Assembly: GCA_030158125.1 (NCBI GenBank)
Contig: JAOATL010000001.1
Coordinates: 206 to 64,205, forward strand
Length of the DNA stretch: 64,000 bases
Direction: 5' to 3'
DNA from: Limnohabitans sp.
GTDB taxonomy: Bacteria; Pseudomonadota; Gammaproteobacteria; Burkholderiales; Burkholderiaceae_C
A model generated the notes under the pieces. The model did no database searches. It was given only the letters and a program-made list of their open reading frames with translations, and had not been told where the DNA came from. Positions 1 to 64,000 of this stretch are shown here, one piece after another; positions within the stretch are counted from its first letter, which is position 1; each line of letters starts with the position of its first letter. The position numbers and the translations under genes were made by a program.

Positions 1-87
1 TCTGGTGTACCGCCAACAGCACGCGCAATGCAAATAGTGCTTGACGCCAACCGGACACGATAATTGTCGTCAAACAATTGAGCCAAT

Positions 88-105
88 TGACCCATAAATG
101 GGTCA
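88..105. promoter_or_regulatory. Perfect inverted repeat TGACCCAT-AA-ATGGGTCA; possible operator or element end
   Basis: 8-bp perfect arms with a 2-nt spacer in intergenic DNA about 140 bp upstream of the ATPase gene; function unknown. Confidence 0.35.
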
Positions 106-241
106 CTTTGATTGATTGAATTGAAGTCAAGCAAGTCTTTCTTTTTCTCGAGCAGGACCGATATTCGGACAAATGCAGTCCAGATCTTTAGGTTGGCAAG
201 TAGCCCTATGGAACATAAAATCTACGAAACGCGAGCTAAAT

Positions 242-618
242 TTGAAAAAAATCATCATCATTGCAGGACCCAACGGCGCTGGCAAAACCACTTTTGCTCG
301 TGACTTTTTGCCGGCTGAAGCCCAAACGCTAAGGTTCATCAACGCAGACTTGATCGCTGCGGGCTTGGCTCCGTTCAATCCTGAATCAGCAGCCTTCAAG
401 GCTGGCCGCCTGATGTTGGAAGAAATTGATGAGTGCGTGGATGCTGGTCACAGCTTTGCATTTGAAACCACGCTGTCCGGTTTGACGTATTTGAAAAAGA
501 TAGCCTTGTGGCAGGCCTCGATAACTTCCATGAGCGATACCGCAAGGTTGTGAACTCATGGGCTTTTTATGACAGCTCAGGCATGCACCCTAAACTAATT
601 GACTGGAGTAACAAATGA
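242..618 (+). pseudogene. Zeta-toxin-like / predicted ABC-type AAA ATPase with internal deletion and frameshift
   Basis: TTG start gives [16 protein letters not shown] (Walker A), FINADLIA and FAFETTLSG. The frame stops at 553, but another frame from 511 reads [35 protein letters not shown], a family-like C-terminus whose TGA (616-618) overlaps the next ATG. Confidence 0.8.
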
Positions 619-821
619 ACACCAAAGACATTCGCACCTCCTCTGATCCAGATTTGGCAGGCTCATACGCGGCCATGGAACGAGCAGCCCGTGCAGCTCA
701 AGATCTTGCTATCAAAACTAACACCGGAATTGTTGTTGCTGTTGATGGCAAGAACGTTGAATTGACTGCAGCTGATTTGATCAAGATGCGTGACCAAGAA
801 GCACAGCAGTCACACCATTGA
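615..821 (+). CDS. Small hypothetical protein of the type usually found downstream of zeta-like ATPases
   Basis: 68 aa; ATGA overlap with the restored ATPase stop; DPDL..S.AA..RAA..A...AI.T.T.IVV..DG pattern recalled from such partner proteins. Confidence 0.7.
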   Translation: MNTKDIRTSSDPDLAGSYAAMERAARAAQDLAIKTNTGIVVAVDGKNVELTAADLIKMRDQEAQQSHH

Positions 822-856
822 GCTAAGTTCGAGCCCAGGTCGAGGAGCCAAAATTA

Positions 857-895
857 AGACCCCCTTCAGCAGCAATGCTCAAGGGGTTTTTCTTT
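857..895 (+). terminator. Rho-independent terminator
   Basis: Stem CCCCTTCAGC / GCTCAAGGGG (1 mismatch) followed by a T tract, between convergent genes. Confidence 0.7.
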
Positions 896-918
896 GGGCC
901 CCTCATGCCATCGATGAC

Positions 919-2118
919 CTAACGAGCCATGGTGCTGAGGGCCTCTCGGCCTAAGTCTGGATGATCGGTAAAGAAGCCATCCATGCCAGCCTCAATGAAG
1001 GCTCTCAGTTGTGCTGTCATGTCACCTTTTGCTGAGGGACCCGATCCCCTGGCCAGTTCTGAAGGCAAAAACTGGTTTTCGGCGCGAAACGTCCAACCAT
1101 GAACTAGCAAGCCCCGCGCGTGAGCTTCCTTCATCAACTCAGTCGATGGCAGTAAGCGTCGGCCATCGGTTGGCACGATTAGTTGAGTGTGCGCGCCTAT
1201 GCCATCCGCATAGCCCTTGATGAAATCCAAGCCCGCTGAACGCGCCAAGTCTTGATAGCCACGCGAATCTCCAGTGAGCTGAAAGTCGTAAGGCTTTCCA
1301 TTGGCGCTCAGAAGCTGAACCAGCCGCATCGACGTACGAGTACGGAGATACTGAAGATTGCTCACTTCAAAAGACTGAATGAAGACCGCCGCATCTCGTT
1401 TGTTGCCATATGCGGCGTGCAACTGCGTTAGAAGCAGGTCTTCCATGCGAGGCAAGCCTTTGGCATCGGTGAAACTTTTGAAGTAGCTAGGATGCTTTGT
1501 TTCCGGATAAATGCCAATGGTGCGATTCAATTCATGGCTGCGCCGCTGAGCCAATTCAATGACCTCAGCCAGTGTCGGGATGGGATATTGATCGTTGAAA
1601 GAATTGTTGGCTAGTCGGAAGTCACGCAAGCGCTCCTGCGCGCGGACATCTGCGCGAAGTTCTGCAGCTGTAAAGTCTTCTGCAAACCAGCCAGCGGTCG
1701 GCTTACCATCAAGCTGCTTAATTACAAGTCGATCTGCATACTTATCAAGTTGCCAGACATTGGTACTTGTATCACTGCGATGCAGCGCCGGCTTTCCATC
1801 GGCGCTTCGCTTAATGGTGAGTCCGTCAGCCTCCAATTGCACTCTGGCAAGCATCGGTTCATGCCTTGCATGAAGCACGCCATCTTTGCTAAGAACCAGA
1901 TCGGGCTCGATGAAATCAGCACCTTGATCAATCCCAAGGGCATAGGCCGCCAACGTGTGTTCGGGGCGATACCCTGAAGCACCCCGGTGTGCAATGAGCA
2001 AAGGAGGTCGACCATTCAGAGTTTTAAAGCCGACGCTCTGCCCATGAACCATGTCAAAGCTGCACAACGCTGGCAAGACAGATAAAAACGCACGGCGACT
2101 TAACATTTCACGTGTCAT
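919..2118 (-). CDS. glpQ: Glycerophosphodiester phosphodiesterase (GDPD), Tat-exported
   Basis: IAHRGASGYRPEHT, IEPDLV, HEP and YPETKHP motifs; SRRAFL twin-arginine signal. Confidence 0.9.
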   Translation of the reverse strand: MTREMLSRRAFLSVLPALCSFDMVHGQSVGFKTLNGRPPLLIAHRGASGYRPEHTLAAYALGIDQGADFIEPDLVLSKDGVLHARHEPMLARVQLEADGLTIKRSADGKPALHRSDTSTNVWQLDKYADRLVIKQLDGKPTAGWFAEDFTAAELRADVRAQERLRDFRLANNSFNDQYPIPTLAEVIELAQRRSHELNRTIGIYPETKHPSYFKSFTDAKGLPRMEDLLLTQLHAAYGNKRDAAVFIQSFEVSNLQYLRTRTSMRLVQLLSANGKPYDFQLTGDSRGYQDLARSAGLDFIKGYADGIGAHTQLIVPTDGRRLLPSTELMKEAHARGLLVHGWTFRAENQFLPSELARGSGPSAKGDMTAQLRAFIEAGMDGFFTDHPDLGREALSTMAR

Positions 2119-2161
2119 TGCAATCCTAGTCTATTAACTTTGAACAGGCTCATTCAGAATT

Positions 2162-2845
2162 TTAGATTTTCAACTGCACCAATGAATCTAACCACGCCAA
2201 GGCAGGCGTATTTTGAATGGGCTCACCATGGTTGTAACCATAGGTCATGAGCACCACAGGGCATCCTGCCGCATCAGCCGCTTGCGCATCGTTACTGGAA
2301 TCGCCAATCATCAGGGTCCGTGCTGGCTGACTCTGTAAGGCCTCACAGGTTTTTAACAACGGCAAGGGGTCGGGTTTTTTACGCTCAAAACTGTCGCCAC
2401 CAAATACTTTTGAAAAGTAAGGCGCCAGTCCTTTGTCTCTGATGAGAGGCAGGGTAAATGACACGGGCTTGTTTGTGAGGCAGGCCATGGGCAAACCCAT
2501 TGCTTTGATATGTTCTAAGCCTTCCATGACGCCAGGAAATACATTGGAGAACTCGCCATTGATGCTGAGGTAATGGTGTTCATAGCGCTCCCACACTGGC
2601 GTGAACAATTGCTCAACCTCGCGCGCATTGCCAGCCACTTCAGGCAATGCCAGTTGGTGTTTGAGCACCGTGCGAATGAGATGTTCAGAGCCTTTGCCAA
2701 TGCTGCGCTCAATGAGCGTGCGGTTTGCTGTGGGGACTTGTACGTCTGCAAGGGCGCGGTTTAAGGCAACCTCAAAGTCACCGATGGTGTCGACCATGGT
2801 GCCGTCTAGGTCAATCATGACGGCTTGTAAATTAAGTTGTTTCAT
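2162..2845 (-). CDS. gph: Phosphoglycolate phosphatase (HAD family)
   Basis: DLDGTMVDT motif I, LTNKP, KKPDPLPL, MIGDSSND; probable start MKQLNLQ at 2845 (ORF track starts at 2884). Confidence 0.88.
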   Translation of the reverse strand: MKQLNLQAVMIDLDGTMVDTIGDFEVALNRALADVQVPTANRTLIERSIGKGSEHLIRTVLKHQLALPEVAGNAREVEQLFTPVWERYEHHYLSINGEFSNVFPGVMEGLEHIKAMGLPMACLTNKPVSFTLPLIRDKGLAPYFSKVFGGDSFERKKPDPLPLLKTCEALQSQPARTLMIGDSSNDAQAADAAGCPVVLMTYGYNHGEPIQNTPALAWLDSLVQLKI

Positions 2846-2873
2846 GGGGTGTACTGCAATGGAAATCGGAAAA

Positions 2874-3980
2874 TCAAACTGCAAAAAGTCTGACTTGGGA
2901 TGGCGGCAAGCTTAAATTCAAGGGTGTGCCCACAGCCAATTTAGGCAAGCCAGCATAGTGTGCTTGGTCGACAGACAAAGACTGCTGCCCCACCCGCACG
3001 CGATAACGCGTCGACTCGCCCATGAATTCGCTGGCCTCAACCGTGCCTTGAATGCGAATGGCGCTCTGATCAGAAGTCGACGTGTTCACGTCCAATTTCA
3101 CGGCGTGCGGCCTAAAGCTCAGTTGAACAGACTGCCCGTTGGCAAACTTTTTAGAGTCTAGGGCAACTTCGGAGGCCACGGGCAGCGTAACCTGCCCAAC
3201 ACCCATGACATCCAGTTCCAAGTGGTCTGCGTGTTGGCTAATAACTTTGGCATCCAGCATGTTCATGGTGCCTACAAAGTTGGCCACGAAAGCATTCACG
3301 GGTTTATCGTAGAGTTCGACGGGAGAGCCCACTTGCTGCACCACGCCTTGATCAAGCACAGCCATGCGGTCGGCGGTGGTCATGGCCTCCTCTTGGTCGT
3401 GCGTCACGAAAATGGTGGTAATGCCCAAGCGACGTTGCAGGGCCAAGAGCTCTTGGCGCATTTGGACCCGCAATGTTTTGTCGAGGTTAGACAAGGGCTC
3501 GTCCAGCAGCAAAACCTGCGGTTCAATCACAATGGTCCGTGCCAATGCCACGCGCTGCTGTTGTCCGCCCGAAAGTTGGTTGGGTTTGCGCTGACCAAAG
3601 GCCGACAAGCCGACCAACTCGAGTGCTGCAGCCACTTTGCTTTGGAGAGTGGCTTTGTCTACTTTACGCTCAACCAAACCAAAAGCCACGTTGTCCCACA
3701 CAGACAAATGAGGCCACAAGGCATAGCTTTGAAAGACCATGCCAATGTTGCGATCCCACGGCTCTTGTTGGCCAATGTCGCGACCATCAACCAACAATTC
3801 ACCGTGTTGATGCTTGTTAAAACCTGCAATCAGTCGCAACAATGTACTTTTGCCAGAACCTGACGGACCCAGTAATGCAAAAAATTCACCGGGTTGAATG
3901 TCGAGGTTGACGTTTTTGAGCACTTCCGTGCTTCCATAAGCCAAACGGATGTTGCGGCATTGAACGCTGACTTTTTTCAT
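2874..3980 (-). CDS. ABC transporter ATP-binding subunit (PotA/FbpC/AfuC-like, with TOBE domain)
   Basis: GPSGSGKST, LSGGQQQR, LLLDEP, VTHD. Confidence 0.95.
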   Translation of the reverse strand: MKKVSVQCRNIRLAYGSTEVLKNVNLDIQPGEFFALLGPSGSGKSTLLRLIAGFNKHQHGELLVDGRDIGQQEPWDRNIGMVFQSYALWPHLSVWDNVAFGLVERKVDKATLQSKVAAALELVGLSAFGQRKPNQLSGGQQQRVALARTIVIEPQVLLLDEPLSNLDKTLRVQMRQELLALQRRLGITTIFVTHDQEEAMTTADRMAVLDQGVVQQVGSPVELYDKPVNAFVANFVGTMNMLDAKVISQHADHLELDVMGVGQVTLPVASEVALDSKKFANGQSVQLSFRPHAVKLDVNTSTSDQSAIRIQGTVEASEFMGESTRYRVRVGQQSLSVDQAHYAGLPKLAVGTPLNLSLPPSQVRLFAV

Positions 3981-5728
3981 GATGAATGTTCCTTGCGAGG
4001 GGCCAAGCGGCTTGCAGTCCGCTCAACCACGCGGTGTGACAAATAGGTGCCAATGGCCACCACCAAGATGGCCAGTACACCGAGAGCCGCGCCGGGTCCA
4101 CGACCCGCCACACTTTGCATGTACAAATAAATACCGTAACTCATAGGCGCTTGCGAGTCTGCCGATACCAGCATGATGGTGGCCGACAACTCAACAGCGG
4201 CTGTGATGAAGCTTGTGACAAACCCAGCCAAGATGCCACCCGTCATCAGTGGCACCAGTACCCTTCGAATGCTGCGCATTTTGTTGGCACCCACACTTTC
4301 GGCGGCTTCCTCTAGGGAGATGTGAACTTGCTGCAAAGCGGCCATGCAACTGCGCAAGGCATAAGGCAATCGGCGTACCGCATAGGCCAACATGATGGCC
4401 ACCCAAGTACCCGTGAGCAAGACATCGGTGCCAGGCACCGTGACACCTTTGAACATGCGCAAGAAGCCAATGGCCAACACAATGCCAGGCACCGCCAGCG
4501 ATGCAGTAGCAATCCAATCAAGCCATTGGCGAGCAGGCAGTTGTGTGCGCAAGATCAAATAAGCAATGGTGACGCCCAGCAACACGTCCAGCCCTGCAGC
4601 CAGTCCGCAGTAAATCAAGGTGTTTTGAATCATGCCGCTGGCATCCTGAAACACCGTGGCGTAGTGTTCAAGTGTGTAGGCGTCGGGCAAAGGCGAGAAG
4701 CTCCAAACTTTTGCAAATGACAACAACAAAACACCCAGATGGGGAGACAAGGTGATGAGCAAGATCACGCCAATCCAAAGGTAAGCCAGTGCACTTTCGA
4801 AGGGTGAAAGTTGACGGCGCTGAATGCTAGCGCCCCCTTTTTGTAAGGTGGAAAAATCGCGACCCTTCAATGCTCTGGCAGAAGTGACCATAGCGCCAAT
4901 TGAAAAAACAATCATGAGCACGCTGATGACGTAGCCCATCGGGTCTTCTAGGCCCACTTGTGTGATGCGCAAGTAGGCTTGAGGTGCCAGCATGTTGGTT
5001 TGCCCCATCACCAAGGGCGTGCCCAAATCATCAAACACTTTGACAAATACCAAAGACGCACCTGCCACAAAACCTGGCAGTCCGAGCGGAAAAATAACGC
5101 GCCAAAACAAGCGCCAACCTTTGCATCCCAGATTCATGGCAGCCTCTTCCATGGCGCCGTCAATGTTGCGCAGGGCAACGGTGAGGTTCATGAGAATGAA
5201 GGGGAAGTAATGAATGGCCTCCACAAAGATGACGCCATTGAGACCTTCCATGATGGGCAGCGTAAAACCAAACGCATCGTTGAGCAATAAATTCAAGGTG
5301 CCCGAGCGTCCAAAAATGAGTTGCAGTGCCACAGCGCCCACAAAGGGCGGCATGATGAGTGGCAGCACTCCCAAGGTTTGAATGAGAAGCGCGCCTCTAA
5401 AATCAAACCGAACTGTGAAGTAGGCCAAAGGAACTGCAATCAGCGCGGCAAAAATAGCCGACATCACAGCCACATACAGGCTGTTGATGAATGACTCACG
5501 CATCAAGTCTTGCGAAAAGAATGCGCTGAAATGTCCGAGTGTGAAACTGTTGTCGCCGTCTAAAAAAGCCGTGATAAAAACCCGCGTGACGGGCAATGCA
5601 AAAAACAGCAGCAGGAAAACCAACACCAAGCCACCGGCCAGCCAAACACCTGGTCGCACATCAGCCCACCCAGTTTGAGGCCGTGCTGTTCCTTGCGGCT
5701 TCATGGCCGCCTGCCCATTCATCGACAT
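3977..5728 (-). CDS. ABC transporter fused permease (FbpB/AfuB-like)
   Basis: Two EEAA motifs (MEEAAMNLG, LEEAAESVG); about 12 TM segments; 4-nt overlap with the ATPase gene. Confidence 0.92.
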   Translation of the reverse strand: MSMNGQAAMKPQGTARPQTGWADVRPGVWLAGGLVLVFLLLFFALPVTRVFITAFLDGDNSFTLGHFSAFFSQDLMRESFINSLYVAVMSAIFAALIAVPLAYFTVRFDFRGALLIQTLGVLPLIMPPFVGAVALQLIFGRSGTLNLLLNDAFGFTLPIMEGLNGVIFVEAIHYFPFILMNLTVALRNIDGAMEEAAMNLGCKGWRLFWRVIFPLGLPGFVAGASLVFVKVFDDLGTPLVMGQTNMLAPQAYLRITQVGLEDPMGYVISVLMIVFSIGAMVTSARALKGRDFSTLQKGGASIQRRQLSPFESALAYLWIGVILLITLSPHLGVLLLSFAKVWSFSPLPDAYTLEHYATVFQDASGMIQNTLIYCGLAAGLDVLLGVTIAYLILRTQLPARQWLDWIATASLAVPGIVLAIGFLRMFKGVTVPGTDVLLTGTWVAIMLAYAVRRLPYALRSCMAALQQVHISLEEAAESVGANKMRSIRRVLVPLMTGGILAGFVTSFITAAVELSATIMLVSADSQAPMSYGIYLYMQSVAGRGPGAALGVLAILVVAIGTYLSHRVVERTASRLAPRKEHSS

Positions 5729-5744
5729 GGTGTGGACCTAGGGC

Positions 5745-7088
5745 TTACTTGACGGCGGCCAAGGCTTGATCTGCCAAGCTCTTTGCACGCTCGTAGTTTT
5801 GGCGTGCACTGTTGTTCCAGTAGTTTTCCAAACCCGTCACGCTTTTACTGACGGCCGCATCCTTTTTGTTGGCGGCAAACAAAGCCAAGAATTCTTTGTC
5901 AGCCGCTTTCTGTGCATTGACCACAGGACTGAAAGCAGCTTCACGGGCTTGCTTGATGAGATCTGCTGCATTGGCGTTGGGCTTTTTGGCCAAAGCAGCT
6001 TCAGCGGCATGAATGGCCTTGGTTGCGGCTTGCAGTTCTTTCAAGCGGAAGGTGATGGTTTGGTCAAACAAGGCAGAGACCACGTTGTAGCGGGCTTCAG
6101 ACAAGTCGGAGTTGAACTGAACCTTGGCACGCTTGGCAATTTCAAAGGGGTTTGGGTAACCCGCTGGCGTCTTGCCGCCCATGGCTTCGGGTGGCAAGAT
6201 GGGCAAGCGAGAAATTTTGGGGTTGTAGAGCAACTCTTGCCCTTGTTGTGACACGGTGTAGCTGATGAACTTTCTTGCCTCAGATGCATTTTTGCTACCT
6301 GCAACCAAGGCGATATTGGCTGGCACAACTGCAGTGACATCGGGGTACACAAACTCCACTGGGAAGCCGGAATACTTGCCAGCCAAGCCAAAGAAGTCAA
6401 TCACCAGGCCAATGCCAAACTGGCCATTGTTGACACCATCGGGCACACCAAAACTGCGCTCGGTGATGGCCGCACTGTTGCCAGAAATTTGCAGCAATTG
6501 ACGCCAGCCTTTTTCCCAACCTTCACCTTGCAAAAGTGTTTCGACGGTTAAATGGGTGGTGCCAGAACGTGAGGGTGAGCTCATGGCCACGTGGCCAAAA
6601 TACTCGGGCTTGATCAGATCGGCCCACTGCTTTGGCGCGGGCACTTTGTTGGCCGCCATGTAACGCGTGTTCCACATCAAGCCATAACCGGCCAAGGCTT
6701 GGCCTAGGTACATGTTGTCGGGCGCATTGATGGGATAGGCGCCCACTTTGGCGGGAGTCGCTTTGTTGGCCAAGTCGCCAATGCGTTCAAGCAATTTAAG
6801 ACCAGACATTACTTCAAAGGCATCGGGTGCGGAGGCCCAGAACACATCGGGTCGTTGGCCTACAGGCAATTCGCGAACATATGAAATACCTTGCACCGTG
6901 TTTTTGTTCAAGATCTCAATCTTGATATCGGGGTTGGCTTTTTCAAAGGCTGACTTGTAGATTTGTGTCAGCTCTTTAGGGAATGAGGTGATAACAGTCA
7001 CAGTTCCGGCGTTTGCTAACTGAGCGCCAGAACCCAGCAGTGTCAGGGCTGCGGCCAAAATAGTTTGCGAGATTAAATTTGAATTCAT
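5745..7088 (-). CDS. ABC substrate-binding protein, Fe/AfuA-type fold, PgtC-like
   Basis: Signal peptide; MSSPSRSGTTHLTVETLLQ..GW..GW and ERSFGV..V motifs resemble Salmonella PgtC as recalled. Confidence 0.85.
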   Translation of the reverse strand: MNSNLISQTILAAALTLLGSGAQLANAGTVTVITSFPKELTQIYKSAFEKANPDIKIEILNKNTVQGISYVRELPVGQRPDVFWASAPDAFEVMSGLKLLERIGDLANKATPAKVGAYPINAPDNMYLGQALAGYGLMWNTRYMAANKVPAPKQWADLIKPEYFGHVAMSSPSRSGTTHLTVETLLQGEGWEKGWRQLLQISGNSAAITERSFGVPDGVNNGQFGIGLVIDFFGLAGKYSGFPVEFVYPDVTAVVPANIALVAGSKNASEARKFISYTVSQQGQELLYNPKISRLPILPPEAMGGKTPAGYPNPFEIAKRAKVQFNSDLSEARYNVVSALFDQTITFRLKELQAATKAIHAAEAALAKKPNANAADLIKQAREAAFSPVVNAQKAADKEFLALFAANKKDAAVSKSVTGLENYWNNSARQNYERAKSLADQALAAVK

Positions 7089-7207
7089 TAGCGGGACTTA
7101 TAAAGATTGACTGAAAAAAATGATGTTACTGCCATAGGCACTGAATGACTACTCAGAATTACGATAATCCATGAAAGTTGAATTCTGCATTTTTTCTTTC
7201 TAAATGA

Positions 7208-9121
7208 TCAAGATCCAACGATACCGCCATCGATTTTTCGAATGGCCACTAAAGATGATCGTGGGCGCCCATTGGTCGCATAGTCAGGCCAATTGGAATA
7301 TTGGGTGGGGTTGGCAGGATCGCTTCGATCGGATGGCGTCTCCCCGGGGTGTTGAATGCTGACAAACATGGTGGTGCTGTCCGGGGTTAAAGCAACGCCC
7401 GTCACCTCACAGTTGGTTGGCCCTGTTAAAAATCGCCGGGTTTCGCCCGTAGCGGTGTCACAAGCCAACATTTGATTGTTACCAATCCGCGCCAACTCAC
7501 CTTTGTACATTTGTGTTGCATGAGCATCGGTTTGAATCCACAGAACACCTTGCTTGTCAAATGTGATGCCATCTGGACATGCGTAAATATCGCCTTTGAT
7601 ATTGCCTTTTGCGTCGGTTCGCTGGTTGTTAGGGTCACCAGCCAAAACCAAATGGTTCCATTCAAATGTGCGACCGTCAAAATCATTCTCATCCTTCCAT
7701 CGAATGATCTGTCCCATCACGTTATTTGTCCTAGGGTTTGCTGCATCGACACCAGGTCTGCCAGGGGCACCTCGTTGGCTGTTGTTTGTCAGGGTGCAAT
7801 AGACCCAACCAGATTGTGGATCAATGGTGAGCCATTCAGGACGGTCCATTTTGGTAGCGCCTAACAAGTCACTGGCTTGTCTTGATTTAATGAGCACTTC
7901 ACCTTGATCTGCAAATCCGTTGGCGGCAGTGAGAGGGCCTTGGCCATGCACCATGGGAATCCATTGGCCTTTGCCATTGGCATCAAACCTTGCGACATGC
8001 AACACGCCATGGTCTAGCAAATCTTTGTTGGCCTGAGCCTGAGTCATGCCATTGCCAGCTTGTTTAATTTTGTCGCGACTGACAAATTTATAAATGTACT
8101 CAAAGCGCGCATCTTCGCCTGAATAAACAACGGCTCTACCATCTTTTGTAACACCCACCCAAGCACCTTCGTGCGCAGCGCGACCCAATGCCGTCCGTTT
8201 GACAGGTGTGCTGTTTGGATCCATAGGGTCCAATTCAACCACCCATCCGAATCGGTGAAACTCATTTGGATTTTTTTGCAAATCAAATCTTGGGTCATGC
8301 TTGTCCCAAGCGTAAAAACCAGACTTGGGTGCCCCCCAGCGTTGTTGATCTTTGGTCGGCTTGTCTCCTGCTCCAAAATAAAAAGCAAAGTTTTCTTCAC
8401 CAGACAGATAAGTGCCCCAGGGCGTTTTGCTGCTCGCGCAATTGTTCAAAGTTCCTAAAACCGTAACGCCTTGTGGATCGGCCGATGTGCGCATCAAGGC
8501 ATGTCCTGCCGCGGGTCCAGCCACTCTAAAGGGTGTGCTCAACGTCACGCGACGCGCATAGGGCGATGGGCGAACCATGTCCCAACGGCCGTTTTTCATT
8601 TCAACTTCAATGACCGATAAACCATGCGCGTTTTGGGCTTTGCGCACCTTCTCTGGATTCATCTGGTTGAAACCGCCGACATGCAACAAGCCGTCGTCGG
8701 TGTACTCATGATTGATCGCCAGCAAGCCGCGAGTCGAACCTTGCAAAGGAAAAAACGCCAAACCATCGTGGTGCATGCCCATTTGCACAGCCTGATCTTC
8801 TGCCGTGTTGCTGCCATCCATTTTGAAGGCAGGCATACGACCTGCTATGCCCACGGGCTCACCCCAAGGGGCCAAAGGCATCGCCGTGTAGCCTTCTGGC
8901 ACGACCAACTTATCGCCCATACCAGCTGGAATGGGCTTGAATCCAAGTTTCTTTTGAGGTCCTGAAAGCACTGCGCAGCCCGCCAAGGGCGCCATGACCG
9001 ATGCCAATGAAACAACAACGCCGCCTTTTAGAAAAGCCCTTTTAGAAGTTTCAATCACCTCATGAATGCTTAGATTTGAAGAGAGGTTACTGTCTTCCAT
9101 CACACTAAAGTCTTTGGCCAT
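7208..9121 (-). CDS. phoX: PhoX-family alkaline phosphatase, probable Tat lipoprotein
   Basis: MGMHHDG, NHEY, NNCA, TPWGTYLSGEEN, GRAAHEG, MDRPEW, CPDGI, CEVTG, SIQHPGE; lipobox LAGC. Confidence 0.95.
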   Translation of the reverse strand: MAKDFSVMEDSNLSSNLSIHEVIETSKRAFLKGGVVVSLASVMAPLAGCAVLSGPQKKLGFKPIPAGMGDKLVVPEGYTAMPLAPWGEPVGIAGRMPAFKMDGSNTAEDQAVQMGMHHDGLAFFPLQGSTRGLLAINHEYTDDGLLHVGGFNQMNPEKVRKAQNAHGLSVIEVEMKNGRWDMVRPSPYARRVTLSTPFRVAGPAAGHALMRTSADPQGVTVLGTLNNCASSKTPWGTYLSGEENFAFYFGAGDKPTKDQQRWGAPKSGFYAWDKHDPRFDLQKNPNEFHRFGWVVELDPMDPNSTPVKRTALGRAAHEGAWVGVTKDGRAVVYSGEDARFEYIYKFVSRDKIKQAGNGMTQAQANKDLLDHGVLHVARFDANGKGQWIPMVHGQGPLTAANGFADQGEVLIKSRQASDLLGATKMDRPEWLTIDPQSGWVYCTLTNNSQRGAPGRPGVDAANPRTNNVMGQIIRWKDENDFDGRTFEWNHLVLAGDPNNQRTDAKGNIKGDIYACPDGITFDKQGVLWIQTDAHATQMYKGELARIGNNQMLACDTATGETRRFLTGPTNCEVTGVALTPDSTTMFVSIQHPGETPSDRSDPANPTQYSNWPDYATNGRPRSSLVAIRKIDGGIVGS

Positions 9122-9319
9122 GGTCCATCAAATTGAAATAAACATTCCTAACCTTAACATTTGCAGAAGTAATTTGGGTCAGGCACTAGGGTTTGTATCA
9201 ATGCACGTACTGCGTTTAGGCATCAAAACTTTTATCTGTAACTGGGTCAAGCCAAGGTCGAGGGGCCATTAAAAGAACCCCGAGTAATCGTTCAGGGCAT
9301 TTGTCATTGTTCAAACAAA

Positions 9320-10678
9320 TCAAAGTTCCAACATGGTTTTCAAGAATGCGCTTTTCCATTCCATTTTTTGTTGAATACATTTTTTACCCGCCACAAATAA
9401 ATTGCGAACTTCAAATGAAGGCGTAGAAAAAATCATTGCATCCATCAAACGTTCAACCGGCACACCCAGCAGCGCATGCGAATCCAAGTCAATTTCTACC
9501 AAGTCTGCACGTTGGCCTAAAGCGATACCTGACAAAGGCAAACCAGCAGCCTGTGAACCGCCTTGAACGGAATTTTCAAACAACACTTGACCCGTTGAGC
9601 CGAGCCCATTGAGATGCAGCAAACTGACATTGCGTTTGCGCAATGACAATCGACATCCGTACTCTAGCAAACGAAGTTCTTCAGCCCAATTGCGGTTGAC
9701 ATGACTGTCTGTACCAATAGACCATCGCATTTTTTGAAGAAGGCCTTCGGGTAGATCAAATAAACCATCACCCAAGTTTGCTTCAGTGGTGGGGCACAAA
9801 ACGACAGAAGCTTGCTGCACTTGGATGCCTCTTATTTCTGGAACGGAGGTATGTGTGGCGTGAACCAGATTCCACCGCGCATCCATATTGGCGTGCGCAA
9901 GCAACCATTCAACTGGGCGCAGACCTGTGTGCGCAACACAATCTGCAACTTCCTTCGTTTGCTCGGCCACATGAATGTGCACTGGTGCAGTACCACTACT
10001 AGAAGTTAAGTTAAGAATCTCTATTTCAGCAACAGCTCTAAGCGAATGAATTGCAACACCAGAGGTCAAGCAAGCTTGCTTGCCGCTTGCGTTGGCATAC
10101 TCAATGACGGATTGCTGTATGCCCAGAATAGACTCTGGCGTGGAAGCAAACCTCCTTTGCATAGAGTTCAAACCAGGCTGACCAAAGCCCTGATTCATGT
10201 AGAGTGTAGGCAGCATGGTTAAGCCAATACCCACCTTTTCAGCAGCGCGAACCAAGGCCCAAGTCATCTCAGCAGCATCGGCGTAATTTTGCCCATCTGG
10301 GTTGCGATGCAAATAGTGAAACTCACAGACATGTGTATAGCCGCTTTGCAGCATTTCGCTATAAAGCCACGTGGCGATTGCCTCCAAATGATCAGGCCCA
10401 ACGCGCAGCGCCACTCGGTACATGCGATCACGCCAACTCCAAAAATCATCACCAGATTGCGAACTGTGTTCAGTCAATCCAGCAATGGCTCTTTGAAACG
10501 CATGGCTGTGCGCATTCACCAGGCCTGGTACGACACACCCAAGCTGCTCGGCACCAGAAGTCTCTGCCGGGGCTGCATTCGGCTGAATACGCTTCCAGAA
10601 ACCCTGCGTATCCGACTCTAAAAGTACATTGGCAGCCCAGGCACCATCAACCCAAGCCCAGTTCGCTTTGTATTTCAT
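9320..10678 (-). CDS. hutF: Formimidoylglutamate deiminase
   Basis: PGLVNAHSHAFQRA, DDFWSWR, EFHYLH, HSLRAV, HVAEQ, CPTTEANLGDG. Confidence 0.95.
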   Translation of the reverse strand: MKYKANWAWVDGAWAANVLLESDTQGFWKRIQPNAAPAETSGAEQLGCVVPGLVNAHSHAFQRAIAGLTEHSSQSGDDFWSWRDRMYRVALRVGPDHLEAIATWLYSEMLQSGYTHVCEFHYLHRNPDGQNYADAAEMTWALVRAAEKVGIGLTMLPTLYMNQGFGQPGLNSMQRRFASTPESILGIQQSVIEYANASGKQACLTSGVAIHSLRAVAEIEILNLTSSSGTAPVHIHVAEQTKEVADCVAHTGLRPVEWLLAHANMDARWNLVHATHTSVPEIRGIQVQQASVVLCPTTEANLGDGLFDLPEGLLQKMRWSIGTDSHVNRNWAEELRLLEYGCRLSLRKRNVSLLHLNGLGSTGQVLFENSVQGGSQAAGLPLSGIALGQRADLVEIDLDSHALLGVPVERLMDAMIFSTPSFEVRNLFVAGKKCIQQKMEWKSAFLKTMLEL

Positions 10679-11478
10679 AGATTCAATGATTTAACTTGGT
10701 TCAGTGCCGCAAGCATCATCTTGTGCAGCAGGGGCTGAACTTGTGCTGCCAATTGGGGTTGGTAGTCATAAGGCGGCAGTTCGCTCATGTAGATAGATTG
10801 ACATTTTTCAAGTTGAACGGCATGAATGCCTCCTTGAGGATTGCCATAGTGACGTGTGATGTAGCCACCTTTAAAGCGTCCATTGAGAACATGTGTAAAT
10901 TGGTCTTGCTGTTCGCAGACGCTCATCACGGCCTGCCCAACAGACTCCGCAGCGGCCAAACCGTTTGCCGTACCCACGTTCAAATCTGGCAATTTGCCTT
11001 CAAACAGCCACGAAATTTCACCTCTGATGCTGTGCGCATCCCACAACAGAACATTAGAGTGCAATGAACGGAGCCTGCGCAATTCCATTGCAAGGGCTTG
11101 GTGATAAGGCTGCCAGTATGTTTCTAGGCGACGCAATTTTTCTGCGACATCTGGCTCGCGGCCCTCTTTGTAAAGCAAATCACCCGTGAAAAAGCGTGTG
11201 GGGCACAGCTCTGTGTTGGATGCGCCTGGATACATGGGCGCATCATTAGGGGGCCGATTTAAGTCAATCACATACCGAGAAAATACGGGCGTCAAAATAC
11301 TGGCACCCATGTCTGTTAAAAAATTGTACAAATGGTTCAAATGCCAATCTGCGTCCTCCACTAAATGCGCGCGTGGAACATAGTTAGGCTTTAACGCTTC
11401 TGGCAAGCTGGTTCCCAAGTGGGGCATGCTCACAAGTAAGGGCGATGTGCCTTGGTGCAAATAAAATGTCGGTGTCAT
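10675..11478 (-). CDS. hutG: N-formylglutamate deformylase
   Basis: SMPHLGT, DADWH, SRYVIDLNRPP, YWQPYH, WDAHSI, LPDLNVGT, NGRFKGGYITRHYG; start MTPTF at 11478. Confidence 0.95.
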   Translation of the reverse strand: MTPTFYLHQGTSPLLVSMPHLGTSLPEALKPNYVPRAHLVEDADWHLNHLYNFLTDMGASILTPVFSRYVIDLNRPPNDAPMYPGASNTELCPTRFFTGDLLYKEGREPDVAEKLRRLETYWQPYHQALAMELRRLRSLHSNVLLWDAHSIRGEISWLFEGKLPDLNVGTANGLAAAESVGQAVMSVCEQQDQFTHVLNGRFKGGYITRHYGNPQGGIHAVQLEKCQSIYMSELPPYDYQPQLAAQVQPLLHKMMLAALNQVKSLNL

Positions 11479-11480
11479 TT

Positions 11481-12719
11481 TTAAAATATGTGTGTGTTCG
11501 AAGTTGTTGCGCGAATCTGTCCGCCCCATACAGTTGACAAACACGGGTTGGATCCAAATGCATAGGCCAGCTCGGCGGGATGACTGACATCCCACAAAAC
11601 AAAATCGGCACATTGATTTGCAGACAATACGCCACGATCTTTCAACCCTAATGCCTGAGCGGCTATTCGAGTCACCCCAGCCAACGCTTCTTGTGGCGTC
11701 AAGCGCATGAAGGTGCATGCCATGTTCAACATCAGCAATAGAGATGTGCAGGGTGAGCTACCAGGGTTTGAATCCGTAGAGATTGCCATGGGTACTTTGT
11801 GTTGCCTCAAAAGCTCTATGGGCGGCAGTTTGGTTTCACGAATAAAGTAGAAAGCACCGGGCAACAACACCGCCACAGTACCCGCCCTGGCCATCGCAGC
11901 TGCGCCCTCCTCGTTCAGCCATTCCAAATGATCGCAACTCAATGCACCATACTGTGAAGCCAAGGATGCGCCGCGACTGTTTGTCAGTTGTTCTGCATGT
12001 AACTTCACAGGCAAATTCAATCGTTGCGCTTCTTTAAAGACTTTTTCAGTCTGTGCATACGTAAAACCAATTCGGTCACAGAAAGCGTCGACAGCATCGA
12101 TCAAACCTTCAGCCTTCAGGGGTTCGATCATGGCGACCACGGCATCGATGTACGCATCTGATTTGTCTTGAAATTCTGGCGGTACGGCATGTGCCCCTAA
12201 AAAGGTATTTTGGATTTGAACCAAGTTATCCTTTGCAAGTTGCCGTGCAACTCGCAAACACTTAGCTTCGTCCGCCAGTGACAAGCCATAGCCCGATTTG
12301 ATCTCAAGTGTGGTCACGCCTTCGTTCAGAAGATGGTTCAGACGTTTTTTCGCAGATTTGTAGAGTTGCGCTTCCGTTGCCAAACGTGTGGCTTCGACTG
12401 TAGATTTAATTCCACCACCAGCACGTGCAATGTCTTCGTAGCTTGCGCCATTCAAACGCAATTCAAACTCATTGGCACGGTGTCCGCCATAGACCAAATG
12501 TGTGTGGCAATCAACCAAACCGGGTGTTATCAGTGCATTGCGTGCGTCGTGTATCGCTGCACCATGACGGTATTGAGCAGGCATATCTGTGCGGGGCCCC
12601 ACCCATGCCAAATACTCACCCTCAATGACGAGCGCGCCATCATCAATCAAACCATAGTTAGCATCTTGGCCTGCTTGCAGGGTTGCAAGTCGTGCGTTTT
12701 CCCAAATCTCAAAACTCAT
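11481..12719 (-). CDS. hutI: Imidazolonepropionase
   Basis: TPGLVDCHTHLV, GGGI, EIKSGYGL, KLHAEQL, DHLE, DSNPGSSP; ATGA overlap with hutD. Confidence 0.96.
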   Translation of the reverse strand: MSFEIWENARLATLQAGQDANYGLIDDGALVIEGEYLAWVGPRTDMPAQYRHGAAIHDARNALITPGLVDCHTHLVYGGHRANEFELRLNGASYEDIARAGGGIKSTVEATRLATEAQLYKSAKKRLNHLLNEGVTTLEIKSGYGLSLADEAKCLRVARQLAKDNLVQIQNTFLGAHAVPPEFQDKSDAYIDAVVAMIEPLKAEGLIDAVDAFCDRIGFTYAQTEKVFKEAQRLNLPVKLHAEQLTNSRGASLASQYGALSCDHLEWLNEEGAAAMARAGTVAVLLPGAFYFIRETKLPPIELLRQHKVPMAISTDSNPGSSPCTSLLLMLNMACTFMRLTPQEALAGVTRIAAQALGLKDRGVLSANQCADFVLWDVSHPAELAYAFGSNPCLSTVWGGQIRATTSNTHIF

Positions 12720-13291
12720 GGTGAACACTCCATTTGAATCAACAGCACATGCATGTCATGGAATTCGATCTGAACGTCCTGCTCAAGTGTGACCCAATAC
12801 AAAGACATTTTGTTCAATTCTTGTCTTTGTTGATTGAGCACGAAATGTCCTCCTTCTTCTACAACAAAGACAGCCAAAGTGGTTTTTGCCTTGAATTTTT
12901 GGGCAAAAGTTAAGCGGTTGATCCGGGCCATGTTGGCTGTTGCACCCTGAACCATGAGATTGAAATCCAGGGTGGGACCGGCTGTGAGAGAACAATCACA
13001 GGGCGTATCGCCGGAGAACTGAATGACGGGATCCAAGGGCCCTAAGTCAATTTTATGATTGGGAAACGCCAGAGTAACACCGGCACCGTTGAGTACAGCA
13101 AACCACCGGTCTACGCCTTTGAATTCAGAAAACGGCCCATCGCTGTCAATCCGTGCGACAGACATTCTAAAAACCCATTCCGACGAATTAGGCCAACACA
13201 CCAAAGCTTGCGTAGTACCACCGCCATTTTTCCAGGGACTCGCGGGAACATCCCGAAGCCTTACTTCATGCCAATCTTGCAGGCGCGTCAT
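12716..13291 (-). CDS. hutD: HutD/Ves family protein
   Basis: PWKNGGGTT, R.SVA.I..DGPFS.F.GVDR, DFNLM. Confidence 0.93.
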   Translation of the reverse strand: MTRLQDWHEVRLRDVPASPWKNGGGTTQALVCWPNSSEWVFRMSVARIDSDGPFSEFKGVDRWFAVLNGAGVTLAFPNHKIDLGPLDPVIQFSGDTPCDCSLTAGPTLDFNLMVQGATANMARINRLTFAQKFKAKTTLAVFVVEEGGHFVLNQQRQELNKMSLYWVTLEQDVQIEFHDMHVLLIQMECSP

Positions 13292-13995
13292 TGAAAGGCA
13301 CCTTTAAAACTGTAACGACTAGCAGGATAAACAAGGCGAGCCAATGATGCGACCTGATTAGAACTGACAGTGGTTCGAACCATGACCAAACAGGCTTGTG
13401 ACGTTTTAATTTTCAAATGTTGTGCTTCCAAGTCAGATGGCAAAGCTGCTTCAATTGAATATGCCGCACTGGTGACCGGAACCACGTCCAACAAATGACG
13501 CGTAGGTGTCGTCTTAGAAAAATCAGTGGACAAATAGTGAGGCGCCAATTCTGGATTGACGTAGCGATCCTCAAATTGGAGTGGAACCCCATTTTCTAAG
13601 TGAACCATGATGGTGTGGAATAACAAACTTTTATCTGGCAGATTGAAGCAAGTCGAAAGCGCCTTGTTGGCCTTTATTTTCCCAACAAATATGACTTCTG
13701 TGCCGTGCACATGACCTCGTTCTTCAATCTCTTCTTGAATGTCACGAATTTCAAGCTTTGAAGAGACTTGGTCAATTTCAGCGACAAATGTGCCGGATCC
13801 CTGCACGCGCCTAACTACACCTTCTGCCATCAGTTCTCGCAGCGCACGGTTCACGGTCATGCGACTGACACTGAACTGGTGCATGAGCGCACTTTCGCTG
13901 GGCACAGGATCACCAGCAACCCATGCACCATTCTTGATTTTGGTGCAAATGAAAACTTTGACTTGCTCGTAAATGGGTACTTTTTCAAGATTCAT
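13288..13995 (-). CDS. hutC: Histidine utilisation repressor (GntR HTH + UTRA)
   Basis: PIYEQVK, PSE, VSRMTVNRAL, R.QGSGTFV, EDRYVNP; located in the hut cluster. Confidence 0.93.
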   Translation of the reverse strand: MNLEKVPIYEQVKVFICTKIKNGAWVAGDPVPSESALMHQFSVSRMTVNRALRELMAEGVVRRVQGSGTFVAEIDQVSSKLEIRDIQEEIEERGHVHGTEVIFVGKIKANKALSTCFNLPDKSLLFHTIMVHLENGVPLQFEDRYVNPELAPHYLSTDFSKTTPTRHLLDVVPVTSAAYSIEAALPSDLEAQHLKIKTSQACLVMVRTTVSSNQVASLARLVYPASRYSFKGAFQ

Positions 13996-14014
13996 ATTCT
14001 AGAGAATACTACGA

Positions 14015-14043
14015 TTGACAGAAGTTGTATAGACAACTAGGAT
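14015..14043 (+). promoter_or_regulatory. Sigma70 promoter of hutU with HutC operator in the spacer
   Basis: TTGACA (14015-20), 17 nt, TAGGAT (14038-43); palindrome AGTTGT-ATAG-ACAACT (14023-38) is close to the HutC TGTA-N2-TACA consensus. Confidence 0.85.
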
Positions 14044-14080
14044 GAACTTACTTTCAGTCAAATTGATAATCTTTTTCACC

Positions 14081-15784
14081 ATGACAGCCTCTACAAAAAC
14101 GAACCCTCCACTCAGAAAAGCACGCCCCGTCAGAGCACCACGCGGAACTGAAATCAGTTGCGCCAGTTGGGAAATTGAGGCAGCCTATCGAATGATTCAA
14201 AACAACCTCGATCCCGAAGTTGCAGAGAATCCCGATGAATTGGTGGTTTACGGCGGCATTGGAAAAGCAGCCCGAAACTGGGATTGCTTCGAAGCCATTT
14301 TGGAGTCGCTGAAAAAATTAATGCCGGATGAGACTCTGCTCATTCAGTCGGGTAAACCCGTAGGTATTTTCAAAACACACACTGGTGCACCACGTGTCTT
14401 GTTGGCCAACTCAAATTTAGTGCCCAAGTGGGCTACTTGGGAACATTTCAACGAACTCGATCGTGCAGGACTCATGATGTACGGCCAAATGACTGCCGGC
14501 AGCTGGATTTACATTGGCAGTCAAGGCATTGTTCAAGGCACGTACGAGACCTTTGTTGAAGCCGGCAGGCAACACTTCAATGGCGATTTATCGGGTCGAT
14601 GGATTTTGACAGCAGGCCTGGGTGGCATGGGGGGCGCACAACCTTTGGCCGCCACCTTTGCAGGCGCATGTTCACTGAACATTGAGTGTCAGCAATCGCG
14701 TATCGACTTTCGCTTAAAGACAAAATATGTCGACAAACAAGCCGCCACAGTTCAAGAGGCACTTGACATGATTGCATACCATACGGCTCGCAAAGAAGCC
14801 GTGTCTATTGCGTTGTGCGGCAATGCGGCCGAACTATTGCCTCAACTGGTTGCCATCGCCAAACAGGGCGGCATGCGCCCCGACATCGTCACTGACCAAA
14901 CATCCGCACATGACATCATTAACGGTTATTTGCCACTTGGCTGGACCCTAGAAGACTGGCGTGCAGCGCAAAAAGATCCTAGCCGCCATGCAGAACTCAC
15001 GCAGGCTGCAGGTGAGTCATGTGCCACTCATGTAAAGGCCTTGTTGGCATTTCATGAAATGGGCATTCCCACCGTTGACTACGGAAATAACTTAAGGCAA
15101 GTTGCCAAAGATTATGGTGTCGAGAACGCCTTTGACTATCCAGGCTTTGTACCTGCTTATATTCGTCCTCTTTTCTGCCAAGGCATCGGTCCATTTCGCT
15201 GGGTTGCACTGAGTGGCGACCCAGAGGATATTTTAAAAACCGACGCCAAAATGAAGGCGTTGTTTCCCCATCACAAGCACTTACACCGTTGGCTAGATAT
15301 GGCACAAGAGCGCATCAGTTTTCAGGGCTTGCCTGCGCGCATTTGCTGGATTGGCTTAGGCGAACGACATTTGGCAGGGTTGGCCTTTAACGAAATGGTT
15401 CGCAATGGCGAGCTCAAGGGGCCAATAGTCATCGGCCGAGACCATTTAGACAGTGGCTCTGTTGCTTCACCCAATCGAGAAACAGAAGCCATGATGGATG
15501 GCAGTGATGCTGTCAGTGATTGGCCCTTATTGAACGCGCTTCTAAACACAGCCAGCGGTGCCACGTGGGTCAGCTTGCACCACGGCGGTGGTGTCGGCAT
15601 GGGTTACTCGCAACACTCGGGCGTTGTCATTGTTTGTGACGGCACTCAGGCAGCTGATGAGAAGCTATCAAGGGTTTTGTTTAACGACCCCGCCACAGGC
15701 GTCATGCGCCATGCCGATGCAGGTTATGACCTGGCCAAAGAATCGGCCAAATTAAACAATTTGCAATTGCCTATGTTGATCTGA
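14081..15784 (+). CDS. hutU: Urocanate hydratase
   Basis: [55 protein letters not shown]; start placed downstream of the promoter at 14081. Confidence 0.97.
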
Positions 15785-15845
15785 TTTTTTCTGATTCATT
15801 TTCCCGCCGTATTTTTTTTCATTTTTTATTTACCAAGGAGCTCGC

Positions 15846-16790
15846 ATGAAACAACTCGTTACCTTCGCTTTGGCCTCAACCCTAAGCTGTGTTGCACTCG
15901 CCCAAGAAACCAAAGTGAGCATTGCGCTCTCTGGCTGGACGGGGTTTGCCCCGCTGACGCTTGCCAAAGAAGCTGGCATTTTTAAGAAAAATGGCCTGGA
16001 TGTCACCTTGAAAAAAGTGCCACAAAAGGATCGTCATTTGGTCTTGGCGTCAGGCGATGCGCAATGCGCAGCCACTACAGTTGAAACGTGGATTGCTTGG
16101 AATGCCAACGGCGTTGCCACAACTCAAATTTTTCAGCTTGACAAGAGCTTCGGTGCCGATGGCATGGTTGTTAAAAACGACATTGCCAAAATTACAGACC
16201 TCAAAGGCAAAACAGTTGCAGCGAGCGCCCCTGGAACAGCCCCCTTCTTCACACTGGCCTGGATGCTGAAAAAAAATGGCATGTCGACCAAAGACGTCAA
16301 GATTGTGAACTTAGAGCCACAACCAGCAGCCAACGCAATGATTGCAGGCAATGCTGGCATTGACGCCGCCATGACGTATGAGCCCTACCTTGGCGCTGTG
16401 CGTGCAAAGCCTGAAGCCGGCAAGATCATTGCCACAACACTTGACTACCCCATGATCATGGACACCTTCGGCTGCGTGCCTAAATTCTTGTCTGACAATC
16501 CCAAGGCTGCAAAAGCCATTGCAGACAGTTACTTCGAAGCCATTGAAATGATCAGCAAAGAACCTAAGAAAAGCTTTGCGATCATGGGAGCTGATGTGAA
16601 ACAAACTGGAGAGGCATTTGAAGCCAGTCAGAAGTATTTGCGCTGGCAAGATCGTGCTGCAAATCTGAAGTTTTTCAGTGGCGAGCATGCGCAATTCAGC
16701 AAAGAAGCGGCAGATTTACTTTTAGAAGCAGGCATCATCAAACAATTACCCGACATGAGTAAATTGGCTGATACGCGCTTTATCAAATAA
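15846..16790 (+). CDS. NitT/TauT-family ABC substrate-binding protein
   Basis: Signal peptide; SGWTGFAP, GADG...K.DI..I.DLKGK.VA; AAGGAG RBS. Confidence 0.88.
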   Translation: MKQLVTFALASTLSCVALAQETKVSIALSGWTGFAPLTLAKEAGIFKKNGLDVTLKKVPQKDRHLVLASGDAQCAATTVETWIAWNANGVATTQIFQLDKSFGADGMVVKNDIAKITDLKGKTVAASAPGTAPFFTLAWMLKKNGMSTKDVKIVNLEPQPAANAMIAGNAGIDAAMTYEPYLGAVRAKPEAGKIIATTLDYPMIMDTFGCVPKFLSDNPKAAKAIADSYFEAIEMISKEPKKSFAIMGADVKQTGEAFEASQKYLRWQDRAANLKFFSGEHAQFSKEAADLLLEAGIIKQLPDMSKLADTRFIK

Positions 16791-16795
16791 GAAAC

Positions 16796-17572
16796 ATGCG
16801 CCCATTGCAACCTGTATCACCTGGCGCCAAAGTGGCGCTGGGTATTTCATTCTTTGTTGTGTTCTTCGCTGTGTGGGCATTTGCCACATTGGGGGGCTAC
16901 GTTTCAAAGACATTTTTGGCTGATCCGATCACGATGGTCAGATCGGGTATTGATCTCTTGGTCAACCAAGGATTTGGATTTGACATTGGCATGACTGTTT
17001 GGCGTGTGTTGGGCGGCTTTTTTATAGCGGCCATTCTGGCCATTCCAATTGGTGTTTTGATGGGCGCCTACAAACCCATCGAAGCATTTTTGGAGCCCTT
17101 CGTCAGCTTTGCCAGGTACCTTCCTGCTTCTGCCTTTATTCCACTCCTCATTTTGTGGGCAGGCATTGGTGAAACTCAAAAATTAGCGGTCATCTTCATT
17201 GGATCATTCTTCCAATTGATCCTGATGATTGCGGTCTCTGTGGGCAACACCCGGCGTGATTTGGTTGAAGCCGCTTACACGCTTGGCGCAAAAGACAGCG
17301 GTGTCGTAACACGCGTGCTATTACCAAGTGCATCCCCAGAATTGGCCGAAACCTTGAGAATGGTTTTGGGTTGGGCATGGACTTATGTCATTGTGGCCGA
17401 GCTCATTGGCGCTTCAAACGGCATTGGTCACATGATCACCGATAGCCAAGCTTTAATGGCCACTGATCAAATTATTTTTGGAATCATCGTCATTGGCTTG
17501 ATCGGCTTGATCACAGATATTGCCTTCAAATCCTTCAACCGGTGGCTCTTCCCATGGGCACGTTTAAGTTAA
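16796..17572 (+). CDS. NitT/TauT-family ABC permease
   Basis: RYLPASAFIPLLILWAGIGE, LVEAAYTLGA, W..VIVAELIGA..GIG. Confidence 0.92.
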   Translation: MRPLQPVSPGAKVALGISFFVVFFAVWAFATLGGYVSKTFLADPITMVRSGIDLLVNQGFGFDIGMTVWRVLGGFFIAAILAIPIGVLMGAYKPIEAFLEPFVSFARYLPASAFIPLLILWAGIGETQKLAVIFIGSFFQLILMIAVSVGNTRRDLVEAAYTLGAKDSGVVTRVLLPSASPELAETLRMVLGWAWTYVIVAELIGASNGIGHMITDSQALMATDQIIFGIIVIGLIGLITDIAFKSFNRWLFPWARLS

Positions 17573-17575
17573 AAA

Positions 17576-18355
17576 ATGTCCATCCTTCACATCTCTCAAG
17601 TTAGCAAAACATTCAACACGCAAGGTTCAGTGACACAAGCACTGACGGCTACCGACCTGACTGTTGAAGAAAATGATTTCATTACCATACTGGGGCCTTC
17701 TGGTTGCGGCAAATCGACTCTACTGCGGATGGTTGCGGGTCTAGATACGCCGTCATCGGGTGAAATAGAACTAGAAGGCGTTCGAGTCACTGGGCCTGGC
17801 CCTGATCGCGGCATGGTGTTTCAAAGCTACACCCTCTTCCCATGGCTGAACATTTTAGAAAACGTGTGTTTTGGATTGCGTGAAAAAGGCTTGCCTATTT
17901 CAGAGCAGCATGACATTGCGCATCAATTCTTAAAAAAAGTGGGCCTGCAAGACTTTGCAAATCACTATCCCAAACAACTGTCTGGTGGCATGCAGCAAAG
18001 AACTGCATTGGCACGTGCACTGGCCAATGACCCACGCATCTTGCTGATGGATGAACCCTTTGGCGCCCTCGACCATCAAACACGAGAATTGATGCAAGAG
18101 TTACTCCAGGATATTTGGCAATCCGAGAAAAAAACAGTTTTATTTGTCACCCACGACATTGATGAAGCCATCTTCATGGGAAATCGTGTCATGGTGATGA
18201 GTGCAAGGCCAGGTCGCATCAAATGCGATTTACCTATTGCCCTACCCTACCCTCGCCATTATTCGGTCAAGACTTCCCCAATGTTTTCAGAACTCAAAGC
18301 CAGGCTGACAGAAGAAATTCGCATTGAAGTTAGGCGAGCAAGCGGGCTCGAATAA
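17576..18355 (+). CDS. NitT/TauT-family ABC ATPase
   Basis: [32 protein letters not shown]. Confidence 0.95.
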
Positions 18356-18399
18356 GTCACGGTGACAGTTGTTGTGTTCTTGCTTTGAAGGCGCTAATC

Positions 18400-19953
18400 A
18401 TGATTTCATCTACAAGTCACCCATTGGTTTTAACGCCAGGACACCTAACGATTGAGCAACTGAAGTTAATTCATCAGAATCAGCAGTTCATTGCATTGCA
18501 AGATGGCTGCAGACCGGCCATTCGCAAGAGTCAACTGTTGGTGGAAGCTTATGCCAATGGTGATGACCCCGTATACGGTGTCAACACCGGTTTTGGCAAA
18601 CTGGCCAACCAACGAATTAACAAAGCGCAACTGCAGACCTTGCAGCTGAACTTAATTCGCTCACACAGCGTGGGTGTAGGTGAGCCTCTTTCTGCACCCA
18701 TCATTCGACTCATGATGGCAACCAAAGCAGCCAGCTTGGCACGCGGCCATTCAGGTGTTAGAGACATCGTCATCGATACGCTATTAGCTGTTCACAATGC
18801 AGGTTTGATACCTGACGTACCTTCGCAAGGCTCTGTCGGTGCATCTGGTGATTTGGCGCCGCTTGCGCACATGACATTGGCATTACTCGGAGAAGGTTAT
18901 ATCTGGGTCAATGGCATCAAAAGGCCTGCACTTGATGCACTCAATGAGGCGGGCATTGCACCCTTAACCTTAGAAGCCAAGGAGGGTTTGGCCCTCATCA
19001 ACGGCACCCAAACATCAACTGCATTGGCTTTGCATGCCCTCTTTCGTTTTGAACCTGTATTTGATGCCGGTTTGCTGATTGGCGCTCTTACCATCGATGC
19101 TACGCGCGGCAGTGATGGGCCTTTCGACGCACGTATTCACGAATTACGCGGACAACTCGGACAAATTGAAGTGGCCAGGGTGTACCGAAATCTACTGATT
19201 GGCAGTGAGATCAGAAACTCACACCGCGAAGGCGATGATCGGGTACAAGACCCTTACTGCCTCAGATGTCAGCCACAAGTGGTGGGTGCCTGCCTTGATC
19301 AAATCAAGCACGCCATAAAAATCTTAACCATCGAAGCGAATGCAGTCACAGACAATCCACTTGTCTTTGCCGACGACGGCGTGATGTTGTCTGGCGGTAA
19401 TTTTCATGCTGAACCGGTTGCGCTTGCTGCCGATGGCCTGGCGTTGGCCATTGCAGAAATTGGGGCAATAGCAGAAAGACGCATTGCCATGCTGATTGAC
19501 AGCAATGTTTCGCAACTTCCCCCCTTCTTAACCAAAGATGCGGGACTTAACAGTGGCTTCATGATTGCTCATGTGACCGCTGCTTCCCTAGCATCAGAGA
19601 ACAAGTCATTGGCACATCCTGCTAGCGTGGACAGCTTGCCTACCAGCGCAAACCAAGAAGACCATGTCAGCATGGCCACCTTTGCAGCAAGGCGTCTGCA
19701 AAGCATGGTTAGCAATACGGCTTATATCCTCAGTATTGAGTGGCTGGCTGCTGCACAGGGCATAGAGTTTCTGAGGCCTTTGCAAACTTCAGAAGCGCTA
19801 GAAAATGCAATGAGTATTTTGAGAAAGCAAGTTTCATTCATGGATCAAGATCGTTGGTTATCACCTGATATTGAGGCAGCGGCCATCCTAGTCAACAGCG
19901 GGCAGCTTTCTAAACTCTTGCCAAATTTTCATTTAGTTGAAGAGATGCATTGA
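18400..19953 (+). CDS. hutH: Histidine ammonia-lyase
   Basis: [16 protein letters not shown] (His-specific SH), MIO motif [25 protein letters not shown]. Confidence 0.96.
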
Positions 19954-19984
19954 GCTGCAAATAAAAACCAACGTAAAACGCAGC

Positions 19985-20737
19985 TCACCGAGACAAGTCA
20001 ATGTTGTACCTGAACATCGCCGGGTTGTAGATACTTTGCTCGCAATGCAAGGCTTGTTCGTCATGGGCAAACACTGTTTTTTCCACTTTCAGAACAGCAG
20101 CAGGCGATGTCAAACCCAACTGTTGAATTTGCACTGGCGTTGCCAAAGCAGAGGTAATTTCTACAGAGGCACGCGCCAACCGAATGCCATGTGTTGCTTC
20201 GTAAAGCGTTAGCAAGTCGGCTGTTTCCAATGAATCGCGTGTCAAGCCTTTCGCCGCCATTGGGTTAAGCCAGATGTGATTGATAGACAAAGGCTTGTTG
20301 TCCACGTAGCGCAAAGTTTGAAGTGCCATGCAGTGCTGTTTAGCGCCTAACCCCAAAAGGGTACGAATGCTTGGCGGGGCTTGTAATTTTTTCCACATGA
20401 GCACCTGCGTACGCACTTGCATCCCCTGATGCCCCAATGCTTCGGTCAAACCTTGCAATCGCGTGAGCTCCTGCCGCACTTTTCCTGGAGAAACAAACGC
20501 GCCTTTTCCTTGCATTCGGACGATCAATCCTTCTGCAGTTAGATCGGCCAGGGCTTGGCGCACGGTGATGCGACTCACGCCATGCATTTTCCCCAGTTCA
20601 TTTTCACTGGGCAATTGATCTCCCGTTTTCAAATCTCCAGCATGAATTTGACTGCGAATGAACTCACGCAATTGACTGCTAAGGGTCAAGCCAGCATCAC
20701 TTAGATTCGCAGGAACGATTTTTGCTTTACTTGTCAT
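19985..20737 (-). CDS. GntR-family regulator, HutC/UTRA subfamily
   Basis: LPSE.EL...GVSRITVRQAL..L..EGLI.R.QGKGAFV followed by a UTRA-like domain. Confidence 0.9.
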   Translation of the reverse strand: MTSKAKIVPANLSDAGLTLSSQLREFIRSQIHAGDLKTGDQLPSENELGKMHGVSRITVRQALADLTAEGLIVRMQGKGAFVSPGKVRQELTRLQGLTEALGHQGMQVRTQVLMWKKLQAPPSIRTLLGLGAKQHCMALQTLRYVDNKPLSINHIWLNPMAAKGLTRDSLETADLLTLYEATHGIRLARASVEITSALATPVQIQQLGLTSPAAVLKVEKTVFAHDEQALHCEQSIYNPAMFRYNIDLSR

Positions 20738-20738
20738 G

Positions 20739-20754
20739 ACATGTTATAACGTGT
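20739..20754. promoter_or_regulatory. Putative GntR (HutC-subfamily) operator ACATGTTATAACGTGT
   Basis: Near-perfect 16-bp palindrome with GT-N-TA-N-AC core between the divergent regulator and the bug gene. Confidence 0.7.
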
Positions 20755-20802
20755 TGATCGCTCGCCATTTTGGTGCCTTTTCCTTCAGACTAGGAGTTTC
20801 TG

Positions 20803-21795
20803 ATGCCCTCTTTTGGTTTTCCAACCCGCCGTTCGGCGCTTGCCCTGTTGATTGCAGTAACCAGTACCGTTGCTTCTGCGCAAGTTGCAAATTATCCAAG
20901 CAAACCCGTCACCGTGATTGTGCCATTCGCAGCAGGCGGCAGCGTTGACTCTGCTGCACGTGTGGTGCTGCAATCCTTGAGTGAACGAACCAAACAATCC
21001 TTTGTTGTAGAAAATGTGGCGGGCGCCGCAGGCACGATTGGTACGCAAAAAGTTGTGCGCGCAAACAACGATGGTTATACATTGTTGTTTGCAGTTGCCA
21101 GTCCAATCAATGTTGCACCCGTGGTGAAACCATCGATGGTTCAATACAACGCGCTTAAAGAGCTCACACCCATTGCCACTGTCGCCAGTTCCCCCTTTGT
21201 GCTCATTGCAAACAACAAGCTGCCAGCCAACAATGCCGCTGAATTGTTGGCCCTGGCCAAAAAAGAACCCGGTAAATTGAATTACGGCACAGACGGCGTT
21301 GGCACGTCTATGCATCTGACCGCTGAAATAATCAAGCTCAACGCTGGCATTGATGTGCTACACGTGCCCTACAAAAACGGCCCACAAGTCCTGACCGAAT
21401 TGTCTGCAGGCCTAATCGAACTTGCTGTGATGCCCATTTCACTGGCGCAGCCATTTATCAAGGACGGAAAAGTCAAGGCAATCGGTGTGACTTCCAAAAA
21501 CAGATGGCCATCTATGCCCAGCATACCTGCGCTGTCTGAAACACAAGGTCTTCAAAAGTTGGACGAAGATTCTTGGTATGGCATGCTTGCGCCTGCTGGG
21601 ACACCCGCGGCCATCGTTGAGAAAATTGCCACGGCTTTGCGTGATGCTTTAAAAGATCCCGTCTTGGTAGAAAAAATGACGCAAGCAGGACTTAAGCCCA
21701 TGAGCGTTGATGGCGCGGCGTTTGCCAACCTCTTGCAAAAAGAGCGGGACAACCTGGTCGCTGCCGTTAAAGCAGCGGGCATCAAGCCGGAATAA
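20803..21795 (+). CDS. Bug/TctC tripartite tricarboxylate transporter binding protein
   Basis: YPSKPVTVIVPFAAGGSVD, VVENVAGAAG.IG, HVPYK.G; AGGAG RBS. Confidence 0.93.
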   Translation: MPSFGFPTRRSALALLIAVTSTVASAQVANYPSKPVTVIVPFAAGGSVDSAARVVLQSLSERTKQSFVVENVAGAAGTIGTQKVVRANNDGYTLLFAVASPINVAPVVKPSMVQYNALKELTPIATVASSPFVLIANNKLPANNAAELLALAKKEPGKLNYGTDGVGTSMHLTAEIIKLNAGIDVLHVPYKNGPQVLTELSAGLIELAVMPISLAQPFIKDGKVKAIGVTSKNRWPSMPSIPALSETQGLQKLDEDSWYGMLAPAGTPAAIVEKIATALRDALKDPVLVEKMTQAGLKPMSVDGAAFANLLQKERDNLVAAVKAAGIKPE

Positions 21796-21797
21796 GC

Positions 21798-22544
21798 ATG
21801 CTGGCGTTGATAGGCGGATGGTTGCTGATAGTCTTGGCGGGAATTGCCATTGGCGCCACTTCCATTGGCGGGGTGATTGTGGTCCCGGCACTCACAGCCC
21901 TGTTGGCAATGACTTTGCCAACGGCGCTGGCCGTGTCCAGTTTGGCTTTTCTGGCCACAGGGCTTTGGGCCCTCCTGCATGAAAAGTCAAACAGCCTGTC
22001 AACTTTGTTGGCCAATGCACCGCTTATGATGTCGGCGTTGGTCGGTGCGTTCATGGGTGCGTACGGCGCGGACCTTGTGCCAATCCAATGGGGCCGATTG
22101 TGGGTAGGATGCCTGGCACTGGCCTCGGGCATCTACAGCCTGCTTCAAATGAAGCAAGGGGATGTCAATACCGCACACCATCATTGGCCCTCAAAGGTTG
22201 CTCAAGTAGGCATTGGCTTTTTTGTTGGTGCAGGGTCGTCCCTCTCGGGTACGGGTGGACCTGTTCTTTTGTTGCCATTTTTAAGCCTCACACAGCGTCC
22301 CATTGAGCGCTCGATTGCAACCGCACAATTGATACAAATTCCAATTGCACTTGCGGCTTCCGCTGCACACTTATCCGCAAATCGGATCAATTGGGAGATG
22401 AGCTTTTTGGTGGCATTTTTTCTGCTGAGTGGCGCGGTGCTTGGAAAGAAATTATCGCAACGATACGCCATCCGTGTACTGAAAATTATCACGTCTGTTC
22501 TGCTGATCATCACAGGCGTCTGGTTTTTGTTTCCTGCAAATTGA
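21798..22544 (+). CDS. TauE/SafE-family membrane protein
   Basis: G.T.IGG..VVP motif repeated as G.GGPV.L.P; 8 predicted TM segments. Confidence 0.85.
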   Translation: MLALIGGWLLIVLAGIAIGATSIGGVIVVPALTALLAMTLPTALAVSSLAFLATGLWALLHEKSNSLSTLLANAPLMMSALVGAFMGAYGADLVPIQWGRLWVGCLALASGIYSLLQMKQGDVNTAHHHWPSKVAQVGIGFFVGAGSSLSGTGGPVLLLPFLSLTQRPIERSIATAQLIQIPIALAASAAHLSANRINWEMSFLVAFFLLSGAVLGKKLSQRYAIRVLKIITSVLLIITGVWFLFPAN

Positions 22545-22558
22545 CACACTCTCACCTC

Positions 22559-23941
22559 ATGAACAATTTAGACGTCTTGCAAGCCAACGAGTTATTGCTC
22601 AAACCTGAACTGACATTGCTTGATGAAATACCTCAAGCCGGTATGGGCATCGTGGTGCGTCAGGGCCGGTTTACAGACCTGGGGTTGTTTGCAGAAGTTC
22701 AATCCCGACATCCGCACTTGAAGGCCATTGAACTGCCGGGTCGATTGCTCATGCCTGGTTTCATCGACACCCATAACCATCTCACACAGTCCTATGGCAA
22801 GGCCTTGGCATTTGGCGAGCCCTCGGAAATTTTCAAGCGAATCTGGGTGCCACTTGAACAGCACCTCACAGTTGAAGACTTAGAAATTTCAGCTCAGTTA
22901 TCTGCTTTCGAATCGATGCGTGGTGGCTTCACCACTGTTTGTGACGCGGGCACTCGCTCGGAGGCTGGGCTAGAGGCCATTGAGACAGCGGTCAATACCG
23001 TTGGTATGCGATGTGTTCTTTCAAAGATTTGTCACGATCTGGGGCAAAGTCCAGCACAAACAAGTGAGCTAGAAAAACAAGCATCACAGCATTTAGCGCG
23101 TTACCCATCCGATGGCTTGATCCATCCTTCATTGGCCATCGCCATTCCAGAAGCAGCCTCTGATCACATGCTCCACACGGTGTCCCATCTTTGCCGCGAA
23201 TCTGGTGTGGCATTTCAGGTCCATGTCAACGAACATGTTGCCTCAGTTGAACGCTCCTTGGTGACTCGCGGAAGGCGGCCGCTTGAAGTGCTGCAGCATG
23301 CGAACGCGTTGGGTCCAGAATTGCTCGCTGCACACGTTACCCTTGTGACGCCCAATGAGTTGAAGATGTTGAAAGACAAGGGATCAGCAGTCAGTTACAA
23401 CCCTGTCGCCAGCAGTTGGAAAGGAAACGCAGTTGCACCCGCATTACAAATGGCCACGATGGGCATCCGAATTGGACTGGGTACAGACGGGACAAGAGGT
23501 GACGGTTTTAGATTGCTCGATGCTGCAGAAACGGCTCAACGCCTTACCCTGGGCATGAGTGTTGCCGACTTTTCTGTGGGTGCTGGATGGACATGGTTGG
23601 CAATGGCCAGTGCATGGGGCGCCGATGCGGCGCACCTCAGCCATGTAACGGGCAAAATCGCAACAGGTTTGCAAGCTGACTTCTTGCTGGTTGACATCAA
23701 TGTGCCCGAGTTAAAACCTTCGTGGGACTTGGGCTGGGAATTGGTTCGATTGGCCAACAGAAGCCAAATTGAAGCTGTCTTTGTACAAGGGAAAATGCGA
23801 CTATGGCAAGGCTGGCCCCTTGATTGGGATGCAAAAGCTTTGATGCAAAAGGCCCAAGAACGTGCAAGCATTGCAGTCAATGCTGCGCCCATCCAAAGAA
23901 TTCACCCAACTTCAGCCAATGCCAGACACCCAAATACATGA
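22559..23941 (+). CDS. Metal-dependent amidohydrolase/deaminase (AtzA/MtaD/SsnA-like), substrate unknown
   Basis: PGFIDTHNH (HxH), HVNE (HxxE), AAH, GLGTDG, G.QADF; probable start 22559. Confidence 0.88.
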   Translation: MNNLDVLQANELLLKPELTLLDEIPQAGMGIVVRQGRFTDLGLFAEVQSRHPHLKAIELPGRLLMPGFIDTHNHLTQSYGKALAFGEPSEIFKRIWVPLEQHLTVEDLEISAQLSAFESMRGGFTTVCDAGTRSEAGLEAIETAVNTVGMRCVLSKICHDLGQSPAQTSELEKQASQHLARYPSDGLIHPSLAIAIPEAASDHMLHTVSHLCRESGVAFQVHVNEHVASVERSLVTRGRRPLEVLQHANALGPELLAAHVTLVTPNELKMLKDKGSAVSYNPVASSWKGNAVAPALQMATMGIRIGLGTDGTRGDGFRLLDAAETAQRLTLGMSVADFSVGAGWTWLAMASAWGADAAHLSHVTGKIATGLQADFLLVDINVPELKPSWDLGWELVRLANRSQIEAVFVQGKMRLWQGWPLDWDAKALMQKAQERASIAVNAAPIQRIHPTSANARHPNT

Positions 23942-23978
23942 TTGGCTCATGGGCGCTTTATTCACTCTTTGAATTGTT

Positions 23979-24695
23979 TTAAGCAAGGCTTCTCCCCTCC
24001 CCTCGCTCCTCGTGTGTTTCCCCGTCTCGGATGTGATAAATGCGTTCAAATGTGGGAATGATTTTTTCGTCGTGTGTCACCACAATGATGGCGGTGTTGG
24101 CCTGCTTGGCCATTGCATGAAGGATGCGCATCACCCCCAGCGCGCGTTCGCTGTCTAGGGGTGCTGTGGGCTCATCTGCCAAGATAACAGGTGGCCGATT
24201 GGCCAATGCCCTGGCGATCGACACCCTTTGTTGTTCGCCGCCTGACAATTGAGATGGCGCAGCCTTGGCGCGGTGCACCACATCCAACGCAGTGAGCAAC
24301 TCGATGGCACGAAGTCTGGCCTGCGCATTGGGCACACCTGCCAGCATGGGCAGCAGGGCAACGTTGTCCATGACGTCTAGAAATGGAATGAGGTAAGGCG
24401 CTTGAAAAACAAAGCCGATGCGATCTCTGCGCAAGGCACGCAAATCTGGCAGGATCCAGCCATTGTCATAAATGAGCTCATCACCCAAGGTCATTCGGCC
24501 TGAAGTCGGCTCGATGATAGCGCCCAAGCACTTCAGCAAGGTACTCTTGCCGGAACCAGAAGGGCCAACCAGCCCAACCACTTCTCCCGGCGCGACTTTC
24601 ATGTTGACGTTTTTCAAAGCCTCAACCGCGGTGTCACCGTGACCATAGACTTTTCTCAAATTTTCAATGGTGATGCCACCCGATGCATAGTTCAT
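23979..24695 (-). CDS. ABC exporter ATPase (MacB/LolD-like)
   Basis: GPSGSGKST, GFVFQ, LSGGEQQR, LADEPT, VTHD; start MNYASGG at 24695. Confidence 0.92.
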   Translation of the reverse strand: MNYASGGITIENLRKVYGHGDTAVEALKNVNMKVAPGEVVGLVGPSGSGKSTLLKCLGAIIEPTSGRMTLGDELIYDNGWILPDLRALRRDRIGFVFQAPYLIPFLDVMDNVALLPMLAGVPNAQARLRAIELLTALDVVHRAKAAPSQLSGGEQQRVSIARALANRPPVILADEPTAPLDSERALGVMRILHAMAKQANTAIIVVTHDEKIIPTFERIYHIRDGETHEERGEGRSLA

Positions 24696-24705
24696 GACTG
24701 GCCCC

Positions 24706-25917
24706 TTATCCAATGGCCTGCGCCGGATCAACACGCAATGCTGCACGAATTGCCAAGGTGCTGGCAAGTGCGCAGATCAACATCGTGAGCACAAAACCAA
24801 GCAGTGCATCTTGGTTCAGCAACAACACAAACTTCGGAAAAATCGGGGCCCAAAATGTTGCGGACACTTTGCCGACGACAAACCCAATCACACCCAATCC
24901 CAAAGCTTGCTGCAAAATCATCCAAGCAATGGTGGCGTTGGTCGTTCCAATCAACTTGAGCACGGCAATTTCTCTGATCTTGCCAAGCGTCATGGTGTAA
25001 ATGATGAAAGCCACAATGGCAGCGCTGACAATGGCGAGAATGACCAAGAACATGCCAATTTGCTTGGCTGAAGTGGCTATCAGTTTTTTCACCAAAATGT
25101 CTTCCATGTCCGCACGGGTATAAACCGTCAAGTGCTTCCAACGCTGAATAGGCTCTGCCACAAGCGAGGGATGCCAACCCGGTAATACGCGAACCAAAAC
25201 AGCATTCACATTTCGACTACTGGTTTGCAAATTTTGAACGGCCTCCAGCAATCCTGGCACCGATGGCCGATTGAAGGCGGGGTTGGCGGCGGTGCGCAGC
25301 CGGTCGTTCACCACGGCGTCGTTGTCTTTCAAAAATTGAGCTTCTTGCGCATCTTTAAGCGGTATGAAAACCATGGGATCGCCGCCCGAGGACACCATTC
25401 TTTGGGTCAAACCCACTACCTCGTAAACGTGCCGTCGTATTTGAATTCGATCGCCCAAAGCAAATCCTGTTTTGACGTCGGCAACGGCTTCGTAATGACT
25501 GCGAGCCAGGTGTCTACCCGCTACTAAATAAGCAGGCTGCCCCGGCAATTGCAATGCGTTGGGCTCGATGCCCACAACCATGCTGCGTGTTTCGCGCGCA
25601 TCGCTGGTCTTTAACACTTTCACCTGCATGGTGAAATAAGTGATGTTGGCCGCCTGCGCCACACCAGGCATAGCCACAACGCTACGCAAAATATCATCTT
25701 TTAAACTTGAGGCCTCGGCATAGGGCCCTTGTGTGTCTTTCTGCACCAGCCACAGGTCAGCGCCACTGTTTGTAAGCAGTGCTTGTGCATCATCGACCAT
25801 GCCTCGAAACACACCCGCCATGGTGAGGGTGACCCCAATCAACAAACCAAGGCCGATACCTGTCAACACGAACTTGGCCCAGTTGTGGCCAATGTCCCTG
25901 GCTGCCAGACTGATCAT
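24706..25917 (-). CDS. ABC permease, FtsX/MacB-like
   Basis: N-terminal TM, large periplasmic loop, 3 C-terminal TMs; K.REIAVLKLIG; A.RVDPA end. Confidence 0.9.
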   Translation of the reverse strand: MISLAARDIGHNWAKFVLTGIGLGLLIGVTLTMAGVFRGMVDDAQALLTNSGADLWLVQKDTQGPYAEASSLKDDILRSVVAMPGVAQAANITYFTMQVKVLKTSDARETRSMVVGIEPNALQLPGQPAYLVAGRHLARSHYEAVADVKTGFALGDRIQIRRHVYEVVGLTQRMVSSGGDPMVFIPLKDAQEAQFLKDNDAVVNDRLRTAANPAFNRPSVPGLLEAVQNLQTSSRNVNAVLVRVLPGWHPSLVAEPIQRWKHLTVYTRADMEDILVKKLIATSAKQIGMFLVILAIVSAAIVAFIIYTMTLGKIREIAVLKLIGTTNATIAWMILQQALGLGVIGFVVGKVSATFWAPIFPKFVLLLNQDALLGFVLTMLICALASTLAIRAALRVDPAQAIG

Positions 25918-27110
25918 GGTTGCGCTTTCTTGACCAACGCACTGACCCGCTTAAAACGCGTATTGGGCGTCAAAGATTTTTCTGTGTAGACAACCACTTC
26001 ATCATCGATTTTCAAACCTTGACGGACCTGAACCCAGCCATCCAAACTGAATGCACCCAACTCAACATCGACAAACTCAAGTTGATTGGCGTGAAGTTTC
26101 CAAACCCCGGACCGTCCTTGATACTGCTGAACACTGGCTTGCGGTATTTGCAAAGTGGGCGCAGTGGCCATCAGACTTAAAGTAAGCTCGGCCGTATCAC
26201 CCATTGAAACATTGGCAGGTAAATGATCAAACGACACTTGTGCAATTCGTTCTTCTGTCACAGCATCAGACTGCCATTCCACACGAGCCACTTTGCCTGC
26301 CAATGTTTGATGTGGATTTGCGCGCAAGACAATGCTAGCGGGCAATCCAACAGCCAAGCCCAGTGATCTCCCCTGATCTATGCGCATTCTGACCCACAGA
26401 CTCTGGGGCTGCGCCAAACGCAGCACGGCTTGCCCGGCCACAACGGTACTCCCTGCTTCGGCATCCCGGCTGATCACGACAGCATCGGCTGGCGCCAACA
26501 AGCGCATGGACTGACGTTGCAGAGCCGCAGCATGCTTGTCGGCCTGAATTTTTTGAATGTCTTGCAAGGCAGAAATCAAATTGGCCTGCGACACCTTGAA
26601 GCCAGCATTGGCAGAGACCCATTCTTGCTCCCGGCTTTCTAGCGCACCCTGACTGATAAAGCTTTGTTGAGCGAGATCTTTTTGACGCAGCCAATTGGCA
26701 TTGGCCACGGCACGCCGCATTTGTGCGTCTTCAAGTTGCGCTTGAACAGTGGCCAATACACTTTCAGCTTTGGCCAGGGCAGCTTCTTGGCTTTTGACAC
26801 GCTGATCAAGGTCTAACGGGTCCATCTCTGCCAGCAATTGGCCTGCTTTCACATGCTGACCGACCGTGACATGAACGCGCAGCACGCGACTTGCCGCCAG
26901 AGGTCCCAACAACCAGCTCTGTTGCGCCTCGACAGTACCGACACCATAAATAGAAGGTGTTAGCGCTTTATTTTCTACGCGCGCAGATGTGATTTGGACG
27001 GGCGCCAAAGGTCCCATCCGAAATGCAACAAATGAAAGCAAAGACAACAAGGCCAGCCCGACAAATGCCACGGCGATGTGTTTTGGCGTCAGCTGTGGGA
27101 GTTTTTTCAT
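25914..27110 (-). CDS. Efflux periplasmic adaptor subunit (MacA/HlyD family)
   Basis: N-terminal membrane anchor, V.VGQ.VKAGQLLA lipoyl half, alpha-helical hairpin, L.AP.DAVV..R. Confidence 0.9.
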   Translation of the reverse strand: MKKLPQLTPKHIAVAFVGLALLSLLSFVAFRMGPLAPVQITSARVENKALTPSIYGVGTVEAQQSWLLGPLAASRVLRVHVTVGQHVKAGQLLAEMDPLDLDQRVKSQEAALAKAESVLATVQAQLEDAQMRRAVANANWLRQKDLAQQSFISQGALESREQEWVSANAGFKVSQANLISALQDIQKIQADKHAAALQRQSMRLLAPADAVVISRDAEAGSTVVAGQAVLRLAQPQSLWVRMRIDQGRSLGLAVGLPASIVLRANPHQTLAGKVARVEWQSDAVTEERIAQVSFDHLPANVSMGDTAELTLSLMATAPTLQIPQASVQQYQGRSGVWKLHANQLEFVDVELGAFSLDGWVQVRQGLKIDDEVVVYTEKSLTPNTRFKRVSALVKKAQP

Positions 27111-27162
27111 GCGATCTTTCTATGGGCAGAACAACGTGCTGTCAGTGGAACAGCATGCGTTG

Positions 27163-27203
27163 ATTGTGCAGACATCGCCTGAAAAACACTTGACTTAAGT
27201 CAA
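27163..27203 (-). promoter_or_regulatory. FNR/CRP-type box TTGAC-TTAA-GTCAA with downstream -10-like CACAAT
   Basis: Perfect 14-bp palindrome at 27190-27203; CACAAT on the minus strand at 27168-27163 puts the box centre at about -41, the class II activator geometry. Confidence 0.65.
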
Positions 27204-27243
27204 ACTCCCATCCGTGCCACCCCATCAGTCCACTGGACCAGCG

Positions 27244-27283
27244 TTAATTGGGGTCATTAATTGGGGTCAGATCACAATTAATT
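27244..27283. repeat. Tandem 13-bp direct repeat TTAATTGGGGTCA x2 plus TTAATTG/CAATTAA inverted arms
   Basis: Copies at 27244-56 and 27257-69; inverted arms span 27257-27281. Confidence 0.6.
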
Positions 27284-27301
27284 GGCAATGCTTAGAGCAC
27301 T

Positions 27302-28363
27302 TCAGAGCCGAGATTTCTCGTCGCGCTCATACCAAGCCTTGGAGTTGTTCACGATGTACACCACGAACAACATCAATGGCACCTCAATCAAAACGCCCAC
27401 CACTGTGGCCAATGCAGCCCCTGATTCAAAGCCAAACAGACTGATGGCCGCCGCAACCGCCAACTCAAAGAAATTAGAAGCGCCAATCAGTGCAGAAGGA
27501 CACGCGATGTTGTGTTTCTCACCAACAGCGCGGTTGAGCCAGTAAGCCAACGCAGAATTGAAAAGCACCTGAATGAGAATGGGCACGGCCAAAAGCGCAA
27601 TGACCAGTGGTTGATTCAAAATTGCTTCCCCTTGGAAAGCAAACAGCAGCACCAGAGTGGCCAACAAAGCTGCAATAGACCAGGGGCCAATTTTTGAAAT
27701 GACAGCGTCGAAAGCCTGCGCGCCTTTGGCCAACAAGACTTTGCGAATCAACTGTGCAAAGATCACTGGCATGACGATGTACAGTACCACCGAAGTTAGC
27801 AATGTGTCCCATGGCACGGTAATCGCAGACAAGCCAAGCAAAAAAGCCACCAAAGGTGCAAAGGCGATGACCATGATGCTGTCGTTGAGCGCCACTTGCG
27901 ACAAGGTGAACAATGGGTCGCCGCCTGTCAGGCGACTCCAAACAAACACCATGGCCGTGCAAGGTGCAGCGGCCAGCAAAATCAAGCCAGCAATGTAGCT
28001 GTCAATTTGCTCGGCAGGCAACAAGGGGGCAAATAAATACCGAATGAAAAACCAACCCAGCAAGGCCATTGAAAACGGCTTTACCAGCCAGTTGACAAAC
28101 AAGGTCACACCAATGCCTTTGACGTGCTGACGCACCTCATGCAAAGCGCCAAAATCCACTTTAATCAGCATTGGAATGATCATGACCCAAATCAGCAAAC
28201 CCACTGGCAAATTGACCTTTGCAATTTCCATGCTTCCAATGGCTTGAAACACAACAGGAAAGAACTGACCCAAAGCAATCCCTGCAAGGATGCACAAGAA
28301 AACCCAAACAGTCAGGTAACGTTCAAACACACTCATGGGTGCAACTTGTTGATCTTGCTTCAT
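27302..28363 (-). CDS. acr3: ACR3-family arsenite efflux transporter
   Basis: MSVFERYLTVWV, NWLVKPF, GLILLAAAPCTAMV, NFFELAVA, GVLIEVP. Confidence 0.96.
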   Translation of the reverse strand: MKQDQQVAPMSVFERYLTVWVFLCILAGIALGQFFPVVFQAIGSMEIAKVNLPVGLLIWVMIIPMLIKVDFGALHEVRQHVKGIGVTLFVNWLVKPFSMALLGWFFIRYLFAPLLPAEQIDSYIAGLILLAAAPCTAMVFVWSRLTGGDPLFTLSQVALNDSIMVIAFAPLVAFLLGLSAITVPWDTLLTSVVLYIVMPVIFAQLIRKVLLAKGAQAFDAVISKIGPWSIAALLATLVLLFAFQGEAILNQPLVIALLAVPILIQVLFNSALAYWLNRAVGEKHNIACPSALIGASNFFELAVAAAISLFGFESGAALATVVGVLIEVPLMLFVVYIVNNSKAWYERDEKSRL

Positions 28364-28373
28364 TTGGGAATCT

Positions 28374-28880
28374 TCAGTCTTTGGCCAAATCGCGCGCTGT
28401 CTTTTCAATGGACAGTCGAGTCAAACTGCTCAAGGGCAAGTTAACCAATAGTTCTAAGCGTTTGCGAATCAGGTGCAATGTTTGCAAAAAGGCTTCGTGC
28501 TTTTGAGCGTCGTCACCCTGCACGTCAGACGGATCTGCATAGCCCCAATGCGCAGTGGCTGGTTGGCCTGGCCAATACGGACAGACCTCCCCTGCGGCGT
28601 TGTCACACACCGTGATCACCAAGTCCATTTGGGGTCCATCGGCTTGCGCAAAAACGTCCCAGTTTTTGCTACTCAAGCCCTCCACAGACAAACCTGCCTT
28701 GCGCAGCGTTTCAATGGCCATGGGGTTGGGCTTCTGATTTGCTCGAGGACTGCTGCCCGCCGAATAGGCTTTAAATCGCCCTTTGCCCAAATGATTCAAC
28801 ATGGCCTCGGCCAAGATGCTTCTGGCCGAGTTGTGGGTACATAAGAAAAGGACATTCAAAGGTTTGGTATCGGTGTTCAT
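28374..28880 (-). CDS. arsC: Arsenate reductase, LMW-PTP fold
   Basis: LFLCTHNSARS P-loop, AYSAGS, TVCDNAAGEVCPYWPG, HWGYADP. Confidence 0.93.
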   Translation of the reverse strand: MNTDTKPLNVLFLCTHNSARSILAEAMLNHLGKGRFKAYSAGSSPRANQKPNPMAIETLRKAGLSVEGLSSKNWDVFAQADGPQMDLVITVCDNAAGEVCPYWPGQPATAHWGYADPSDVQGDDAQKHEAFLQTLHLIRKRLELLVNLPLSSLTRLSIEKTARDLAKD

Positions 28881-28893
28881 TTGAAATAACCCA

Positions 28894-28944
28894 TTAACAT
28901 TCACACTGGGCCACCAAGGATTTGATGACGTCTTTGACTTGCAT
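28894..28944 (-). pseudogene. arsR: Probable internally deleted arsR remnant (MQVKDVIKSLVAQCEC*)
   Basis: 16-codon ORF at the position where arsR normally lies. The N-terminus resembles betaproteobacterial ArsR starts (M..KDVI.SL) and the end is a Cys-rich tail (CEC*); not in the ORF track because of its length. Confidence 0.62.
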
Positions 28945-28965
28945 CTTTCAATATTATTAGAAATA
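28945..28965. promoter_or_regulatory. Putative ArsR operator/promoter (TTTCAATATTATTAGAAA)
   Basis: AT-rich imperfect inverted repeat TTTC..GAAA directly upstream of the arsR-like ATG. Confidence 0.55.
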
Positions 28966-29025
28966 AATGACTAAATTGTGACATGCCCCATATTGCGCAA
29001 GCGACTTCAATAGAATGAGAAGCTT

Positions 29026-29793
29026 ATGCCGATTAAATTCTTCCACCGCCTGAGCAGCAACCGACGGTCTCGCAAAACCAACATCCAGTTGGGGGCATAC
29101 TTGGCATTTGTGGCTGGCGCTGTCAATGCGGGCGGATTTCTCGCCATCAGCCGTTACACGTCACACATGAGTGGCATCATTTCGGGCATTGGCGACGATT
29201 TGGCTTTGCGTGACCTTGCCGCCGTACTGGGCGCCCTGACTCTGCTGATTGCATTCATTGCCGGTGCTGCCACCACGGCAGTGCTGGTCAACTGGGGGCA
29301 ACGTCGCAAAATTCAAAGTGAGTTTGCCTTGCCATTGTTGGTCGAGGCGGCCCTGCTCTTAATATTTGGCGTGGTGGGGGCCAATCTGAATCTCTATTTG
29401 CACCTCACCATGCCAGCCATTGCACTGCTGCTCTGTTTTGTCATGGGGCTTCAAAATGCCATCATGACCAAGGCTTCTGGCGCAGAAATTAGAACCACCC
29501 ACATGACAGGCGTTGTGACCGACATCGGCATCGAACTTGGGAAACTGTTTTATTGGAACCGGTCGACTGAAGCCAATGCAAGGGGAACTGTGATGGCGAA
29601 CAGAATTAAGTTAAAAACTCACTTGTTAATTTTCAGCGCTTTCTTTTCAGGCGCAATTGTCGGCGCCGTGAGTTTCAAAGAGCTGGGATATCAGTCTGTC
29701 ATACCGCTGTCACTTTCTCTTGTTGTGATTGCGGCATCCCACATCTATAAAGACATTCGATTGATCCTCAAACAGCATGCGCTACACAATTGA
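29026..29793 (+). CDS. YoaK/DUF1275 family membrane protein
   Basis: L.FVAGAVNAGGF, YTSHMSG, MGLQNA, IRTTHMTG..TD.G. Confidence 0.9.
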   Translation: MPIKFFHRLSSNRRSRKTNIQLGAYLAFVAGAVNAGGFLAISRYTSHMSGIISGIGDDLALRDLAAVLGALTLLIAFIAGAATTAVLVNWGQRRKIQSEFALPLLVEAALLLIFGVVGANLNLYLHLTMPAIALLLCFVMGLQNAIMTKASGAEIRTTHMTGVVTDIGIELGKLFYWNRSTEANARGTVMANRIKLKTHLLIFSAFFSGAIVGAVSFKELGYQSVIPLSLSLVVIAASHIYKDIRLILKQHALHN

Positions 29794-29803
29794 TGGAATT
29801 TCG

Positions 29804-30754
29804 ATGAATCAAAGCAAGCTCAACAGAAGAAGTTTCACCAAGTTGGCAAGCGGCATGGCTTTGGCCCCCTTTCTGTCCAATGCCTATGGGCAGAGTTCAA
29901 GCAATGGCAAATTACTGATCATTGGTGGCGCAGAAGATCGACTGAACGATCGCGTCATTTTGAAAAAGTTCGTAGAAATTTCAGGCGGCCCGTCTGCAAA
30001 GCTTAAATTTATTTTGACAGCTAGCAGTGACCCCACATCGGTATGGGAGAGCTACTCAAAGGTGTTCAAAGAACTGGGTGCAACGCAAGTCGAGGCCATT
30101 CCACTTTTAACCAGAGAAGATGCCAATCAGCCTGAAGTTATTTTGAGCATTCTCGAGTCTGATGGCATCTTTATGACAGGCGGCGATCAAAGTCGGTTGA
30201 TGGCGCAACTGTGGGAAACACCGTCCTTTCAAGCCATTCATCAAGCATTTCACATCAAAGGCGTTTGCATTGCAGGTACAAGTGCAGGCGCGGCCGTCAT
30301 GTCACGGCAAATGATTGCCCAAGGTCAGGCCACCCTCATTCCAGAAAAAGATGTTGTGTCATTTGACATTGGACTGGGTTTGGTCAACCGCGCCATCATT
30401 GACCAACATTTTTCACAAAGACGGCGATTGACGCGCCTCCTCTCCGCATTGGCGCAGCGACCCGATGTCTTGGGTGTTGGCATTGATGAGAACACTGGAC
30501 TTTTGATTCAAATGCACAAATCAATTGAAGTGATTGGAGACGGTTCAGTCACCATTGTGGATGGCCGACGCATGATTTCAAATTATGAAGAAATCGAATC
30601 GCAAGAAAAGCTAGAACTGCTGGGCGTGCAGTTGCACTTACTCCCCAGTGGACGAACTTATTTCGCGAACAACCGCGCGCAAGACTTGCACGCGGCGCCC
30701 TCATTAATCGACGCCATCAATGTCCTGGTGCAGCCTGGGCCAGCCCGAATTTAA
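29804..30754 (+). CDS. Cyanophycinase (peptidase S51) with Tat signal
   Basis: L.IIGGAED, FMTGGDQ, GTSAGA (Ser), IIDQHF..R.R..RL (His), GIDENT (Glu); NRRSFTK signal peptide. Confidence 0.88.
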   Translation: MNQSKLNRRSFTKLASGMALAPFLSNAYGQSSSNGKLLIIGGAEDRLNDRVILKKFVEISGGPSAKLKFILTASSDPTSVWESYSKVFKELGATQVEAIPLLTREDANQPEVILSILESDGIFMTGGDQSRLMAQLWETPSFQAIHQAFHIKGVCIAGTSAGAAVMSRQMIAQGQATLIPEKDVVSFDIGLGLVNRAIIDQHFSQRRRLTRLLSALAQRPDVLGVGIDENTGLLIQMHKSIEVIGDGSVTIVDGRRMISNYEEIESQEKLELLGVQLHLLPSGRTYFANNRAQDLHAAPSLIDAINVLVQPGPARI

Positions 30755-30760
30755 ATTGCA

Positions 30761-32275
30761 CTAACTCACCACGCCAAGGTGCCACGGTACAAATTCGTGA
30801 TCGCCTAAACCCAAAAGTTCGCTTTTGGTTTTTTGGCCAGAAGCATGTCGCAAGAGGTCTTCAAAAATCCGTTGACCCATTTCTTGCACACTGACTTCAC
30901 CGTCCAAAATGAGACCACAGTTGATGTCCATGTCCTCTTCTAGGCGCGTGTACATGGCTGTGTTGCTGGCCAGTTTGATGGTGGGCGCGGGCCGGGAACC
31001 AAACATGGAGCCACGACCTGTGGTGAAACAAATCAAATTGGCACCGCTGGCAATTTGACCTGTTACGGCCACAGGGTCGTACCCCGGTGAGTCCATGAAT
31101 ACAAACCCTTTGTGCGCAATGGGTTCGGCATATTCGTAAAAAGCTTGCAAGGGCGTAGAACCCGCCTTCATGGCCGAGCCCAGGGATTTCTCAAAAATAT
31201 TGGCCAGCCCACCCTGTTGGTTGCCGTGACCCACCACGCCGTTGAACTGTACATTGGTGCCGCGTGTGTAGTCAGACCACCATGCCAACTTGTCCAGCAA
31301 TTTTTGTCCCACTTCAGGCGAAATTGCACGACGCGTTAACATGTGTTCTACACCATGAATTTCAGGTGTCTCAGACAAAATAGCAGTACCGCCGTGCTTC
31401 ACCAAAATATCCATGGCAGCGCCCAAAGCGGGATTGCATGTGATTCCCGAGAACCCATCCGACCCCCCGCACTCAAGGCCAATAGACAAGTGGCTGGCTG
31501 GTACCGAACTACGTTGCACATCATTGGCAGCAGACAACATGCTCTCCACTGCAGCAATACCTGCTTCAATGGTGGCACGCGTACCCCCTACTTCTTGCAT
31601 CACCAGCGTCTGCATGAGTTGACTGGCACGAAGTTCTTGCGAAGCCACCAAGTCGGCAACCTGATTGCGCTCACAACCCAGACCCACAATGAGTGCGCCT
31701 ACCAAATTGGGATGACGGACATAACCGGCAATGGTGCGGCGAAGCAAGTCGAAGTGCGGACTGGGCGACGCCATGCCACAACCTGTGGTTTGCGCAAAAG
31801 CCACCACCCCATCGATGTTGGGATACGCCGTCAAACGCTCGGGCGTGAAATGCGCTGCTATTTTGTGAATGACGGTGGCAGAGCAATTGACTGAAGAAAA
31901 CAAGCCAATGAAGTTGCGTGTACCAACACGGCCATCGGGTCTGACGTACCCCATGAACCGCGCTTGTTGCGCTTCCGACAAGACTTCAACAGGTTGAACG
32001 TCAGCACCGAAAGCGGGATCATGATAGAACTCGGCCAGTGCCAAGTTGTGGCCATGCACATGCTCACCCGCTGCAATGTCGCGCGTGGCCACACCAATCT
32101 CGGTGTTGTACTTCAATATTCGCGCACCCTTTGCAATGTCAGTGGCTGCAATTTTGTGACCCGCAGGCACTTGCGCACGCGTCTTGAGGTGCCAGGTAGC
32201 CAGTTTCTCACCCAAGGCCAGGGGCCGTTTGGCAATCAAAACGTTGTCATTGGAATGGAGGCGAATGAGGGGCAT
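30761..32275 (-). CDS. UxaA/GarD-family sugar-acid dehydratase (SAF + dehydratase domains)
   Basis: DNV.IA, VPAGHKIA, G.HVHGHN, GRVGTRN, GLGCE, LECGGSD, NIFEKSLG, FTTGRG. Confidence 0.92.
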   Translation of the reverse strand: MPLIRLHSNDNVLIAKRPLALGEKLATWHLKTRAQVPAGHKIAATDIAKGARILKYNTEIGVATRDIAAGEHVHGHNLALAEFYHDPAFGADVQPVEVLSEAQQARFMGYVRPDGRVGTRNFIGLFSSVNCSATVIHKIAAHFTPERLTAYPNIDGVVAFAQTTGCGMASPSPHFDLLRRTIAGYVRHPNLVGALIVGLGCERNQVADLVASQELRASQLMQTLVMQEVGGTRATIEAGIAAVESMLSAANDVQRSSVPASHLSIGLECGGSDGFSGITCNPALGAAMDILVKHGGTAILSETPEIHGVEHMLTRRAISPEVGQKLLDKLAWWSDYTRGTNVQFNGVVGHGNQQGGLANIFEKSLGSAMKAGSTPLQAFYEYAEPIAHKGFVFMDSPGYDPVAVTGQIASGANLICFTTGRGSMFGSRPAPTIKLASNTAMYTRLEEDMDINCGLILDGEVSVQEMGQRIFEDLLRHASGQKTKSELLGLGDHEFVPWHLGVVS

Positions 32276-32289
32276 GAATGGCTTCTTGA

Positions 32290-33273
32290 TTAGCTCTTGA
32301 TCAATTCTTTGAGTTTCAATTTATCAATGAGCAAGGTTTCTTTTTTGTAGATCTGCGCCACGTAGCTTTCATAATCGGGACCGTCCAAATACAAAACAGG
32401 GGCGTCGATTTTGTCGCAAGCCTGCTTGAACTCTGGGCTGGCTGCAGCGACACGGAAAGCTTGGCGCAAGCGATTGGCCACGGTCGGCTCGAGGCCTTTG
32501 GGTGCGCCAATGCCATTGGGCGCATCAACCACCACATTGAAACCTGCCTCTTTCAGTGTCGGTGCATCTTTAAATCGACCGACGCGCTGCTCACCCCAGG
32601 TTGCCAAAAGTCTCATCTTGCCAGCTTCTACGTGTGGCGCCCAAGAGGAGGAGTCAACCAAGACATCCACGTGCCCCCCCAAGACCGCTTGCAAAGCATC
32701 TGCCCCGCCCTTGAAAGGGATGTGGTTGAACTTGATGCCAGCAGCCATGGCAAATTCTTCCATGCCGACGTGCGTTGCACCGCCCACACCCGCATGGGCA
32801 TAGGTGATCTTGCCCGGATTGGCACGTGCTTCTGCCACCAGTTCTTGCAAACTTTTCCAACGGCTACCAGACAAAGTTGCCATGCCAAAAGTTTGGCCAG
32901 AAGTTCGGGCAATGTAGGTCAGGTCTTTGAGCGGATCAATGGCGACTGATCCCAATTGAGAAAATCGAGTGACAGAAATCGGAATTTGTCCGATGGTGTA
33001 ACCGTCAGGCTTGGCTGAAACCATGGCCTTGAGGCCAATCATGCCGGATGCCCCTACCTTGTTCTCAACGGCAATGGGCTGGCCTAAGTCTTTGCTGGCC
33101 GCAGCGCAAAGCGCCCGCATGGTTTGATCTGCGGTACCACCGGCAGGCCAAGGGCAAATGAAGGTGATTGGCTTTTCTGGAAATGCTGCGGCAAATGCAG
33201 GCATGGACAGGGCCAAGGGGCTGGCGGCAACCGCCAAGACTTTTTGTCCAAATGAACGACGAGATTGACGCAT
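32290..33273 (-). CDS. Bug/TctC binding protein
   Basis: FPEKPITFICPWPAGGTAD, VENK.GASG.IG, HIPFKGG. Confidence 0.93.
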   Translation of the reverse strand: MRQSRRSFGQKVLAVAASPLALSMPAFAAAFPEKPITFICPWPAGGTADQTMRALCAAASKDLGQPIAVENKVGASGMIGLKAMVSAKPDGYTIGQIPISVTRFSQLGSVAIDPLKDLTYIARTSGQTFGMATLSGSRWKSLQELVAEARANPGKITYAHAGVGGATHVGMEEFAMAAGIKFNHIPFKGGADALQAVLGGHVDVLVDSSSWAPHVEAGKMRLLATWGEQRVGRFKDAPTLKEAGFNVVVDAPNGIGAPKGLEPTVANRLRQAFRVAAASPEFKQACDKIDAPVLYLDGPDYESYVAQIYKKETLLIDKLKLKELIKS

Positions 33274-33329
33274 GGTGATGTCTCCTTTTTTAGTTCATTC
33301 ATTTTTGCCGGCTTCTACATAACGATCTA

Positions 33330-33352
33330 ATGAATATTTGTACTATATTCAT
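33330..33352. promoter_or_regulatory. LysR-type operator ATGAATAT-N7-ATATTCAT
   Basis: Perfect 8-bp arms between the divergent bug and LysR genes. Confidence 0.7.
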
Positions 33353-33379
33353 AACCTTATTGGAATGTAATGAAATAGC

Positions 33380-34345
33380 ATGTACAGCATTGACCGGGTT
33401 CTACGCTCCAACCTCAAACTCAAACATTTGCAATTACTGGTTGCCCTAGACCAGTTAAGACATCTGGGAAAAACAGCGGAGTTTTTAGCCATCACGCAAC
33501 CCGCAGTTTCTAAAACCTTGGCCGAAATTGAGCGAATGTTTGACCTCAGCCTCTTCAATCGTTCGACGCGGGGCACCGAACCTACCCCCTATGGTGAAAG
33601 CATCATTCGATTTGCCAGAACTGTTTTGAGCGAGTTCGAACGCACCAAAGAAGAGTTGGAAGACACGCTCTCGGGTGCCTCGGGAAAAACCAATGTGGGT
33701 GCCATGGTTGTTGCCATGCCCACGCTGCTCAGTCCAGCCATTGCAAAGCTAAAGCAAACCTCCAGCAAAACAAGGGTCTTGGTGGAGGAAGGTGACCTGA
33801 CCAGACTTCTGCCAAGGTTACGCCGGGGAGAACTGGACTTGTTGGTTGGCCGACTCGAGCCGGGCTATGCAGCGCCAGACCTCAAAACGGAGGCCCTCTA
33901 CAACGAATCCATGTGCTTGGTTGTTCACAAAGCCCACCTCCTCTCCAAAAAAAGAAAAGTAACGTGGTCTGACCTGACGCAAACGGCTTGGGTGGTTCCA
34001 CCGGCCTGGGCTTCCTCTAGAACCAAACTCATCCAAGCATTCCACCAACATGGGCTCAATCCACCAGAAGACTTGGTAGAGACCGCCTCGTTTTTGGCCA
34101 TCTTTAATGCCGTAATGGACCAAGAGGCGGTTGGTTTTGTGGCACAAGCGGTTGGCAAACACTTTGAACAAAAAGGATTCTTCAAAATATTGCCGATTGT
34201 CTTAGCGATGGATTTACCACCCGTAGGTTTGATCACCTTACAGGGACAAAACGTCAATCAATCGACTGAAAAATTCATGCAGTGTTTGCGCTGGGTGGCA
34301 CAGTCAGACCGCAAACACTTGACTCAGATCAAGAATCAGCTTTAG
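33380..34345 (+). CDS. LysR-family regulator (GbpR-like)
   Basis: LKLKHLQLL, ITQPAVSK, LFNRSTRG.EPT.YG. Confidence 0.93.
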   Translation: MYSIDRVLRSNLKLKHLQLLVALDQLRHLGKTAEFLAITQPAVSKTLAEIERMFDLSLFNRSTRGTEPTPYGESIIRFARTVLSEFERTKEELEDTLSGASGKTNVGAMVVAMPTLLSPAIAKLKQTSSKTRVLVEEGDLTRLLPRLRRGELDLLVGRLEPGYAAPDLKTEALYNESMCLVVHKAHLLSKKRKVTWSDLTQTAWVVPPAWASSRTKLIQAFHQHGLNPPEDLVETASFLAIFNAVMDQEAVGFVAQAVGKHFEQKGFFKILPIVLAMDLPPVGLITLQGQNVNQSTEKFMQCLRWVAQSDRKHLTQIKNQL

Positions 34346-34393
34346 ATGAATACCTAAACTGAAACCTCGTTAGCCATTGCGAAACGTCACCTT

Positions 34394-34873
34394 TTGAATG
34401 CGAGACCTACTGTGAAAACAAACCATCAAATTGGCCTCATTGCACTCATCAAGCGCTCAAGGCCCATCAACCTCATCACTGGCCCCATCATTTACAGCAT
34501 GGTCATACCCATTGTGCTGCTCGACATTTGTGTTTCGTTTTATCAATGGACTTGTTTTCCCATCTATGGGATTCAAAAATTTTCACGCAAAGATTTCATT
34601 ATTTTTGATCGCCAAGAACTCAAATACTTGGACTGGATTTCAAAATTCCACTGCACTTACTGCGCTTATGGCGTAGGCGTGTCTGGCTACGTCCATGAAA
34701 TTATCAAAGCCACGGAGGCTTATTTTTGCCCCATCAAACACAAGGAAAAAAAACTGGCCGAGTCGCATCGACACTGGCAATCCATTGCATTTGAGCAAGG
34801 CCCCGATTTTGATTTCAACGCGTATCTGGAACAAGTTAGAAATTCGATGACACAGCAAAGCACAAAATCATGA
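34394..34873 (+). CDS. Conserved hypothetical protein with CxYC and CPIKH motifs
   Basis: Hydrophobic segment, then FYQ..CFP.Y, FDR..L.YL, HCTYCAY, YFCPIKH; start uncertain. Confidence 0.75.
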   Translation: MNARPTVKTNHQIGLIALIKRSRPINLITGPIIYSMVIPIVLLDICVSFYQWTCFPIYGIQKFSRKDFIIFDRQELKYLDWISKFHCTYCAYGVGVSGYVHEIIKATEAYFCPIKHKEKKLAESHRHWQSIAFEQGPDFDFNAYLEQVRNSMTQQSTKS

Positions 34874-35259
34874 CGCAAGCCATTGGATTTAAAAAGGCAA
34901 TTTCAGCTTGTGCGTTTTGTGTGGCAACACTCAACGCTTCGTCTTGCTTAGCAAGCGACAGCTTCACCAGTGAGTTCAGCCACTTGGCAAGTGGTGCAGC
35001 CATGGCGGGATACATCACGCACATTTATGCCGAATCTGACCATCGTGCATGGATAGGGTTTGGCATCAGCACGGCCTTCATTGTTGCCGAACAAAACTAC
35101 GAAATACGCAAAAATGGCCGTCGATCCAGTCAACAACTGGACATGGTGGCGCACGCTTTAGGATCTGCGCTTGGCGCTTGGTACGCAGACAAATACCTGA
35201 TCCTGCCAAACGTCACCCAACACGCCATCGGCTTTACACTGTACATTCCCATCAAATAG
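34870..35259 (+). CDS. Hypothetical exported/membrane protein (YfiM/DUF2279-like features)
   Basis: Signal-like N-terminus, H...GA, glycine-rich helices (HALGSALG), beta-like C-terminus; ATGA overlap with the upstream gene. Confidence 0.6.
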   Translation: MTQAIGFKKAISACAFCVATLNASSCLASDSFTSEFSHLASGAAMAGYITHIYAESDHRAWIGFGISTAFIVAEQNYEIRKNGRRSSQQLDMVAHALGSALGAWYADKYLILPNVTQHAIGFTLYIPIK

Positions 35260-35300
35260 GAAATCAATCACTTCGCCTTTTGTGAAGTTAAGCTTCAAAC

Positions 35301-36359
35301 GTGATGAAAATATTCAGCAACACACATCACCATTTGCATCGTGGCCAACAAGAAATGTTCCGAGGCCGCTTGGTCGATTGCCACGAAGTGCCGCAGAGAC
35401 TTGACCACGTTCTCGCTGAATTGGCACGGCGACCCGTCGGGCAATTGTTGAAGCCGCCCCAGCATCTGAATGTAGATGCCGCGCTTGAAAGCGTACACAC
35501 ATCTAGATACTTGGCGTTCCTTGCCACCGCATGGCAGGAATGGGTGAAATTAAATCCCGACAATGCAAACCGTGATGCCCTGCCCTCTGTTTGGCCGTTG
35601 CCAGGGCATCATGCGTTTCGGATGGACAAACCACCCCTCAACTTTGCGGCCCGTCTAGGACAATATGCCTTTGATGCAGGCACGCCCTTGATGGCTGGCA
35701 CATGGCAAGCTGCCCGAGAAGGCGCCGCATGTGCAGTCGCTGCAGCACACGCTCTGATGTCTGGCGAGTCAGCAACGGTTGCCCTCACACGGCCACCTGG
35801 CCACCATGCAGGCCCTGCCTACATGGGCGGCTACTGTTTCCTGAACAATGCGGCCGTTGCAGCCCAGCAATTAATCGAACAAGGCCTTCAGCGTGTCGCT
35901 GTCCTAGACATTGACTACCACCACGGCAATGGCACTCAGGCCATTTTTGATACGCGGGCTGACGTGTACACACTGTCAATTCACGGTGATCCGCAAACTG
36001 AATATCCGTTCTTTTTAGGCCATGCAGATGAACGAGGTTCCGATGAGGGGCAAGGCTTTAACTTGAACTTGCCTTTGCCCAGAGGCACAGAATTTGAGGT
36101 GTGGTTTGCCGCCATGCAAAAGGCTTTACAAGTGATCAGCGACTATGGCCCGCAAGCCTTGGTCGTGCCGTTGGGTTTGGATACTTATGAAGGCGACCCC
36201 ATCAGTGGCTTCAAATTGAAATCGGCGCATTACCTGCAAATAGGACAAGCCATTGCCTCTTTGCGATTGCCCACTGTCTTCACCTTGGAAGGCGGGTATG
36301 CCGTGGCCGACTTTGGCATCAACACAGTCAATGTGTTGGAAGGTTTTCAAACCTTTTAA
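35301..36359 (+). CDS. Histone deacetylase-family amidohydrolase (acetylpolyamine amidohydrolase-like)
   Basis: RPPGHHA, GGYCFLNNAA, LDIDYHHGNGTQ, SIHGDP, LGLDT, EGGY. Confidence 0.93.
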   Translation: MMKIFSNTHHHLHRGQQEMFRGRLVDCHEVPQRLDHVLAELARRPVGQLLKPPQHLNVDAALESVHTSRYLAFLATAWQEWVKLNPDNANRDALPSVWPLPGHHAFRMDKPPLNFAARLGQYAFDAGTPLMAGTWQAAREGAACAVAAAHALMSGESATVALTRPPGHHAGPAYMGGYCFLNNAAVAAQQLIEQGLQRVAVLDIDYHHGNGTQAIFDTRADVYTLSIHGDPQTEYPFFLGHADERGSDEGQGFNLNLPLPRGTEFEVWFAAMQKALQVISDYGPQALVVPLGLDTYEGDPISGFKLKSAHYLQIGQAIASLRLPTVFTLEGGYAVADFGINTVNVLEGFQTF

Positions 36360-36371
36360 ATTTTGTCGCAG

Positions 36372-36400
36372 AAAAAAGCCAGCAATTTGCTGGCTTTTTT
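36372..36400. terminator. Bidirectional rho-independent terminator
   Basis: AAAAAA-GCCAGCAA-T-TTGCTGGC-TTTTTT between convergent genes. Confidence 0.85.
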
Positions 36401-36424
36401 GACGACGTTCAAATCACGGGATGT

Positions 36425-37915
36425 TCAATGTGCATCCATTTGTTTTGCCGCCTCTACGGCATCACGCGTATCGCCCCTCGCACCGTTGAAGAAAAGATTC
36501 AACAACACGGCACTGATAGAAGCCAACAAGATACCCGACTCAATCAGAGGGTGCAAGCTGTGCGGCATCCATTGTTTGAAGTTGGGAGCGATCAGGGGAA
36601 TCATGCCAATGCCAATCGAGATGGCGACGATCATGGCATTGAATGAGTTGTTCTTGAAGTCGACGTTGCTCAAAATACGAATACCCGTGGCAGCGACCAT
36701 GCCAAACATCACCAGCCCGGCCCCCCCCAACACCACTGTGGGCAAGGACTCAATCAGGGCGGCCATTTTAGGCAGCAAACCCAGCGCCACCAAAATCAAA
36801 CCACCTGCCACACAGACAAAACGGCTCTTCACGCCGGTGACCGCAACCAAGCCCACGTTTTGCGAGAAACTGGTGTAGGGAAACGTGTTGAAAATACCGC
36901 CAATGAGCGTACCCAACCCGTCTGTGCGCAAACCTCTGGTCAAGGCATCTTGATCGACTTTTTTATCGGTCATTTCACCCAATGCCAAAAACATGCCGGT
37001 GGATTCGATCATCACCACGATCATGACCAAGGTCATGGTCAAAATGAGCACAGGTTCAAACACGGGCATACCGAAGTGGAAAGGTAAGACCACGTCAAAC
37101 CAAGCCGCTTTGCTCACCTTGTCAAAGTTCATCAAACCCATTGCCGTGGCCACCACACCACCAATCACAATGCCTAAAAGAACCGAAATGTTGGCGATGA
37201 AGCCTTTGGCAAATTTTGAGATGAGCATGATGGACAACAACACCAAGCCTGCAATGCCCACACCCGTCAGATCTGCATATTTTGGATTGGGCATCTTGGG
37301 CAACAATGCCAGATCTTTGGGCACAGCAGGCAAGGTTGAACCGGGAGCGCTGGCTGCTGCAGCTGCTGCGTCCAACCATTGCTTGTGCTCAGGATTGACG
37401 ATGCTGGGAGCCGTGGGGCCAACGGGATTGCCAAAAATCCAATTGATGCCAATGCGCATCAAACTGATACCAATCACGGCAATGATGGTGCCGGTCACGA
37501 CAGGTGGGAAAAACCGCAACATGCGGCTCACCACAGGCGCAATGAGAATCGAAATCACACCGGCACCAATGATAGAACCAAAGATCAACTGTGCGCCCAT
37601 TGGCCCCGGATTGGCATTGGCCATGGCCACCATGGGGGCCACAGAGGCAAAGGTGACCCCCATCATCACTGGCAATCGAATGCCAAACCACTGGGTGGCA
37701 CCCAGTGATTGAATCAGCGTGACCAAGCCGCAGCAAAACAGGTCGGCCGAAATAAGATAAGCCACATCTTGCGGACTGAGCTTGAGCGCGCGGCCCACGA
37801 TCAGGGGCACCGCCACGGCACCCGCGTACATCACCAACACGTGCTGCAAACCTAGCGCAGCAAGTTTGCCTGATGGTAGTTTTTCATCGACAGGATGATT
37901 GGACAAGTCACTCAT
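36425..37915 (-). CDS. NCS2 nucleobase:cation symporter (xanthine/urate type)
   Basis: GLQHVLVMY, RLPVMMG.TF, ESTG, FSQNVGL...TGV.SR signature. Confidence 0.94.
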   Translation of the reverse strand: MSDLSNHPVDEKLPSGKLAALGLQHVLVMYAGAVAVPLIVGRALKLSPQDVAYLISADLFCCGLVTLIQSLGATQWFGIRLPVMMGVTFASVAPMVAMANANPGPMGAQLIFGSIIGAGVISILIAPVVSRMLRFFPPVVTGTIIAVIGISLMRIGINWIFGNPVGPTAPSIVNPEHKQWLDAAAAAASAPGSTLPAVPKDLALLPKMPNPKYADLTGVGIAGLVLLSIMLISKFAKGFIANISVLLGIVIGGVVATAMGLMNFDKVSKAAWFDVVLPFHFGMPVFEPVLILTMTLVMIVVMIESTGMFLALGEMTDKKVDQDALTRGLRTDGLGTLIGGIFNTFPYTSFSQNVGLVAVTGVKSRFVCVAGGLILVALGLLPKMAALIESLPTVVLGGAGLVMFGMVAATGIRILSNVDFKNNSFNAMIVAISIGIGMIPLIAPNFKQWMPHSLHPLIESGILLASISAVLLNLFFNGARGDTRDAVEAAKQMDAH

Positions 37916-37980
37916 TTTTTTCTCCCACTTTGAAGGTCTTGAGCTTGGGTGATCAAACAATCACCTCTAATTGCACACCG

Positions 37981-37994
37981 AACTGTATACAATT
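37981..37994. promoter_or_regulatory. Palindrome AACTGTATACAATT, GntR-type operator candidate for the permease
   Basis: TGTATACA core about 70 bp upstream of the permease start. Confidence 0.5.
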
Positions 37995-38056
37995 TAAACC
38001 AAGCGAAGTCTATGGAAAACCCTAGTTGAATGCACAGATTTGACGCTCGGACAATG

Positions 38057-38305
38057 TTATTTGGTCAAAATCAGTTTACCCAATCGGGTCGTTTGTAGCC
38101 TGTAGATCGCCCCATCGTGCTCAACAAGCACAAGGTTTTGTGACTGGAGCAGATCACGACTCTGAATCAGCCAGTGGGCGCCTTGCTTGATGACAGTCAG
38201 AGTACGTGCATCCTGAACTGTTGCATCTTTTTGCTTGAAGGATGAAGACAAGGTGTTGTCAGCTGGCAGTGCACGGACGCTTGAACGCTTGGTCGTATTT
38301 GACAT
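38057..38305 (-). CDS. hemP: Hemin uptake protein HemP/HmuP
   Basis: C-terminal I.S..LL......V.H.G..YRL..TR.GKLILTK signature. Confidence 0.9.
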
Positions 38306-38326
38306 GGGCCATCTCTGTGGACTGAT

Positions 38327-38971
38327 TCACGCATTCAGTACGAAGCGAACAGGCACGTTGAACCACATCGCCTCGGCAACGCCCATGCGCCGACCCGGAA
38401 CAAAACGCCAGTTTCGAACGGCATCCAAAGCCGCTTGGTCCAAGCGTTCGAAACCACTGCTTTTGATCACTTCTGCCTGACCAGCAAGACCCTCAGGCGT
38501 AATGAGCACTCGCACAATCACAGTCCCCTGCTCTGCCAATCGTTTACTCATCCGGGGATAAATGGGCGCAGGATTGTTCAAATAATCAGCCTCAGCAGAC
38601 GGCAATTCGAGGCGAGTAGGTCTAGGACCAAGTGGCGAACCACTCGTCACAGAAGGGGCGGCAACAGACGCACTGACAACAAAATTGACAGGGCCAGCAG
38701 CAATGGCCTCCGATGCGGGTTTGGGTTGGTTGGGTGTCACGGCTTGGGTGGTCGTTGGCGCCTTCAGCGCTTGCTCTGCCGCAGATGCAAATGTGGCAAC
38801 AGGGGCGACAGGGGCAAAGGTGTGTGTATCGGCACTGAGCAAAGTCACTGCAATACTTGCCTTCGCAGGACGGATCCATTGCGGCGATTGGAATTGCGAC
38901 ACCGCCCACAACAGCGCAAGGTGCAGCAACAACACGCCCAACTTTGCATGCCAGTTGTGGGGGCCTTTCAT
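38327..38971 (-). CDS. tonB: TonB energy transducer
   Basis: TM anchor LLLHLA, Pro/Ala-rich linker, YL.NP.P.YP..S....EQG.V...V, SSGF.RLD.AA..AV..WRF.P. Confidence 0.92.
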   Translation of the reverse strand: MKGPHNWHAKLGVLLLHLALLWAVSQFQSPQWIRPAKASIAVTLLSADTHTFAPVAPVATFASAAEQALKAPTTTQAVTPNQPKPASEAIAAGPVNFVVSASVAAPSVTSGSPLGPRPTRLELPSAEADYLNNPAPIYPRMSKRLAEQGTVIVRVLITPEGLAGQAEVIKSSGFERLDQAALDAVRNWRFVPGRRMGVAEAMWFNVPVRFVLNA

Positions 38972-39654
38972 GTGCTGGCCCATTGCCGCAAAAGGTTGTG
39001 ATACACACCGGTCAAGGCCGTCGTCTCTGGTGTCTCGCCGTGCTTGTCACGTAGCTTTAACAAGTTCATGTCCAAGTCAAACAACAAACGTCTTTGTTCG
39101 TCTGAACGAACCATGCTTTCGATCCAGAAAAATGAGGCAATGCGAACGCCTCTGGTCACAGGGGTCACTTGATGCACACTGGTACTTGGATAAATCACCG
39201 CATCGCCTGCTGCAAACTTCACACCTCTGCTGCCATAGGTATCTTGAACCAACAACTCGCCGCCGTCATAGCTGGCAGGATCCGCCAGGAAAACAGTGCA
39301 CGACACATCCGAGCGCAGCCAGTCCCCTGTCGCGGGAATTTTCAAAACAGCACCGTCAACATGGGGGCCATAAAAGTTGCAGTCACCCCCATAACGATTG
39401 AACAGAGGGGGCAAAATTCGCAGCGGCAACGTGGCCGTGAAAAACAATGAATCTTGATTCAGGGCTTGCAAAATCAAGCGCTGTAGTTGCTGAGATTGAG
39501 CGCTGCTTTGTGCCAGTTGATGGTTATTTTTTTGCGTTGCAGCTTGTGAGCCTGCGCTGCGATGGCCTGCCAACCAGGGGGCGTCGTCAGACAACAAACT
39601 TTGGGCCAACGTCACTTGCTCGGCATTCAGAACTTTGGGGAGATGCAACAACAT
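38968..39654 (-). CDS. piuC: PKHD-type Fe(II)/2OG hydroxylase (PiuC/YbiX)
   Basis: PPLFNRY, HVD, RSD.S.T.FL, YDGGEL, YPSTS.H.V.PVTRG.R. Confidence 0.93.
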   Translation of the reverse strand: MLLHLPKVLNAEQVTLAQSLLSDDAPWLAGHRSAGSQAATQKNNHQLAQSSAQSQQLQRLILQALNQDSLFFTATLPLRILPPLFNRYGGDCNFYGPHVDGAVLKIPATGDWLRSDVSCTVFLADPASYDGGELLVQDTYGSRGVKFAAGDAVIYPSTSVHQVTPVTRGVRIASFFWIESMVRSDEQRRLLFDLDMNLLKLRDKHGETPETTALTGVYHNLLRQWAST

Positions 39655-39666
39655 GTTTCATTGACC

Positions 39667-41901
39667 TTATATAAACTTCTTCAAACTCAACTCCATGCGG
39701 CGACTTGCGCCGGGAATGTAAAAACCCCGGTAGAGTTGATCGATATAAAGTTTGTTGCTTAAATTGGAAACATTGAGTTTGACCAAGGCAGTGTCGTTCA
39801 AGGTGTGCTCCAACATCACATCGGCGGTGGTAAACGCCTGCGCCGTCAATGTGCGTTGCCCGTCTGGGTTTTGTGCGCCGCGATGATTGAGACCGCCACC
39901 AACGCGCCATTGGGAATTGATCTGGTACGTGCTCCACAAGCTGGCACTGTGATGCGGCGTTAAGCCAGGCCGATCGCCCTGCACTTGTGCGCCAGCACCA
40001 GTAGCGCTGAGCTTCTGACTACTGGTGTCGATCCGTGCATTGGGAATCCAAGTGTGGTTGTAGAAAACGTCCCAAGCAGCCGTCAAATGTCCAGCCAAAT
40101 TGAACTCCATGCCCGCGGCATGGCGCTTTCCTGACAGCAAAAACTGATTGCCCACACTGTCCACATCTGTGTTTCTTTCGTTGAACTTTTCTGAGCGAAA
40201 CACCGACACACCCAACAAGGCTTTGCGATTCCAAATGTCCCATTTGGCACCCACTTCCACATTGCGACTTTTCTCCGGTGGTGTGTTGGCCAAAGTGGCT
40301 TGCGCCCCTGTCAGGCCCAAATTGACAGCGTATTGGTAGGTATCGGCAGATGTGTTGTAAGAGGTGCCATAGGACAAGTAATAACTTGACCGATCGTTGG
40401 GCTGCCAGACGGCACCCAGGCGTGGACTCCACAGCGACTCTGCCATCAAAAACTCCCGCTGCTGCGCGTCTACATAGGCTGCTTCAAAACGATCCCACCG
40501 AAGCCCACCGATCAATTTCCAATCGGCAGACACGGCCATGCTGTCTTGCGCGTACATCCCCAGGGTATGCGATTTGAAATGGTTCATAGGAATCGCGCGG
40601 TTCGTTGCGATCGAAGCACCGTCGTTGGGTGCGCCCACGGTAGTGCTCATTGACGCCAAGGAGGTTAAACCTGCTGTTGCTGAGTTATTTCGATTGGCAG
40701 ATTCAGAAAAATAATCGAGCCCAGCCAACAACTCATGCTGGCGCCCCAGCGCTTTGAACTTTGTCGCGTAATCACTCTGAACTTGCGTCACCGTGCTGTT
40801 ACCGTGGCGGGATTTCGAGGCGATTCGCCTGATGACCGTCGAATCAGTCAGATTGCCTAAAGTGGTACCACTGGCCCATCCAACTTGGGTTCCCAGTAAA
40901 TTTCGTTCGTATTGGCCATGACGAATGTGGGTTGTGAGTTCTGAGTCGGCATCCAAACGGTATTTGTGTGACAAGGTCACACGTTGTGTTTCAGTGTGCA
41001 AATAGTCGCTTGCCAAACCGTAAAATGCATTGGCCTTCAACTGCGGCAACACAGTGGCCGGCCCTGATGCCGCGCTCAATAACCACGGATGGCTGTAGAG
41101 TGGCCGCCCATCGGACTCAAACTGATACACACTGATGCTGTATTCATCGCGTTCACCAATTTGCCATCGGTAATTCAAAGCAAGGCCGCCTTGTCTTTGT
41201 TCCGCCCCCCAGTTGTCGGCAGTTTGCAGTACGCCTGTCATTCGAAGCGCAGAGGAATCGCCTGTTTGCAAATTGAAATCAGCAGCGATGCGTTGCAACT
41301 GGCCACTGCCCAGCGTGACATTCACCTCGCTTTGGTCCATTAAAAAAGCTTGTTTGGAAACCTGATTCACAACGCCGCCTGTCGATCCTTTGCCAAAGAG
41401 CATGGAGGCAGAACCTTTCAAAACCTCTACACGGTCCACATTGAACATGTTGCGCTCAACCAAAGGCGCATCTTTTAAACCGTCGACATAAATATCCCCA
41501 GCTTGCGCCAATGAAAAACCACGCATACGGACATCTTCTTCACCGGTTTCCCCAGCTTGGAACGTCACACCCGCGGTGATTTTCATCACTTCCCTAAAAT
41601 CATCTAAGTTGCGGTCGTCCATTAATTTTTCTGTCAGCACTGTCACAGTTTGGGGAATGTCTTTCAAAGACTGTTGCCCCTTTGCAATGCCCGATTGCTT
41701 CACCAACAAATTGTCTTTTGCCGAGATTGGTGATTCCAAAAGGTCTTTCACGACGACAGTTTTCAAAGTCAGCTCTTTGTTAAACGGCGTCTCTTGAGTT
41801 TCAGCTTGAACCGTCAAGGATCCGGCCATGAGCATGGCGGCCAATGGCAGCAGTGGGCCCGTATTGGAAAAAACAGATGAATGTCGCTCGCATGAATGCA
41901 T
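39667..41901 (-). CDS. TonB-dependent siderophore receptor (Fiu/PiuA-like)
   Basis: KDIPQTVTVL, RGF, VEVLKG.ASMLFG.GS.GGVVN.VSK plug motifs; N..NK.Y C-terminal motif. Confidence 0.93.
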   Translation of the reverse strand: MHSCERHSSVFSNTGPLLPLAAMLMAGSLTVQAETQETPFNKELTLKTVVVKDLLESPISAKDNLLVKQSGIAKGQQSLKDIPQTVTVLTEKLMDDRNLDDFREVMKITAGVTFQAGETGEEDVRMRGFSLAQAGDIYVDGLKDAPLVERNMFNVDRVEVLKGSASMLFGKGSTGGVVNQVSKQAFLMDQSEVNVTLGSGQLQRIAADFNLQTGDSSALRMTGVLQTADNWGAEQRQGGLALNYRWQIGERDEYSISVYQFESDGRPLYSHPWLLSAASGPATVLPQLKANAFYGLASDYLHTETQRVTLSHKYRLDADSELTTHIRHGQYERNLLGTQVGWASGTTLGNLTDSTVIRRIASKSRHGNSTVTQVQSDYATKFKALGRQHELLAGLDYFSESANRNNSATAGLTSLASMSTTVGAPNDGASIATNRAIPMNHFKSHTLGMYAQDSMAVSADWKLIGGLRWDRFEAAYVDAQQREFLMAESLWSPRLGAVWQPNDRSSYYLSYGTSYNTSADTYQYAVNLGLTGAQATLANTPPEKSRNVEVGAKWDIWNRKALLGVSVFRSEKFNERNTDVDSVGNQFLLSGKRHAAGMEFNLAGHLTAAWDVFYNHTWIPNARIDTSSQKLSATGAGAQVQGDRPGLTPHHSASLWSTYQINSQWRVGGGLNHRGAQNPDGQRTLTAQAFTTADVMLEHTLNDTALVKLNVSNLSNKLYIDQLYRGFYIPGASRRMELSLKKFI

Positions 41902-42031
41902 GATGTAGCCTCAGAAGAATGATGTTGAACGACCAGATGGTCGAAATTTCAATCGCTGGCTATCACCGTTTGAGGCGAATGGCTGGCTGAACAATGCCCG
42001 CGCAACACAGGTGCACGGCAAGTGTTGTGGT

Positions 42032-43108
42032 TTACCGGAATCCCACACGGTCCAGCATTTGCTGCACCTTGATTTGATTCATGCCCACTGCACTGATGGG
42101 TAACACTTCGCTTTTAAAGTTGCCCCCCGACATCGCTTTTAATGCGGCGTTGTCAAAACTCACGCCTTTGGCTGCTGGCCACTCGTTGTTGCCATTCGCA
42201 AAATGATTTTGTGCAGATGCACTGGCCAAGTACTCCAAGAACCTCACGGCGTTGTCTGTGTGCTTTGAATGCCTTGCAACAGCACCCCCCGCGATGTTCA
42301 GATGAGTGCCCCAAGTGCCCTGATTTGGGAACACCACCCCCACCTTTTCAATCGTCGCCTTGTCAGCCGGATTGGCCGAACGCATCATCCGAGCCAAGTA
42401 ATAGGAGTTGGTGACAGCGACGCCACATTCACCAGAGGCCACCCCCTTAATTTGATCCGTGTCACCCCCCGTTGGATTGCGGGCCATATTGGCCACCAAG
42501 CCTTTTAACCATGCTTCGGTTGCTTGCGGTCCGAGATGTTCAGTCATGGCGCCAAACAGACTCAGGTTGTACGGATGTGAGCCCGACCGAATGCACAACT
42601 TGCCTTTGAACTGTGCATCGGCCAATTTTTCATAGGTGTCGACATCCGACTTCTTGAATTTCAATTTATCGAAAACAATGACGCGCGCCCGAGTCGACAA
42701 ACCAAACCAGGCAATGCCTCCGGTGTCCGACCGCTTGGCTCTGAGATTCTCAGGAATGGCGGCTTCCAAAGTTTTGGATTTGATCGGCAAAAACAAGCCA
42801 TCGACCTCTGCTCGCCACAATCGCGCTGCATCGACCAACAAGATCACATCGGCAGGCGACGCTGTACCTTCAGCTTTCAGACGGTTCAAAATTCCGGCAT
42901 CGTCGGCATCGACACGGTTGATTTTGATTCCTGTACTTTTGGTGAAATCACTGTACAAGGCTTCATCGGTAGGATAGTGACGCGCTGAGTAAATGTTCAG
43001 GCTTGTCATGGGCGCCTGCGCATGGGCGCTGTGCATGACAACACCCATGCCTGCCAAGCCCAGCAGTGCGTATTTGGTAAGACCTTGGTGAATGGATCGG
43101 CTGCTCAT
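42032..43108 (-). CDS. fbpA: Fe(III) ABC substrate-binding protein (FbpA/FutA)
   Basis: LNIYSARHY, SPADV.L.VDAARL, W.GLSTRARV, RSGSHPYN, NSYY tyrosine pair, H.NIAG, N.EWP. Confidence 0.93.
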   Translation of the reverse strand: MSSRSIHQGLTKYALLGLAGMGVVMHSAHAQAPMTSLNIYSARHYPTDEALYSDFTKSTGIKINRVDADDAGILNRLKAEGTASPADVILLVDAARLWRAEVDGLFLPIKSKTLEAAIPENLRAKRSDTGGIAWFGLSTRARVIVFDKLKFKKSDVDTYEKLADAQFKGKLCIRSGSHPYNLSLFGAMTEHLGPQATEAWLKGLVANMARNPTGGDTDQIKGVASGECGVAVTNSYYLARMMRSANPADKATIEKVGVVFPNQGTWGTHLNIAGGAVARHSKHTDNAVRFLEYLASASAQNHFANGNNEWPAAKGVSFDNAALKAMSGGNFKSEVLPISAVGMNQIKVQQMLDRVGFR

Positions 43109-43149
43109 TTGAACCTCGCTGATTGGTTGAATGAGCAAATTCTACATCA

Positions 43150-43190
43150 AATAAGAATGATTCGCATTTGCAAATGGAAAATTATTCTCA
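43150..43190. promoter_or_regulatory. Two tandem Fur-box-like sites upstream of fbpA
   Basis: AATAAGAATGATTCGCATT (43150-68) and AAATGGAAATTATTCTCAG (43172-90) fit the AATGAGAATNATTCTCATT-type Fur motif. Confidence 0.8.
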
Positions 43191-43201
43191 GATCCAGGGT
43201 C

Positions 43202-44272
43202 TCATGCCCCGACTTGCTTGAAGGTCACCACGTGATCAACCTCAACGCGAATACCTATCCATTCACCCAATGTGTGATCGTGGTGGCTGGGTACATGTGC
43301 CAACACCATGTCACCCGACGCCAAGCGCAATGTGTACAAAAATTCCGATCCCCGAAAAGCTTTTCGCACAATTTGAGCTTTGACAGAAGCGGCATCGTCA
43401 TGAACGATGTCATCGGCCCGAAGCAGCACGTCGCAAGCACTTTCAAAGGGTGTCGGAATGTCGGCGGGGTTGATCTCGTCAGTCAACAATCCCAAAATGG
43501 TTTGCACTTCTACACGGCCATTCACCAACGAACGTTGCCCAGGTACGAAAACACCATGGCCAATGAACTCGGCCACAAAGCGCGATTCGGGCCGATGGTA
43601 CAAATGATAGGCATCGTCCCACTGCGCAAGGTGCCCGTCTTGCATGACACCAATGACATCACCAATGGCGAACGCCTCCATTTGGTCGTGCGTGACAAAC
43701 AGTGCTGTGGCATTGGCAGCCTTCAAAATGCCTCTAATTTCCAAAGCAAGGCGCTCACGCAAATCGACGTCAAGGTTAGAAAATGGTTCATCTAAGAGTA
43801 ACAATTCAGGCTTTGGTGCCAATGCACGTGCCAGCGCAACACGTTGTTGCTGCCCTCCCGATAGCTCATGCGGGTATCGATCTTGTACGGTTTCAAGTCC
43901 AACCAAATTCAGCACTTCTTGGATGCGCACAGATTTGTGAGCTGCACTCTGACCATGCAAACCAAACGCAATATTGCCAGCCACCGTGAGATGTGGGAAC
44001 AGGGCGTAATCTTGAAAAACCATGCCCATTCGACGGTTTTCCGGGGCTGCCGTCACACCCGGTTGACTGACCACCCGATCGGACAACTGAACATGCCCAG
44101 CCGTCACGGGTTCAAGCCCTGCAATGGCGCGTAACAAACTGGTTTTGCCACAACCGGAGGGACCAATGAGCACCCCGATCTGTCCGGCTTGTAGGGTCAA
44201 CGATACGCCCTGCACGGCCGGCATATCTTGGCCAGCATAACGGACGTCAACTTGATGAAGGGTCAAAAACAT
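43202..44272 (-). CDS. fbpC: Fe(III) ABC ATPase
   Basis: GPSGCGKTS, LSGGQQQR, LLLDEPF, VTHD. Confidence 0.9.
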   Translation of the reverse strand: MFLTLHQVDVRYAGQDMPAVQGVSLTLQAGQIGVLIGPSGCGKTSLLRAIAGLEPVTAGHVQLSDRVVSQPGVTAAPENRRMGMVFQDYALFPHLTVAGNIAFGLHGQSAAHKSVRIQEVLNLVGLETVQDRYPHELSGGQQQRVALARALAPKPELLLLDEPFSNLDVDLRERLALEIRGILKAANATALFVTHDQMEAFAIGDVIGVMQDGHLAQWDDAYHLYHRPESRFVAEFIGHGVFVPGQRSLVNGRVEVQTILGLLTDEINPADIPTPFESACDVLLRADDIVHDDAASVKAQIVRKAFRGSEFLYTLRLASGDMVLAHVPSHHDHTLGEWIGIRVEVDHVVTFKQVGA

Positions 44273-44396
44273 AATGCAGATTGTAAGGACAGCCAGCTCG
44301 GTTGGCATTCAAGTGGGCCCCAACCTCCTTACAATTCCAAGGACGCTGAGGCCTTCATGCCGCAGCAACGCCAAAGCCTTCACCTTGGATACCCCC

Positions 44397-46022
44397 ATGC
44401 CCGCTCTCCGAATTCGTTCGGTCTTGTTTAGCCTGATGGCCCTGATCATTTGTCTACCGGTTGTCGCCTTGATCAGCGCATGGTTGGAATGGAATGCGGC
44501 GTCAGCACAAGTCCTGCGGGACATGCTGGACACCGTGCTGCCGGACTATGCCATCACCAGTTTGTTGCTTTGCATGGGTGTTGCCTTGGGCGTCACTGTC
44601 TTGGGAACCAGTACCGCAGCGGCTGTCACCTTGTTCAGATTTCCAGGGCAGGCCTTCTTTGAATGGGCCTTGCTGTTGCCCATGGCCATCCCAGCCTATG
44701 TGGTGGCCTATGCATACACAGACTTCTTGCAATTCAGTGGGCCCCTGCAGAACTTCATTCGCAGCCAAACGGGCCTCGAAGGTCGTGTGCTGCCAGAAGT
44801 CAGAAGTTTGGGCGGTGCAATCTTGGTATTTTCACTGGCCTTGTACCCGTATGTGTATTTATTGGCGCGCACCGCATTCAGCGAGCGCGCCCCCCAATTG
44901 ATGGAAGCCGCGCGCATGTTGGGTGCGCCCCTTCAAAGGCGGATATTGGAAGTGGCCATCCCCTTGGCAAGGCCGGCTGTGGCCGCAGGTGTCGCGCTGG
45001 CCCTCATGGAGACGTTGGCGGACTTTGGTGTTTCAAGCTACTTTGGCATTCAAACATTCACAGCGGGCATCTACAAAGCTTGGCTGGTCATGGACAACCG
45101 CATTGCAGCTGCGCAATTGGCGAGCGTGCTTTTGGGTACCGTGCTGCTCTTGCTGCAAGTCGAAAAAATGGCGCAATCACGCATGCGATTTGCCAGCTTG
45201 CGCTCGGGCATCGCGTCGTCGGCCGATGCCCAGCCCACCACTTTGACAAGACTTTCAGGACTGACCATGACCACGTGGTGCGCCCTGCCCTTGATCTTGG
45301 GTTTTGTGCTGCCTGTGATTTTGATGCTCAGACCCTTGCTGTCCTCTGAAGTAGAAGTGCCATGGGGCCGATTCATTGACTGGGCTTTCAACAGCCTGCG
45401 GTTGGGTGCCATCACAGCCGTGTTGGCCGTGATGGTGTCATTGCTACTGTCGTTCAGTTTGAGGCGCCAAGAAGATGTGTTCACGCGCACAGCGACCTCA
45501 CTGATTGGCTTGGGGTATGCCGTTCCCGGCGCTGTGGTGGTTGTGGGGCTGCTGTTGCCTGTCACATGGTTACAGCTTCACTGGCCAGAAACGCAATTGG
45601 GTTTTTGGCTAACCGCCACAAGTTTGGGATTGGTATGGGCGTACTTGGTTCGCTTTTGCGCGGTTGCTCTGCAATCGGTTCAAAGTGGCTACGCGCGCAT
45701 ACCCAAAAGCCTTGACGACTCATCGCGCATGCTGGGTATCTCTGGTTTGAAATTACTGACGCAGGTCCATGCACCGCTGTTAAAGCGGTCCATTTTTGCA
45801 GCCACATTGCTGGTCTTTGTGGATGTGATGAAAGAATTGCCCGCGACATTGGTTTTGCGCCCCTTCAACACTGACACCTTGGCTGTGATGGCTTACCAAT
45901 TGGCAAGAGACGAGCGATTGAGTGAAGCCGCGCTACCCAGTCTGGCCCTGGTATGTGTGGGACTGTTGCCTGTGATCCTGCTTAGCCGGGCCATGCGCAA
46001 AAAGCCACCTACGAAGGCTTGA
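44397..46022 (+). CDS. fbpB: Fe(III) ABC permease
   Basis: PLA.P.YV.AYAYTDFL.F.GP.Q, YPYVY..AR, EAAR.LG, KELPATL.LRPFN. Confidence 0.92.
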   Translation: MPALRIRSVLFSLMALIICLPVVALISAWLEWNAASAQVLRDMLDTVLPDYAITSLLLCMGVALGVTVLGTSTAAAVTLFRFPGQAFFEWALLLPMAIPAYVVAYAYTDFLQFSGPLQNFIRSQTGLEGRVLPEVRSLGGAILVFSLALYPYVYLLARTAFSERAPQLMEAARMLGAPLQRRILEVAIPLARPAVAAGVALALMETLADFGVSSYFGIQTFTAGIYKAWLVMDNRIAAAQLASVLLGTVLLLLQVEKMAQSRMRFASLRSGIASSADAQPTTLTRLSGLTMTTWCALPLILGFVLPVILMLRPLLSSEVEVPWGRFIDWAFNSLRLGAITAVLAVMVSLLLSFSLRRQEDVFTRTATSLIGLGYAVPGAVVVVGLLLPVTWLQLHWPETQLGFWLTATSLGLVWAYLVRFCAVALQSVQSGYARIPKSLDDSSRMLGISGLKLLTQVHAPLLKRSIFAATLLVFVDVMKELPATLVLRPFNTDTLAVMAYQLARDERLSEAALPSLALVCVGLLPVILLSRAMRKKPPTKA

Positions 46023-47637
46023 GCGCCGTATGTCGGTTTTGTCGATCGCGCAGCCCTGAGCGCGCCGCGTCTTTTATCTCTACAAAGGCTCTACCACCCA
46101 AAGGTAAATTTTCATTTGCCAGACACAAGGGTCGGGCACGCGCACCACTGGCCACGTAATCTTGAAGCAACAAGCGACGCACCCATTCAACATCCAGCGC
46201 GCGGGTCACAGTGAGATAGTGAAACACAGCATCAACCAGGGCCTCAGGTGTGAGGCCATAGGTTTTGGCGGTAGACAACCAAAGGTAATCAGAAAAATCC
46301 AAGAAAGACCAAAACGCAGAGGGCGCAGGCCCAGGTGCTTGCAAAATCAAAGGCAAACTGGATTTAAATCGACCTGAATTGGCAACCAAATCCCAATACT
46401 TGGCCAGTCGCGTGAAGCGCTTCAGCGTCGCAGCGTCTACGTCTTTGGTTTGACGAACCACATAAGGGGGCTGATCGTCGTAGATCATGTCAAAGGGCAC
46501 TGTGTGACGTGAGATGGGGGTGCCGCGCAAACGCTTCAAAATGCCCAGTTGGATTTCTTGCGGCCCAATGGCCCATAGGCGATCAAACCCCGCGGCAAAG
46601 CTGTCCAAACTTTCACCAGGTAAACCAAAAATCAAATCGGTGTGAAGGTGCGCATGAGACTCATTGATCAGCCATCGCAAATTGGCCTCGGTTTGGGCAT
46701 TGTCTTGCCGTCGCGAAATGAGTTTTTGAACCGTTTCATTGAAGCTTTGAATTCCCACCTCAAACTGCAAGACACCGGGTGGAAACTGTTCAATCAAGGC
46801 CTTGAGTTTGTCGGGCAAATGATCTGGAATGACCTCAAAGTGAACCAACAAACCCCCAGCACCTGGCACCCTCAATCGGTCTAAAAAGAACTGGAGTATT
46901 TGCACTGAAGCGTCAATTTTCAAATTGAAAGTACGGTCTACAAATTTGAAATTTCGCGCACCCCGTTCGTAAAGAAGCTTGAGTTCGTTCAAAAATGGCG
47001 CCAATTCAAAAGCCCACGCCGTTTTGTCTAAGGCGCTAAGACAAAACTCACATTTGAAAGGACAGCCGCGCGAAGCCTCTACATACAGCAGGCGGTTAGC
47101 CAAGTCGGCATCTGAGAATTGCTGATAGGGCAACTCGATTTGATCCATGGGGGGCTGCTCACCGGCGATCACTTTCATCAGCGGCTGGGGACCATGGACC
47201 AATTGCATACAGAGTTTGGGGAAGCTCACATCACCCCACCCCGTGATCACATGGTCAGAGAGCTGCACGATTTCTTGCTGATCGGTCTCGTGGCTCACTT
47301 CGGGACCGCCCAGCACAATTTTTAAACTGGGACGTTGTGCTTTCAGCAGACGAATCAATTCGGTGGTTTGCACGACGTTCCAGATGTAAACGCCAAATCC
47401 GATCACCTGCACTTGACCTGGTTGGGGCTTGCCCAAAGTAGCAAGCAGATGCGACACCATGTCTGCCAATGGCTTGGCCAAAGTGAATTCGATCAACACA
47501 GTTTGATCGGCCAAAGCCTGACTGCCATGGCGAGCCATATTGGCCATCAAGTAACGCAAGCCCAATGACGCGTGAATGTACTTGGCGTTCAGGGTGCTGA
47601 GGATAATGGCAGGAGGCAATGGTGCTGATTCGGACAT
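46009..47637 (-). CDS. B12-binding-domain radical SAM protein (DUF4080-type)
   Basis: LNAKYIH..LGLRYL, GFGVYIWN, LGGPEVS, SRGCPFKCEFC (CxxxCxxC), FVDRTFN, EVGIQS, DLI.GLPGE. Confidence 0.9.
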   Translation of the reverse strand: MSESAPLPPAIILSTLNAKYIHASLGLRYLMANMARHGSQALADQTVLIEFTLAKPLADMVSHLLATLGKPQPGQVQVIGFGVYIWNVVQTTELIRLLKAQRPSLKIVLGGPEVSHETDQQEIVQLSDHVITGWGDVSFPKLCMQLVHGPQPLMKVIAGEQPPMDQIELPYQQFSDADLANRLLYVEASRGCPFKCEFCLSALDKTAWAFELAPFLNELKLLYERGARNFKFVDRTFNLKIDASVQILQFFLDRLRVPGAGGLLVHFEVIPDHLPDKLKALIEQFPPGVLQFEVGIQSFNETVQKLISRRQDNAQTEANLRWLINESHAHLHTDLIFGLPGESLDSFAAGFDRLWAIGPQEIQLGILKRLRGTPISRHTVPFDMIYDDQPPYVVRQTKDVDAATLKRFTRLAKYWDLVANSGRFKSSLPLILQAPGPAPSAFWSFLDFSDYLWLSTAKTYGLTPEALVDAVFHYLTVTRALDVEWVRRLLLQDYVASGARARPLCLANENLPLGGRAFVEIKDAARSGLRDRQNRHTALKPS

Positions 47638-47750
47638 GGGTGGATTATCGTGTGCAAAGCAAGTGCCAACGAAGCTCAGGGTAATTGCGCTGGCTTTGAA
47701 CATGAGAATGCTTGAAACTGGACCATCTCCATTCAGCACCCCAAAATTCT

Positions 47751-48854
47751 ATGAAATCAGCGATTAAATTGGTTGGAACATTTTTGCTGCTGTGTGCAGT
47801 TTATTTGCTGACTTGGCCTACCCCTATCAAGCCAGTTTCTTGGGCTGCGCCCAAAGCGCCGGGATATCAAGGGCCGCACGCCGTGAACGACAAATTGGCA
47901 CAGTTGAACCTGCTGGACATGCAAGGCGAAGAAGGCCCAGAGCACATCGTCATGGGGCCGGATGGCAAGCTGTACACCACAGTGGCCAGTGGCAAGATAT
48001 TGCAAATGAATCCAGATGGCAGCGCACAGCAGGCGTTTGCTAATACTGGTGGGCGTGTATTGGGCTTTGACTTCGATGCACAGGGCAATTTGATTGCAGC
48101 CGATGCATTCAAGGGACTCTTGTCCATCAATCCCAAAGGCGAAGTCAAGGTCCTAACGGACAAAGTCAACAACGACCCCATCCGCTACGCAGATGCCGTG
48201 GTTGTTGCAAAAAGTGGCAAGATGTATTTCAGTGATGCTTCGACTCGCTTCAGTCCCAAAGAATGGGGTGGTACCTTTGAAGCCAGTATCTTGGACATCT
48301 TGGAGCAATCAGCAACCGGCCGCGTGCTGGAGTTCGACCCCCACACCCAAACCACGCGAATTCTGGCGCAAGGCCTCAGCTTTGCCAATGGTGTTGCCCT
48401 GAATCAAGCGGAAACCAGCTTGTTTGTGAACGAAACCGGCAAGTACAAAGTCTGGAAAATCGCCCTCACCGCCCAAAACCTTGAACTGGGTGATGACAAG
48501 GTTCCCGCCGGCGCAGAAGTCTTGTTTGATAACTTGCCAGGCTACCCAGACAATTTAATGCGAGGTTTGGATGGCAAGATTTGGTTGGGCTTTGCAAAAC
48601 CGCGCAATCCAACCATTGACGCATTTGCCGACAAGCCATGGCTTCGATCCTTGACGCTTAGACTGCCCCGAGCCTTATGGCCCATCCCCAAGGCCTATGG
48701 CCATGTCATGGCCTTTGACGAAAATGGCAAAGTCTTAAAAGACATGCAAGACCCCAGTGGTAGCTACCCCGAATCGACGGGTGTCACTGAAACCAAAGAC
48801 CGCCTTTACATTCAAAGCCTGCATGCCCATGGTTTGGGGTGGTTAAAAAAATAA
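47751..48854 (+). CDS. Strictosidine synthase-like / SMP-30 beta-propeller protein
   Basis: GPE, GR.LG, DA.KGLL, YFSDAS, FANGVAL, NLPGYPDN; N-terminal membrane anchor. Confidence 0.9.
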   Translation: MKSAIKLVGTFLLLCAVYLLTWPTPIKPVSWAAPKAPGYQGPHAVNDKLAQLNLLDMQGEEGPEHIVMGPDGKLYTTVASGKILQMNPDGSAQQAFANTGGRVLGFDFDAQGNLIAADAFKGLLSINPKGEVKVLTDKVNNDPIRYADAVVVAKSGKMYFSDASTRFSPKEWGGTFEASILDILEQSATGRVLEFDPHTQTTRILAQGLSFANGVALNQAETSLFVNETGKYKVWKIALTAQNLELGDDKVPAGAEVLFDNLPGYPDNLMRGLDGKIWLGFAKPRNPTIDAFADKPWLRSLTLRLPRALWPIPKAYGHVMAFDENGKVLKDMQDPSGSYPESTGVTETKDRLYIQSLHAHGLGWLKK

Positions 48855-48879
48855 ATGCAAATTGGTTACAGTTAGAGGC

Positions 48880-51444
48880 ATGACCATTGACATTGATGAC
48901 AAAAACTTCGACATCAACGGGCTTTCTCCCGAACTAGCAGCAAAACAACTGAAGGAAGACGGCCCGAACGAGCAGGCTGCAAGTCATCGCCGCAACTGGG
49001 TGGATCGAATTTGGGACATGAGCCATGAGCCCATGTTTGTCTTGTTAATTGCTGCAGCGGCAATCTATTTGGTGTTGGGTGACTTAAGCGAAGGGCTAAC
49101 GCTGGGCATTTTCGTCTTGGCCGTGTTGGGCCTCACGCTCTACCAAGAAGGCAAATCCGATCGATCCATCGAATCGCTCAGGGCATTGAGTCAGCACACT
49201 GCGCAAGTGATTCGTGCAGGCGTGATCATCAAGCTGCCCTCGGTCGAGATTGTCAAAGGCGATTTACTCATCATTTCAGAAGGCGATCGTATTTCTGCAG
49301 ATGGTTTTTTGGTGAAAGCCGACAATGTCACAGTCGATGAATCACTTTTAACGGGTGAATCTGTACCGGTTGAAAAACAGCTGCGCAACAACCAACAAGA
49401 ACGCACTTTCGTTTTTTCTGGCACCTACGTTATCCGAGGACAAGGCCTGGTGCAAGTCACAGCCACCGGACCGCGAACTGAAATTGGGAAAATCGGTGCC
49501 AGCCTGAACCAACTGGGCGATGAAGAAACACCGCTGCATCGACAAACTGCAAAGCTCGTCAAAATACTCAGCAGCTTGGGTCTGGTTCTTTGCACGGCCA
49601 TGGTGCTGACTTTGGGTTTCAGAACTGGCGAGTGGCTACCAGCCATCTTGTCTGGCATTGCGCTGGCCATGGCGATGCTCCCTGAAGAGTATCCGGTTGT
49701 ACTCGCCATTTTTCCGGCCTTGGGTGCGCATCGACTGGCCAAACAAGGCGTTTTGACACGGCGTATCAATGCCATCGAAACTCTCGGCGCCACCACTGTT
49801 TTGTGCACCGACAAAACAGGTACCCTCACCCAAAACCAAATGACCGTGCAGGCCTTGATGGTGCCCGACGAGGTTGACAAGTGGGCACTTTTCAAAGTTC
49901 CCTCCCGCATTGAGCCCAGCGAATTTTCTGCACAGTTTCACGAACTGGTTGAGCATGCCATTTTGGCAAGCGCTGCCAATCCGTTCGACCCCATGGAAAT
50001 GGCATTTCACCAGTTTGGTCAATCTTGGTTAGGCGGGACTGAGCACTTGCACGCGGATTGGACCTTGGTTCAAACCTATCCTTTAAGTTCTGAGTTGCGT
50101 GCCATGTCGCATATTTGGCAAGTTGCCAACACAGCGCAACATGTTATTTCAGCCAAGGGCGCGCCGGAGGCGATCATTCGTTTGTGCCATATGACGCCGC
50201 AGCAGCAAACCCATTGGGAAACGGCCATTGGACACATGGCTGAAACTGGCTTGCGCGTATTGGCAGTCGCTGAGGGTCATCACAGTGGCACCGCTTGGCC
50301 CACGACTTCGCATGAGATTGATTTTAAATTTCTAGGTCTCATCGGCTTGTCGGATCCAATTCGCGATGAAGTGCCTGCCGCCATGTCTGAGTGCCACCAA
50401 GCAGGTATTCGTGTGGTGATGATCACAGGCGACTACCCCAAAACAGCGCGTGTGATTGCATCACAGGCCGGTATGCCGTCAGGTGATTTGTTGACGGGCG
50501 ACGAAGTTGAATCACTCAACGACACCGAACTTCGGCAACGCATGCAACAAGTGAATGTTTGCGCACGCATTTCGCCACATCAAAAGCTGCGCATTGTTCA
50601 AGCACTCCAACACAATGGCGACATTGTCACCATGACGGGTGATGGCGTGAACGACGCACCGGCCTTGCGCGCGGCGCATGTGGGGGTTGCCATGGGTGCT
50701 AGGGGCACCGATGTGGCACGCGAAGCGGCAGACCTCGTCTTGGTCAACGACGACTTTGCGTCGATTGTGCGCGGCATACGCACAGGCCGACGCATATTCA
50801 CGAATCTTCAACGCTCCATGGCTTACATCTTTGCCATTCACATTCCAATCGCAGGGCTGGCCATCATTCCAATGCTGTTTGCATTGCCACCGTTGTTCTT
50901 ACCGCTGCACATCGCTTTGCTAGAAATGATCATCGATCCGGCATGTTCTTTGGCATTTGAAAGCGAACCTGAAAGCCCCGATTGCATGACCTCACCACCG
51001 CGGGACACCACAGCGCCGTTGTTTGGATTGCCCGCCATGCTGGAGGCTTTTGGCTTGGGTCTTTGGGTCCTGGCAAGTGCACTTTGCGCGTATTGGGCAT
51101 CCCAATATATCCAAGGCTCGGGGGATGCGGTTCATCAGACCAGGTCAATGGTCATACTGGCATTTGTCACCGCCAATGGGTTTCTCATTTTCATGGCGAA
51201 ATCTAGACATCACCTTGCATGGCAACACAACCGGCCTTGGAACAAAACGGCACTGCTGATTGCCGGCGGTACCCTTTGTTTGGTACTGGCCGCGCAGTAC
51301 ACCCCTGTGCTGGCACATTACCTCAGCTTTTCTCCACTTGGTTTGACGCAATTGCTTGTGAGCATGGCCTGCGGCTGCTTGGGTGGTTTGTATTACGCCG
51401 TTCGCTACGCGGCGTCACGAAAGCCATCTTTACGAGGCCAGTAA
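48880..51444 (+). CDS. Cation-translocating P-type ATPase (Ca2+-type, P2)
   Basis: DES.LTGES, PEEYP, DKTGTLT phosphorylation site, MITGD, TGDGVNDAPAL. Confidence 0.95.
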   Translation: MTIDIDDKNFDINGLSPELAAKQLKEDGPNEQAASHRRNWVDRIWDMSHEPMFVLLIAAAAIYLVLGDLSEGLTLGIFVLAVLGLTLYQEGKSDRSIESLRALSQHTAQVIRAGVIIKLPSVEIVKGDLLIISEGDRISADGFLVKADNVTVDESLLTGESVPVEKQLRNNQQERTFVFSGTYVIRGQGLVQVTATGPRTEIGKIGASLNQLGDEETPLHRQTAKLVKILSSLGLVLCTAMVLTLGFRTGEWLPAILSGIALAMAMLPEEYPVVLAIFPALGAHRLAKQGVLTRRINAIETLGATTVLCTDKTGTLTQNQMTVQALMVPDEVDKWALFKVPSRIEPSEFSAQFHELVEHAILASAANPFDPMEMAFHQFGQSWLGGTEHLHADWTLVQTYPLSSELRAMSHIWQVANTAQHVISAKGAPEAIIRLCHMTPQQQTHWETAIGHMAETGLRVLAVAEGHHSGTAWPTTSHEIDFKFLGLIGLSDPIRDEVPAAMSECHQAGIRVVMITGDYPKTARVIASQAGMPSGDLLTGDEVESLNDTELRQRMQQVNVCARISPHQKLRIVQALQHNGDIVTMTGDGVNDAPALRAAHVGVAMGARGTDVAREAADLVLVNDDFASIVRGIRTGRRIFTNLQRSMAYIFAIHIPIAGLAIIPMLFALPPLFLPLHIALLEMIIDPACSLAFESEPESPDCMTSPPRDTTAPLFGLPAMLEAFGLGLWVLASALCAYWASQYIQGSGDAVHQTRSMVILAFVTANGFLIFMAKSRHHLAWQHNRPWNKTALLIAGGTLCLVLAAQYTPVLAHYLSFSPLGLTQLLVSMACGCLGGLYYAVRYAASRKPSLRGQ

Positions 51445-53007
51445 TCTTTTAATTTTGACCAGCTCCCACGCATCCGCCACCCACTCGCACAACACCGCCC
51501 GCGATTCCCGTGGATCAATGATGTCCAAGATGCCAAATTTTTCAGCCGTTTTAAAGGGCGAGGTCAGGTTGAGATAGAACTTCTCAAGTTCAAGTCGCTT
51601 GGCTTGTGGATCTGGGGCAGCTTCAATTTCTGTTTTGTGAGCAGCCATCACACCGCCCTCAATGGGAATCGACCCCCAGCGCGCAGAGGGCCACGCATAC
51701 CGGTGGTTCAAGGCTTCACCATATTTAGGTGCATGCATACCACCTGCCATGCCAAAACAGCGACGAATGATGATGGAGACCCAGGGTGATTGGCATTCAT
51801 GAACAGCTTGGCCCACACGCGTTGCACCCAACAAGGTGCCGGCCAATTCGGCCTCAAGTCCAGTTGCATTGCCTGGCTGATCCACCAAATTGACGACAGG
51901 CAAGCCAAACTGACTGCACATGTTCACGTGTCGTTCCATTTTGTAAGCTGCTTGAACAGTCATTGCACCGCCCTGCACTTTTGGATCGTTGATCACAATG
52001 CCCACAGGATAGCCATTCAGCCTTGCCAAAGCGGTGATCACAGAACCGCCTTGATAGCGGCCAATTTCAAATACTGAATCAAGATCAAAAATACTTTTCA
52101 GTATTTTTCGCGGGTCAAAAATTTGACGACGATCTTTTGGAATAGCATCTTTCAACCAGTCGTCAGCGCGGCTGGGAGAATCGCTGCAGCTTGTCACCGG
52201 CGCCAAATGGTGAATGCTTCTAGGCATGTACGACAAGAATTTCTGCACCTGTTGCAGGGCATCTGCTTCGTCTGCCGCCTCGTTGTGTACAACTGCATTC
52301 TTGCGCTGAACTTTATAGCCGCCTAAATCATTTTTATCGATCTCCACGCCATAAGCCTGACGCACCACATGCGGACCAGCAGCCATCACTTGCGCTTGAT
52401 CGTTGACCAAAACGGAGAAATGCGACGACACAACTTTGATGGCACCCAATCCCACACATGAGCCTAATGCAACGCCGACCACAGGAACCGTCTTGAGCAA
52501 CTCGTTGGCAGGCCATGTGGGATAACCAGGAATTTTAGTTCCGCCCAATTGCATCAACAACTTGACACTGCCACCTGCTGAATCAACCAAGCGCACAAGC
52601 GGCATGTGCATTTGGTGCGCGTACCTTTCGATGTATATCCATTTTTCGGCAACCGTTGCTTCAGACGAACCTGCGCGAATGCTGAAATCATCCGCATGAA
52701 TGGCCACTTTTCGGCCGTCAATTCGGCCTGTTCCTGTGACCGTATTGGTAGGATCCAATTGAAAAAATTGCCCATCAGCATCTTGATGGCCTTTGCCAGC
52801 AATGCAGCCCATCTCTTGGAAGCTGTGCGCATCCACCAAGCCAGCAATTCTTTGCCGCACGTCCATGCGTCCGGCGCCGTGCAACTTGGCGAGCGCTTGC
52901 GGCCCGCCCATGGCCAATGCTTGATTTCGACGGCTTTCCAGTTCTGTTAACTCGGTTTGCCAGGCACCCTCAGGCTTAAAACGGACAGGATGTTGAATGC
53001 TAGTCAC
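51430..53007 (-). CDS. Acyl-CoA carboxylase/decarboxylase carboxyltransferase subunit
   Basis: G.M.VR.RI..LVD..SF.E.G, D.FSIRAGS, LVDSAGG, LARL.G.PVGI, LP...LVDQPG. Confidence 0.9.
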   Translation of the reverse strand: MTSIQHPVRFKPEGAWQTELTELESRRNQALAMGGPQALAKLHGAGRMDVRQRIAGLVDAHSFQEMGCIAGKGHQDADGQFFQLDPTNTVTGTGRIDGRKVAIHADDFSIRAGSSEATVAEKWIYIERYAHQMHMPLVRLVDSAGGSVKLLMQLGGTKIPGYPTWPANELLKTVPVVGVALGSCVGLGAIKVVSSHFSVLVNDQAQVMAAGPHVVRQAYGVEIDKNDLGGYKVQRKNAVVHNEAADEADALQQVQKFLSYMPRSIHHLAPVTSCSDSPSRADDWLKDAIPKDRRQIFDPRKILKSIFDLDSVFEIGRYQGGSVITALARLNGYPVGIVINDPKVQGGAMTVQAAYKMERHVNMCSQFGLPVVNLVDQPGNATGLEAELAGTLLGATRVGQAVHECQSPWVSIIIRRCFGMAGGMHAPKYGEALNHRYAWPSARWGSIPIEGGVMAAHKTEIEAAPDPQAKRLELEKFYLNLTSPFKTAEKFGILDIIDPRESRAVLCEWVADAWELVKIKRLLAS

Positions 53008-53996
53008 TTTGCACCCAATCCCAATTCTTGAACCAACTCTGCGATGGCTTTTTGCTCAGACAACATGTATTTCATGGAATCTGCATGGTCTCTGAAAACA
53101 GGTCGCCCACCATTTTTTTCGACCAAGGCCACCCACGCCGGATGCAGTGCAACTTTGCGCAGCGCGTCTTCCCAGAAGGCAATCTGGGCCGATGACATGT
53201 TGGGCGGCAAGAGCAAACCGTTGTACGTTACAAAATCAGCAGCAATGCCCTGCTCCCGCCAAGTAGGCACTTGAGCCAGGGGGCCAGTACCGCGTGTGGG
53301 GGATGCACTGGCCAGAACTCGAACCTTGCCAGCGGCTACCTGCGGCATGATGACCGGTGCTGTTGCCGAAATCACGTCGATGTGACCACCCAGCAGTGCG
53401 CCCATTGTTTCACTGGACGCCTTGAATGGGGCAACTGTTAAATTTTTCACATCCACGCCCGCAACCTTCAGCGGTTTAGCAATCGACAAATGCGTGCCAG
53501 ATCCCAATGCAGGCGCCACGCCAATTTTGAGTGATGTGGCATCTTTGCGAAGCGCTGCAACCAAATCGGTACCTGTTTTAAGGGTCGAATCTGCACGCAC
53601 TGCCACCATTTGCGTTTCCTCCACCATCATGGCCACCGGCGGATACTCTTTCAAGTCAGCCTTCAACATGCCTGCGGCAATGGCCACCAACGTACTGGTA
53701 TGGAAAGTCCCCAACCAATGCGCGTTACCAGCATTGCGTTGCAATTGTTGCAAAGAGATGATGCCCGCACCGCCCGGCTTGTAATCAATCAACATGGTTT
53801 GACCATGGATCAAATTCAGTTGGGTTAAAGCATCTTGAATACCCCGCGCATAGATGTCCACAGAGCCACCAGGGGTGACGCCCAGGACATACGTCATTCG
53901 TTCAGTCGGTTTCCAACTGCTGCTTTGCGCTGAAGCCTTCAAGCCCATGCCGCTCAATGCCATTGCCATTGCAAATTCACGTCGTTGTAAGTTCAT
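53004..53996 (-). CDS. Bug/TctC binding protein
   Basis: PGGSVD, KPGAGG, HIDV, G.VRVLA; RREF signal. Confidence 0.9.
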   Translation of the reverse strand: MNLQRREFAMAMALSGMGLKASAQSSSWKPTERMTYVLGVTPGGSVDIYARGIQDALTQLNLIHGQTMLIDYKPGGAGIISLQQLQRNAGNAHWLGTFHTSTLVAIAAGMLKADLKEYPPVAMMVEETQMVAVRADSTLKTGTDLVAALRKDATSLKIGVAPALGSGTHLSIAKPLKVAGVDVKNLTVAPFKASSETMGALLGGHIDVISATAPVIMPQVAAGKVRVLASASPTRGTGPLAQVPTWREQGIAADFVTYNGLLLPPNMSSAQIAFWEDALRKVALHPAWVALVEKNGGRPVFRDHADSMKYMLSEQKAIAELVQELGLGAK

Positions 53997-54018
53997 GCTG
54001 TGTCTCCGTTTGTTGTCG

Positions 54019-55194
54019 TTAAGAGGGTTTGAATGCCGCCAACACATCAGCGGTGTCTTGGCCTAACTCATGGCCTGTATGCCTGATGGCTCCGGGTGTG
54101 CGAGACAAGCGCGGCACCACCCCCATTTGCGTGGTGTGCCCTATTTTGGGATGCGGCACTTTGACCAACATGTTTCGCTCTAAAAAATGTGCATCTTGGT
54201 AAATATCGGCGATGGTGTACACACGCGTGTTGGGGACACCTACCGCTTCGAGCATGACCGCCAAATCTTGGCACGCATGCTGGCAAGTCCATTCAGCAAT
54301 GATTTGGTCCAGCGCCCTCGCATTGGCTGGCTCCCCTCTGGCCCGAATGTTGGCGAACTCTGGAACCTGCATCAAGTCGAGCCGCCCCATGGCTTGCATC
54401 AGGCGTTCACATGTAGGATTGCTATTGGCCGCAATCAAAATGTAACTGTCATCCTGGGTGGGATACAAACTGTTGGGTGCCATGCGCGGCAAATTAGCAC
54501 CTTCTCGCTTGGGCACGGTGCCGTGTTTTTCATAAGCAGGCACGATCGGCTCCATCTGCGTAAATGCCGTTTCGTACAAGGCCACATCCACCACTTGCCC
54601 CAAACCCGTCTTGTCTTTATCTCGCAAAGCGGCCAACGCGCCAAACGCCGCATAGGTGGAGGTCAGATAATCGGTCGTAGCCAAGGCCACACGGGCCGGT
54701 GGTCGATCGGGATCGCCGGTCATGTGACGCACACCGCCGACAGCCTCACAAATGGCGCCATACCCAGGCCTGGGGGCGTAGGGACCAGTTTGCCCAAAAC
54801 CACTGATGCGAACCATCACCAAACCAGGATTGGTTTGAGACAACGCCTCGAAACCTAAACCCAGTCGCTCCATGACACCTGGCCGATTATTTTCGACCAA
54901 GATGTCGGCGCTTTGAATCATGGCCTTGGCGACACGCAAGTCATCGGGATTCTTGAGATCCAGCACCACCGATTTTTTGTTCCGCAGCAGTGAAGCAGCA
55001 TACAAAGAAACATCGTCAACGTGCTGGCCCATTTGTCGAACGGGATCACCTTCGGGCGGTTCAATTTTGATCACCTCAGCGCCAAAATCTCCCATCAACC
55101 GAGTACAAGCTGGACCGGCAATGGTGGAGCAAATTTCAATCACCCTCAGGCCACGCAACGGTCCTGTGGGTTGCATCACACTGTCATCGCTCAT
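54019..55194 (-). CDS. Family III CoA-transferase (CaiB/BaiF)
   Basis: PL.GLRVIE, AGP, GAEVIKIEPP.GD, RNKKS..LDLK, EN.RPG, RISGFGQTGP. Confidence 0.94.
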   Translation of the reverse strand: MSDDSVMQPTGPLRGLRVIEICSTIAGPACTRLMGDFGAEVIKIEPPEGDPVRQMGQHVDDVSLYAASLLRNKKSVVLDLKNPDDLRVAKAMIQSADILVENNRPGVMERLGLGFEALSQTNPGLVMVRISGFGQTGPYAPRPGYGAICEAVGGVRHMTGDPDRPPARVALATTDYLTSTYAAFGALAALRDKDKTGLGQVVDVALYETAFTQMEPIVPAYEKHGTVPKREGANLPRMAPNSLYPTQDDSYILIAANSNPTCERLMQAMGRLDLMQVPEFANIRARGEPANARALDQIIAEWTCQHACQDLAVMLEAVGVPNTRVYTIADIYQDAHFLERNMLVKVPHPKIGHTTQMGVVPRLSRTPGAIRHTGHELGQDTADVLAAFKPS

Positions 55195-55946
55195 TTTAAT
55201 TTTCCTGATTTGACTTTGGCCCTTGCCGCCATTTGACGTGTTGACTCTAGGCTGGATTCATAGATGCGTGTGCGGGCCAATGCCACCAAGCTCTCGACAT
55301 CACCTTTGCGCTGTGCATCCAATGCCAGGCGCCATAAACTGGCTGAACGCTGACGCCGCTCAACGGTGGCCAAACCCAATTTGCTATAGCGCAAGGTTTG
55401 CAAAGACAGGCCCGTCAGCAGTCGATGAAGTTTTTGATTGCCAGCCAACCGTGCACACAAAAGGATCAGGCGATAAGTGGTTTCGGCATAATCGTCACCG
55501 CTGTGCGGATCGGACGCCAGTTTTTCAAGTCTGTCGGTGCCAGAGGCTAAAATTTGAAGCCATTCTGCTGATGGTTGTTTGCCAATTTTTCGAATCACCA
55601 CTTCGAACAAACCTGCACGAATTTCCATCAACTCATCAAGTTCTTTCTCATTCAACTCTGTCACGATGGCGCCACGCCTTGGCAACAAAGTGACCAGACC
55701 TTCCCGCTCCAAAATCCTCAAAGCATCTCGAATGGGACCACGGCTTACCCGGAACTCTTCGCTAAGCTCCGCCTCACCAATTCGAGCACCTGCCAACATG
55801 ACACTCGCCAAGATTCGATCACCGAGTTTGGCGGCTATTTGCTCTGGCACCGTCAAGGTCGGTATGTCTTGGTCGGCAAACAAACGAAAGGCGACTGTAC
55901 TTTCTGCAGCCTGATAGGCATCGACTGGTAAGTCTTTGACGCGCAT
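55191..55946 (-). CDS. GntR-family regulator (FadR/FCD)
   Basis: E.EL...F.VSRGPIRDAL..LE.EGLV...PRRGA.V plus FCD-like C-terminus. Confidence 0.9.
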   Translation of the reverse strand: MRVKDLPVDAYQAAESTVAFRLFADQDIPTLTVPEQIAAKLGDRILASVMLAGARIGEAELSEEFRVSRGPIRDALRILEREGLVTLLPRRGAIVTELNEKELDELMEIRAGLFEVVIRKIGKQPSAEWLQILASGTDRLEKLASDPHSGDDYAETTYRLILLCARLAGNQKLHRLLTGLSLQTLRYSKLGLATVERRQRSASLWRLALDAQRKGDVESLVALARTRIYESSLESTRQMAARAKVKSGKLK

Positions 55947-55949
55947 GGC

Positions 55950-56162
55950 CTACTCCAGGTGAATCACGACTTGGTCTTCTGCAACGGGCTCACCCTCCGC
56001 CACAAAAACCTCGGACACTTGCCCCGCACGCTCGGCTGCAATGGGAATCTCCATCTTCATTGACTCGACAATGATCAGGACCTCATCCGCCTGCACATCT
56101 TGACCCGGATTGACCAAGACTTTCCAAACTGTACCGGTGACTTCAGATTTAAGTTTCAACAT
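55950..56162 (-). CDS. Stand-alone biotin carboxyl carrier protein
   Basis: 70 aa; G.VWKV.V..G..V, ESMKME biotinylation motif. Confidence 0.9.
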   Translation of the reverse strand: MLKLKSEVTGTVWKVLVNPGQDVQADEVLIIVESMKMEIPIAAERAGQVSEVFVAEGEPVAEDQVVIHLE

Positions 56163-56176
56163 ATGTTAATTTAAAG

Positions 56177-56188
56177 ATTGTTAACAAT
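56177..56188. promoter_or_regulatory. Perfect palindrome ATTGTTAACAAT, FadR-type operator candidate
   Basis: 12-bp palindrome (TTGT-N2-ACAA) 15 nt upstream of the biotin carrier ATG. Confidence 0.65.
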
Positions 56189-56247
56189 ATTATGAAATCA
56201 AAAAACAACTCGCCTATCCGCGATAACCCTAGGGACAAAAATTTGGC

Positions 56248-56562
56248 TTAAGTGCCGAGGTCTAAGAAGACACGGCCGTTTTCGATCTTGACAGGCCAGG
56301 ATTTGACTGGCTCGGTCGCCGGTCCACATTGAACTGTGCCATCTCTTACATCAAACATGGCTTGATGAAATGGACACTCCACGTGATTGCCTTCCACAAA
56401 ACCATCACAAAGTTTGGCGTTGCCATGGCTGCAGTCGTTGTTGATGGCAAATACGCCCTCGTCTATCTTGAAAATAGCGATGTCGTGATTCTGAGGCGTG
56501 ACAGCAATGCCCGCGCCTTCAAACAAGTCGGCCTCTGCGGCCACGTCAAACCAGTTGCTCAT
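56248..56562 (-). CDS. nagAb: Rieske ferredoxin of aromatic ring-hydroxylating oxygenase
   Basis: CSHG..LCDG, ECPFHQ..FD. Confidence 0.88.
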   Translation of the reverse strand: MSNWFDVAAEADLFEGAGIAVTPQNHDIAIFKIDEGVFAINNDCSHGNAKLCDGFVEGNHVECPFHQAMFDVRDGTVQCGPATEPVKSWPVKIENGRVFLDLGT

Positions 56563-56564
56563 AT

Positions 56565-57041
56565 TTAAATGGGATAAATGACAGAATTGGGAATCATCTC
56601 GCTGTCGTATACGCACAAACGTTCAGCAAACTTGAAGCCATCGGGGGTAGACACAATGATGTCAAGGTAACGCCCCACGTTGTACACGGTGCTTTCTTTG
56701 TCTAGCTTGGTGCGAAACACGGCGTAGTTGGCCTCACTGTAGATTCGGCCCTCTTCAACTTTGCGAACGATGGGTGCGCCCACTACGTGCCGTTGATAGT
56801 AGGGATCGTGAAAGATGGTTTCACTGATGCCATACACACGGTCTTTCAGCATGCCCTTGCTGGTCAAAGACAAGGTTGCCAATGGAAATCCTCGTTCGTG
56901 GTTTTCACGTGGCTGTAGTTTGTAGACGCATTGTTCGGTGAAGAACTCTGGCCACAGCGCCCACTGACCGCTGTCAACGGCACTGGCGTAATCGGCATAA
57001 AGTTGCTGGATGCCAAACCATGTTTGCATGTCAACCATCAT
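56565..57041 (-). CDS. nagH: Salicylate 5-hydroxylase small subunit
   Basis: [39 protein letters not shown]. Confidence 0.9.
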
Positions 57042-58300
57042 CAATCCTCCATCACTTTTCGCCAATAGTCATACATGCCCCGGATGAGAGTTTCGGTCAC
57101 CATGTGATCAGTTTCACCCACATCTTTCCCCCCCAATTCAGCAACAGCACGGTGGTGTTGCTTGGACTCGAAGGCTTGCTGTGAAAACTCAATCACTTCA
57201 CCATCGTCGGCTGAGACAAATCCTGCGGGACCAAATAAATTGGCTTGTCGCAGACGACGCTCAGTCATCTCTGGCGTGTCATCTTCAAAGCCAAAGTGCG
57301 TCCACACAAAATCAAAGGCACCATGACCATCGGGCTGAATATGGCGCGTCGACACACTGTTCACCTGCTGCTGAAAAATCACGCTGGGGAACAGCGTCAT
57401 CATGACGGCTGTAGGGCCACCCCACCAAGCCTCTGGCACGATGTCCAAAAAACTGGGGTCGTTGAGTTCCATGCTGGCTTTGAAACTGCTGACTTGGGTC
57501 ACATCTGCAGCGCCGCCGGTGGCCTGTCCGGCAGATCCACGCGTTGAAATCATGGCTGCATGGCGGTGTTTGTCATCCATGCGCAATTCACTTTTGTTGT
57601 CGGCACGCCATAGGCCAAAGGTCACAAACCAGGTGTGCAACAAACCCGGGTGGTAAGGGTCTTTGATGTTCTCTTGCATGAGCTTCCAGTTGCCTGGAAT
57701 ACGTTGTCGGTTGTAGCCCAAAATCTTCAGTTGACGGCCATTGAACAGGCGATCAAAGTACTTCAAAATTGTGGGCCCCATGTAATCTTCAAGCGACTCC
57801 ACTTCGTGGTCAAATGAAGCAAATACAACGCCGCCGCGAGAGGCCACCTTCAGCGCAGTGAGGCCATGGTCTTTGGGATCAAAATCTGCGGGCATGCCGC
57901 CGTTGACCTTGCCTTCTTGTCGCACGCCGCGTCTAAAAGGGACGCCTTGCAACTTTCCGTCTAAGGCATAGCTCCATTGGTGATAAGGACACACCAATTC
58001 CTTTTTGTTGCCATGACGCTCCCGGCAAAAAGCCATGCCGCGATGGGCGCACACATTTTCAACCACATGAATCTGACCGTCCTGCGCACGCGTCAAGATG
58101 ACCGATCGCTCGCCAATGACGGTGCGTTTGAAATCTCCGGGGTTGGGAATTTCAGCCTCTAGCCCCACATAACTCCAATGCGCTTTGTAGAAAAAACGCG
58201 CCAGTTCCTTTTGGTGACTGTCTTGGTTGGTATAGACCGCAAAGGGAATGCGGTGTGTTCCTGATGTTTCCCAGTGAATTGGATGTTCTTGCATGTGCAT
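57041..58300 (-). CDS. nagG: Salicylate 5-hydroxylase large subunit
   Basis: [56 protein letters not shown]; start 58300 or 58294. Confidence 0.93.
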
Positions 58301-58375
58301 GTGTCTCCACAAGATTCTTGAGTTGCATCATGCCACCTGCATCCAATTAGTAAATCTTAATTTACATATAATAAT

Positions 58376-58392
58376 TATTCAAAATTCAAATA
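58376..58392. promoter_or_regulatory. Putative NagR/LysR site TATTCA-AAATT-CAAATA
   Basis: Imperfect inverted repeat with a NahR-like TATTCA arm between divergent nagG and nagR. Confidence 0.45.
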
Positions 58393-58403
58393 TTGAGAGA
58401 CGC

Positions 58404-59339
58404 ATGGAACTGGCCAAACTGGACCTGAATTTATTGCTGGTATTTCATCATTTATTGATCGTCAAACGCGTTTCGACTGTGGCCAACATATTGGGCATGA
58501 GTCAACCCGCCGTGAGCAGTGCATTGGGCAGACTGCGCGCCAGCTTAGATGACGAGTTGTTCATCAGAACACAAAGCGGCATGACGCCCACACCCTACGC
58601 CCTGCAACTGGCCGAGCCTGTGGCAGTGGCGCTGGATGTGTTGCAACAAGCCTTGAACGTTCGCGGTGCGTTTGATCCCAAAACCAGCACACGCAACTTC
58701 ACCATTGCGCTGACCGATGTTGGCGAGATGTACTTCTTACCGGTGCTGGTGAATGCCTTGGCAACGGCTGCGCCAGGCGTGACCTTGCAAATTGTCAGTG
58801 TGGCACAGACGTCACTGAAAGAAGACATGTCGACGGGCAAGGTCGACCTGGCCATGGGTCTCTTACCGCAACTGCAGGCTGGCTTCTTCCAGCAATCTTT
58901 GTTCAAGCAGCAATACATCTGCTTGATGCGCAAAAAACACCCCTTGGCAACCCGGCAAACCGTCAGCGTATCCGCCCTTTTTTCGGCCGAACATGTTCGG
59001 GTCTTGGCCACAGGTACTGGGCACGGTCGTATCGACTTAGTTTTAGACAAGCAAAAACACAATCGCAACGTGCGCTTGACAGTGCCGCACTACGTGGCAT
59101 TGGGCGATGTGCTTCAGCACTCGAACCTGGTGGCCATGGTGCCAGAGCGGTTTGCCCAACGCATTGTGAAGCCTTTCGACCTGGTCATGCGAGACCTGCC
59201 CTTAAAGCTTGAAGAAAGCCCCATTCAGCAGTGTTGGCATGGTCGCCTGCATCGAGATCCTGGTCACCGATGGCTGCGTCAGTTGATGCGCAAGCTCTTT
59301 GGCGACCAGGCCACCTTGGGCGAAGAACAAGCCTTTTAA
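58404..59339 (+). CDS. nagR: LysR regulator, NahR/NagR/DntR type
   Basis: MEL..LDLNLL, SQPAVS.AL.RLR, PTPYA..LAEP, TD.GE.YF.P, GTGHG, WH...H.DP...WLR. Confidence 0.88.
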   Translation: MELAKLDLNLLLVFHHLLIVKRVSTVANILGMSQPAVSSALGRLRASLDDELFIRTQSGMTPTPYALQLAEPVAVALDVLQQALNVRGAFDPKTSTRNFTIALTDVGEMYFLPVLVNALATAAPGVTLQIVSVAQTSLKEDMSTGKVDLAMGLLPQLQAGFFQQSLFKQQYICLMRKKHPLATRQTVSVSALFSAEHVRVLATGTGHGRIDLVLDKQKHNRNVRLTVPHYVALGDVLQHSNLVAMVPERFAQRIVKPFDLVMRDLPLKLEESPIQQCWHGRLHRDPGHRWLRQLMRKLFGDQATLGEEQAF

Positions 59340-59346
59340 TTTCAGC

Positions 59347-60519
<1,173 letters not shown>

Positions 60520-60598
60520 TTAAGGTCTCCGATGATCTATGACTTGGACAATTGGCCCAATTCAATGTCTAAGATACGCCTAAAGACTTCGAACAGGA

Positions 60599-61486
60599 AT
60601 GGCTGAAACTGGCAAAAACTTGTACATTTCGAACATGGAAAAACAACTCGCCTATGTACAGAGCTACAGCTTATTTGGAGAATCTACACATTTACCCGAC
60701 GTATTGCATTGTGAAACCATCGCGGATCGATCGGTTTTGCACGACTGGGAATTGGCGCCTCACAGACATGCGCGCTTGCACCAAGTCTTGTTGGTGCAAG
60801 CTGGCGGCGGTTCAGTCACCCTAGACGGAAAAACCCATGCCTTGGTCAAGGGTTCATTGGTCAATGTGCCGCCAGCCCATGTTCATGCATTTCGATTTGA
60901 AAAAGACACGCGAGGATGGGTCACCACCTTGGCAGACGAATTATTGGATGAACTGCTGGTAGGTGTCGGCACCCTTCGTTCAGAACTAGATCAGGCTTGC
61001 GTGTTGTCTGCCGACACCTTCATCACCCAAACAGTTAAGCAAATTTGGGTGGAATTCTCGTCTCAAGAGAAAGCCCGCGCCCTGGTTCTGCGAGGGCTCA
61101 GTGGTGTGATGCTGGGTTGGGTCGCCAGACAGCTTGCCCTGCCCGCCTCGCCTGAATCAAAGGTTTCGGACTCTGTGATCGTGCAGCGCTTCAAAGAGCT
61201 GATTGAGCAACACTTCACCCAACATTGGTCTGTGGGCCAATACGCCATCGCCTTGTCAATCTCCCCAACACATTTAAGCCGACTGACCCGTGCCACCACC
61301 GGCACTAGCGCATTGCGCATGATCGAGGCCCGCTTGATGCGAGAAGCACGCCGAAATTTAGCTTATACCAACTTGAATATCGCCACCATTGCTTACACAC
61401 TGGGCTTTTCAGATCCCGCCTATTTTTCACGCGTCTTCACGCGAGATGCGGGCATTTCACCCAAAGCCTTTCGATCGCAAATCTAA
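60599..61486 (+). CDS. pobR: AraC-family regulator of pobA
   Basis: Y.LFGE...LPDVLHCETI, H.W...PHRH, AY.LGF.DPAYFSR.F; start may be 60635. Confidence 0.85.
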   Translation: MAETGKNLYISNMEKQLAYVQSYSLFGESTHLPDVLHCETIADRSVLHDWELAPHRHARLHQVLLVQAGGGSVTLDGKTHALVKGSLVNVPPAHVHAFRFEKDTRGWVTTLADELLDELLVGVGTLRSELDQACVLSADTFITQTVKQIWVEFSSQEKARALVLRGLSGVMLGWVARQLALPASPESKVSDSVIVQRFKELIEQHFTQHWSVGQYAIALSISPTHLSRLTRATTGTSALRMIEARLMREARRNLAYTNLNIATIAYTLGFSDPAYFSRVFTRDAGISPKAFRSQI

Positions 61487-61567
61487 TTTGGTAATCCAAA
61501 AGAACCCGAAGCGTGCAAAGTTCAGCTGAATGCCCCAGATAATTCGAAAAACAATCGGATTTTTCAA

Positions 61568-63154
61568 ATGCGCAATGTTCAACCGTCACAAATGGCCGCC
61601 TACCTGCTGGCTTTCACCGCCATAACAGCGCAAGCCACCCCCCTTCAGCCCGATGCCAAGGTATTTGCCGCACGCGAAAAAGACTGGCGAAATGGTGCCA
61701 TCGTGTACCAAATTCTGGTGGACCGCTTTGTACCCTCGGCCAATTTGGCCGCCAAAAAACACTTGTACCCGGCACCCAAGGTTTTGCGCGAATGGCATGA
61801 GCAACCTCTGCGCGGCGTCGAACTCGAAGACCAAAAACTCAACAGCCAAGAGTTGGAGTTTTGGGGCGGTGACATTCAAAGTGCACAGTCCCGGTTAGAC
61901 CACGTGAAGGATCTGGGGGCCACGGCCATCTATTTGAACCCCATACACCTGGCGTGGACCAATCACAAGTACGACGCCTTCGATTACAAAGCCATTTCCC
62001 CTGAATATGGCAATCGCGATGACTTCAAACGATTTGCCGCGCAAGCCCACCAACTGGGCTTGAAGGTCGTGTTAGATGGCGTGTTCAATCACATGGGTCG
62101 CAACTCCCCGCAGTTCAAAGATGCCATGGCCAATCCCCAAAGCCCTTGGCGCAATTGGTTTGTCATTGGGTCTGCCTACAAAGGTGGTGCAAGGGTTTGG
62201 ACAGGATTTCAAAATTTGCCTGAACTCAATTTAGACAACCCCGCCGTCCGAAAGTACCTCTATGAAGCGCCCGACTCGGTGGTGCGTGGTTACCTGCGCG
62301 ATGGCGCAGACGGCTGGCGCTTAGACACCGCCTACGAACTGGGGCTTCCGTACATGCGCGCGCTGACGAAAGCCGCCCATCAAGAGAAAAAAGACGCTTT
62401 GGTTGTGGGTGAAATTGTGAATTATCCCGATCAATGGCTCACCGCCATGGACGGCGTCATGAACTTTACTTTGCGGCAAATCATTCTGAGCGTAGCCCAG
62501 GGTGAAATCAATCCTGCGGTGGCCACACGCATGACAGAACGGCTGGTGCTAGACACCGGCATTGAGCCCCTGTTGAAATCTTGGAACGTGATCGATAACC
62601 ACGACATCCCCCGCATTGCCACCCAGGTGCCGGAGGCCAAACAGCGTCGCTTGGTGCAAACTTTGCAATTCACCCTGCCAGGATCGCCCAACGTGTATTA
62701 CGGCAGTGAGCTTGGCATGACGGGCGGCGGCGACCCAGAAAATCGAAACCCCATGCGTTGGGATTGGGTCAGCGCGCAACACCCAGAAATGGTCTGGATG
62801 AAAAAGCTCATCAGCTTGCACCAACACAACCGCGCATTGCGCGTCGGCAACTTTCGCCGAATTGAAACCGACCGTTTGTTTGCCTTTGAACGATACACCG
62901 ACAAAACGCTTGAGACACGTTTGGTTTTGGCAAACCCAGGAAAAACCGAGATCACAGAAAGAATCTTGGTGACCAATGCCGGCTTGATGGATGACACACC
63001 CTTGGTGGACCTCATGGGTGCAGACCCTCATCAACACGTCGCAACCATGGGGCCCGGACTCATCAGCGTCACCGTACCAGCGCAAACCGTGATGGTGTTG
63101 AAACCTGTTGAACGTGACTTAGGCGGCTACAGCCGGTACAAACGTTACCCCTGA
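61568..63154 (+). CDS. Secreted GH13 alpha-amylase-family glycoside hydrolase
   Basis: Signal peptide; YQI..DRF, HKYD..DY, DGVFNH, DGWRLD (nucleophile), GEI (acid/base), DNHD. Confidence 0.92.
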   Translation: MRNVQPSQMAAYLLAFTAITAQATPLQPDAKVFAAREKDWRNGAIVYQILVDRFVPSANLAAKKHLYPAPKVLREWHEQPLRGVELEDQKLNSQELEFWGGDIQSAQSRLDHVKDLGATAIYLNPIHLAWTNHKYDAFDYKAISPEYGNRDDFKRFAAQAHQLGLKVVLDGVFNHMGRNSPQFKDAMANPQSPWRNWFVIGSAYKGGARVWTGFQNLPELNLDNPAVRKYLYEAPDSVVRGYLRDGADGWRLDTAYELGLPYMRALTKAAHQEKKDALVVGEIVNYPDQWLTAMDGVMNFTLRQIILSVAQGEINPAVATRMTERLVLDTGIEPLLKSWNVIDNHDIPRIATQVPEAKQRRLVQTLQFTLPGSPNVYYGSELGMTGGGDPENRNPMRWDWVSAQHPEMVWMKKLISLHQHNRALRVGNFRRIETDRLFAFERYTDKTLETRLVLANPGKTEITERILVTNAGLMDDTPLVDLMGADPHQHVATMGPGLISVTVPAQTVMVLKPVERDLGGYSRYKRYP

Positions 63155-63236
63155 AATGCCGGCAGCAAGGCGGGTACGCGGGGTTAAAAATGCCAGGTGC
63201 TAAAGTTCAGGTCTGTTGAAATTCACCTCCAAAGAA

Positions 63237-63572
63237 ATGTCCCTCCCCAATTGCCCCAAATGCCAATCTGAATTCACCTATGAAGATGGTGAGAATTTTG
63301 TTTGCCCCGAATGTGCGCACGAGTGGCCGCAGCAGGCATTGACAGAGATCGAAACCGCAAAGGTGTTCAAGGACGCTTCCGGCAACATCCTGCAAGATGG
63401 CGATACAGTCACGCTGATCAAGGATCTCAAACTCAAGGGCTCCTCCGGTGTCATCAAGGTTGGTACCAAAGTTAAAAACATTCGTCTGATCGATGGCGAC
63501 CATGACATCGACTGCAAAATCGACGGCTTTGGTGCCATGCAGCTCAAAACTGAGTTTGTGCGCAAGGCCTGA
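63237..63572 (+). CDS. phnA: PhnA/YjdM zinc-ribbon protein
   Basis: [42 protein letters not shown]. Confidence 0.9.
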
Positions 63573-63606
63573 TCAACCTCTCTTCTTTCAATGACCAGAG
63601 TAATCC

Positions 63607-64000
63607 ATGAAAAAAATTCTACTGTCCCTTTGCATAACTCTGGCAACCCTCCTCACCGCTTGCGGTGGTGGCAATGGCGTTGCCAGTGCACCTGTTGGAC
63701 CCACGGCTCTCCAAACGACCGACACCTTGGTCGGTACAGGCGCAACAGCGGCCCCGGGAAATACATTGAGCGTGAACTACACAGGTTGGCTCTACGACGC
63801 AACCGCAGCGCAAAATCATGGCAAACAATTTGATTCATCCGTTGGCAGAACACCCTTCAGCTTCAAGCTGGGTGCCGGGCAAGTCATTGCTGGCTGGGAT
63901 CAAGGCATGGTGGGCATGAAAGTGGGCGGCAAGCGCACTTTGATCATTCCCAGCGCTTTGGGTTACGGCAGTTCTGGGGCCGGCGGTGTCATTCCGCCCA
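63607..64000 (+). CDS. FKBP-type peptidyl-prolyl isomerase lipoprotein (truncated by the window end)
   Basis: Own translation: MKKILL..LTAC lipobox, V.YTGWL, FDSS, LGAGQVI.GWDQG..GMKVGGKR.L.IP..LGYG. Confidence 0.92.
   Translation, partial: MKKILLSLCITLATLLTACGGGNGVASAPVGPTALQTTDTLVGTGATAAPGNTLSVNYTGWLYDATAAQNHGKQFDSSVGRTPFSFKLGAGQVIAGWDQGMVGMKVGGKRTLIIPSALGYGSSGAGGVIPP

Follow-up and report, generated by a model that had tools for sequence, protein, structure and literature searches.

Several ABC systems that were once read as 'iron-type' transporters import phosphorylated metabolites: AfuABC and VcA0625-27 take up hexose phosphates, and P5PAB takes up pyridoxal-5'-phosphate. These systems are built from a cluster-D binding protein, a fused permease and an ATPase, and in AfuA the sugar is coordinated by the triad H205, D206 and E229 (PMC4546632). 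PhnS2T2U2 (TIGR03261/03262/03265) is a putative 2-aminoethylphosphonate ABC transporter. In the Salmonella-type phosphoglycerate system (pgtP / pgtCBA), PgtC is a regulatory protein of the periplasm that acts together with the kinase PgtB, the regulator PgtA and the MFS antiporter PgtP; it is not known to transport.

In the window, the whole 64,000-nucleotide stretch of Limnohabitans DNA that was analysed, an ABC operon at 2874-7088 encodes a complete uptake system, with a binding protein, a permease and an ATPase. Automatic annotation describes its products as 'ABC-type Fe3+ transport system' and 'iron ABC transporter permease', whereas a preliminary description of this DNA proposed an undescribed importer of phosphorylated acids built around a PgtC-like protein. 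The features of the block, all on the minus strand, are as follows.

7208..9121, minus strand: PhoX alkaline phosphatase, 637 aa, Tat-like signal (PF05787, E 9e-165)
7089..7207, minus strand: intergenic region 5' of the binding-protein gene, about 70 nt of it conserved
5745..7088, minus strand: PgtC-like periplasmic binding protein (SBP), 447 aa (Pfam SBP_bac_6)
3977..5728, minus strand: fused two-domain ABC permease, 583 aa, two BPD_transp_1 stretches
2874..3980, minus strand: ABC ATPase, 368 aa (ABC_tran, E 7e-39), with a C-terminal TOBE_2 domain (E 3e-11)
2162..2884, minus strand: Gph-type cytoplasmic HAD phosphatase (TIGR01449)
919..2118, minus strand: GDPD/GlpQ-like glycerophosphodiester phosphodiesterase, 399 aa (PF03009, E 3e-35)

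The permease gene starts after a gap of 16 nt from the SBP stop codon, and its own stop lies in a 4-nt overlap with the ATPase ORF. The ABC partners are genuine: permease and ATPase accompany the binding protein in all of the roughly 100 loci examined, and the permease directly follows the SBP gene in nearly all family loci with enough flanking sequence (gene calls in the GC-rich comparison loci were GC3-guided). The likely true start of the HAD phosphatase gene is the ATG at 2845, 28 nt past the ATPase stop.

The SBP consists of a Sec signal peptide (residues about 1-26, with cleavage after ANA), a two-lobe cluster-D core (about 28-326) and a helical C-terminal extension (about 327-446), and its AF2 model has a pLDDT of 95.6 and a pTM of 0.90. 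The nearest solved structures, VcA0625, AfuA, PhnS and P5PA, match the core only; AfuA and P5PA have nothing equivalent to the C-terminal extension, and the binding proteins of AfuABC and P5PAB share about 18% identity with the SBP in structural alignment. These nearest solved relatives by sequence and fold, VcA0625 (with G6P), AfuA, P5PA and PhnS, bind phosphate esters or phosphonates. The binding-protein motifs quoted in the preliminary description are present, as SSPSRSGTTHLTVETLLQGEGWEKGW at residues 169-195 and RSFGVPDGV at 211-219, and they are not a product of chance, since they make up the signature that is conserved in a family of 249 clusters (50% identity, E<=1e-30).

The AfuA phosphate loop S148-G149-T150, which lies at helix N-termini, is matched in the alignment by S175-G176-T177 of the SBP, and the same residues align with the SGT of P5PA. 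By this alignment the Ser-Gly-Thr phosphate loop of AfuA and P5PA is retained in the SBP and marks a candidate phosphate pocket. The AfuA sugar triad is not kept: in the phmmer alignment to 4r72, H205 corresponds to I230 and D206 to D231, and the region of E229 aligns to V254-P256, without a Glu. The SBP further differs from AfuA in having arginines at phosphate-side Ser/Gly positions, and its conserved basic residues K62, R174, R211, R294 and R333 are without counterpart in AfuA. At the candidate pocket positions, which were picked by alignment to the AfuA/P5PA contacts plus conservation, ABC-linked proteins and the adjoining alphaproteobacterial sensor paralogues are almost entirely identical. 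Genuine PgtC departs from the SBP at several of these positions (W84I, G176D, F232N, N258F), and its specificity may therefore differ, an observation that weighs against a phospho-acid as the ligand.

The resemblance to PgtC, which the preliminary description had pointed out, is borne out by comparison with three PgtC-type proteins encoded beside PgtB/PgtA (29-33% identity, E 1e-52 to 1e-56). The closest of these comparisons, at 33% identity and E 1e-56, is with the PgtC of locus L145, reached by way of a PgtB model, which adjoins an equivalog-level PgtP (807 bits, above the cut-off of 750), PgtB and PgtA and carries the family motifs STPSRSDTTHIMIESLLQEYGWEKGW...RSFGV. The match to PgtC of a Proteus pgt-like locus (29% identity, residues 30-438) covers the full length, including the C-terminal helices, and that to a Paracoccus sensor spans residues about 2-342; close orthologues of the SBP are labelled PgtC by JGI. 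Common to the SBP and Salmonella-type PgtC (27-33% identity) are the signature PSRSGT.H..E..LQ..GW..GW, RSFGV and ID, and a helical C-terminal extension of roughly 100 aa with the invariant residues R333, F341 and W424. The SBP, unlike PgtC, shares its operon with an ABC permease and an ATPase and falls in a separate clade. In the tree this clade has 15 rows (support 95/91), of which 14 are ABC-linked; it occurs in alpha- and betaproteobacteria and leaves out all five proteins linked to two-component systems, so that homology to PgtC holds but a placement among the sensor-linked PgtC proteins does not. A tblastn search of the complete genome found neither a PgtB-type sensor region nor PgtP. 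We considered whether the SBP might be a sensor for a kinase encoded elsewhere and rejected this, because the genome is without a PgtB-like sensor kinase. In agreement with the description of the importer as undescribed, we found no published characterisation of any member of the ABC-linked family in the literature.

The location of the operon between phoX and gph, pointed out in the preliminary description, is correct for this locus but is not a feature of the family, being confined to close Limnohabitans relatives. Linkage of phoX to the transporter recurs in L146 and L149, against 0 of the 80 other loci from Burkholderiales, a collection of relatives of 63-91% identity that does not contain the near relatives. 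The genome has a second phoX in a pst-phoU-phoBR cluster on contig C21. The neighbours with roles in phosphorus acquisition are phoX, phnDCEE and the GDPD gene in Limnohabitans, and phnDCE in two alphaproteobacteria. The HAD phosphatase of the operon, a putative phosphoglycolate phosphatase, scores above the TIGR01449 cut-off (191.2 versus 180 bits), and the HAD catalytic motifs DLDGT, TNK, K and GDSSND are legible in its translation. It is the third, operon-specific gph-like copy in the genome, the others being a housekeeping gene beside ubiG on contig C12 and a further paralogue on C10, and it is 84% identical to the HAD phosphatase that follows a LysR gene in a 91%-related Limnohabitans locus. 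Such HAD phosphatases recur in operons of the window, L048, L054, L110, L146, L149 and Azospirillum, and histidine phosphatases are found in those of Paracoccus, Azospirillum, L034, L088 and L094, so the operon-linked cytoplasmic phosphatases belong to two unrelated superfamilies. Of the 80 Burkholderiales loci, about 90% lack a phosphatase next door, and this scarcity across most loci is a further point against phospho-acids.

LysR regulators recur beside the operon in betaproteobacteria; the cassette in the window has no LysR gene, whereas its 91%-identical relative has one. In Azospirillum, Paracoccus and the genome G294, a PgtC-like sensor, a histidine kinase and a sigma-54 regulator are encoded beside the ABC operon or a few kb from it, a set resembling PgtCBA, and in two of these three a single perfect TGGCAC-N5-TTGC promoter of the sigma-54 type lies about 45 nt before the SBP start (chance expectation, 0.04-0.09 per locus). 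A stretch of about 70 nt before the SBP gene (ATCATCGTAATCCTGAATAGTCAT...CAGTAACATCA) is kept in five Limnohabitans loci that differ in their upstream gene (phoX, phnE, DAGK and others). This conservation despite differing upstream genes suggests that the intergenic region 7089..7207 may be the transporter's own regulatory region. No terminator-like site was seen between phoX and the SBP gene. Upstream regions were inspected for Pho boxes by eye and by alignment: tandem TGTCA-type repeats of the kind found 5' of the genome's pstS were not seen 5' of phoX or the SBP gene, the local PhoB motif being undefined, and the lack of a convincing Pho box does not favour a phospho-acid importer.

The annotation of the operon as a ferric-iron importer has to be weighed against these data, as do two other ligands. 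PhoX enzymes use Fe/Ca cofactors, and with phoX adjoining the operon in the Limnohabitans lineage such an importer might provide the Fe cofactor for PhoX; FbpABC and FutABC share the overall fold and ABC architecture of the operon, and FbpA belongs, like the SBP, to cluster D and the SBP_bac_6 family. However, sequence matches of FbpA to the SBP are marginal (E 5e-5 to 4e-3), phoX adjacency is missing in the remainder of the family, and the iron-ligand tyrosines are absent: as the preliminary description had it, there is no FbpA-type NSYY, and the aligned stretch I230-D231-F232-F233 has Phe-Phe for Tyr-Tyr. Moreover, at 39.7-46 kb the window already contains a true FutA/FbpA system that includes a TonB-dependent receptor. 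Its binding protein (42032-43138), singled out earlier as the real Fe(III) protein, deserves that name because it carries VTNSYYLARM and matches FutA/IdiA/FbpA structures at E 1.6e-89. Judged by its residues, the SBP is not an iron binder, and iron import by the operon is highly improbable.

Import of a phosphonate or another phosphorus anion (2-aminoethylphosphonate, a phosphonocarboxylate or pyrophosphate) by a divergent sister of PhnS2T2U2 is unlikely, although the operon layout is the same and the best curated models for the three components are those of this system. The top NCBIfam models, an observation that does not favour phospho-acids, are PhnS2 for the SBP, PhnU2 for the permease and PhnT2 for the ATPase, but the scores fall short of the equivalog cut-offs, at between one third and four-fifths of them (120.8 versus 392.75, 174.7 versus 593.25 and 372.4 versus 457.7 bits, respectively). 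Likewise, the LysR of related loci matches a phn-associated LysR model best, at 94 against a cut-off of 341. PhnS (4r6y) ranks high in the fold comparison and phnDCE(E) genes adjoin in L149, L135 and L138, yet the likeness to PgtC-type proteins (E values above) is much stronger and the partner enzymes, being phosphatases, act on O-P and not on C-P bonds. No phosphonate catabolic genes lie beside the operon; in the complete genome PhnJ is absent and PhnX does not exceed its cut-off, and we marked phosphonates down for that reason. Uptake of sn-glycerol-3-phosphate or glycerophosphodiesters together with the adjacent exported GDPD appears quite improbable. The gene for the GDPD, which has a twin-arginine signal (SRRAFLS), closes the block both here and in L149, the UgpC model gives the ATPase 351 bits, and glycerol-3-phosphate closely resembles 3-phosphoglycerate in structure. 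Nevertheless, the GDPD gene is missing from nearly all other family loci, the extra conserved arginines suggest a ligand more negative than glycerol-3-phosphate, and a bona fide UgpB (609 bits, cut-off 411) in the genome makes glycerol phosphate a less likely ligand.

We therefore consider the operon to be, with somewhat better than even probability, an ABC importer of a small anionic phosphorylated organic compound, the likeliest ligands being the PgtC-class compounds 2- or 3-phosphoglycerate and phosphoenolpyruvate, or the related 2-phosphoglycolate. The gene neighbourhoods, too, point towards a phosphate ester. The Sec-exported 447-aa protein would take its ligand in the periplasm, where the phosphate may be held by the helix-N-terminal Ser/Gly/Thr loops T64, S175-G176-T177 and S212, as in AfuA and P5PA, and K62, R174, R211, R294 and R333, with D231 and Q284, may host a second anionic or polar group. 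The loaded SBP would dock to the fused 12-helix permease, the TOBE-domain ATPase would power import, and the dedicated cytoplasmic Gph-type HAD phosphatase would free phosphate thereafter. In this Limnohabitans lineage the cassette lies within a phosphorus-scavenging block that includes the exported PhoX and GDPD.

We tentatively suggest, as one possibility, that the PgtC fold serves as a ligand module in two roles, as a sensor in enteric bacteria and as an ABC capture protein in alpha- and betaproteobacteria, and that Limnohabitans imports intact C2-C3 phospho-acids released by phytoplankton. Enteric PgtC would then sense, with PgtB/PgtA driving an MFS antiporter; alphaproteobacteria would hold sensor and transport paralogues with near-identical pocket residues in one sigma-54-controlled locus; and in freshwater Limnohabitans the importer, without the LysR of related loci, would work from the phoX/phn/GDPD phosphorus-scavenging island in which it lies. 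The system is labelled 'iron(III) ABC transporter' or 'PgtC' in thousands of genomes and metagenome bins: at least 569 hits were found among species-representative genomes, and more than 6800 90%-identity clusters match the SBP at E<=1e-3, an upper limit, since other cluster-D binding proteins are counted too. If the operon is a phospho-acid importer, this would put right a systematic misannotation, as in the case of AfuABC, and an ATP-driven route for glycolytic or photorespiratory phosphate esters would stand alongside the organophosphate uptake systems already known, Ugp, Phn, Afu and the OPA antiporters. The family would also offer a natural sensor/transporter paralogue pair, with one binding module serving signalling and transport. 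Uptake of phosphoglycolate, phosphoglycerate and PEP would be an undescribed route of dissolved organic phosphorus use, with a bearing on the phosphorus supply of abundant lake bacterioplankton.

Six genes lie in a single orientation on the minus strand across 919–9121, according to the ORFs of the window:

7208–9121, minus strand: PhoX (PF05787, E 9e-165)
5745–7088, minus strand: solute-binding protein, 447 aa (SBP_bac_6)
3977–5728, minus strand: permease, 583 aa (two BPD_transp_1 halves)
2874–3980, minus strand: ATPase, 368 aa (ABC_tran and TOBE_2)
2162–2884, minus strand: HAD hydrolase (TIGR01449, bacterial phosphoglycolate phosphatase; 191 bits, above the cut-off of 180)
919–2118, minus strand: GDPD phosphodiesterase with a twin-arginine signal

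The genes are closely packed: the binding-protein and permease genes are 16 nt apart, the permease and ATPase genes overlap by 4 nt, and the HAD gene starts about 28 nt after the ATPase stop, assuming that it begins at the ATG at 2845, as indicated by HAD orthologues. A terminator-like hairpin is found at 9277–9298, 3' of the upstream hut gene, and the stretch from phoX to the binding-protein gene contains none. The block is flanked by histidine-utilisation genes (hutF/hutG/hutI-like and others) at 9320–12728 and 14042–19953. The flanks differ in two other Limnohabitans genomes, which suggests that the block of phosphorus genes moves as a single unit. At 173–553 (plus strand) there is a short, apparently truncated P-loop ORF (GPNGAGKT, zeta-toxin/AAA_33-like), an intact 193-aa relative of which adjoins the orthologous block in L146, a locus from a close Limnohabitans relative.

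The preliminary description had likened the binding protein to the phosphoglycerate regulatory protein PgtC. The motifs quoted there are present (SSPSRSGTTHLTVETLLQGEGWEKGW at residues 169–195, RSFGVPDGV at residues 211–219), and matches to three independent pgt-type loci show that the resemblance is real. One of these loci, L145 from a 2.2-Mb gammaproteobacterium, encodes a 418-aa PgtC between the MFS antiporter PgtP, which passes its equivalog model (807.6 bits, cut-off 750), and homologues of the sensor kinase PgtB (674 bits) and the regulator PgtA (453 bits). This PgtC carries the motif STPSRSDTTHIMIESLLQEYGWEKGW...RSFGV and is 33% identical to the window protein (E 1e-56). Identity to the protein of the pgt-like locus of Proteus mirabilis is 29% over residues 30–438, C-terminal helices included, and to a sensor-type paralogue of Paracoccus denitrificans 33%. 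Many close orthologues are labelled 'phosphoglycerate transport regulatory protein PgtC' by JGI. The C-terminal extension, with invariant R333, F341 and W424, is a hallmark of the entire PgtC-like family.

That such a protein serves a true ABC permease and ATPase, as had also been proposed, is borne out by its neighbourhood. Loci were surveyed in 17 genomes from the same family, on 80 Burkholderiales genome contigs and in six more Pseudomonadota genomes; wherever the flanking sequence sufficed, a fused permease gene and then an ATPase gene follow the orthologue. In a maximum-likelihood tree, the PgtC-like proteins, the window protein among them, form a single group (support 98/97), separate from the genome's other cluster-D proteins, and within it the ABC-linked proteins form their own clade (95/91), with all five kinase-linked proteins outside. 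A PgtB-like sensor kinase and PgtP are absent from the complete window genome. The ABC neighbours, the lack of PgtB and PgtP and the separate clade rule out that the protein is itself a PgtC sensor; it belongs to a set of orthologous transport proteins that branch alongside the sensors and not from among them. Full-length PgtC-like proteins from L140, L141 and L142 (genomes G168, G248 and G160) make up a separate subclade without an adjoining permease and with Leu in place of R174 and Asn in place of R211; two of the three loci have a histidine-kinase-like gene upstream, and the subclade may sense a different ligand. At other related loci (L126 7139–8443, L107 6191–7396), the operon has a second, diverged PgtC-like protein as a neighbour, which may be a sensor or provide an additional specificity.

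In a sequence comparison with solved structures, the binding protein best matches 8x1a (E 7e-16; glucose-6-phosphate-binding VcA0625 according to the structure library), P5PA (3e-12) and AfuA (1e-10). An AlphaFold2 model built from 70 homologues (pLDDT 95.6, pTM 0.90) gave 8x1a as the top Foldseek hit, followed by AfuA, Salmonella STM0429 (PhnS) and P5PA, with ferric proteins after these. The targets, of about 310–320 residues, match the two-lobe core alone; the last 120 residues are predicted to form a confident helical bundle without a counterpart in them. NCBI names the components 'extracellular solute-binding protein' and 'iron ABC transporter permease', and an iron importer is excluded as far as sequence can do so. 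The similarity to FbpA structures is marginal (E 5e-5 to 4e-3), and the position of the tandem tyrosine iron ligands of FbpA aligns with D231-F232-F233. The NSYY motif is found instead, as described before, in the protein encoded at 42032–43138 (VTNSYYLARM), which matches FutA/IdiA/FbpA crystal structures (E 1.6e-89) and whose gene sits between a large outer-membrane receptor-like ORF (39667–41901) and its own ATPase and permease genes, so the window already has a real ferric system.

In AfuA and P5PA, phosphate is bound by Ser, Gly and Thr of three helix N-termini (PMC4546632; PMC8427247), the sugar of AfuA is held by H205/D206/E229 (PMC4546632) and the pyridine ring of P5PA by Y103/H203 (PMC8427247). 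Aligned with these proteins, the window protein preserves the S-G-T loop as S175-G176-T177 and has Thr (T64) at the start of the first helix and Ser (S212) at that of the third; D206, as D231, is all that remains of the sugar triad. Two positions that flank the phosphate site hold arginine, R174 and R211, and K/R62, R294 and R333 add to these. Nearly all candidate pocket positions are identical across the ABC clade and the two alphaproteobacterial sensor paralogues, whose departures are at F233, at N258 and at one or two more sites, and genuine PgtC shares most of them. We infer from these aligned positions a ligand with a phosphate and a further anionic or polar group, so that phosphoglycerate, phosphoenolpyruvate (PEP) or phosphoglycolate would fit better than a hexose phosphate.

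Other phosphorus compounds were weighed against this ligand class. Phosphonate uptake is suggested by the best NCBIfam models, PhnS2 for the binding protein, PhnU2 for the permease and PhnT2 for the ATPase, but all score below cut-off (121 against 393 bits for PhnS2), the similarity to PgtC is much stronger, and neither of the two enzymes looked for in the 100%-complete genome, PhnJ and PhnX, was found above cut-off; this reading is weakened. So is import of glycerol-3-phosphate, given that the genome encodes a bona fide UgpB at another site (609 bits, cut-off 411) and that GDPD neighbours are rare. In the Paracoccus locus L010, a PNPOx/PdxH-like gene (12688–13356) comes after the ABC operon and the accompanying histidine phosphatase gene, a hint that a B6 vitamer phosphate could be a ligand in that lineage.

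For the phosphorylated-acid class, four independent gene contexts point the same way: recurrent small cytoplasmic phosphatases, a phosphorus-scavenging block in Limnohabitans and, in alphaproteobacteria (below), two-component control and neighbouring phnD/C/E genes. Gph-type HAD genes occur in the operons of the window, L048/L054, L110, L146, L149 (another close Limnohabitans relative) and Azospirillum, and histidine phosphatase genes in those of Paracoccus, Azospirillum, L034, L088 and L094. A 99%-identical Limnohabitans form has phoX-SBP-permease-ATPase-HAD (SBP, binding-protein gene) at a different chromosomal site, and the 96% form of L149, adjoining hut genes, reads phoX-tctC-phnDCEE-SBP-permease-ATPase-HAD-GDPD. 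There, phoX is separated from the binding-protein gene by an insertion (2337–6899) of genes for a TctC-family protein and phnD-phnC-phnE-phnE, and 11 co-oriented phosphorus-acquisition genes stand in a row. Apart from these contexts, some Burkholderiales loci (L139 12386–14669, L114 12032–14264, L119 12056–14382) have two tandem ATPase genes after the permease gene, with products 53–70% identical to the window ATPase. Contig C21 of the window genome carries a canonical Pho cluster, pstS-pstC-pstA-pstB-phoU-phoB-phoR, and then a second, longer PhoX (762 aa), at 4235–13034.

Regulation differs between loci. A LysR regulator is encoded downstream of the ATPase in about 25 Burkholderiales loci, including a 91%-identical Limnohabitans with SBP-permease-ATPase-LysR-HAD and without phoX. 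The window HAD is 84% identical to that of this relative but its LysR has no orthologue in the window genome, so the phoX-linked form looks like a derivative without its former dedicated regulator. Five Limnohabitans loci (window 7089–7207; L146 6883–7000; L149 6900–7000; L048 7748–8000; L053 about 8900–9000) share a conserved stretch of about 70 nt directly 5' of the binding-protein gene, regardless of the upstream gene, which suggests that the transporter probably retains its own promoter region. In the LysR-type locus this stretch contains the palindrome ATCAT-N5-ATGAT, a possible LysR box, and in the phoX-linked loci, where LysR is missing, the palindrome is degenerate (ATCATCGTAATCCTGAA). 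No convincing Pho box was seen 5' of phoX or of the binding-protein gene, judged against the TGTCA-type repeats upstream of pstS in the same genome.

In Paracoccus and genome G294, genes for a PgtC-like sensor paralogue, a histidine kinase and a sigma-54 regulator directly precede the ABC operon; in Azospirillum the trio lies about 4 kb upstream, with two genes between. In P. denitrificans PD1222, WP_011750878 is the orthologue of the window binding protein and WP_011750875 its sensor paralogue. In these loci the ABC importer holds the place of the enteric PgtP. In G294 and Azospirillum, a lone perfect TGGCAC-N5-TTGC site in 17–20 kb (chance expectation 0.09 and 0.04, respectively) is located about 45 nt before the binding-protein start. 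Repeats of the form (A)TGACCCAT / GTTACC-N-ACCCAT, candidate binding sites of a PgtA-like activator, lie upstream of the sigma-54 promoters in all three (L010 7780–7835; L011 7775–7830; L136 8590–8650, minus strand). A divergent phnD/C/E transporter adjoins the operon in two alphaproteobacteria.

The system is patchily distributed: of 150 genera sampled in the family, 16 have it, the sole other sampled species of the genus lacks it, and full-length members are present in 12 of the 401 Pseudomonadota genomes that were sampled. Its absolute numbers are high, with at least 569 matches among species representatives and 249 clusters at 50% identity (E≤1e-30) for the binding-protein family. Full-text literature searches of partial coverage returned no characterised phosphoglycerate, PEP or phosphoglycolate ABC transporter or PgtC-like protein, and no characterisation under the KEGG orthologue number. 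We classify the system as a putative ABC-type uptake system for phosphorylated metabolites, in the tradition of AfuABC, P5PAB and PhnSTUV and built on a PgtC binding module.

Follow-up and report, generated by a model that had tools for sequence, protein, structure and literature searches.

A GntR-Bug-TauE-amidohydrolase unit of Limnohabitans sp. pairs a deaminase-type enzyme from a family without assigned substrate with a TSUP membrane protein

The window analyzed here is a 64-kb stretch (64,000 nucleotides) of Limnohabitans sp. DNA that contains a compact four-gene unit next to a hut locus (Table 1). A first-pass annotation had described a UTRA-type regulator divergent from a tight operon of a Bug binding protein, a TauE/SafE membrane protein, and an amidohydrolase, and we confirmed all four genes. 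The TauE gene starts 2 nt past the Bug stop codon, and the ATG of the amidohydrolase lies 14 nt past the TauE stop. This ATG, at position 22559, is the most likely start, rather than a TTG at 22391, and the resulting 460-aa product is identical to a database entry (P0005). The same gene order, with gntR divergent from Bug-TauE-amidohydrolase, is repeated with orthologous proteins in approximately 20 Burkholderiales loci, and the arrangement is therefore not due to chance. Identity between orthologues in these Bug-type loci is 55–77% for Bug, 60–74% for the enzyme, and 36–55% for the GntR protein in the same position; joint conservation of the four genes holds for the Bug-type loci compared.

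Table 1. Genes and candidate regulatory features of the unit and of the adjacent hut locus.
Feature	Position	Strand	Detail
True HutF	9320-10678		469.5 bits (TIGR02022)
True HutC	13288-13995		271.7 bits (TIGR02018)
GntR/UTRA regulator	19985-20737	-	Divergent from operon
Candidate sigma-54 promoter, AGGAACgatttTTGCT	20711-20726	+	-24 GG / -12 GC, toward Bug gene
Two overlapping 16-bp palindromic sites, ACTTGTCATGACATGT and ACATGTTATAACGTGT	20729-20754		Candidate GntR operator
NtrC-like inverted repeat, TCGCC-N5-GGTGC	20762-20776		Between operator and ribosome-binding site
TctC/Bug periplasmic solute-binding protein	20803-21795	+	Pfam TctC, 224 bits
TauE/SafE (TSUP family) polytopic membrane protein	21798-22544	+	Pfam TauE, 106.5 bits
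cog0402 (TRZ/ATZ/guanine-deaminase-like) metal-dependent amidohydrolase, 460 aa	22559-23941	+	Amidohydro_1, 125 bits

The start codon of gntR lies inside the first palindromic site. The palindrome motif occurs only here in the window, with 0.05 chance matches expected. All 17 Bug-type loci for which the intergenic region is covered keep it in the same position, as do the two ABC-type alphaproteobacterial loci in which a GntR gene is likewise present. A sigma-54-like element, TGG(C/A)A(C/T)-N5-TTGC(T/A/G), is found at fixed spacing from the palindrome in approximately 14 of the 17 Bug-type loci but is not evident in the two closest ones, L001 and L003. In most loci the element overlaps the first gntR codons, so its conservation may partly be a coding constraint; in three Bug-type loci it stands outside the gntR coding frame. 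The NtrC-like repeat is present in approximately 13 of the 17 loci, its form in the relatives being GCACC-N5-GGTGC, while the site of the window has two mismatches in its left half. A perfect GCACC-N5-GGTGC lies upstream of porin-amtB genes in the same genome. The repeat of the window was also scored as a weak hairpin by the terminator scan, and it is located downstream of the putative promoter, an unusual position for an NtrC site. A promoter scan of positions 19800–24100 returned zero sigma-70-like promoters against 3.3 expected. Together with this absence, the conserved operator, sigma-54-like, and NtrC-like motifs suggest nitrogen regulation; we infer the identities of the sigma-54 promoter and the NtrC site from sequence.

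The residues H72, H74, Q77, H222, E225, H259, and D310 of the amidohydrolase are invariant in 24 family members. They include the HxH (H72xH74), HxxE (H222xxE225), and Asp ligands that had been read as intact at first, and all of them except Q77 align to equivalent residues of 4dyk. An AlphaFold model of the enzyme (pTM 0.80) gave TM-scores of 0.8 to 4dyk, 4f0s, and 7ww2. The best PDB matches of the model were cog0402 deaminases and hydrolases with 16–24% identity, and no solved structure exceeds 24% identity to the enzyme. Residues and fold place it in the cog0402 deaminase/chlorohydrolase branch of the amidohydrolase superfamily, whose hallmarks are HxH, HxxE, His, and Asp following strands 1, 5, 6, and 8, respectively, of a (β/α)8 barrel with an N/C-terminal β-sandwich.

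Q77 stands three residues past the HxH motif (HxHxxQ), where 4dyk has Met, in a segment of the model (residues 75–93) with pLDDT below 50. The 8-oxoguanine/isocytosine-deaminase-like paralogue of the same genome reads THHHMCQS, and the enzyme has the same THxHxxQS pattern. [quoted passage not shown] This cluster (GuaD, 8-oxoguanine deaminase, isocytosine deaminase Vcz, pterin/isoxanthopterin deaminases, and AtzB) shares the (β/α)8 fold, the HxH/HxxE/His/Asp machinery, and the glutamine three past HxH with our enzyme, which is however only 16–24% identical to its solved members and has invariant loops of its own. By sequence the enzyme is slightly closer to MTA/adenosine-type deaminases. The full cog0402 machinery and fold, with Q77 spaced as in the guanine-deaminase cluster, fit deamination. 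The family-specific invariant loops (residues 75–93, 284–291, and 311–340) were not placed by AlphaFold; around the active site they carry many invariant Arg and Lys residues, consistent with an anionic ligand.

The enzyme scored above the cut-off of no curated NCBIfam model. The best was the MTA/SAH deaminase and TRZ/ATZ hydrolase model PRK09045, with 169 against 540 bits, whose HxHxxM motif is not matched. Guanine deaminase (TIGR02967) was likewise rejected, at 109.7 bits against an equivalog cut-off of 375.4, and 10 of 12 module-bearing genomes encode a separate canonical GuaD above cut-off. A literature search on the enzyme family found no paper, in agreement with the first-pass remark that no described pathway of this composition was known. 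It is thus an uncharacterized unit in which a deaminase-type enzyme, from a family without assigned substrate, is paired with a membrane protein.

The first-pass annotation had also connected the unit with hut, which would make it an accessory histidine-utilization branch that feeds an imidazole compound into that pathway. Only 31 bp separate the unit from the hutH end, HutF is a distant relative of the enzyme, and the regulator has the N-terminal GntR winged helix (PF00392, 70 bits) and C-terminal UTRA domain (PF07702, 89 bits) that define the HutC/UTRA subfamily. As HutC itself, however, the regulator reaches just 119.8 bits on TIGR02018 (cut-off 220), and as the formimidoylglutamate deiminase HutF the enzyme reaches 71 bits on TIGR02022 (cut-off 413). 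The neighboring locus has separate hutF, G, I, C, U, and H genes, all above curated cut-offs, and the operon, which runs convergently to hutH, is preceded by a regulatory region that belongs to it alone. Neither hutH, hutU, hutI, nor hutF was found within 7 kb in any of 80 related loci. Since hut is complete by itself and never near the unit in these loci, we regard the adjacency as incidental and a histidine branch as highly improbable.

Assignment of the membrane protein to PF01925 (TauE/SafE) is supported by 106.5 bits against a gathering score of 32.6. In 73 of the 80 loci the enzyme gene has a TSUP gene on its own strand at a distance of at most 400 bp, and the pairing persists in relatives that are only 40% identical. 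These TSUPs come from at least two unrelated subfamilies, with a third, more divergent type in Bacillaceae. Bug-type and NCS2/ABC-type TSUPs are 27% identical, the distance of unrelated paralogues, whereas the corresponding enzymes are approximately 57–60% identical, which indicates that TSUPs have been recruited repeatedly.

The uptake system, too, is exchanged between loci. It is Bug in the approximately 20 Burkholderiales loci, a NitT/TauT ABC system in a few others, a lone NMT1 binding protein in Bacillaceae, and, upstream of the enzyme in 53–54 of the 80 loci, a nucleobase permease of the NCS2 family, whose nearest relatives are xanthine permeases (346 bits on pbuX). Loci of this NCS2 type run NCS2-enzyme-TauE, preceded by a LacI or LysR regulator, an order that was also found in a marine metagenome at 48% identity. 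That a nucleobase permease replaces Bug in most other genomes is consistent with the amino-heterocyclic substrate proposed in the first-pass annotation. TauE had been put forward either as the membrane partner of Bug or as a product exporter. Because it is kept with the enzyme regardless of the uptake system, including 53–54 of 80 loci without any binding protein, we favor the second role, tied to the product of the enzyme, over a specific partnership with Bug. Where complete NCS2 or NitT/TauT ABC importers stand beside it, the TSUP is dispensable as an importer.

The signal peptide of the Bug protein (TRRSAL...ASAQ) is Tat-like. Against 57 TctC genes, the whole genome has only 5 TctA genes, so that an orphan Bug is the rule here; no TctA gene lies in the window, the five being on other contigs, which bears out the earlier remark that Bug proteins usually lack local TctAB partners. 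A complete TctABC system at the unit was rejected, with TctC at 224 bits but TctA and TctB not nearby. Only 1 of the approximately 20 Bug-type loci has tctBA directly adjoining the unit. This one locus and the ratio of TctA to TctC genes point to the use of shared TctAB units. With TctABC systems and the orphan Bug proteins of Burkholderiales the unit shares the TctC-family protein, the Tat-like signal, and the orphan gene, but it differs from TctABC in that its Bug lacks TctA and TctB (one related locus excepted) and is always paired with a TSUP gene.

The scarcity of nearby tctAB also suits an alternative in which the TSUP is itself an importer and forms a new binding-protein-dependent secondary transporter with the adjacent Bug or, in Bacillaceae, NMT1-type protein, the NCS2 and ABC systems elsewhere being parallel uptake routes. 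The 2-nt Bug-TauE gap, a 4-bp overlap of a Bug-TauE pair in a relative, and a second Bug...TauE operon in this genome fit such a transporter. A Bug gene occurs in 11 of 46 TauE-centered windows of the genus against a background of 11%, an enrichment of just about two-fold in windows that are not independent. In two Bacillaceae loci the NMT1 gene directly precedes TauE and no ABC permease or ATPase was found among the annotated neighbors; with the binding protein and the TSUP as the only transport genes, an importer role fits better there. Elsewhere, the TSUP accompanies the enzyme without a binding protein in the 53–54 loci noted above, ABC-type loci carry a complete ABC importer as well, one relative (G007) has TauE in one operon with TctA and TctC, and orphan Bug genes are usual in this genome. 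We therefore consider an importing TSUP unlikely.

The first-pass annotation had also considered a sulfur-containing substrate. The enzyme might remove a sulfur group (sulfite, thiol, or thioether) from a heterocycle that bears a sulfonate or thiol substituent, much as chloride or methylthio groups are displaced by AtzA and TrzN, and the TSUP would then export sulfite, its textbook role. According to a passage of PMC5373536 that cites Weinitschke 2007, sulfite or sulfoacetate is what the best-characterized TSUP proteins export. The closest folds include AtzA and TrzN, ABC variants of the unit contain SsuA/TauA-like binding proteins and TauC/SsuC-like permeases, an arylsulfotransferase gene adjoins a 40%-identical relative, and other Bug-TauE operons of the genus contain a Rieske oxygenase or aldehyde dehydrogenase, resembling sulfonate metabolism. 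Like the TauE/SafE sulfite/sulfoacetate exporters (TC 2.A.102), the TauE of the unit belongs to Pfam TauE and is operonic beside a catabolic enzyme. The unit, however, has no sulfonate-cleaving enzyme (Xsc, SuyAB, SsuD, or similar), two or three unrelated subfamilies occupy its TSUP slot, and no sulfite dehydrogenase or other sulfonate-pathway gene turned up in the conserved core of the loci when their gene content was compared. Deamination agrees better with the glutamate of HxxE and with the glutamine of guanine-deaminase type, the nitrogen-type motifs fit acquisition of nitrogen rather than sulfur, and we know of no cog0402 enzyme that releases sulfite. Sulfur displacement is thus quite unlikely. 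The s-triazine hydrolases AtzA, TrzN, and TriA, which hydrolytically displace a substituent from an N-heterocycle, belong to the same superfamily branch and are among the top structural matches, but the enzyme is only 16–20% identical to them, and atzD, atzE, and atzF did not turn up among the conserved neighbors in the 80 loci.

The enzyme family is sharply delimited and was found in at least 499 species genomes. It spans Proteobacteria, Bacillota, and Actinomycetota, with enzymes 56–60% identical across phyla, but the enzyme was not found in any of 24 congeners searched, and the distribution looks patchy and horizontal. Such a distribution and cross-phylum identity, the near-constant pairing with an efflux-type membrane protein, and repressors that silence the module until the compound appears would all suit a detoxification device, which deaminates a toxic base analogue (an antimetabolite of neighbors) and pumps the product out, nitrogen gain being a side effect. 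A dedicated high-affinity importer (Bug, NCS2, or ABC) before the enzyme is nevertheless ill-suited to a toxin, and the sigma-54/NtrC-like motifs suggest nutrition; we judge detoxification very unlikely. The substrate is expected to be a natural compound, given how widely the family occurs in genomes from pristine freshwater, marine, and soil settings.

The best explanation is that the unit forms a nitrogen-scavenging module that is self-contained and horizontally mobile. Bug would capture an anionic amino-substituted N-heterocycle in the periplasm, probably one with a guanine-, pterin-, or isocytosine-like 2-amino-4-oxo core, and deliver it to a shared TctAB membrane unit, of which the genome has five. 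The cytoplasmic amidohydrolase would hydrolyze the exocyclic amino (or amidine) group to yield ammonia, and the product, now deaminated and more acidic, would leave the cell through the TSUP. The UTRA-type GntR is predicted to act from the palindrome and keep the operon repressed as long as neither the substrate nor a derivative of it is bound to the regulator, while the putative sigma-54 promoter and NtrC-like site would confine expression to nitrogen limitation. On whether the unit works in this way, under nitrogen control and with import, deamination, and export of an anionic heterocycle of guanine or pterin type, our judgment is evenly poised. Against it, to our knowledge, characterized TSUP proteins handle sulfite or sulfonates rather than oxo-heterocycles, and Bug and NitT/TauT binding proteins are no classic nucleobase binders.

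Nucleobase permeases are combined with amidohydrolase-fold deaminases for nitrogen scavenging in codBA-type operons. The unit likewise places its importer together with a cog0402-type deaminase under common regulation in an operon, but it adds the near-constant TSUP, its importer is Bug, NCS2, or ABC instead of an NCS1 permease, and the glutamine of its enzyme is placed in the sequence as in GuaD and not as in CodA.

TSUP proteins are among the least understood common transporters, and a near-constant, repeatedly recruited TSUP partner is a strong genomic signal of a coupled, so far undescribed function. Identifying the substrate would annotate hundreds of operons, supply a ligand for one of many orphan Bug proteins, and test whether TSUPs export deaminated heterocycles or cooperate with binding proteins; for experiments on regulation, the conserved operator and sigma-54/NtrC-like motifs are a ready handle. 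A broader proposal, which we hold as doubtful, is that the whole deaminase family has TSUPs as obligatory efflux or exchange partners, or that in Bug-type and Bacillaceae loci the TSUP is the membrane part of a new binding-protein-dependent secondary transporter. The substrate would be a natural anionic 2-amino-4-oxo heterocycle outside known pathways, with pterin-6-carboxylate from folate photolysis and a 7-deazaguanine acid among the candidates. If true, the TSUP family would gain a non-sulfur role, and freshwater, marine, and soil bacteria a new nitrogen-scavenging route.

The region adjoining the hut genes contains exactly the four genes that the first-pass annotation had described, a GntR regulator divergent from genes for a TctC/Bug binding protein, a TauE/SafE (TSUP) membrane protein and an amidohydrolase. 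The Bug stop codon is separated by 2 nt from the TauE start, and the TauE stop by 14 nt from the start of the enzyme gene, which is most likely the ATG at 22559 rather than an upstream TTG at 22391. The enzyme retains H72xH74, H222xxE225, H259 and D310. These residues match the metal-binding and catalytic positions in cog0402 deaminases of known structure and do not vary among 24 family members, in agreement with the earlier description of an intact ligand set.

Features of the unit and its surroundings in the window
Feature	Position	Strand	Remark
hutF	9320-10678	minus	above curated NCBIfam cut-off
hutG	10675-11718	minus	above curated NCBIfam cut-off
hutI	11481-12728	minus	above curated NCBIfam cut-off
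hutC	13288-13995	minus	above curated NCBIfam cut-off
hutU	14042-15784	plus	above curated NCBIfam cut-off
NitT/TauT-type ABC system	15846-18355		separates hutU from hutH; encodes SsuA-like binding protein, permease, ATPase
hutH	18385-19953	plus	above curated NCBIfam cut-off
GntR regulator	19985-20737	minus	UTRA domain; Pfam far above threshold
Sigma-54-like element	20711-20726	towards Bug gene	GG-N10-GC
Two overlapping palindromes	20729-20754		candidate GntR operator
NtrC-like repeat	20762-20776		GCACC-N5-GGTGC; downstream of sigma-54-like element
Ribosome-binding site			after NtrC-like repeat, before Bug gene
TctC/Bug binding protein	20803-21795	plus	Pfam far above threshold; Tat-like signal peptide
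TauE/SafE (TSUP) protein	21798-22544	plus	Pfam far above threshold
Amidohydrolase	22559-23941	plus	460 aa; Pfam far above threshold
ABC ATPase (MacB-type set)	23979-24767		set convergent with unit
FtsX/MacB permease	24706-25917		MacB-type set
HlyD-type adaptor	25914-27110		MacB-type set
ACR3 arsenite efflux gene	27302-28408		after MacB-type set (block 23979-28408)
NCS2 permease	36425-37960	minus	pbuX, 522 bits

The description of the unit as uncharacterized also stands. The enzyme reaches the cut-off of no NCBIfam model, and full-text searching of the literature gave nothing on the enzyme family or on the enzyme-TSUP pairing. The best model is PRK09045 (TRZ/ATZ; 169 against a cut-off of 540), and the guanine deaminase and HutF models give 109.7 against 375 and 71 bits against 413, respectively; assignment to HutF, GuaD, MtaD, SsnA or another named family was thus rejected. 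Among solved structures, the nearest are adenosine/MTA-type deaminases, AtzA, the isocytosine deaminase Vcz, TrzN and guanine deaminases, with TM-scores of ~0.8 despite sequence identities of 16-24%. Only ~8 full-length clusters (40-56% identity) of a library clustered at 50% identity score above 300 bits and the next protein falls to 159 bits (31%), a gap that sharply delimits the family. Members are encoded by at least 499 species genomes, with representatives in Burkholderiales, Halomonadaceae, Paracoccus, Bradyrhizobium, Bacillaceae and Streptomyces, the best 80 relatives being 55-73% identical, and carry only generic public names (‘amidohydrolase family protein’, automated ‘MTA/SAH deaminase’). 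The segments modelled worst by AlphaFold in the window's enzyme (P0001 residues 75-93, 127-132, 284-291 and 311-340, pLDDT <50) coincide with the most conserved family-specific motifs, FGEPSEIF, AGTR, SSWKGNAV and DGTRxDGFRLxDAAETAQR, and probably form a mobile substrate-binding lid. Besides HutF, the only cog0402 paralogue in the genome (C12:29420-30877; L144:2418-3833, minus strand) is a close homologue of the 8-oxoguanine/isocytosine deaminase type (628 bits to 3hpa, 592 bits to Vcz 7ww2).

Clustering and annotation of the neighbors at 80 loci (the best 80 of at least 499 relatives), together with called genes on further contigs, revealed four architectures. In type A (~20 loci, the window included, all from Burkholderiales or betaproteobacterial bins) the GntR gene diverges from Bug-TauE-enzyme. 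Type B, found at 53-54 loci and in a marine relative 48% identical, has a LacI or LysR gene divergent from NCS2 permease-enzyme-TauE. Type C occurs in Skermanella, Methylobacterium and a relative 40% identical, and combines a GntR or LacI regulator, a NitT/TauT-type ABC permease, ATPase and SsuA-like binding protein with an enzyme-TauE pair. Type D, from Bacillaceae, comprises the enzyme, an HTH_17-NMT1 regulator and an NMT1 binding protein followed directly by TauE; the annotated neighbors include no gene for an ABC membrane protein.

At 73 of the 80 loci the enzyme gene has a co-oriented TSUP gene no more than 400 bp away (downstream at 53, upstream at 20), and at three further loci the TSUP gene is slightly more distant. 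While the enzymes of type A and type B/C loci are ~57-60% identical, their TSUPs share only 27% identity, no more than unrelated paralogues within one genome, and the Bacillaceae TSUP differs again. The presence of unrelated TSUPs beside similar enzymes indicates that the pairing was put together more than once, and such repeated assembly is strong evidence for functional coupling of the two proteins. Metagenome contigs L101-L103, which encode the 40% identical relative P0133, have a GntR-TauE-enzyme arrangement. Downstream are a second GntR gene, an NMT1 binding protein, a 650-aa type-I phosphodiesterase/nucleotide pyrophosphatase and ABC genes, and upstream are arylsulfotransferase and Bmp (nucleoside-binding) lipoprotein genes; these neighbors may hint at the substrate class. 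Several Bug-type loci (Hydrogenophaga-type L005, L007 and L008, ~3260-4550) carry an arginase-family (ureohydrolase) gene directly downstream of gntR and co-directional with it, which is absent from the window.

The TauE protein had been put forward as either the membrane partner of the Bug protein or a product exporter, and the locus comparison appears to favor the latter. A role as a binding-protein-dependent importer, which we consider improbable, would suit types A and D, where the TSUP gene follows directly on that of the binding protein and encodes the sole local membrane component. However, the TSUP is kept in type B, which has no binding protein, and in type C, which has a complete ABC importer, and so is unlikely to act merely as the membrane partner that Bug lacks. 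With 57 TctC genes versus 5 TctA genes in the genome, Bug genes are usually orphans and TctAB units exist for common use, and in one type A locus tctB-tctA directly adjoins the unit. Export of the enzyme's product would be the simplest common denominator of the TSUP across types.

Bug and TauE genes also occur together in other contexts. The genome itself carries a Rieske (LigXa-like) oxygenase-Bug-unknown (330 aa)-TauE operon (C10:223329-227405, locus L084). One related genome (G045) has Bug and TauE genes that overlap by 4 bp, beside a reductase and an aldehyde dehydrogenase, and another (G007) has a TctA-TctC-TauE-aldehyde dehydrogenase-porin operon, in which the TSUP coexists with TctA instead of replacing it. 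Across the genus, a Bug gene is found in 11 of 46 TauE-centered 6.7-kb windows, which are not independent of one another, compared with 11% of random windows. Three such contexts (L084, L121 and L135) look like sulfonate metabolism. For the unit itself, hydrolytic desulfonation with sulfite export is a reading we consider distinctly improbable.

Several features of the family bear on the substrate. The type B permease is a NAT/NCS2 protein nearest to xanthine permeases (346 bits to pbuX, 130 to uracil permease), and would point to a planar nucleobase-like compound. Three residues after the HxH the family has an invariant glutamine (THNHLTQS), and the 8-oxoguanine/isocytosine-deaminase-like paralogue shows the same pattern (THHHMCQS). 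In the guanine-deaminase cluster, the Gln with this spacing in the sequence contacts the exocyclic oxygen of 2-amino-4-oxo substrates and determines which class of substrate is used (PMC12828455). Plain guanine is unlikely to be the main substrate, since 10 of 12 module-bearing genomes have a separate canonical guanine deaminase; the present genome encodes no amidohydrolase-type guanine deaminase above the TIGR02967 cut-off. The many invariant Arg and Lys residues in family-specific loops, together with the Bug, SsuA-like and TSUP partners, suggest an anionic compound. Conceivable alternatives are a sulfonated compound or a guanidino/amidino acid handled as HutF handles its own substrate, and there is a slight chance that the unit detoxifies a base analogue.

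Type A loci share a conserved divergent region of 65 bp. Its two palindromes have the consensus ACWTGTTATAWCAWGT, which occurs nowhere else in the 64-kb window (0.05 expected) and recurs in those type C loci where the GntR orthologue is also present. In this genome the porin-amtB genes are preceded by an exact match to the NtrC-like motif, and a promoter scan found no sigma-70-like promoter in the whole unit. We read this arrangement as probable GntR repression at a putative nitrogen-controlled sigma-54 promoter, in which the NtrC-like site lies downstream of the -24/-12 element; that element overlaps gntR codons in most loci and is absent from the two closest.

The suggestion that the unit feeds histidine utilization did not hold up. 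The window contains a complete and separate hut locus (9320-19953), and at none of the 80 loci do the 7 kb on either side of the enzyme gene contain an orthologue of hutH, hutU, hutI, hutF or hutC. The adjacency is thus incidental, and the chance that the unit is a branch of hut is close to negligible. The regulator was rejected as HutC (119.8 bits against a cut-off of 220), the true hutC being a separate gene. The ABC system within the hut locus is not an orthologue of the alphaproteobacterial module ABC, as the binding proteins lack detectable similarity and the permeases are 32% identical. The hut locus has a GC content of 0.487, close to the 5th percentile of the genome, and a close hutH (89%) is found in only 1 of 24 congeners; in the other congeners that have hutH it is ~56% identical.

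The enzyme is absent from all 24 congeneric genomes searched; the sole close hutH among them, where an empty site would be sought, sits on a truncated contig. The GC content of the unit is 0.513, ~1 standard deviation below the genome mean (0.539 +/- 0.027), and the unit is only mildly a compositional island. Both the absence from congeners and the lower GC fit an accessory, horizontally acquired block. The neighboring MacB-type efflux set and ACR3 gene are not conserved with the unit in other genomes. The NCS2 permease of the window was rejected as an orthologue of the module permease: it is 30% identical, a true pbuX-type xanthine permease, and has a ~50-residue insertion (roughly 190-240) relative to module-type permeases. 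It adjoins a histone-deacetylase-family gene, and purine-catabolic genes were found neither nearby nor elsewhere in the window.

As the most likely function we propose that the unit may be a nitrogen-regulated module that would import an anionic guanine- or pterin-like amino-heterocycle, deaminate it and expel the product, a reading that we put at about even odds.

What the first reader, a model, noticed from the sequence alone, without database searches (positions are those of the whole stretch)
51430..56188. Biotin-dependent operon with carrier and carboxyltransferase but no biotin carboxylase
Seen: operator palindrome, then BCCP (70 aa), GntR, family III CoA-transferase, Bug and carboxyltransferase, all contiguous or overlapping. 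The operator sits 15 nt from the BCCP start, so there is no room for an upstream carboxylase, and no Na+-pump beta subunit is present. Established: carboxylases need a BC subunit, while decarboxylases and transcarboxylases do not. Inference: a soluble pathway that imports an unknown di- or tricarboxylate, activates it to the CoA ester and decarboxylates or transcarboxylates it.
Basis: partly seen in the sequence, partly recalled or inferred. Interest (0 to 1): 0.66.

Follow-up and report, generated by a model that had tools for sequence, protein, structure and literature searches.

The report
Split acyl-CoA carboxylase lacking its own BC
A freshwater Limnohabitans bacterium carries a repressor-controlled five-gene operon (tiny biotin carrier, regulator, CoA-transferase, periplasmic acid-binding protein, carboxyltransferase) that most likely carboxylates the CoA ester of an unknown organic acid and borrows the cell's housekeeping biotin carboxylase, because near-identical operons in relatives carry a biotin carboxylase gene of their own.

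Summary
On the minus strand lie a 70-aa biotin carrier (ESMKME), a GntR/FCD regulator, a family III CoA-transferase, a Bug/TctC binding protein and a PccB-type carboxyltransferase (CT). A 12-bp palindrome sits 14 nt before the first ATG.

The palindrome is a conserved operator in about 35 orthologous loci from many genera. The genome (3.06 Mb, rated 100% complete) has only three biotin carboxylases (BC): AccC, PccA and MccA. It has no Na+-pump beta subunit and no 5S-type subunit.

Of 48 Burkholderiales orthologous loci (CT 63-93% identical) with enough flank, 10 carry an intact BC-only gene in the operon. Within one clade, BC+ and BC- operons have CTs 89-91% identical and share the same Bug, GntR and operator. 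The in-cluster BCs come from three unrelated lineages, so BC is a required but exchangeable part.

Best reading (about 0.6): a split ATP-dependent acyl-CoA carboxylase whose carrier is charged in trans by AccC. The substrate is unknown. A BC-free decarboxylase cycle or an acyl-CoA:acyl-CoA transcarboxylase is not excluded (about 0.2 together).

Verdict: new variant of a known kind, moderate interest.

The parts
56177..56188 (-). Operator palindrome ATTGTTAACAAT. It fits the FadR/FCD-type T.GT-N2-AC.A pattern and lies 14 nt upstream of the BCCP ATG.
   Evidence: Sequence read. Conserved upstream of BCCP in about 35 orthologous loci of many genera, and as ATTGTCAACAAT in ligase variants. Absent in the IclR-regulated Orrella-type loci.
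55950..56162 (-). Stand-alone 70-aa biotin carboxyl carrier protein (mini-BCCP) with biotinyl-lysine motif ESMKME.
   Evidence: PF00364, 64 bits. NF006079 aligns 1-70 of 70, 76 bits, below its cut-off of 95. Best solved relative is the B. subtilis 72-aa BLAP, 1Z6H. ESMKMEI is kept in 40 of 40 orthologs.
55191..55946 (-). GntR-family (FCD/FadR-subfamily) transcriptional regulator, the presumed repressor acting at the palindrome.
   Evidence: PF00392 plus PF07729. Orthologs are 53-89% identical in type A and type B clusters. It co-occurs with the operator.
54019..55194 (-). Family III (CaiB/BaiF/Frc-type) CoA-transferase that activates the imported acid. An AMP-forming acyl-CoA ligase replaces it in one clade of orthologous clusters.
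   Evidence: PF02515, 392 bits, full length. All NCBIfam equivalogs score far below their cut-offs. Nearest structures are YfdE, formyl-CoA transferase and SUGCT. The ligase swap is shown.
53004..54047 (-). Orphan Bug/TctC periplasmic solute-binding protein of the tripartite tricarboxylate transporter family. The probable start is M17 (about 53999), with an RREF Tat-like signal.
   Evidence: PF03401, 104 bits. Translation. Five TctA genes lie elsewhere in the genome. The nearest structures, BugE, Bug27 and AdpC, are only distant.
51430..53007 (-). Two-domain PccB/12S/AccD-type acyl-CoA carboxyltransferase of an uncharacterised family.
   Evidence: PF01039, 257 bits. TIGR01117 scores 264 bits against a cut-off of 999. 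Full-length alignments of about 30% identity to AccD4-type, 12S and PccB structures. 3755 homologues at E<=1e-30, with only generic names.

Best explanation
The operon encodes the substrate-specific parts of a split, ATP-dependent biotin acyl-CoA carboxylase.

Proposed mechanism:
1. An unidentified organic acid is bound by the Bug protein and enters through one of the genome's TctAB channels.
2. The acid relieves GntR repression at the ATTGTTAACAAT operator.
3. The family III CoA-transferase converts it to its CoA thioester.
4. The PccB-type CT moves CO2 from the carboxybiotin of the 70-aa carrier onto the alpha-carbon of that acyl-CoA, giving a substituted malonyl-CoA that enters general metabolism.
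5. The carrier is charged with CO2 in trans by a biotin carboxylase encoded elsewhere. This is most likely housekeeping AccC, the only BC-only protein in the genome, and less likely the BC domain of PccA or MccA.

Shown here: gene content, the conserved operator, the absence of a dedicated BC, and the optional, polyphyletic BC in orthologous operons. Inferred: the direction of the reaction, charging by AccC, and everything about the substrate.
For: 1. BC occurs in orthologous operons. Ten of 48 adequately flanked Burkholderiales loci have a full-length BC-only gene. It lies 3 nt upstream of Bug-CT (L030, L036, L038, L040, L060), between IclR and CoAT-CT (L045, L046, L054, L055), or after CT (L042).

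2. BC+ and BC- operons are interleaved on the CT tree. Their CTs are 89-91% identical (L040 against L035 and L058), and they share orthologous Bug, GntR, BCCP and the same operator. They therefore most likely use the same ligand and run the same reaction.

3. In-cluster BCs belong to three unrelated lineages. BC40 and BC45 are 48% identical, no closer than either is to AccC, PccA or MccA. The Orrella type nests beside MccA, and the AU test rejects a single clade with p=3.6e-56. The CT/BCCP core has therefore repeatedly paired with different BCs, which fits a carrier that any BC can charge.

4. Most BC-less genomes checked have exactly one BC-only gene. This includes Ideonella aquatica, a sister to a BC+ Ideonella, and the window's own genome.

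5. The parts a BC-free enzyme would need are absent genome-wide: no OAD_beta and no 5S/PYC_OADA. There is no second CT in the operon.

6. Precedents from established knowledge:
- B. subtilis YngH/YngHB/YngE uses a BC, a 72-aa carrier and a CT. That carrier is the best PDB hit to this BCCP.
- Actinobacterial AccA3 serves several CT subunits.
- E. coli BC carboxylates an isolated biotinyl domain.
- Running BC backwards to make ATP is thermodynamically unfavourable at cellular ATP/ADP ratios, so an in-operon BC implies carboxylation.
Against: - No biochemical evidence exists for any member of this family.
- The large Comamonadaceae clade that holds the window has no BC in any of 28 adequately flanked loci. 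A stable BC-free way of working in that clade is therefore possible.
- The operon is self-contained, with only activation plus CT and no conserved downstream genes. This suits a CoA-transferase/decarboxylase cycle of the Frc/Oxc type at least as well as a carboxylase whose product needs further enzymes.
- AccC normally sits in a complex with AccB, whose N-terminal region mediates that contact. A 70-aa carrier lacks this region, so charging may be slow.
- Keeping a private carrier while borrowing BC is unusual for Proteobacteria.
Confidence: 0.6

Rival explanations
1. The operon encodes a soluble, BC-independent decarboxylase cycle. A malonate-type dicarboxylate is imported. The CoA-transferase loads it using the product acyl-CoA as donor. 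CT transfers the free carboxyl to BCCP-biotin, and carboxybiotin loses CO2 spontaneously or on the CT. The net reaction is dicarboxylate to monocarboxylate plus CO2. The logic matches Frc/Oxc for oxalate, or malonate decarboxylase.
For: - The operon is self-contained, with no conserved downstream genes.
- No BC appears in 28 of 28 adequately flanked loci of the window's large clade, and the genome has no spare BC.
- The CoA-transferase is closest to YfdE/Frc-type enzymes.
- GntR regulators and ligase plus decarboxylase are the layout of the rhizobial mat malonate operon (own knowledge).
Against: - Orthologous operons with CTs 89-91% identical, the same Bug and GntR and the same operator contain an operonic BC. 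A BC would work against a decarboxylase.
- No carboxybiotin decarboxylase (OAD_beta) exists in the genome, and free carboxybiotin decays slowly.
- BC has been recruited three separate times, which argues that BC activity is needed.
Confidence: 0.15
2. The operon encodes a single-CT acyl-CoA:acyl-CoA transcarboxylase. The same CT first takes CO2 from malonyl- or methylmalonyl-CoA (made by ACC or PCC) onto BCCP70 and then passes it to the pathway's acyl-CoA. BC is then needed only indirectly, and an in-cluster BC is an optional direct input.
For: - It explains a conserved private carrier with an optional BC.
- 12S transcarboxylase is among the closest solved relatives, at 206 bits.
- The reaction is thermodynamically neutral.
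- Earlier scan notes raise a similar idea for two-CT modules. Those notes are leads only.
Against: - No second CT and no 5S subunit is present.
- No known CT works this way physiologically.
- The observations are explained more simply by charging in trans by AccC.
Confidence: 0.07
3. The operon is a decaying remnant. It lost its BC and is no longer functional in Limnohabitans.
For: BC is absent. The BCCP has a very short leader with no Shine-Dalgarno sequence.
Against: - All five reading frames are intact.
- The same BC-less layout, the operator and the ESMKME motif are conserved across dozens of species and genera at 63-93% CT identity.
- Hundreds of metagenomic homologues exist.
Confidence: 0.03

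Closest known systems
Split three-subunit acyl-CoA carboxylases with a mini-carrier, e.g. Bacillus subtilis YngH (BC) / YngHB (72-aa BLAP, PDB 1Z6H) / YngE (CT), and archaeal AccC/AccB/PccB enzymes
   Same: The carrier is a separate single biotinyl domain of about 70 aa (best PDB hit). The CT is a separate two-domain protein. A BC-only protein is present in a subset of orthologous operons. The unit is coupled to an acid-activating enzyme.
   Different: The window's operon and genome have no dedicated BC. The CT is only about 30% identical to any characterised CT. The unit is linked to a Bug uptake protein, a family III CoA-transferase and a GntR repressor. The substrate is unknown.
Actinobacterial acyl-CoA carboxylases that share one alpha subunit (AccA3) among several CT subunits (AccD4/5/6)
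   Same: One BC serves CTs encoded elsewhere. AccD4-type and AccD5-type CTs are the closest solved relatives.
   Different: In those enzymes the shared subunit carries both BC and BCCP. Here the carrier is private and only BC would be shared.
Na+-translocating biotin decarboxylases (Oad, Mmd, Gcd)
   Same: A CT plus a small biotin carrier, with no BC.
   Different: No membrane beta subunit exists anywhere in the genome. The similarity to GcdA is weak and partial. Orthologous operons carry a BC.
Propionibacterium methylmalonyl-CoA:pyruvate transcarboxylase (12S/5S/1.3S)
   Same: A 12S-like CT (206 bits) and a small carrier related to 1.3S, with no BC.
   Different: No 5S/PYC_OADA protein exists in the genome, and there is no second CT in the operon.
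Formyl-CoA transferase / oxalyl-CoA decarboxylase (Frc/Oxc) and the rhizobial matABC-matR malonate operon
   Same: The logic is the same: a regulator, an uptake component, CoA activation by a family III transferase or a ligase, and one carboxyl-handling enzyme, all self-contained.
   Different: Their decarboxylases are the TPP-dependent Oxc and MatA, not a biotin CT. The resemblance is of logic only.

Membership tests
Biotin-dependent acyl-CoA carboxylase (BC + BCCP + CT) | Two-domain acyl-CoA carboxyltransferase | tested here: met
   PF01039, 257 bits, positions 3-474 of 493. Full-length alignments to PccB, 12S and AccD4.
Biotin-dependent acyl-CoA carboxylase (BC + BCCP + CT) | Biotinyl carrier domain with the (A/S)MKM lysine | tested here: met
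   ESMKME is present in the window BCCP and in 40 of 40 orthologs. PF00364, 64 bits.
Biotin-dependent acyl-CoA carboxylase (BC + BCCP + CT) | A biotin carboxylase dedicated to the enzyme (same operon or a spare gene) | tested here: not met
   The whole genome has only AccC, PccA and MccA. The feature is met in 10 of 48 orthologous loci. A BC in trans remains possible.
Biotin-dependent acyl-CoA carboxylase (BC + BCCP + CT) | ATP- and bicarbonate-dependent carboxylation of an acyl-CoA | not testable with these tools
   This needs an enzyme assay.
Na+-translocating biotin decarboxylase (Oad/Mmd/Gcd) | Membrane beta subunit (OAD_beta, PF03977) that decarboxylates carboxybiotin | tested here: not met
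   No match in the genome at E<=0.01.
Na+-translocating biotin decarboxylase (Oad/Mmd/Gcd) | CT alpha subunit plus small biotin carrier, without BC | tested here: met
   However, mmdA (TIGR01117) scores 264 bits against a cut-off of 999.
Transcarboxylase (12S/5S/1.3S) | 5S keto-acid carboxyltransferase (HMGL-like plus PYC_OADA) | tested here: not met
   PF02436 has no match in the genome.
Transcarboxylase (12S/5S/1.3S) | 12S-type CT and a 1.3S-type carrier | tested here: met
   1ON3, 206 bits. 1DCZ and 1O78 match the carrier at E about 1e-7.
Biotin-independent malonate decarboxylase (MdcACDE) | MdcD/E-type CT with an MdcC ACP and the MdcA transferase | tested here: not met
   There is only a 25-bit partial hit to the MdcD model. 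The operon has no ACP or MdcA, and a biotin carrier is present instead.
GntR/FCD (FadR-subfamily) repressor-operator unit | wHTH plus FCD domains, and a conserved palindromic T.GT-Nx-AC.A operator at the controlled promoter | tested here: met
   PF00392 plus PF07729. The palindrome is conserved in about 35 loci. Binding itself was not tested.

The most novel reading that the evidence does not exclude
In Limnohabitans and most Comamonadaceae, the CT plus the private 70-aa carrier may work with no biotin carboxylase at all. It would be one of two things. The first is a soluble decarboxylase closing a CoA-transferase cycle on a malonate-type acid. The second is a single-CT acyl-CoA:acyl-CoA transcarboxylase that takes CO2 from malonyl- or methylmalonyl-CoA. 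Under either option, an in-cluster BC in other lineages would be an optional ATP-driven input. That would be a biotin-enzyme architecture not described so far in aerobic bacteria.
Probability: 0.2. Interest if true: 0.75.

Novelty: new variant of a known kind. Interest (0 to 1): 0.45.

Why it matters
The operon is common in abundant freshwater Betaproteobacteria (Limnohabitans, Rhodoferax, Hydrogenophaga, Rubrivivax and Ideonella groups), yet neither its substrate nor its enzymes have been characterised.

It offers a natural experiment. Near-identical operons with and without a BC gene exist in cultured sister species, for example Ideonella aquatica 4Y11 against BC+ relatives. This makes it possible to test whether a housekeeping fatty-acid-synthesis BC can service a catabolic carboxylase through a free mini-carrier, or whether a CT and carrier pair can work without BC.

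Either answer would refine the rule 'no BC means decarboxylase or transcarboxylase' that is used in genome annotation. It would also identify an unknown carbon source for lake bacterioplankton.

Tried and rejected
- **Substrate from homology.** NCBIfam equivalogs for CT, CoAT, Bug and the replacing ligase all score far below their cut-offs. PDB relatives of Bug and CoAT are too distant to transfer a ligand.
- **Substrate from conserved neighbours.** Flanks differ in every genus. The And-type Rieske dioxygenase upstream is confined to the closest Limnohabitans relatives. In Orrella the cluster sits between ComDE-like TPP decarboxylase genes and an Ldh_2 gene. One Rubrivivax paralog adds an Amidohydro_2 gene. 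None of these generalises.
- **Literature.** Four full-text searches found no description of this operon type.
- **Promoter scan.** The consensus scan found no sigma-70 site upstream of BCCP.
- **BC tree, first attempt.** The first BC tree contained three wrong-frame rows from high-GC loci. It was redone without them.
- **ORF calling.** Naive and GC3-based ORF calling in high-GC loci gave antisense artefacts. Gene maps therefore rest on tblastn plus Pfam.
- **Earlier scan notes.** They concern related two-CT modules, not this family; they share only 3 of 180 words. They were used as leads only.


Full report
**1. What is in the sequence**

The minus strand between 56188 and 51430 carries five genes:
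- a 70-aa biotinyl domain protein (55950-56162; PF00364, 64 bits; motif ESMKME);
- a GntR/FCD regulator (55191-55946);
- a family III CoA-transferase (54019-55194; PF02515, 392 bits);
- a Bug/TctC binding protein (53004-54047);
- a two-domain carboxyltransferase (51430-53007; PF01039, 257 bits).

Spacing is tight. BCCP and GntR are 3 nt apart. GntR/CoAT and Bug/CT each overlap by 4 nt.

The Bug reading frame probably starts at M17 with an RREF Tat-type signal. The perfect palindrome ATTGTTAACAAT lies at 56188-56177, 14 nt before the BCCP ATG. The gene upstream is a Rieske ferredoxin ending at 56248.

**2. The palindrome is a real operator**

I extracted the region upstream of BCCP from the related loci. 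The same palindrome, often extended to AGATTGTTAACAATCT, is present in about 35 loci from these groups:
- Limnohabitans;
- Rhodoferax;
- Hydrogenophaga;
- Rubrivivax;
- Ideonella;
- unnamed Burkholderiales.

The surrounding intergenic sequence in these loci is otherwise unrelated. In the ligase variants the palindrome reads ATTGTCAACAAT and sits in the divergent promoter region. It is absent where an IclR regulator replaces GntR (Orrella type). It fits the T.GT-Nx-AC.A pattern known for FadR/FCD-subfamily GntR regulators (established knowledge).

**3. No BC, pump or 5S subunit anywhere in the genome**

The window lies in a 3.06-Mb, 24-contig genome rated 100% complete. It is a Limnohabitans by its nearest relatives.
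- PF02785 finds three BCs: AccC (454 aa, next to AccB), PccA (692 aa, next to PccB) and MccA (732 aa, next to MccB).
- There are five CTs: PccB, MccB, AccA, AccD and this one.
- OAD_beta and PYC_OADA have no match.

This CT and this carrier therefore have no dedicated BC, no carboxybiotin-decarboxylating pump subunit and no 5S partner.

**4.

The search for related loci returned 68 loci. Of these, 58 are Burkholderiales-type orthologs with CTs 63-93% identical. Ten are alphaproteobacterial homologues at 37-39% identity, which are single-chain proteins of about 1120 aa with BC fused to CT.

tblastn maps plus Pfam give four layouts:
- **Type A:** BCCP-GntR-CoAT-Bug-CT, as in the window. It has no BC and covers most Comamonadaceae. 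A Bordetella permutation, GntR-CoAT-CT-Bug-BCCP, belongs here.
- **Type B:** GntR, then a divergent BCCP plus AMP-forming acyl-CoA ligase, facing [BC]-Bug-CT. BC is present in L030, L036, L038, L040 and L060 and absent in L032, L034, L035 and L058.
- **Type C:** BCCP-Bug-IclR-BC-CoAT-CT (Orrella and relatives: L045, L046, L054, L055).
- **L042:** ligase-CT-BC-BCCP.

Among loci with enough flank, 10 of 48 carry a BC. The BCs are full length across their N, ATP-grasp and C domains. In L040 the BC ends 3 nt before Bug.

**5. BC is optional in the operon but recruited repeatedly**

On the CT tree, BC+ and BC- type B operons are interleaved. The CT of L040 (BC+) is 89% identical to that of Ideonella aquatica L035 (BC-) and 91% identical to that of L058 (BC-). 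Type A and type B share several parts:
- Bug orthologs, 52-61% identical to the window's in both types;
- GntR orthologs;
- the same operator;
- the carrier.

They therefore most probably sense and import the same acid.

The in-cluster BCs are not orthologous to each other. L040-BC and L045-BC are 48% identical, no closer than either is to AccC, PccA or MccA. In a careful tree the type C BCs nest inside the PccA/MccA clade beside MccA. The type B BCs form their own clade, and L042's BC groups with an unrelated Orrella BC. An AU test rejects a single clade (p=3.6e-56), with the caveat that I named the group after seeing the tree.

I counted PF02785 hits in 16 genomes. Most BC-less-cluster genomes have exactly one BC-only gene. 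These are the genomes holding L017, L019, L033, L035, L047, L039, L032, L058, L063, L009 and L037. Three (L029, L051, L056) have a second one elsewhere.

**6. Interpretation**

An operonic BC implies carboxylation. Running BC backwards to make ATP is unfavourable at cellular ATP/ADP ratios, which is why decarboxylases pump Na+ instead (established knowledge).

CT, Bug, GntR, operator and carrier are orthologous and nearly identical between BC+ and BC- operons. Switching from carboxylation of X-CoA to decarboxylation of carboxy-X-CoA would require a simultaneous change of the imported acid, its sensor and its activating enzyme. The simplest reading is that all these operons encode the same carboxylase and that BC can be supplied in trans.

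In the window's genome the natural donor is AccC. Three independent BC recruitments show that the carrier accepts different BCs. Three precedents support this:
- the B. subtilis YngH/YngHB/YngE enzyme, whose 72-aa carrier is the best structural hit;
- the sharing of AccA3 by several CTs in actinobacteria;
- carboxylation of an isolated biotinyl domain by E. coli BC (own knowledge).

I put this reading at about 0.6.

**7. What remains open**

The large clade containing the window has no BC in any of 28 adequately flanked loci. The operon is also strikingly self-contained, with no conserved downstream genes. Both points suit a CoA-transferase/decarboxylase cycle of the Frc/Oxc or malonate-decarboxylase type. 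GcdA alone can decarboxylate with free biotin (cited in PMC2996986).

A single-CT acyl-CoA:acyl-CoA transcarboxylase that draws CO2 from malonyl- or methylmalonyl-CoA is also conceivable. I give these two readings about 0.15 and 0.07.

The substrate is unknown:
- All equivalog models score far below their cut-offs.
- Structural relatives of Bug and CoAT are too distant.
- The CT departs from PccB in the motifs around the active site: DSAGGSVK in place of DSGGARIQ, PGNATG in place of PGFLPG, and FGMAGGM in place of YGGAYDV. This is consistent with an unusual acyl group but does not identify it.

**8. Comparison and novelty**

The operon works like a split three-part acyl-CoA carboxylase and is filed as a new variant of that kind. 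It has a private mini-carrier, a CT of an uncharacterised family, and a BC that is optional in the operon and exchangeable. It is coupled to Bug uptake, to CoA transfer (or a ligase) and to a GntR repressor with a defined operator.

It fails the defining tests for Na+-pump decarboxylases (no beta subunit) and for transcarboxylase (no 5S subunit). Four literature searches found no description of it. Database names are generic.

Earlier notes of this scan describe related two-CT modules in freshwater Burkholderiales and reached similar 'BC elsewhere' conclusions. They concern a different family and are unverified leads.

**9. Limits**

Genome completeness is an estimate, and a BC in an assembly gap cannot be formally excluded. 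However, eleven further BC-less-cluster genomes also have only one BC-only gene. All functional statements are inference from sequence and gene context.

Noticed in passing
window 56200-56245 (minus strand) and the equivalent position in L009, L011-L013, L019, L020, L027, L029, L037, L044, L048, L066: A second conserved motif, GGGTT(A/T)TC(C/G), lies about 30-45 nt upstream of the operator palindrome in many type A loci whose intergenic sequence is otherwise unrelated. It could be a promoter element or a second regulator site.
   Followed up: no
window 56162-56176: In the window and its closest relatives, only 14 nt (CTTTAAATTAACAT, no Shine-Dalgarno) separate the operator from the BCCP ATG. 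Other genera have a 25-45-nt leader with an AGGAG. The mRNA may be leaderless or nearly so.
   Followed up: partly
window 56248-59339: An And-type three-component Rieske dioxygenase lies directly upstream of the operon. Its large subunit, small subunit and ferredoxin best match AndAc, AndAd and AndAb, all below cut-off. There is no reductase gene, and a divergent LysR regulator is present. The arrangement is conserved only in the nearest Limnohabitans genomes (L009, L011, L012).
   Followed up: partly
window 59347-61486: pobA (4-hydroxybenzoate 3-monooxygenase, 688 bits, above its cut-off) lies next to a divergent AraC/HpaA-like regulator. Together with the Rieske cluster this forms a small aromatic-acid neighbourhood.
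   Followed up: no
L067-L076 (Reyranella and other Alphaproteobacteria): The 37-39% identical homologues of the CT are the C-terminal part of single reading frames of about 1110-1160 aa that begin with a BC. This resembles single-chain long-chain acyl-CoA carboxylases (PDB 4RCN type).
   Followed up: partly
L039 (Rubrivivax albus) 13372-19537: The same genome has a second, paralogous cluster: LysR, CoAT, CT (63% identical), a different Bug, an Amidohydro_2 protein and a BCCP. It lies next to a first cluster that has a DctP (TRAP) binding protein.
   Followed up: partly
G010 / L045 (Orrella sp. 11846): The genome has four BC-only genes and no fused PccA/MccA-type alpha subunit. Its version of the cluster is flanked by sulfopyruvate-decarboxylase-like TPP alpha and beta subunits and by an Ldh_2 (sulfolactate/malate dehydrogenase-like) gene, followed by transposases.
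   Followed up: partly
window 51430-51444: The 3' end of the CT gene overlaps by 15 nt the 3' end of a convergent 860-aa P-type cation ATPase (48862-51444).
   Followed up: no
window 46009-47739: A 576-aa B12-binding radical SAM protein has only weak matches to methyltransferase subfamilies. It lies next to a 380-aa protein with a faint ScyD/ScyE-family hit.
   Followed up: no
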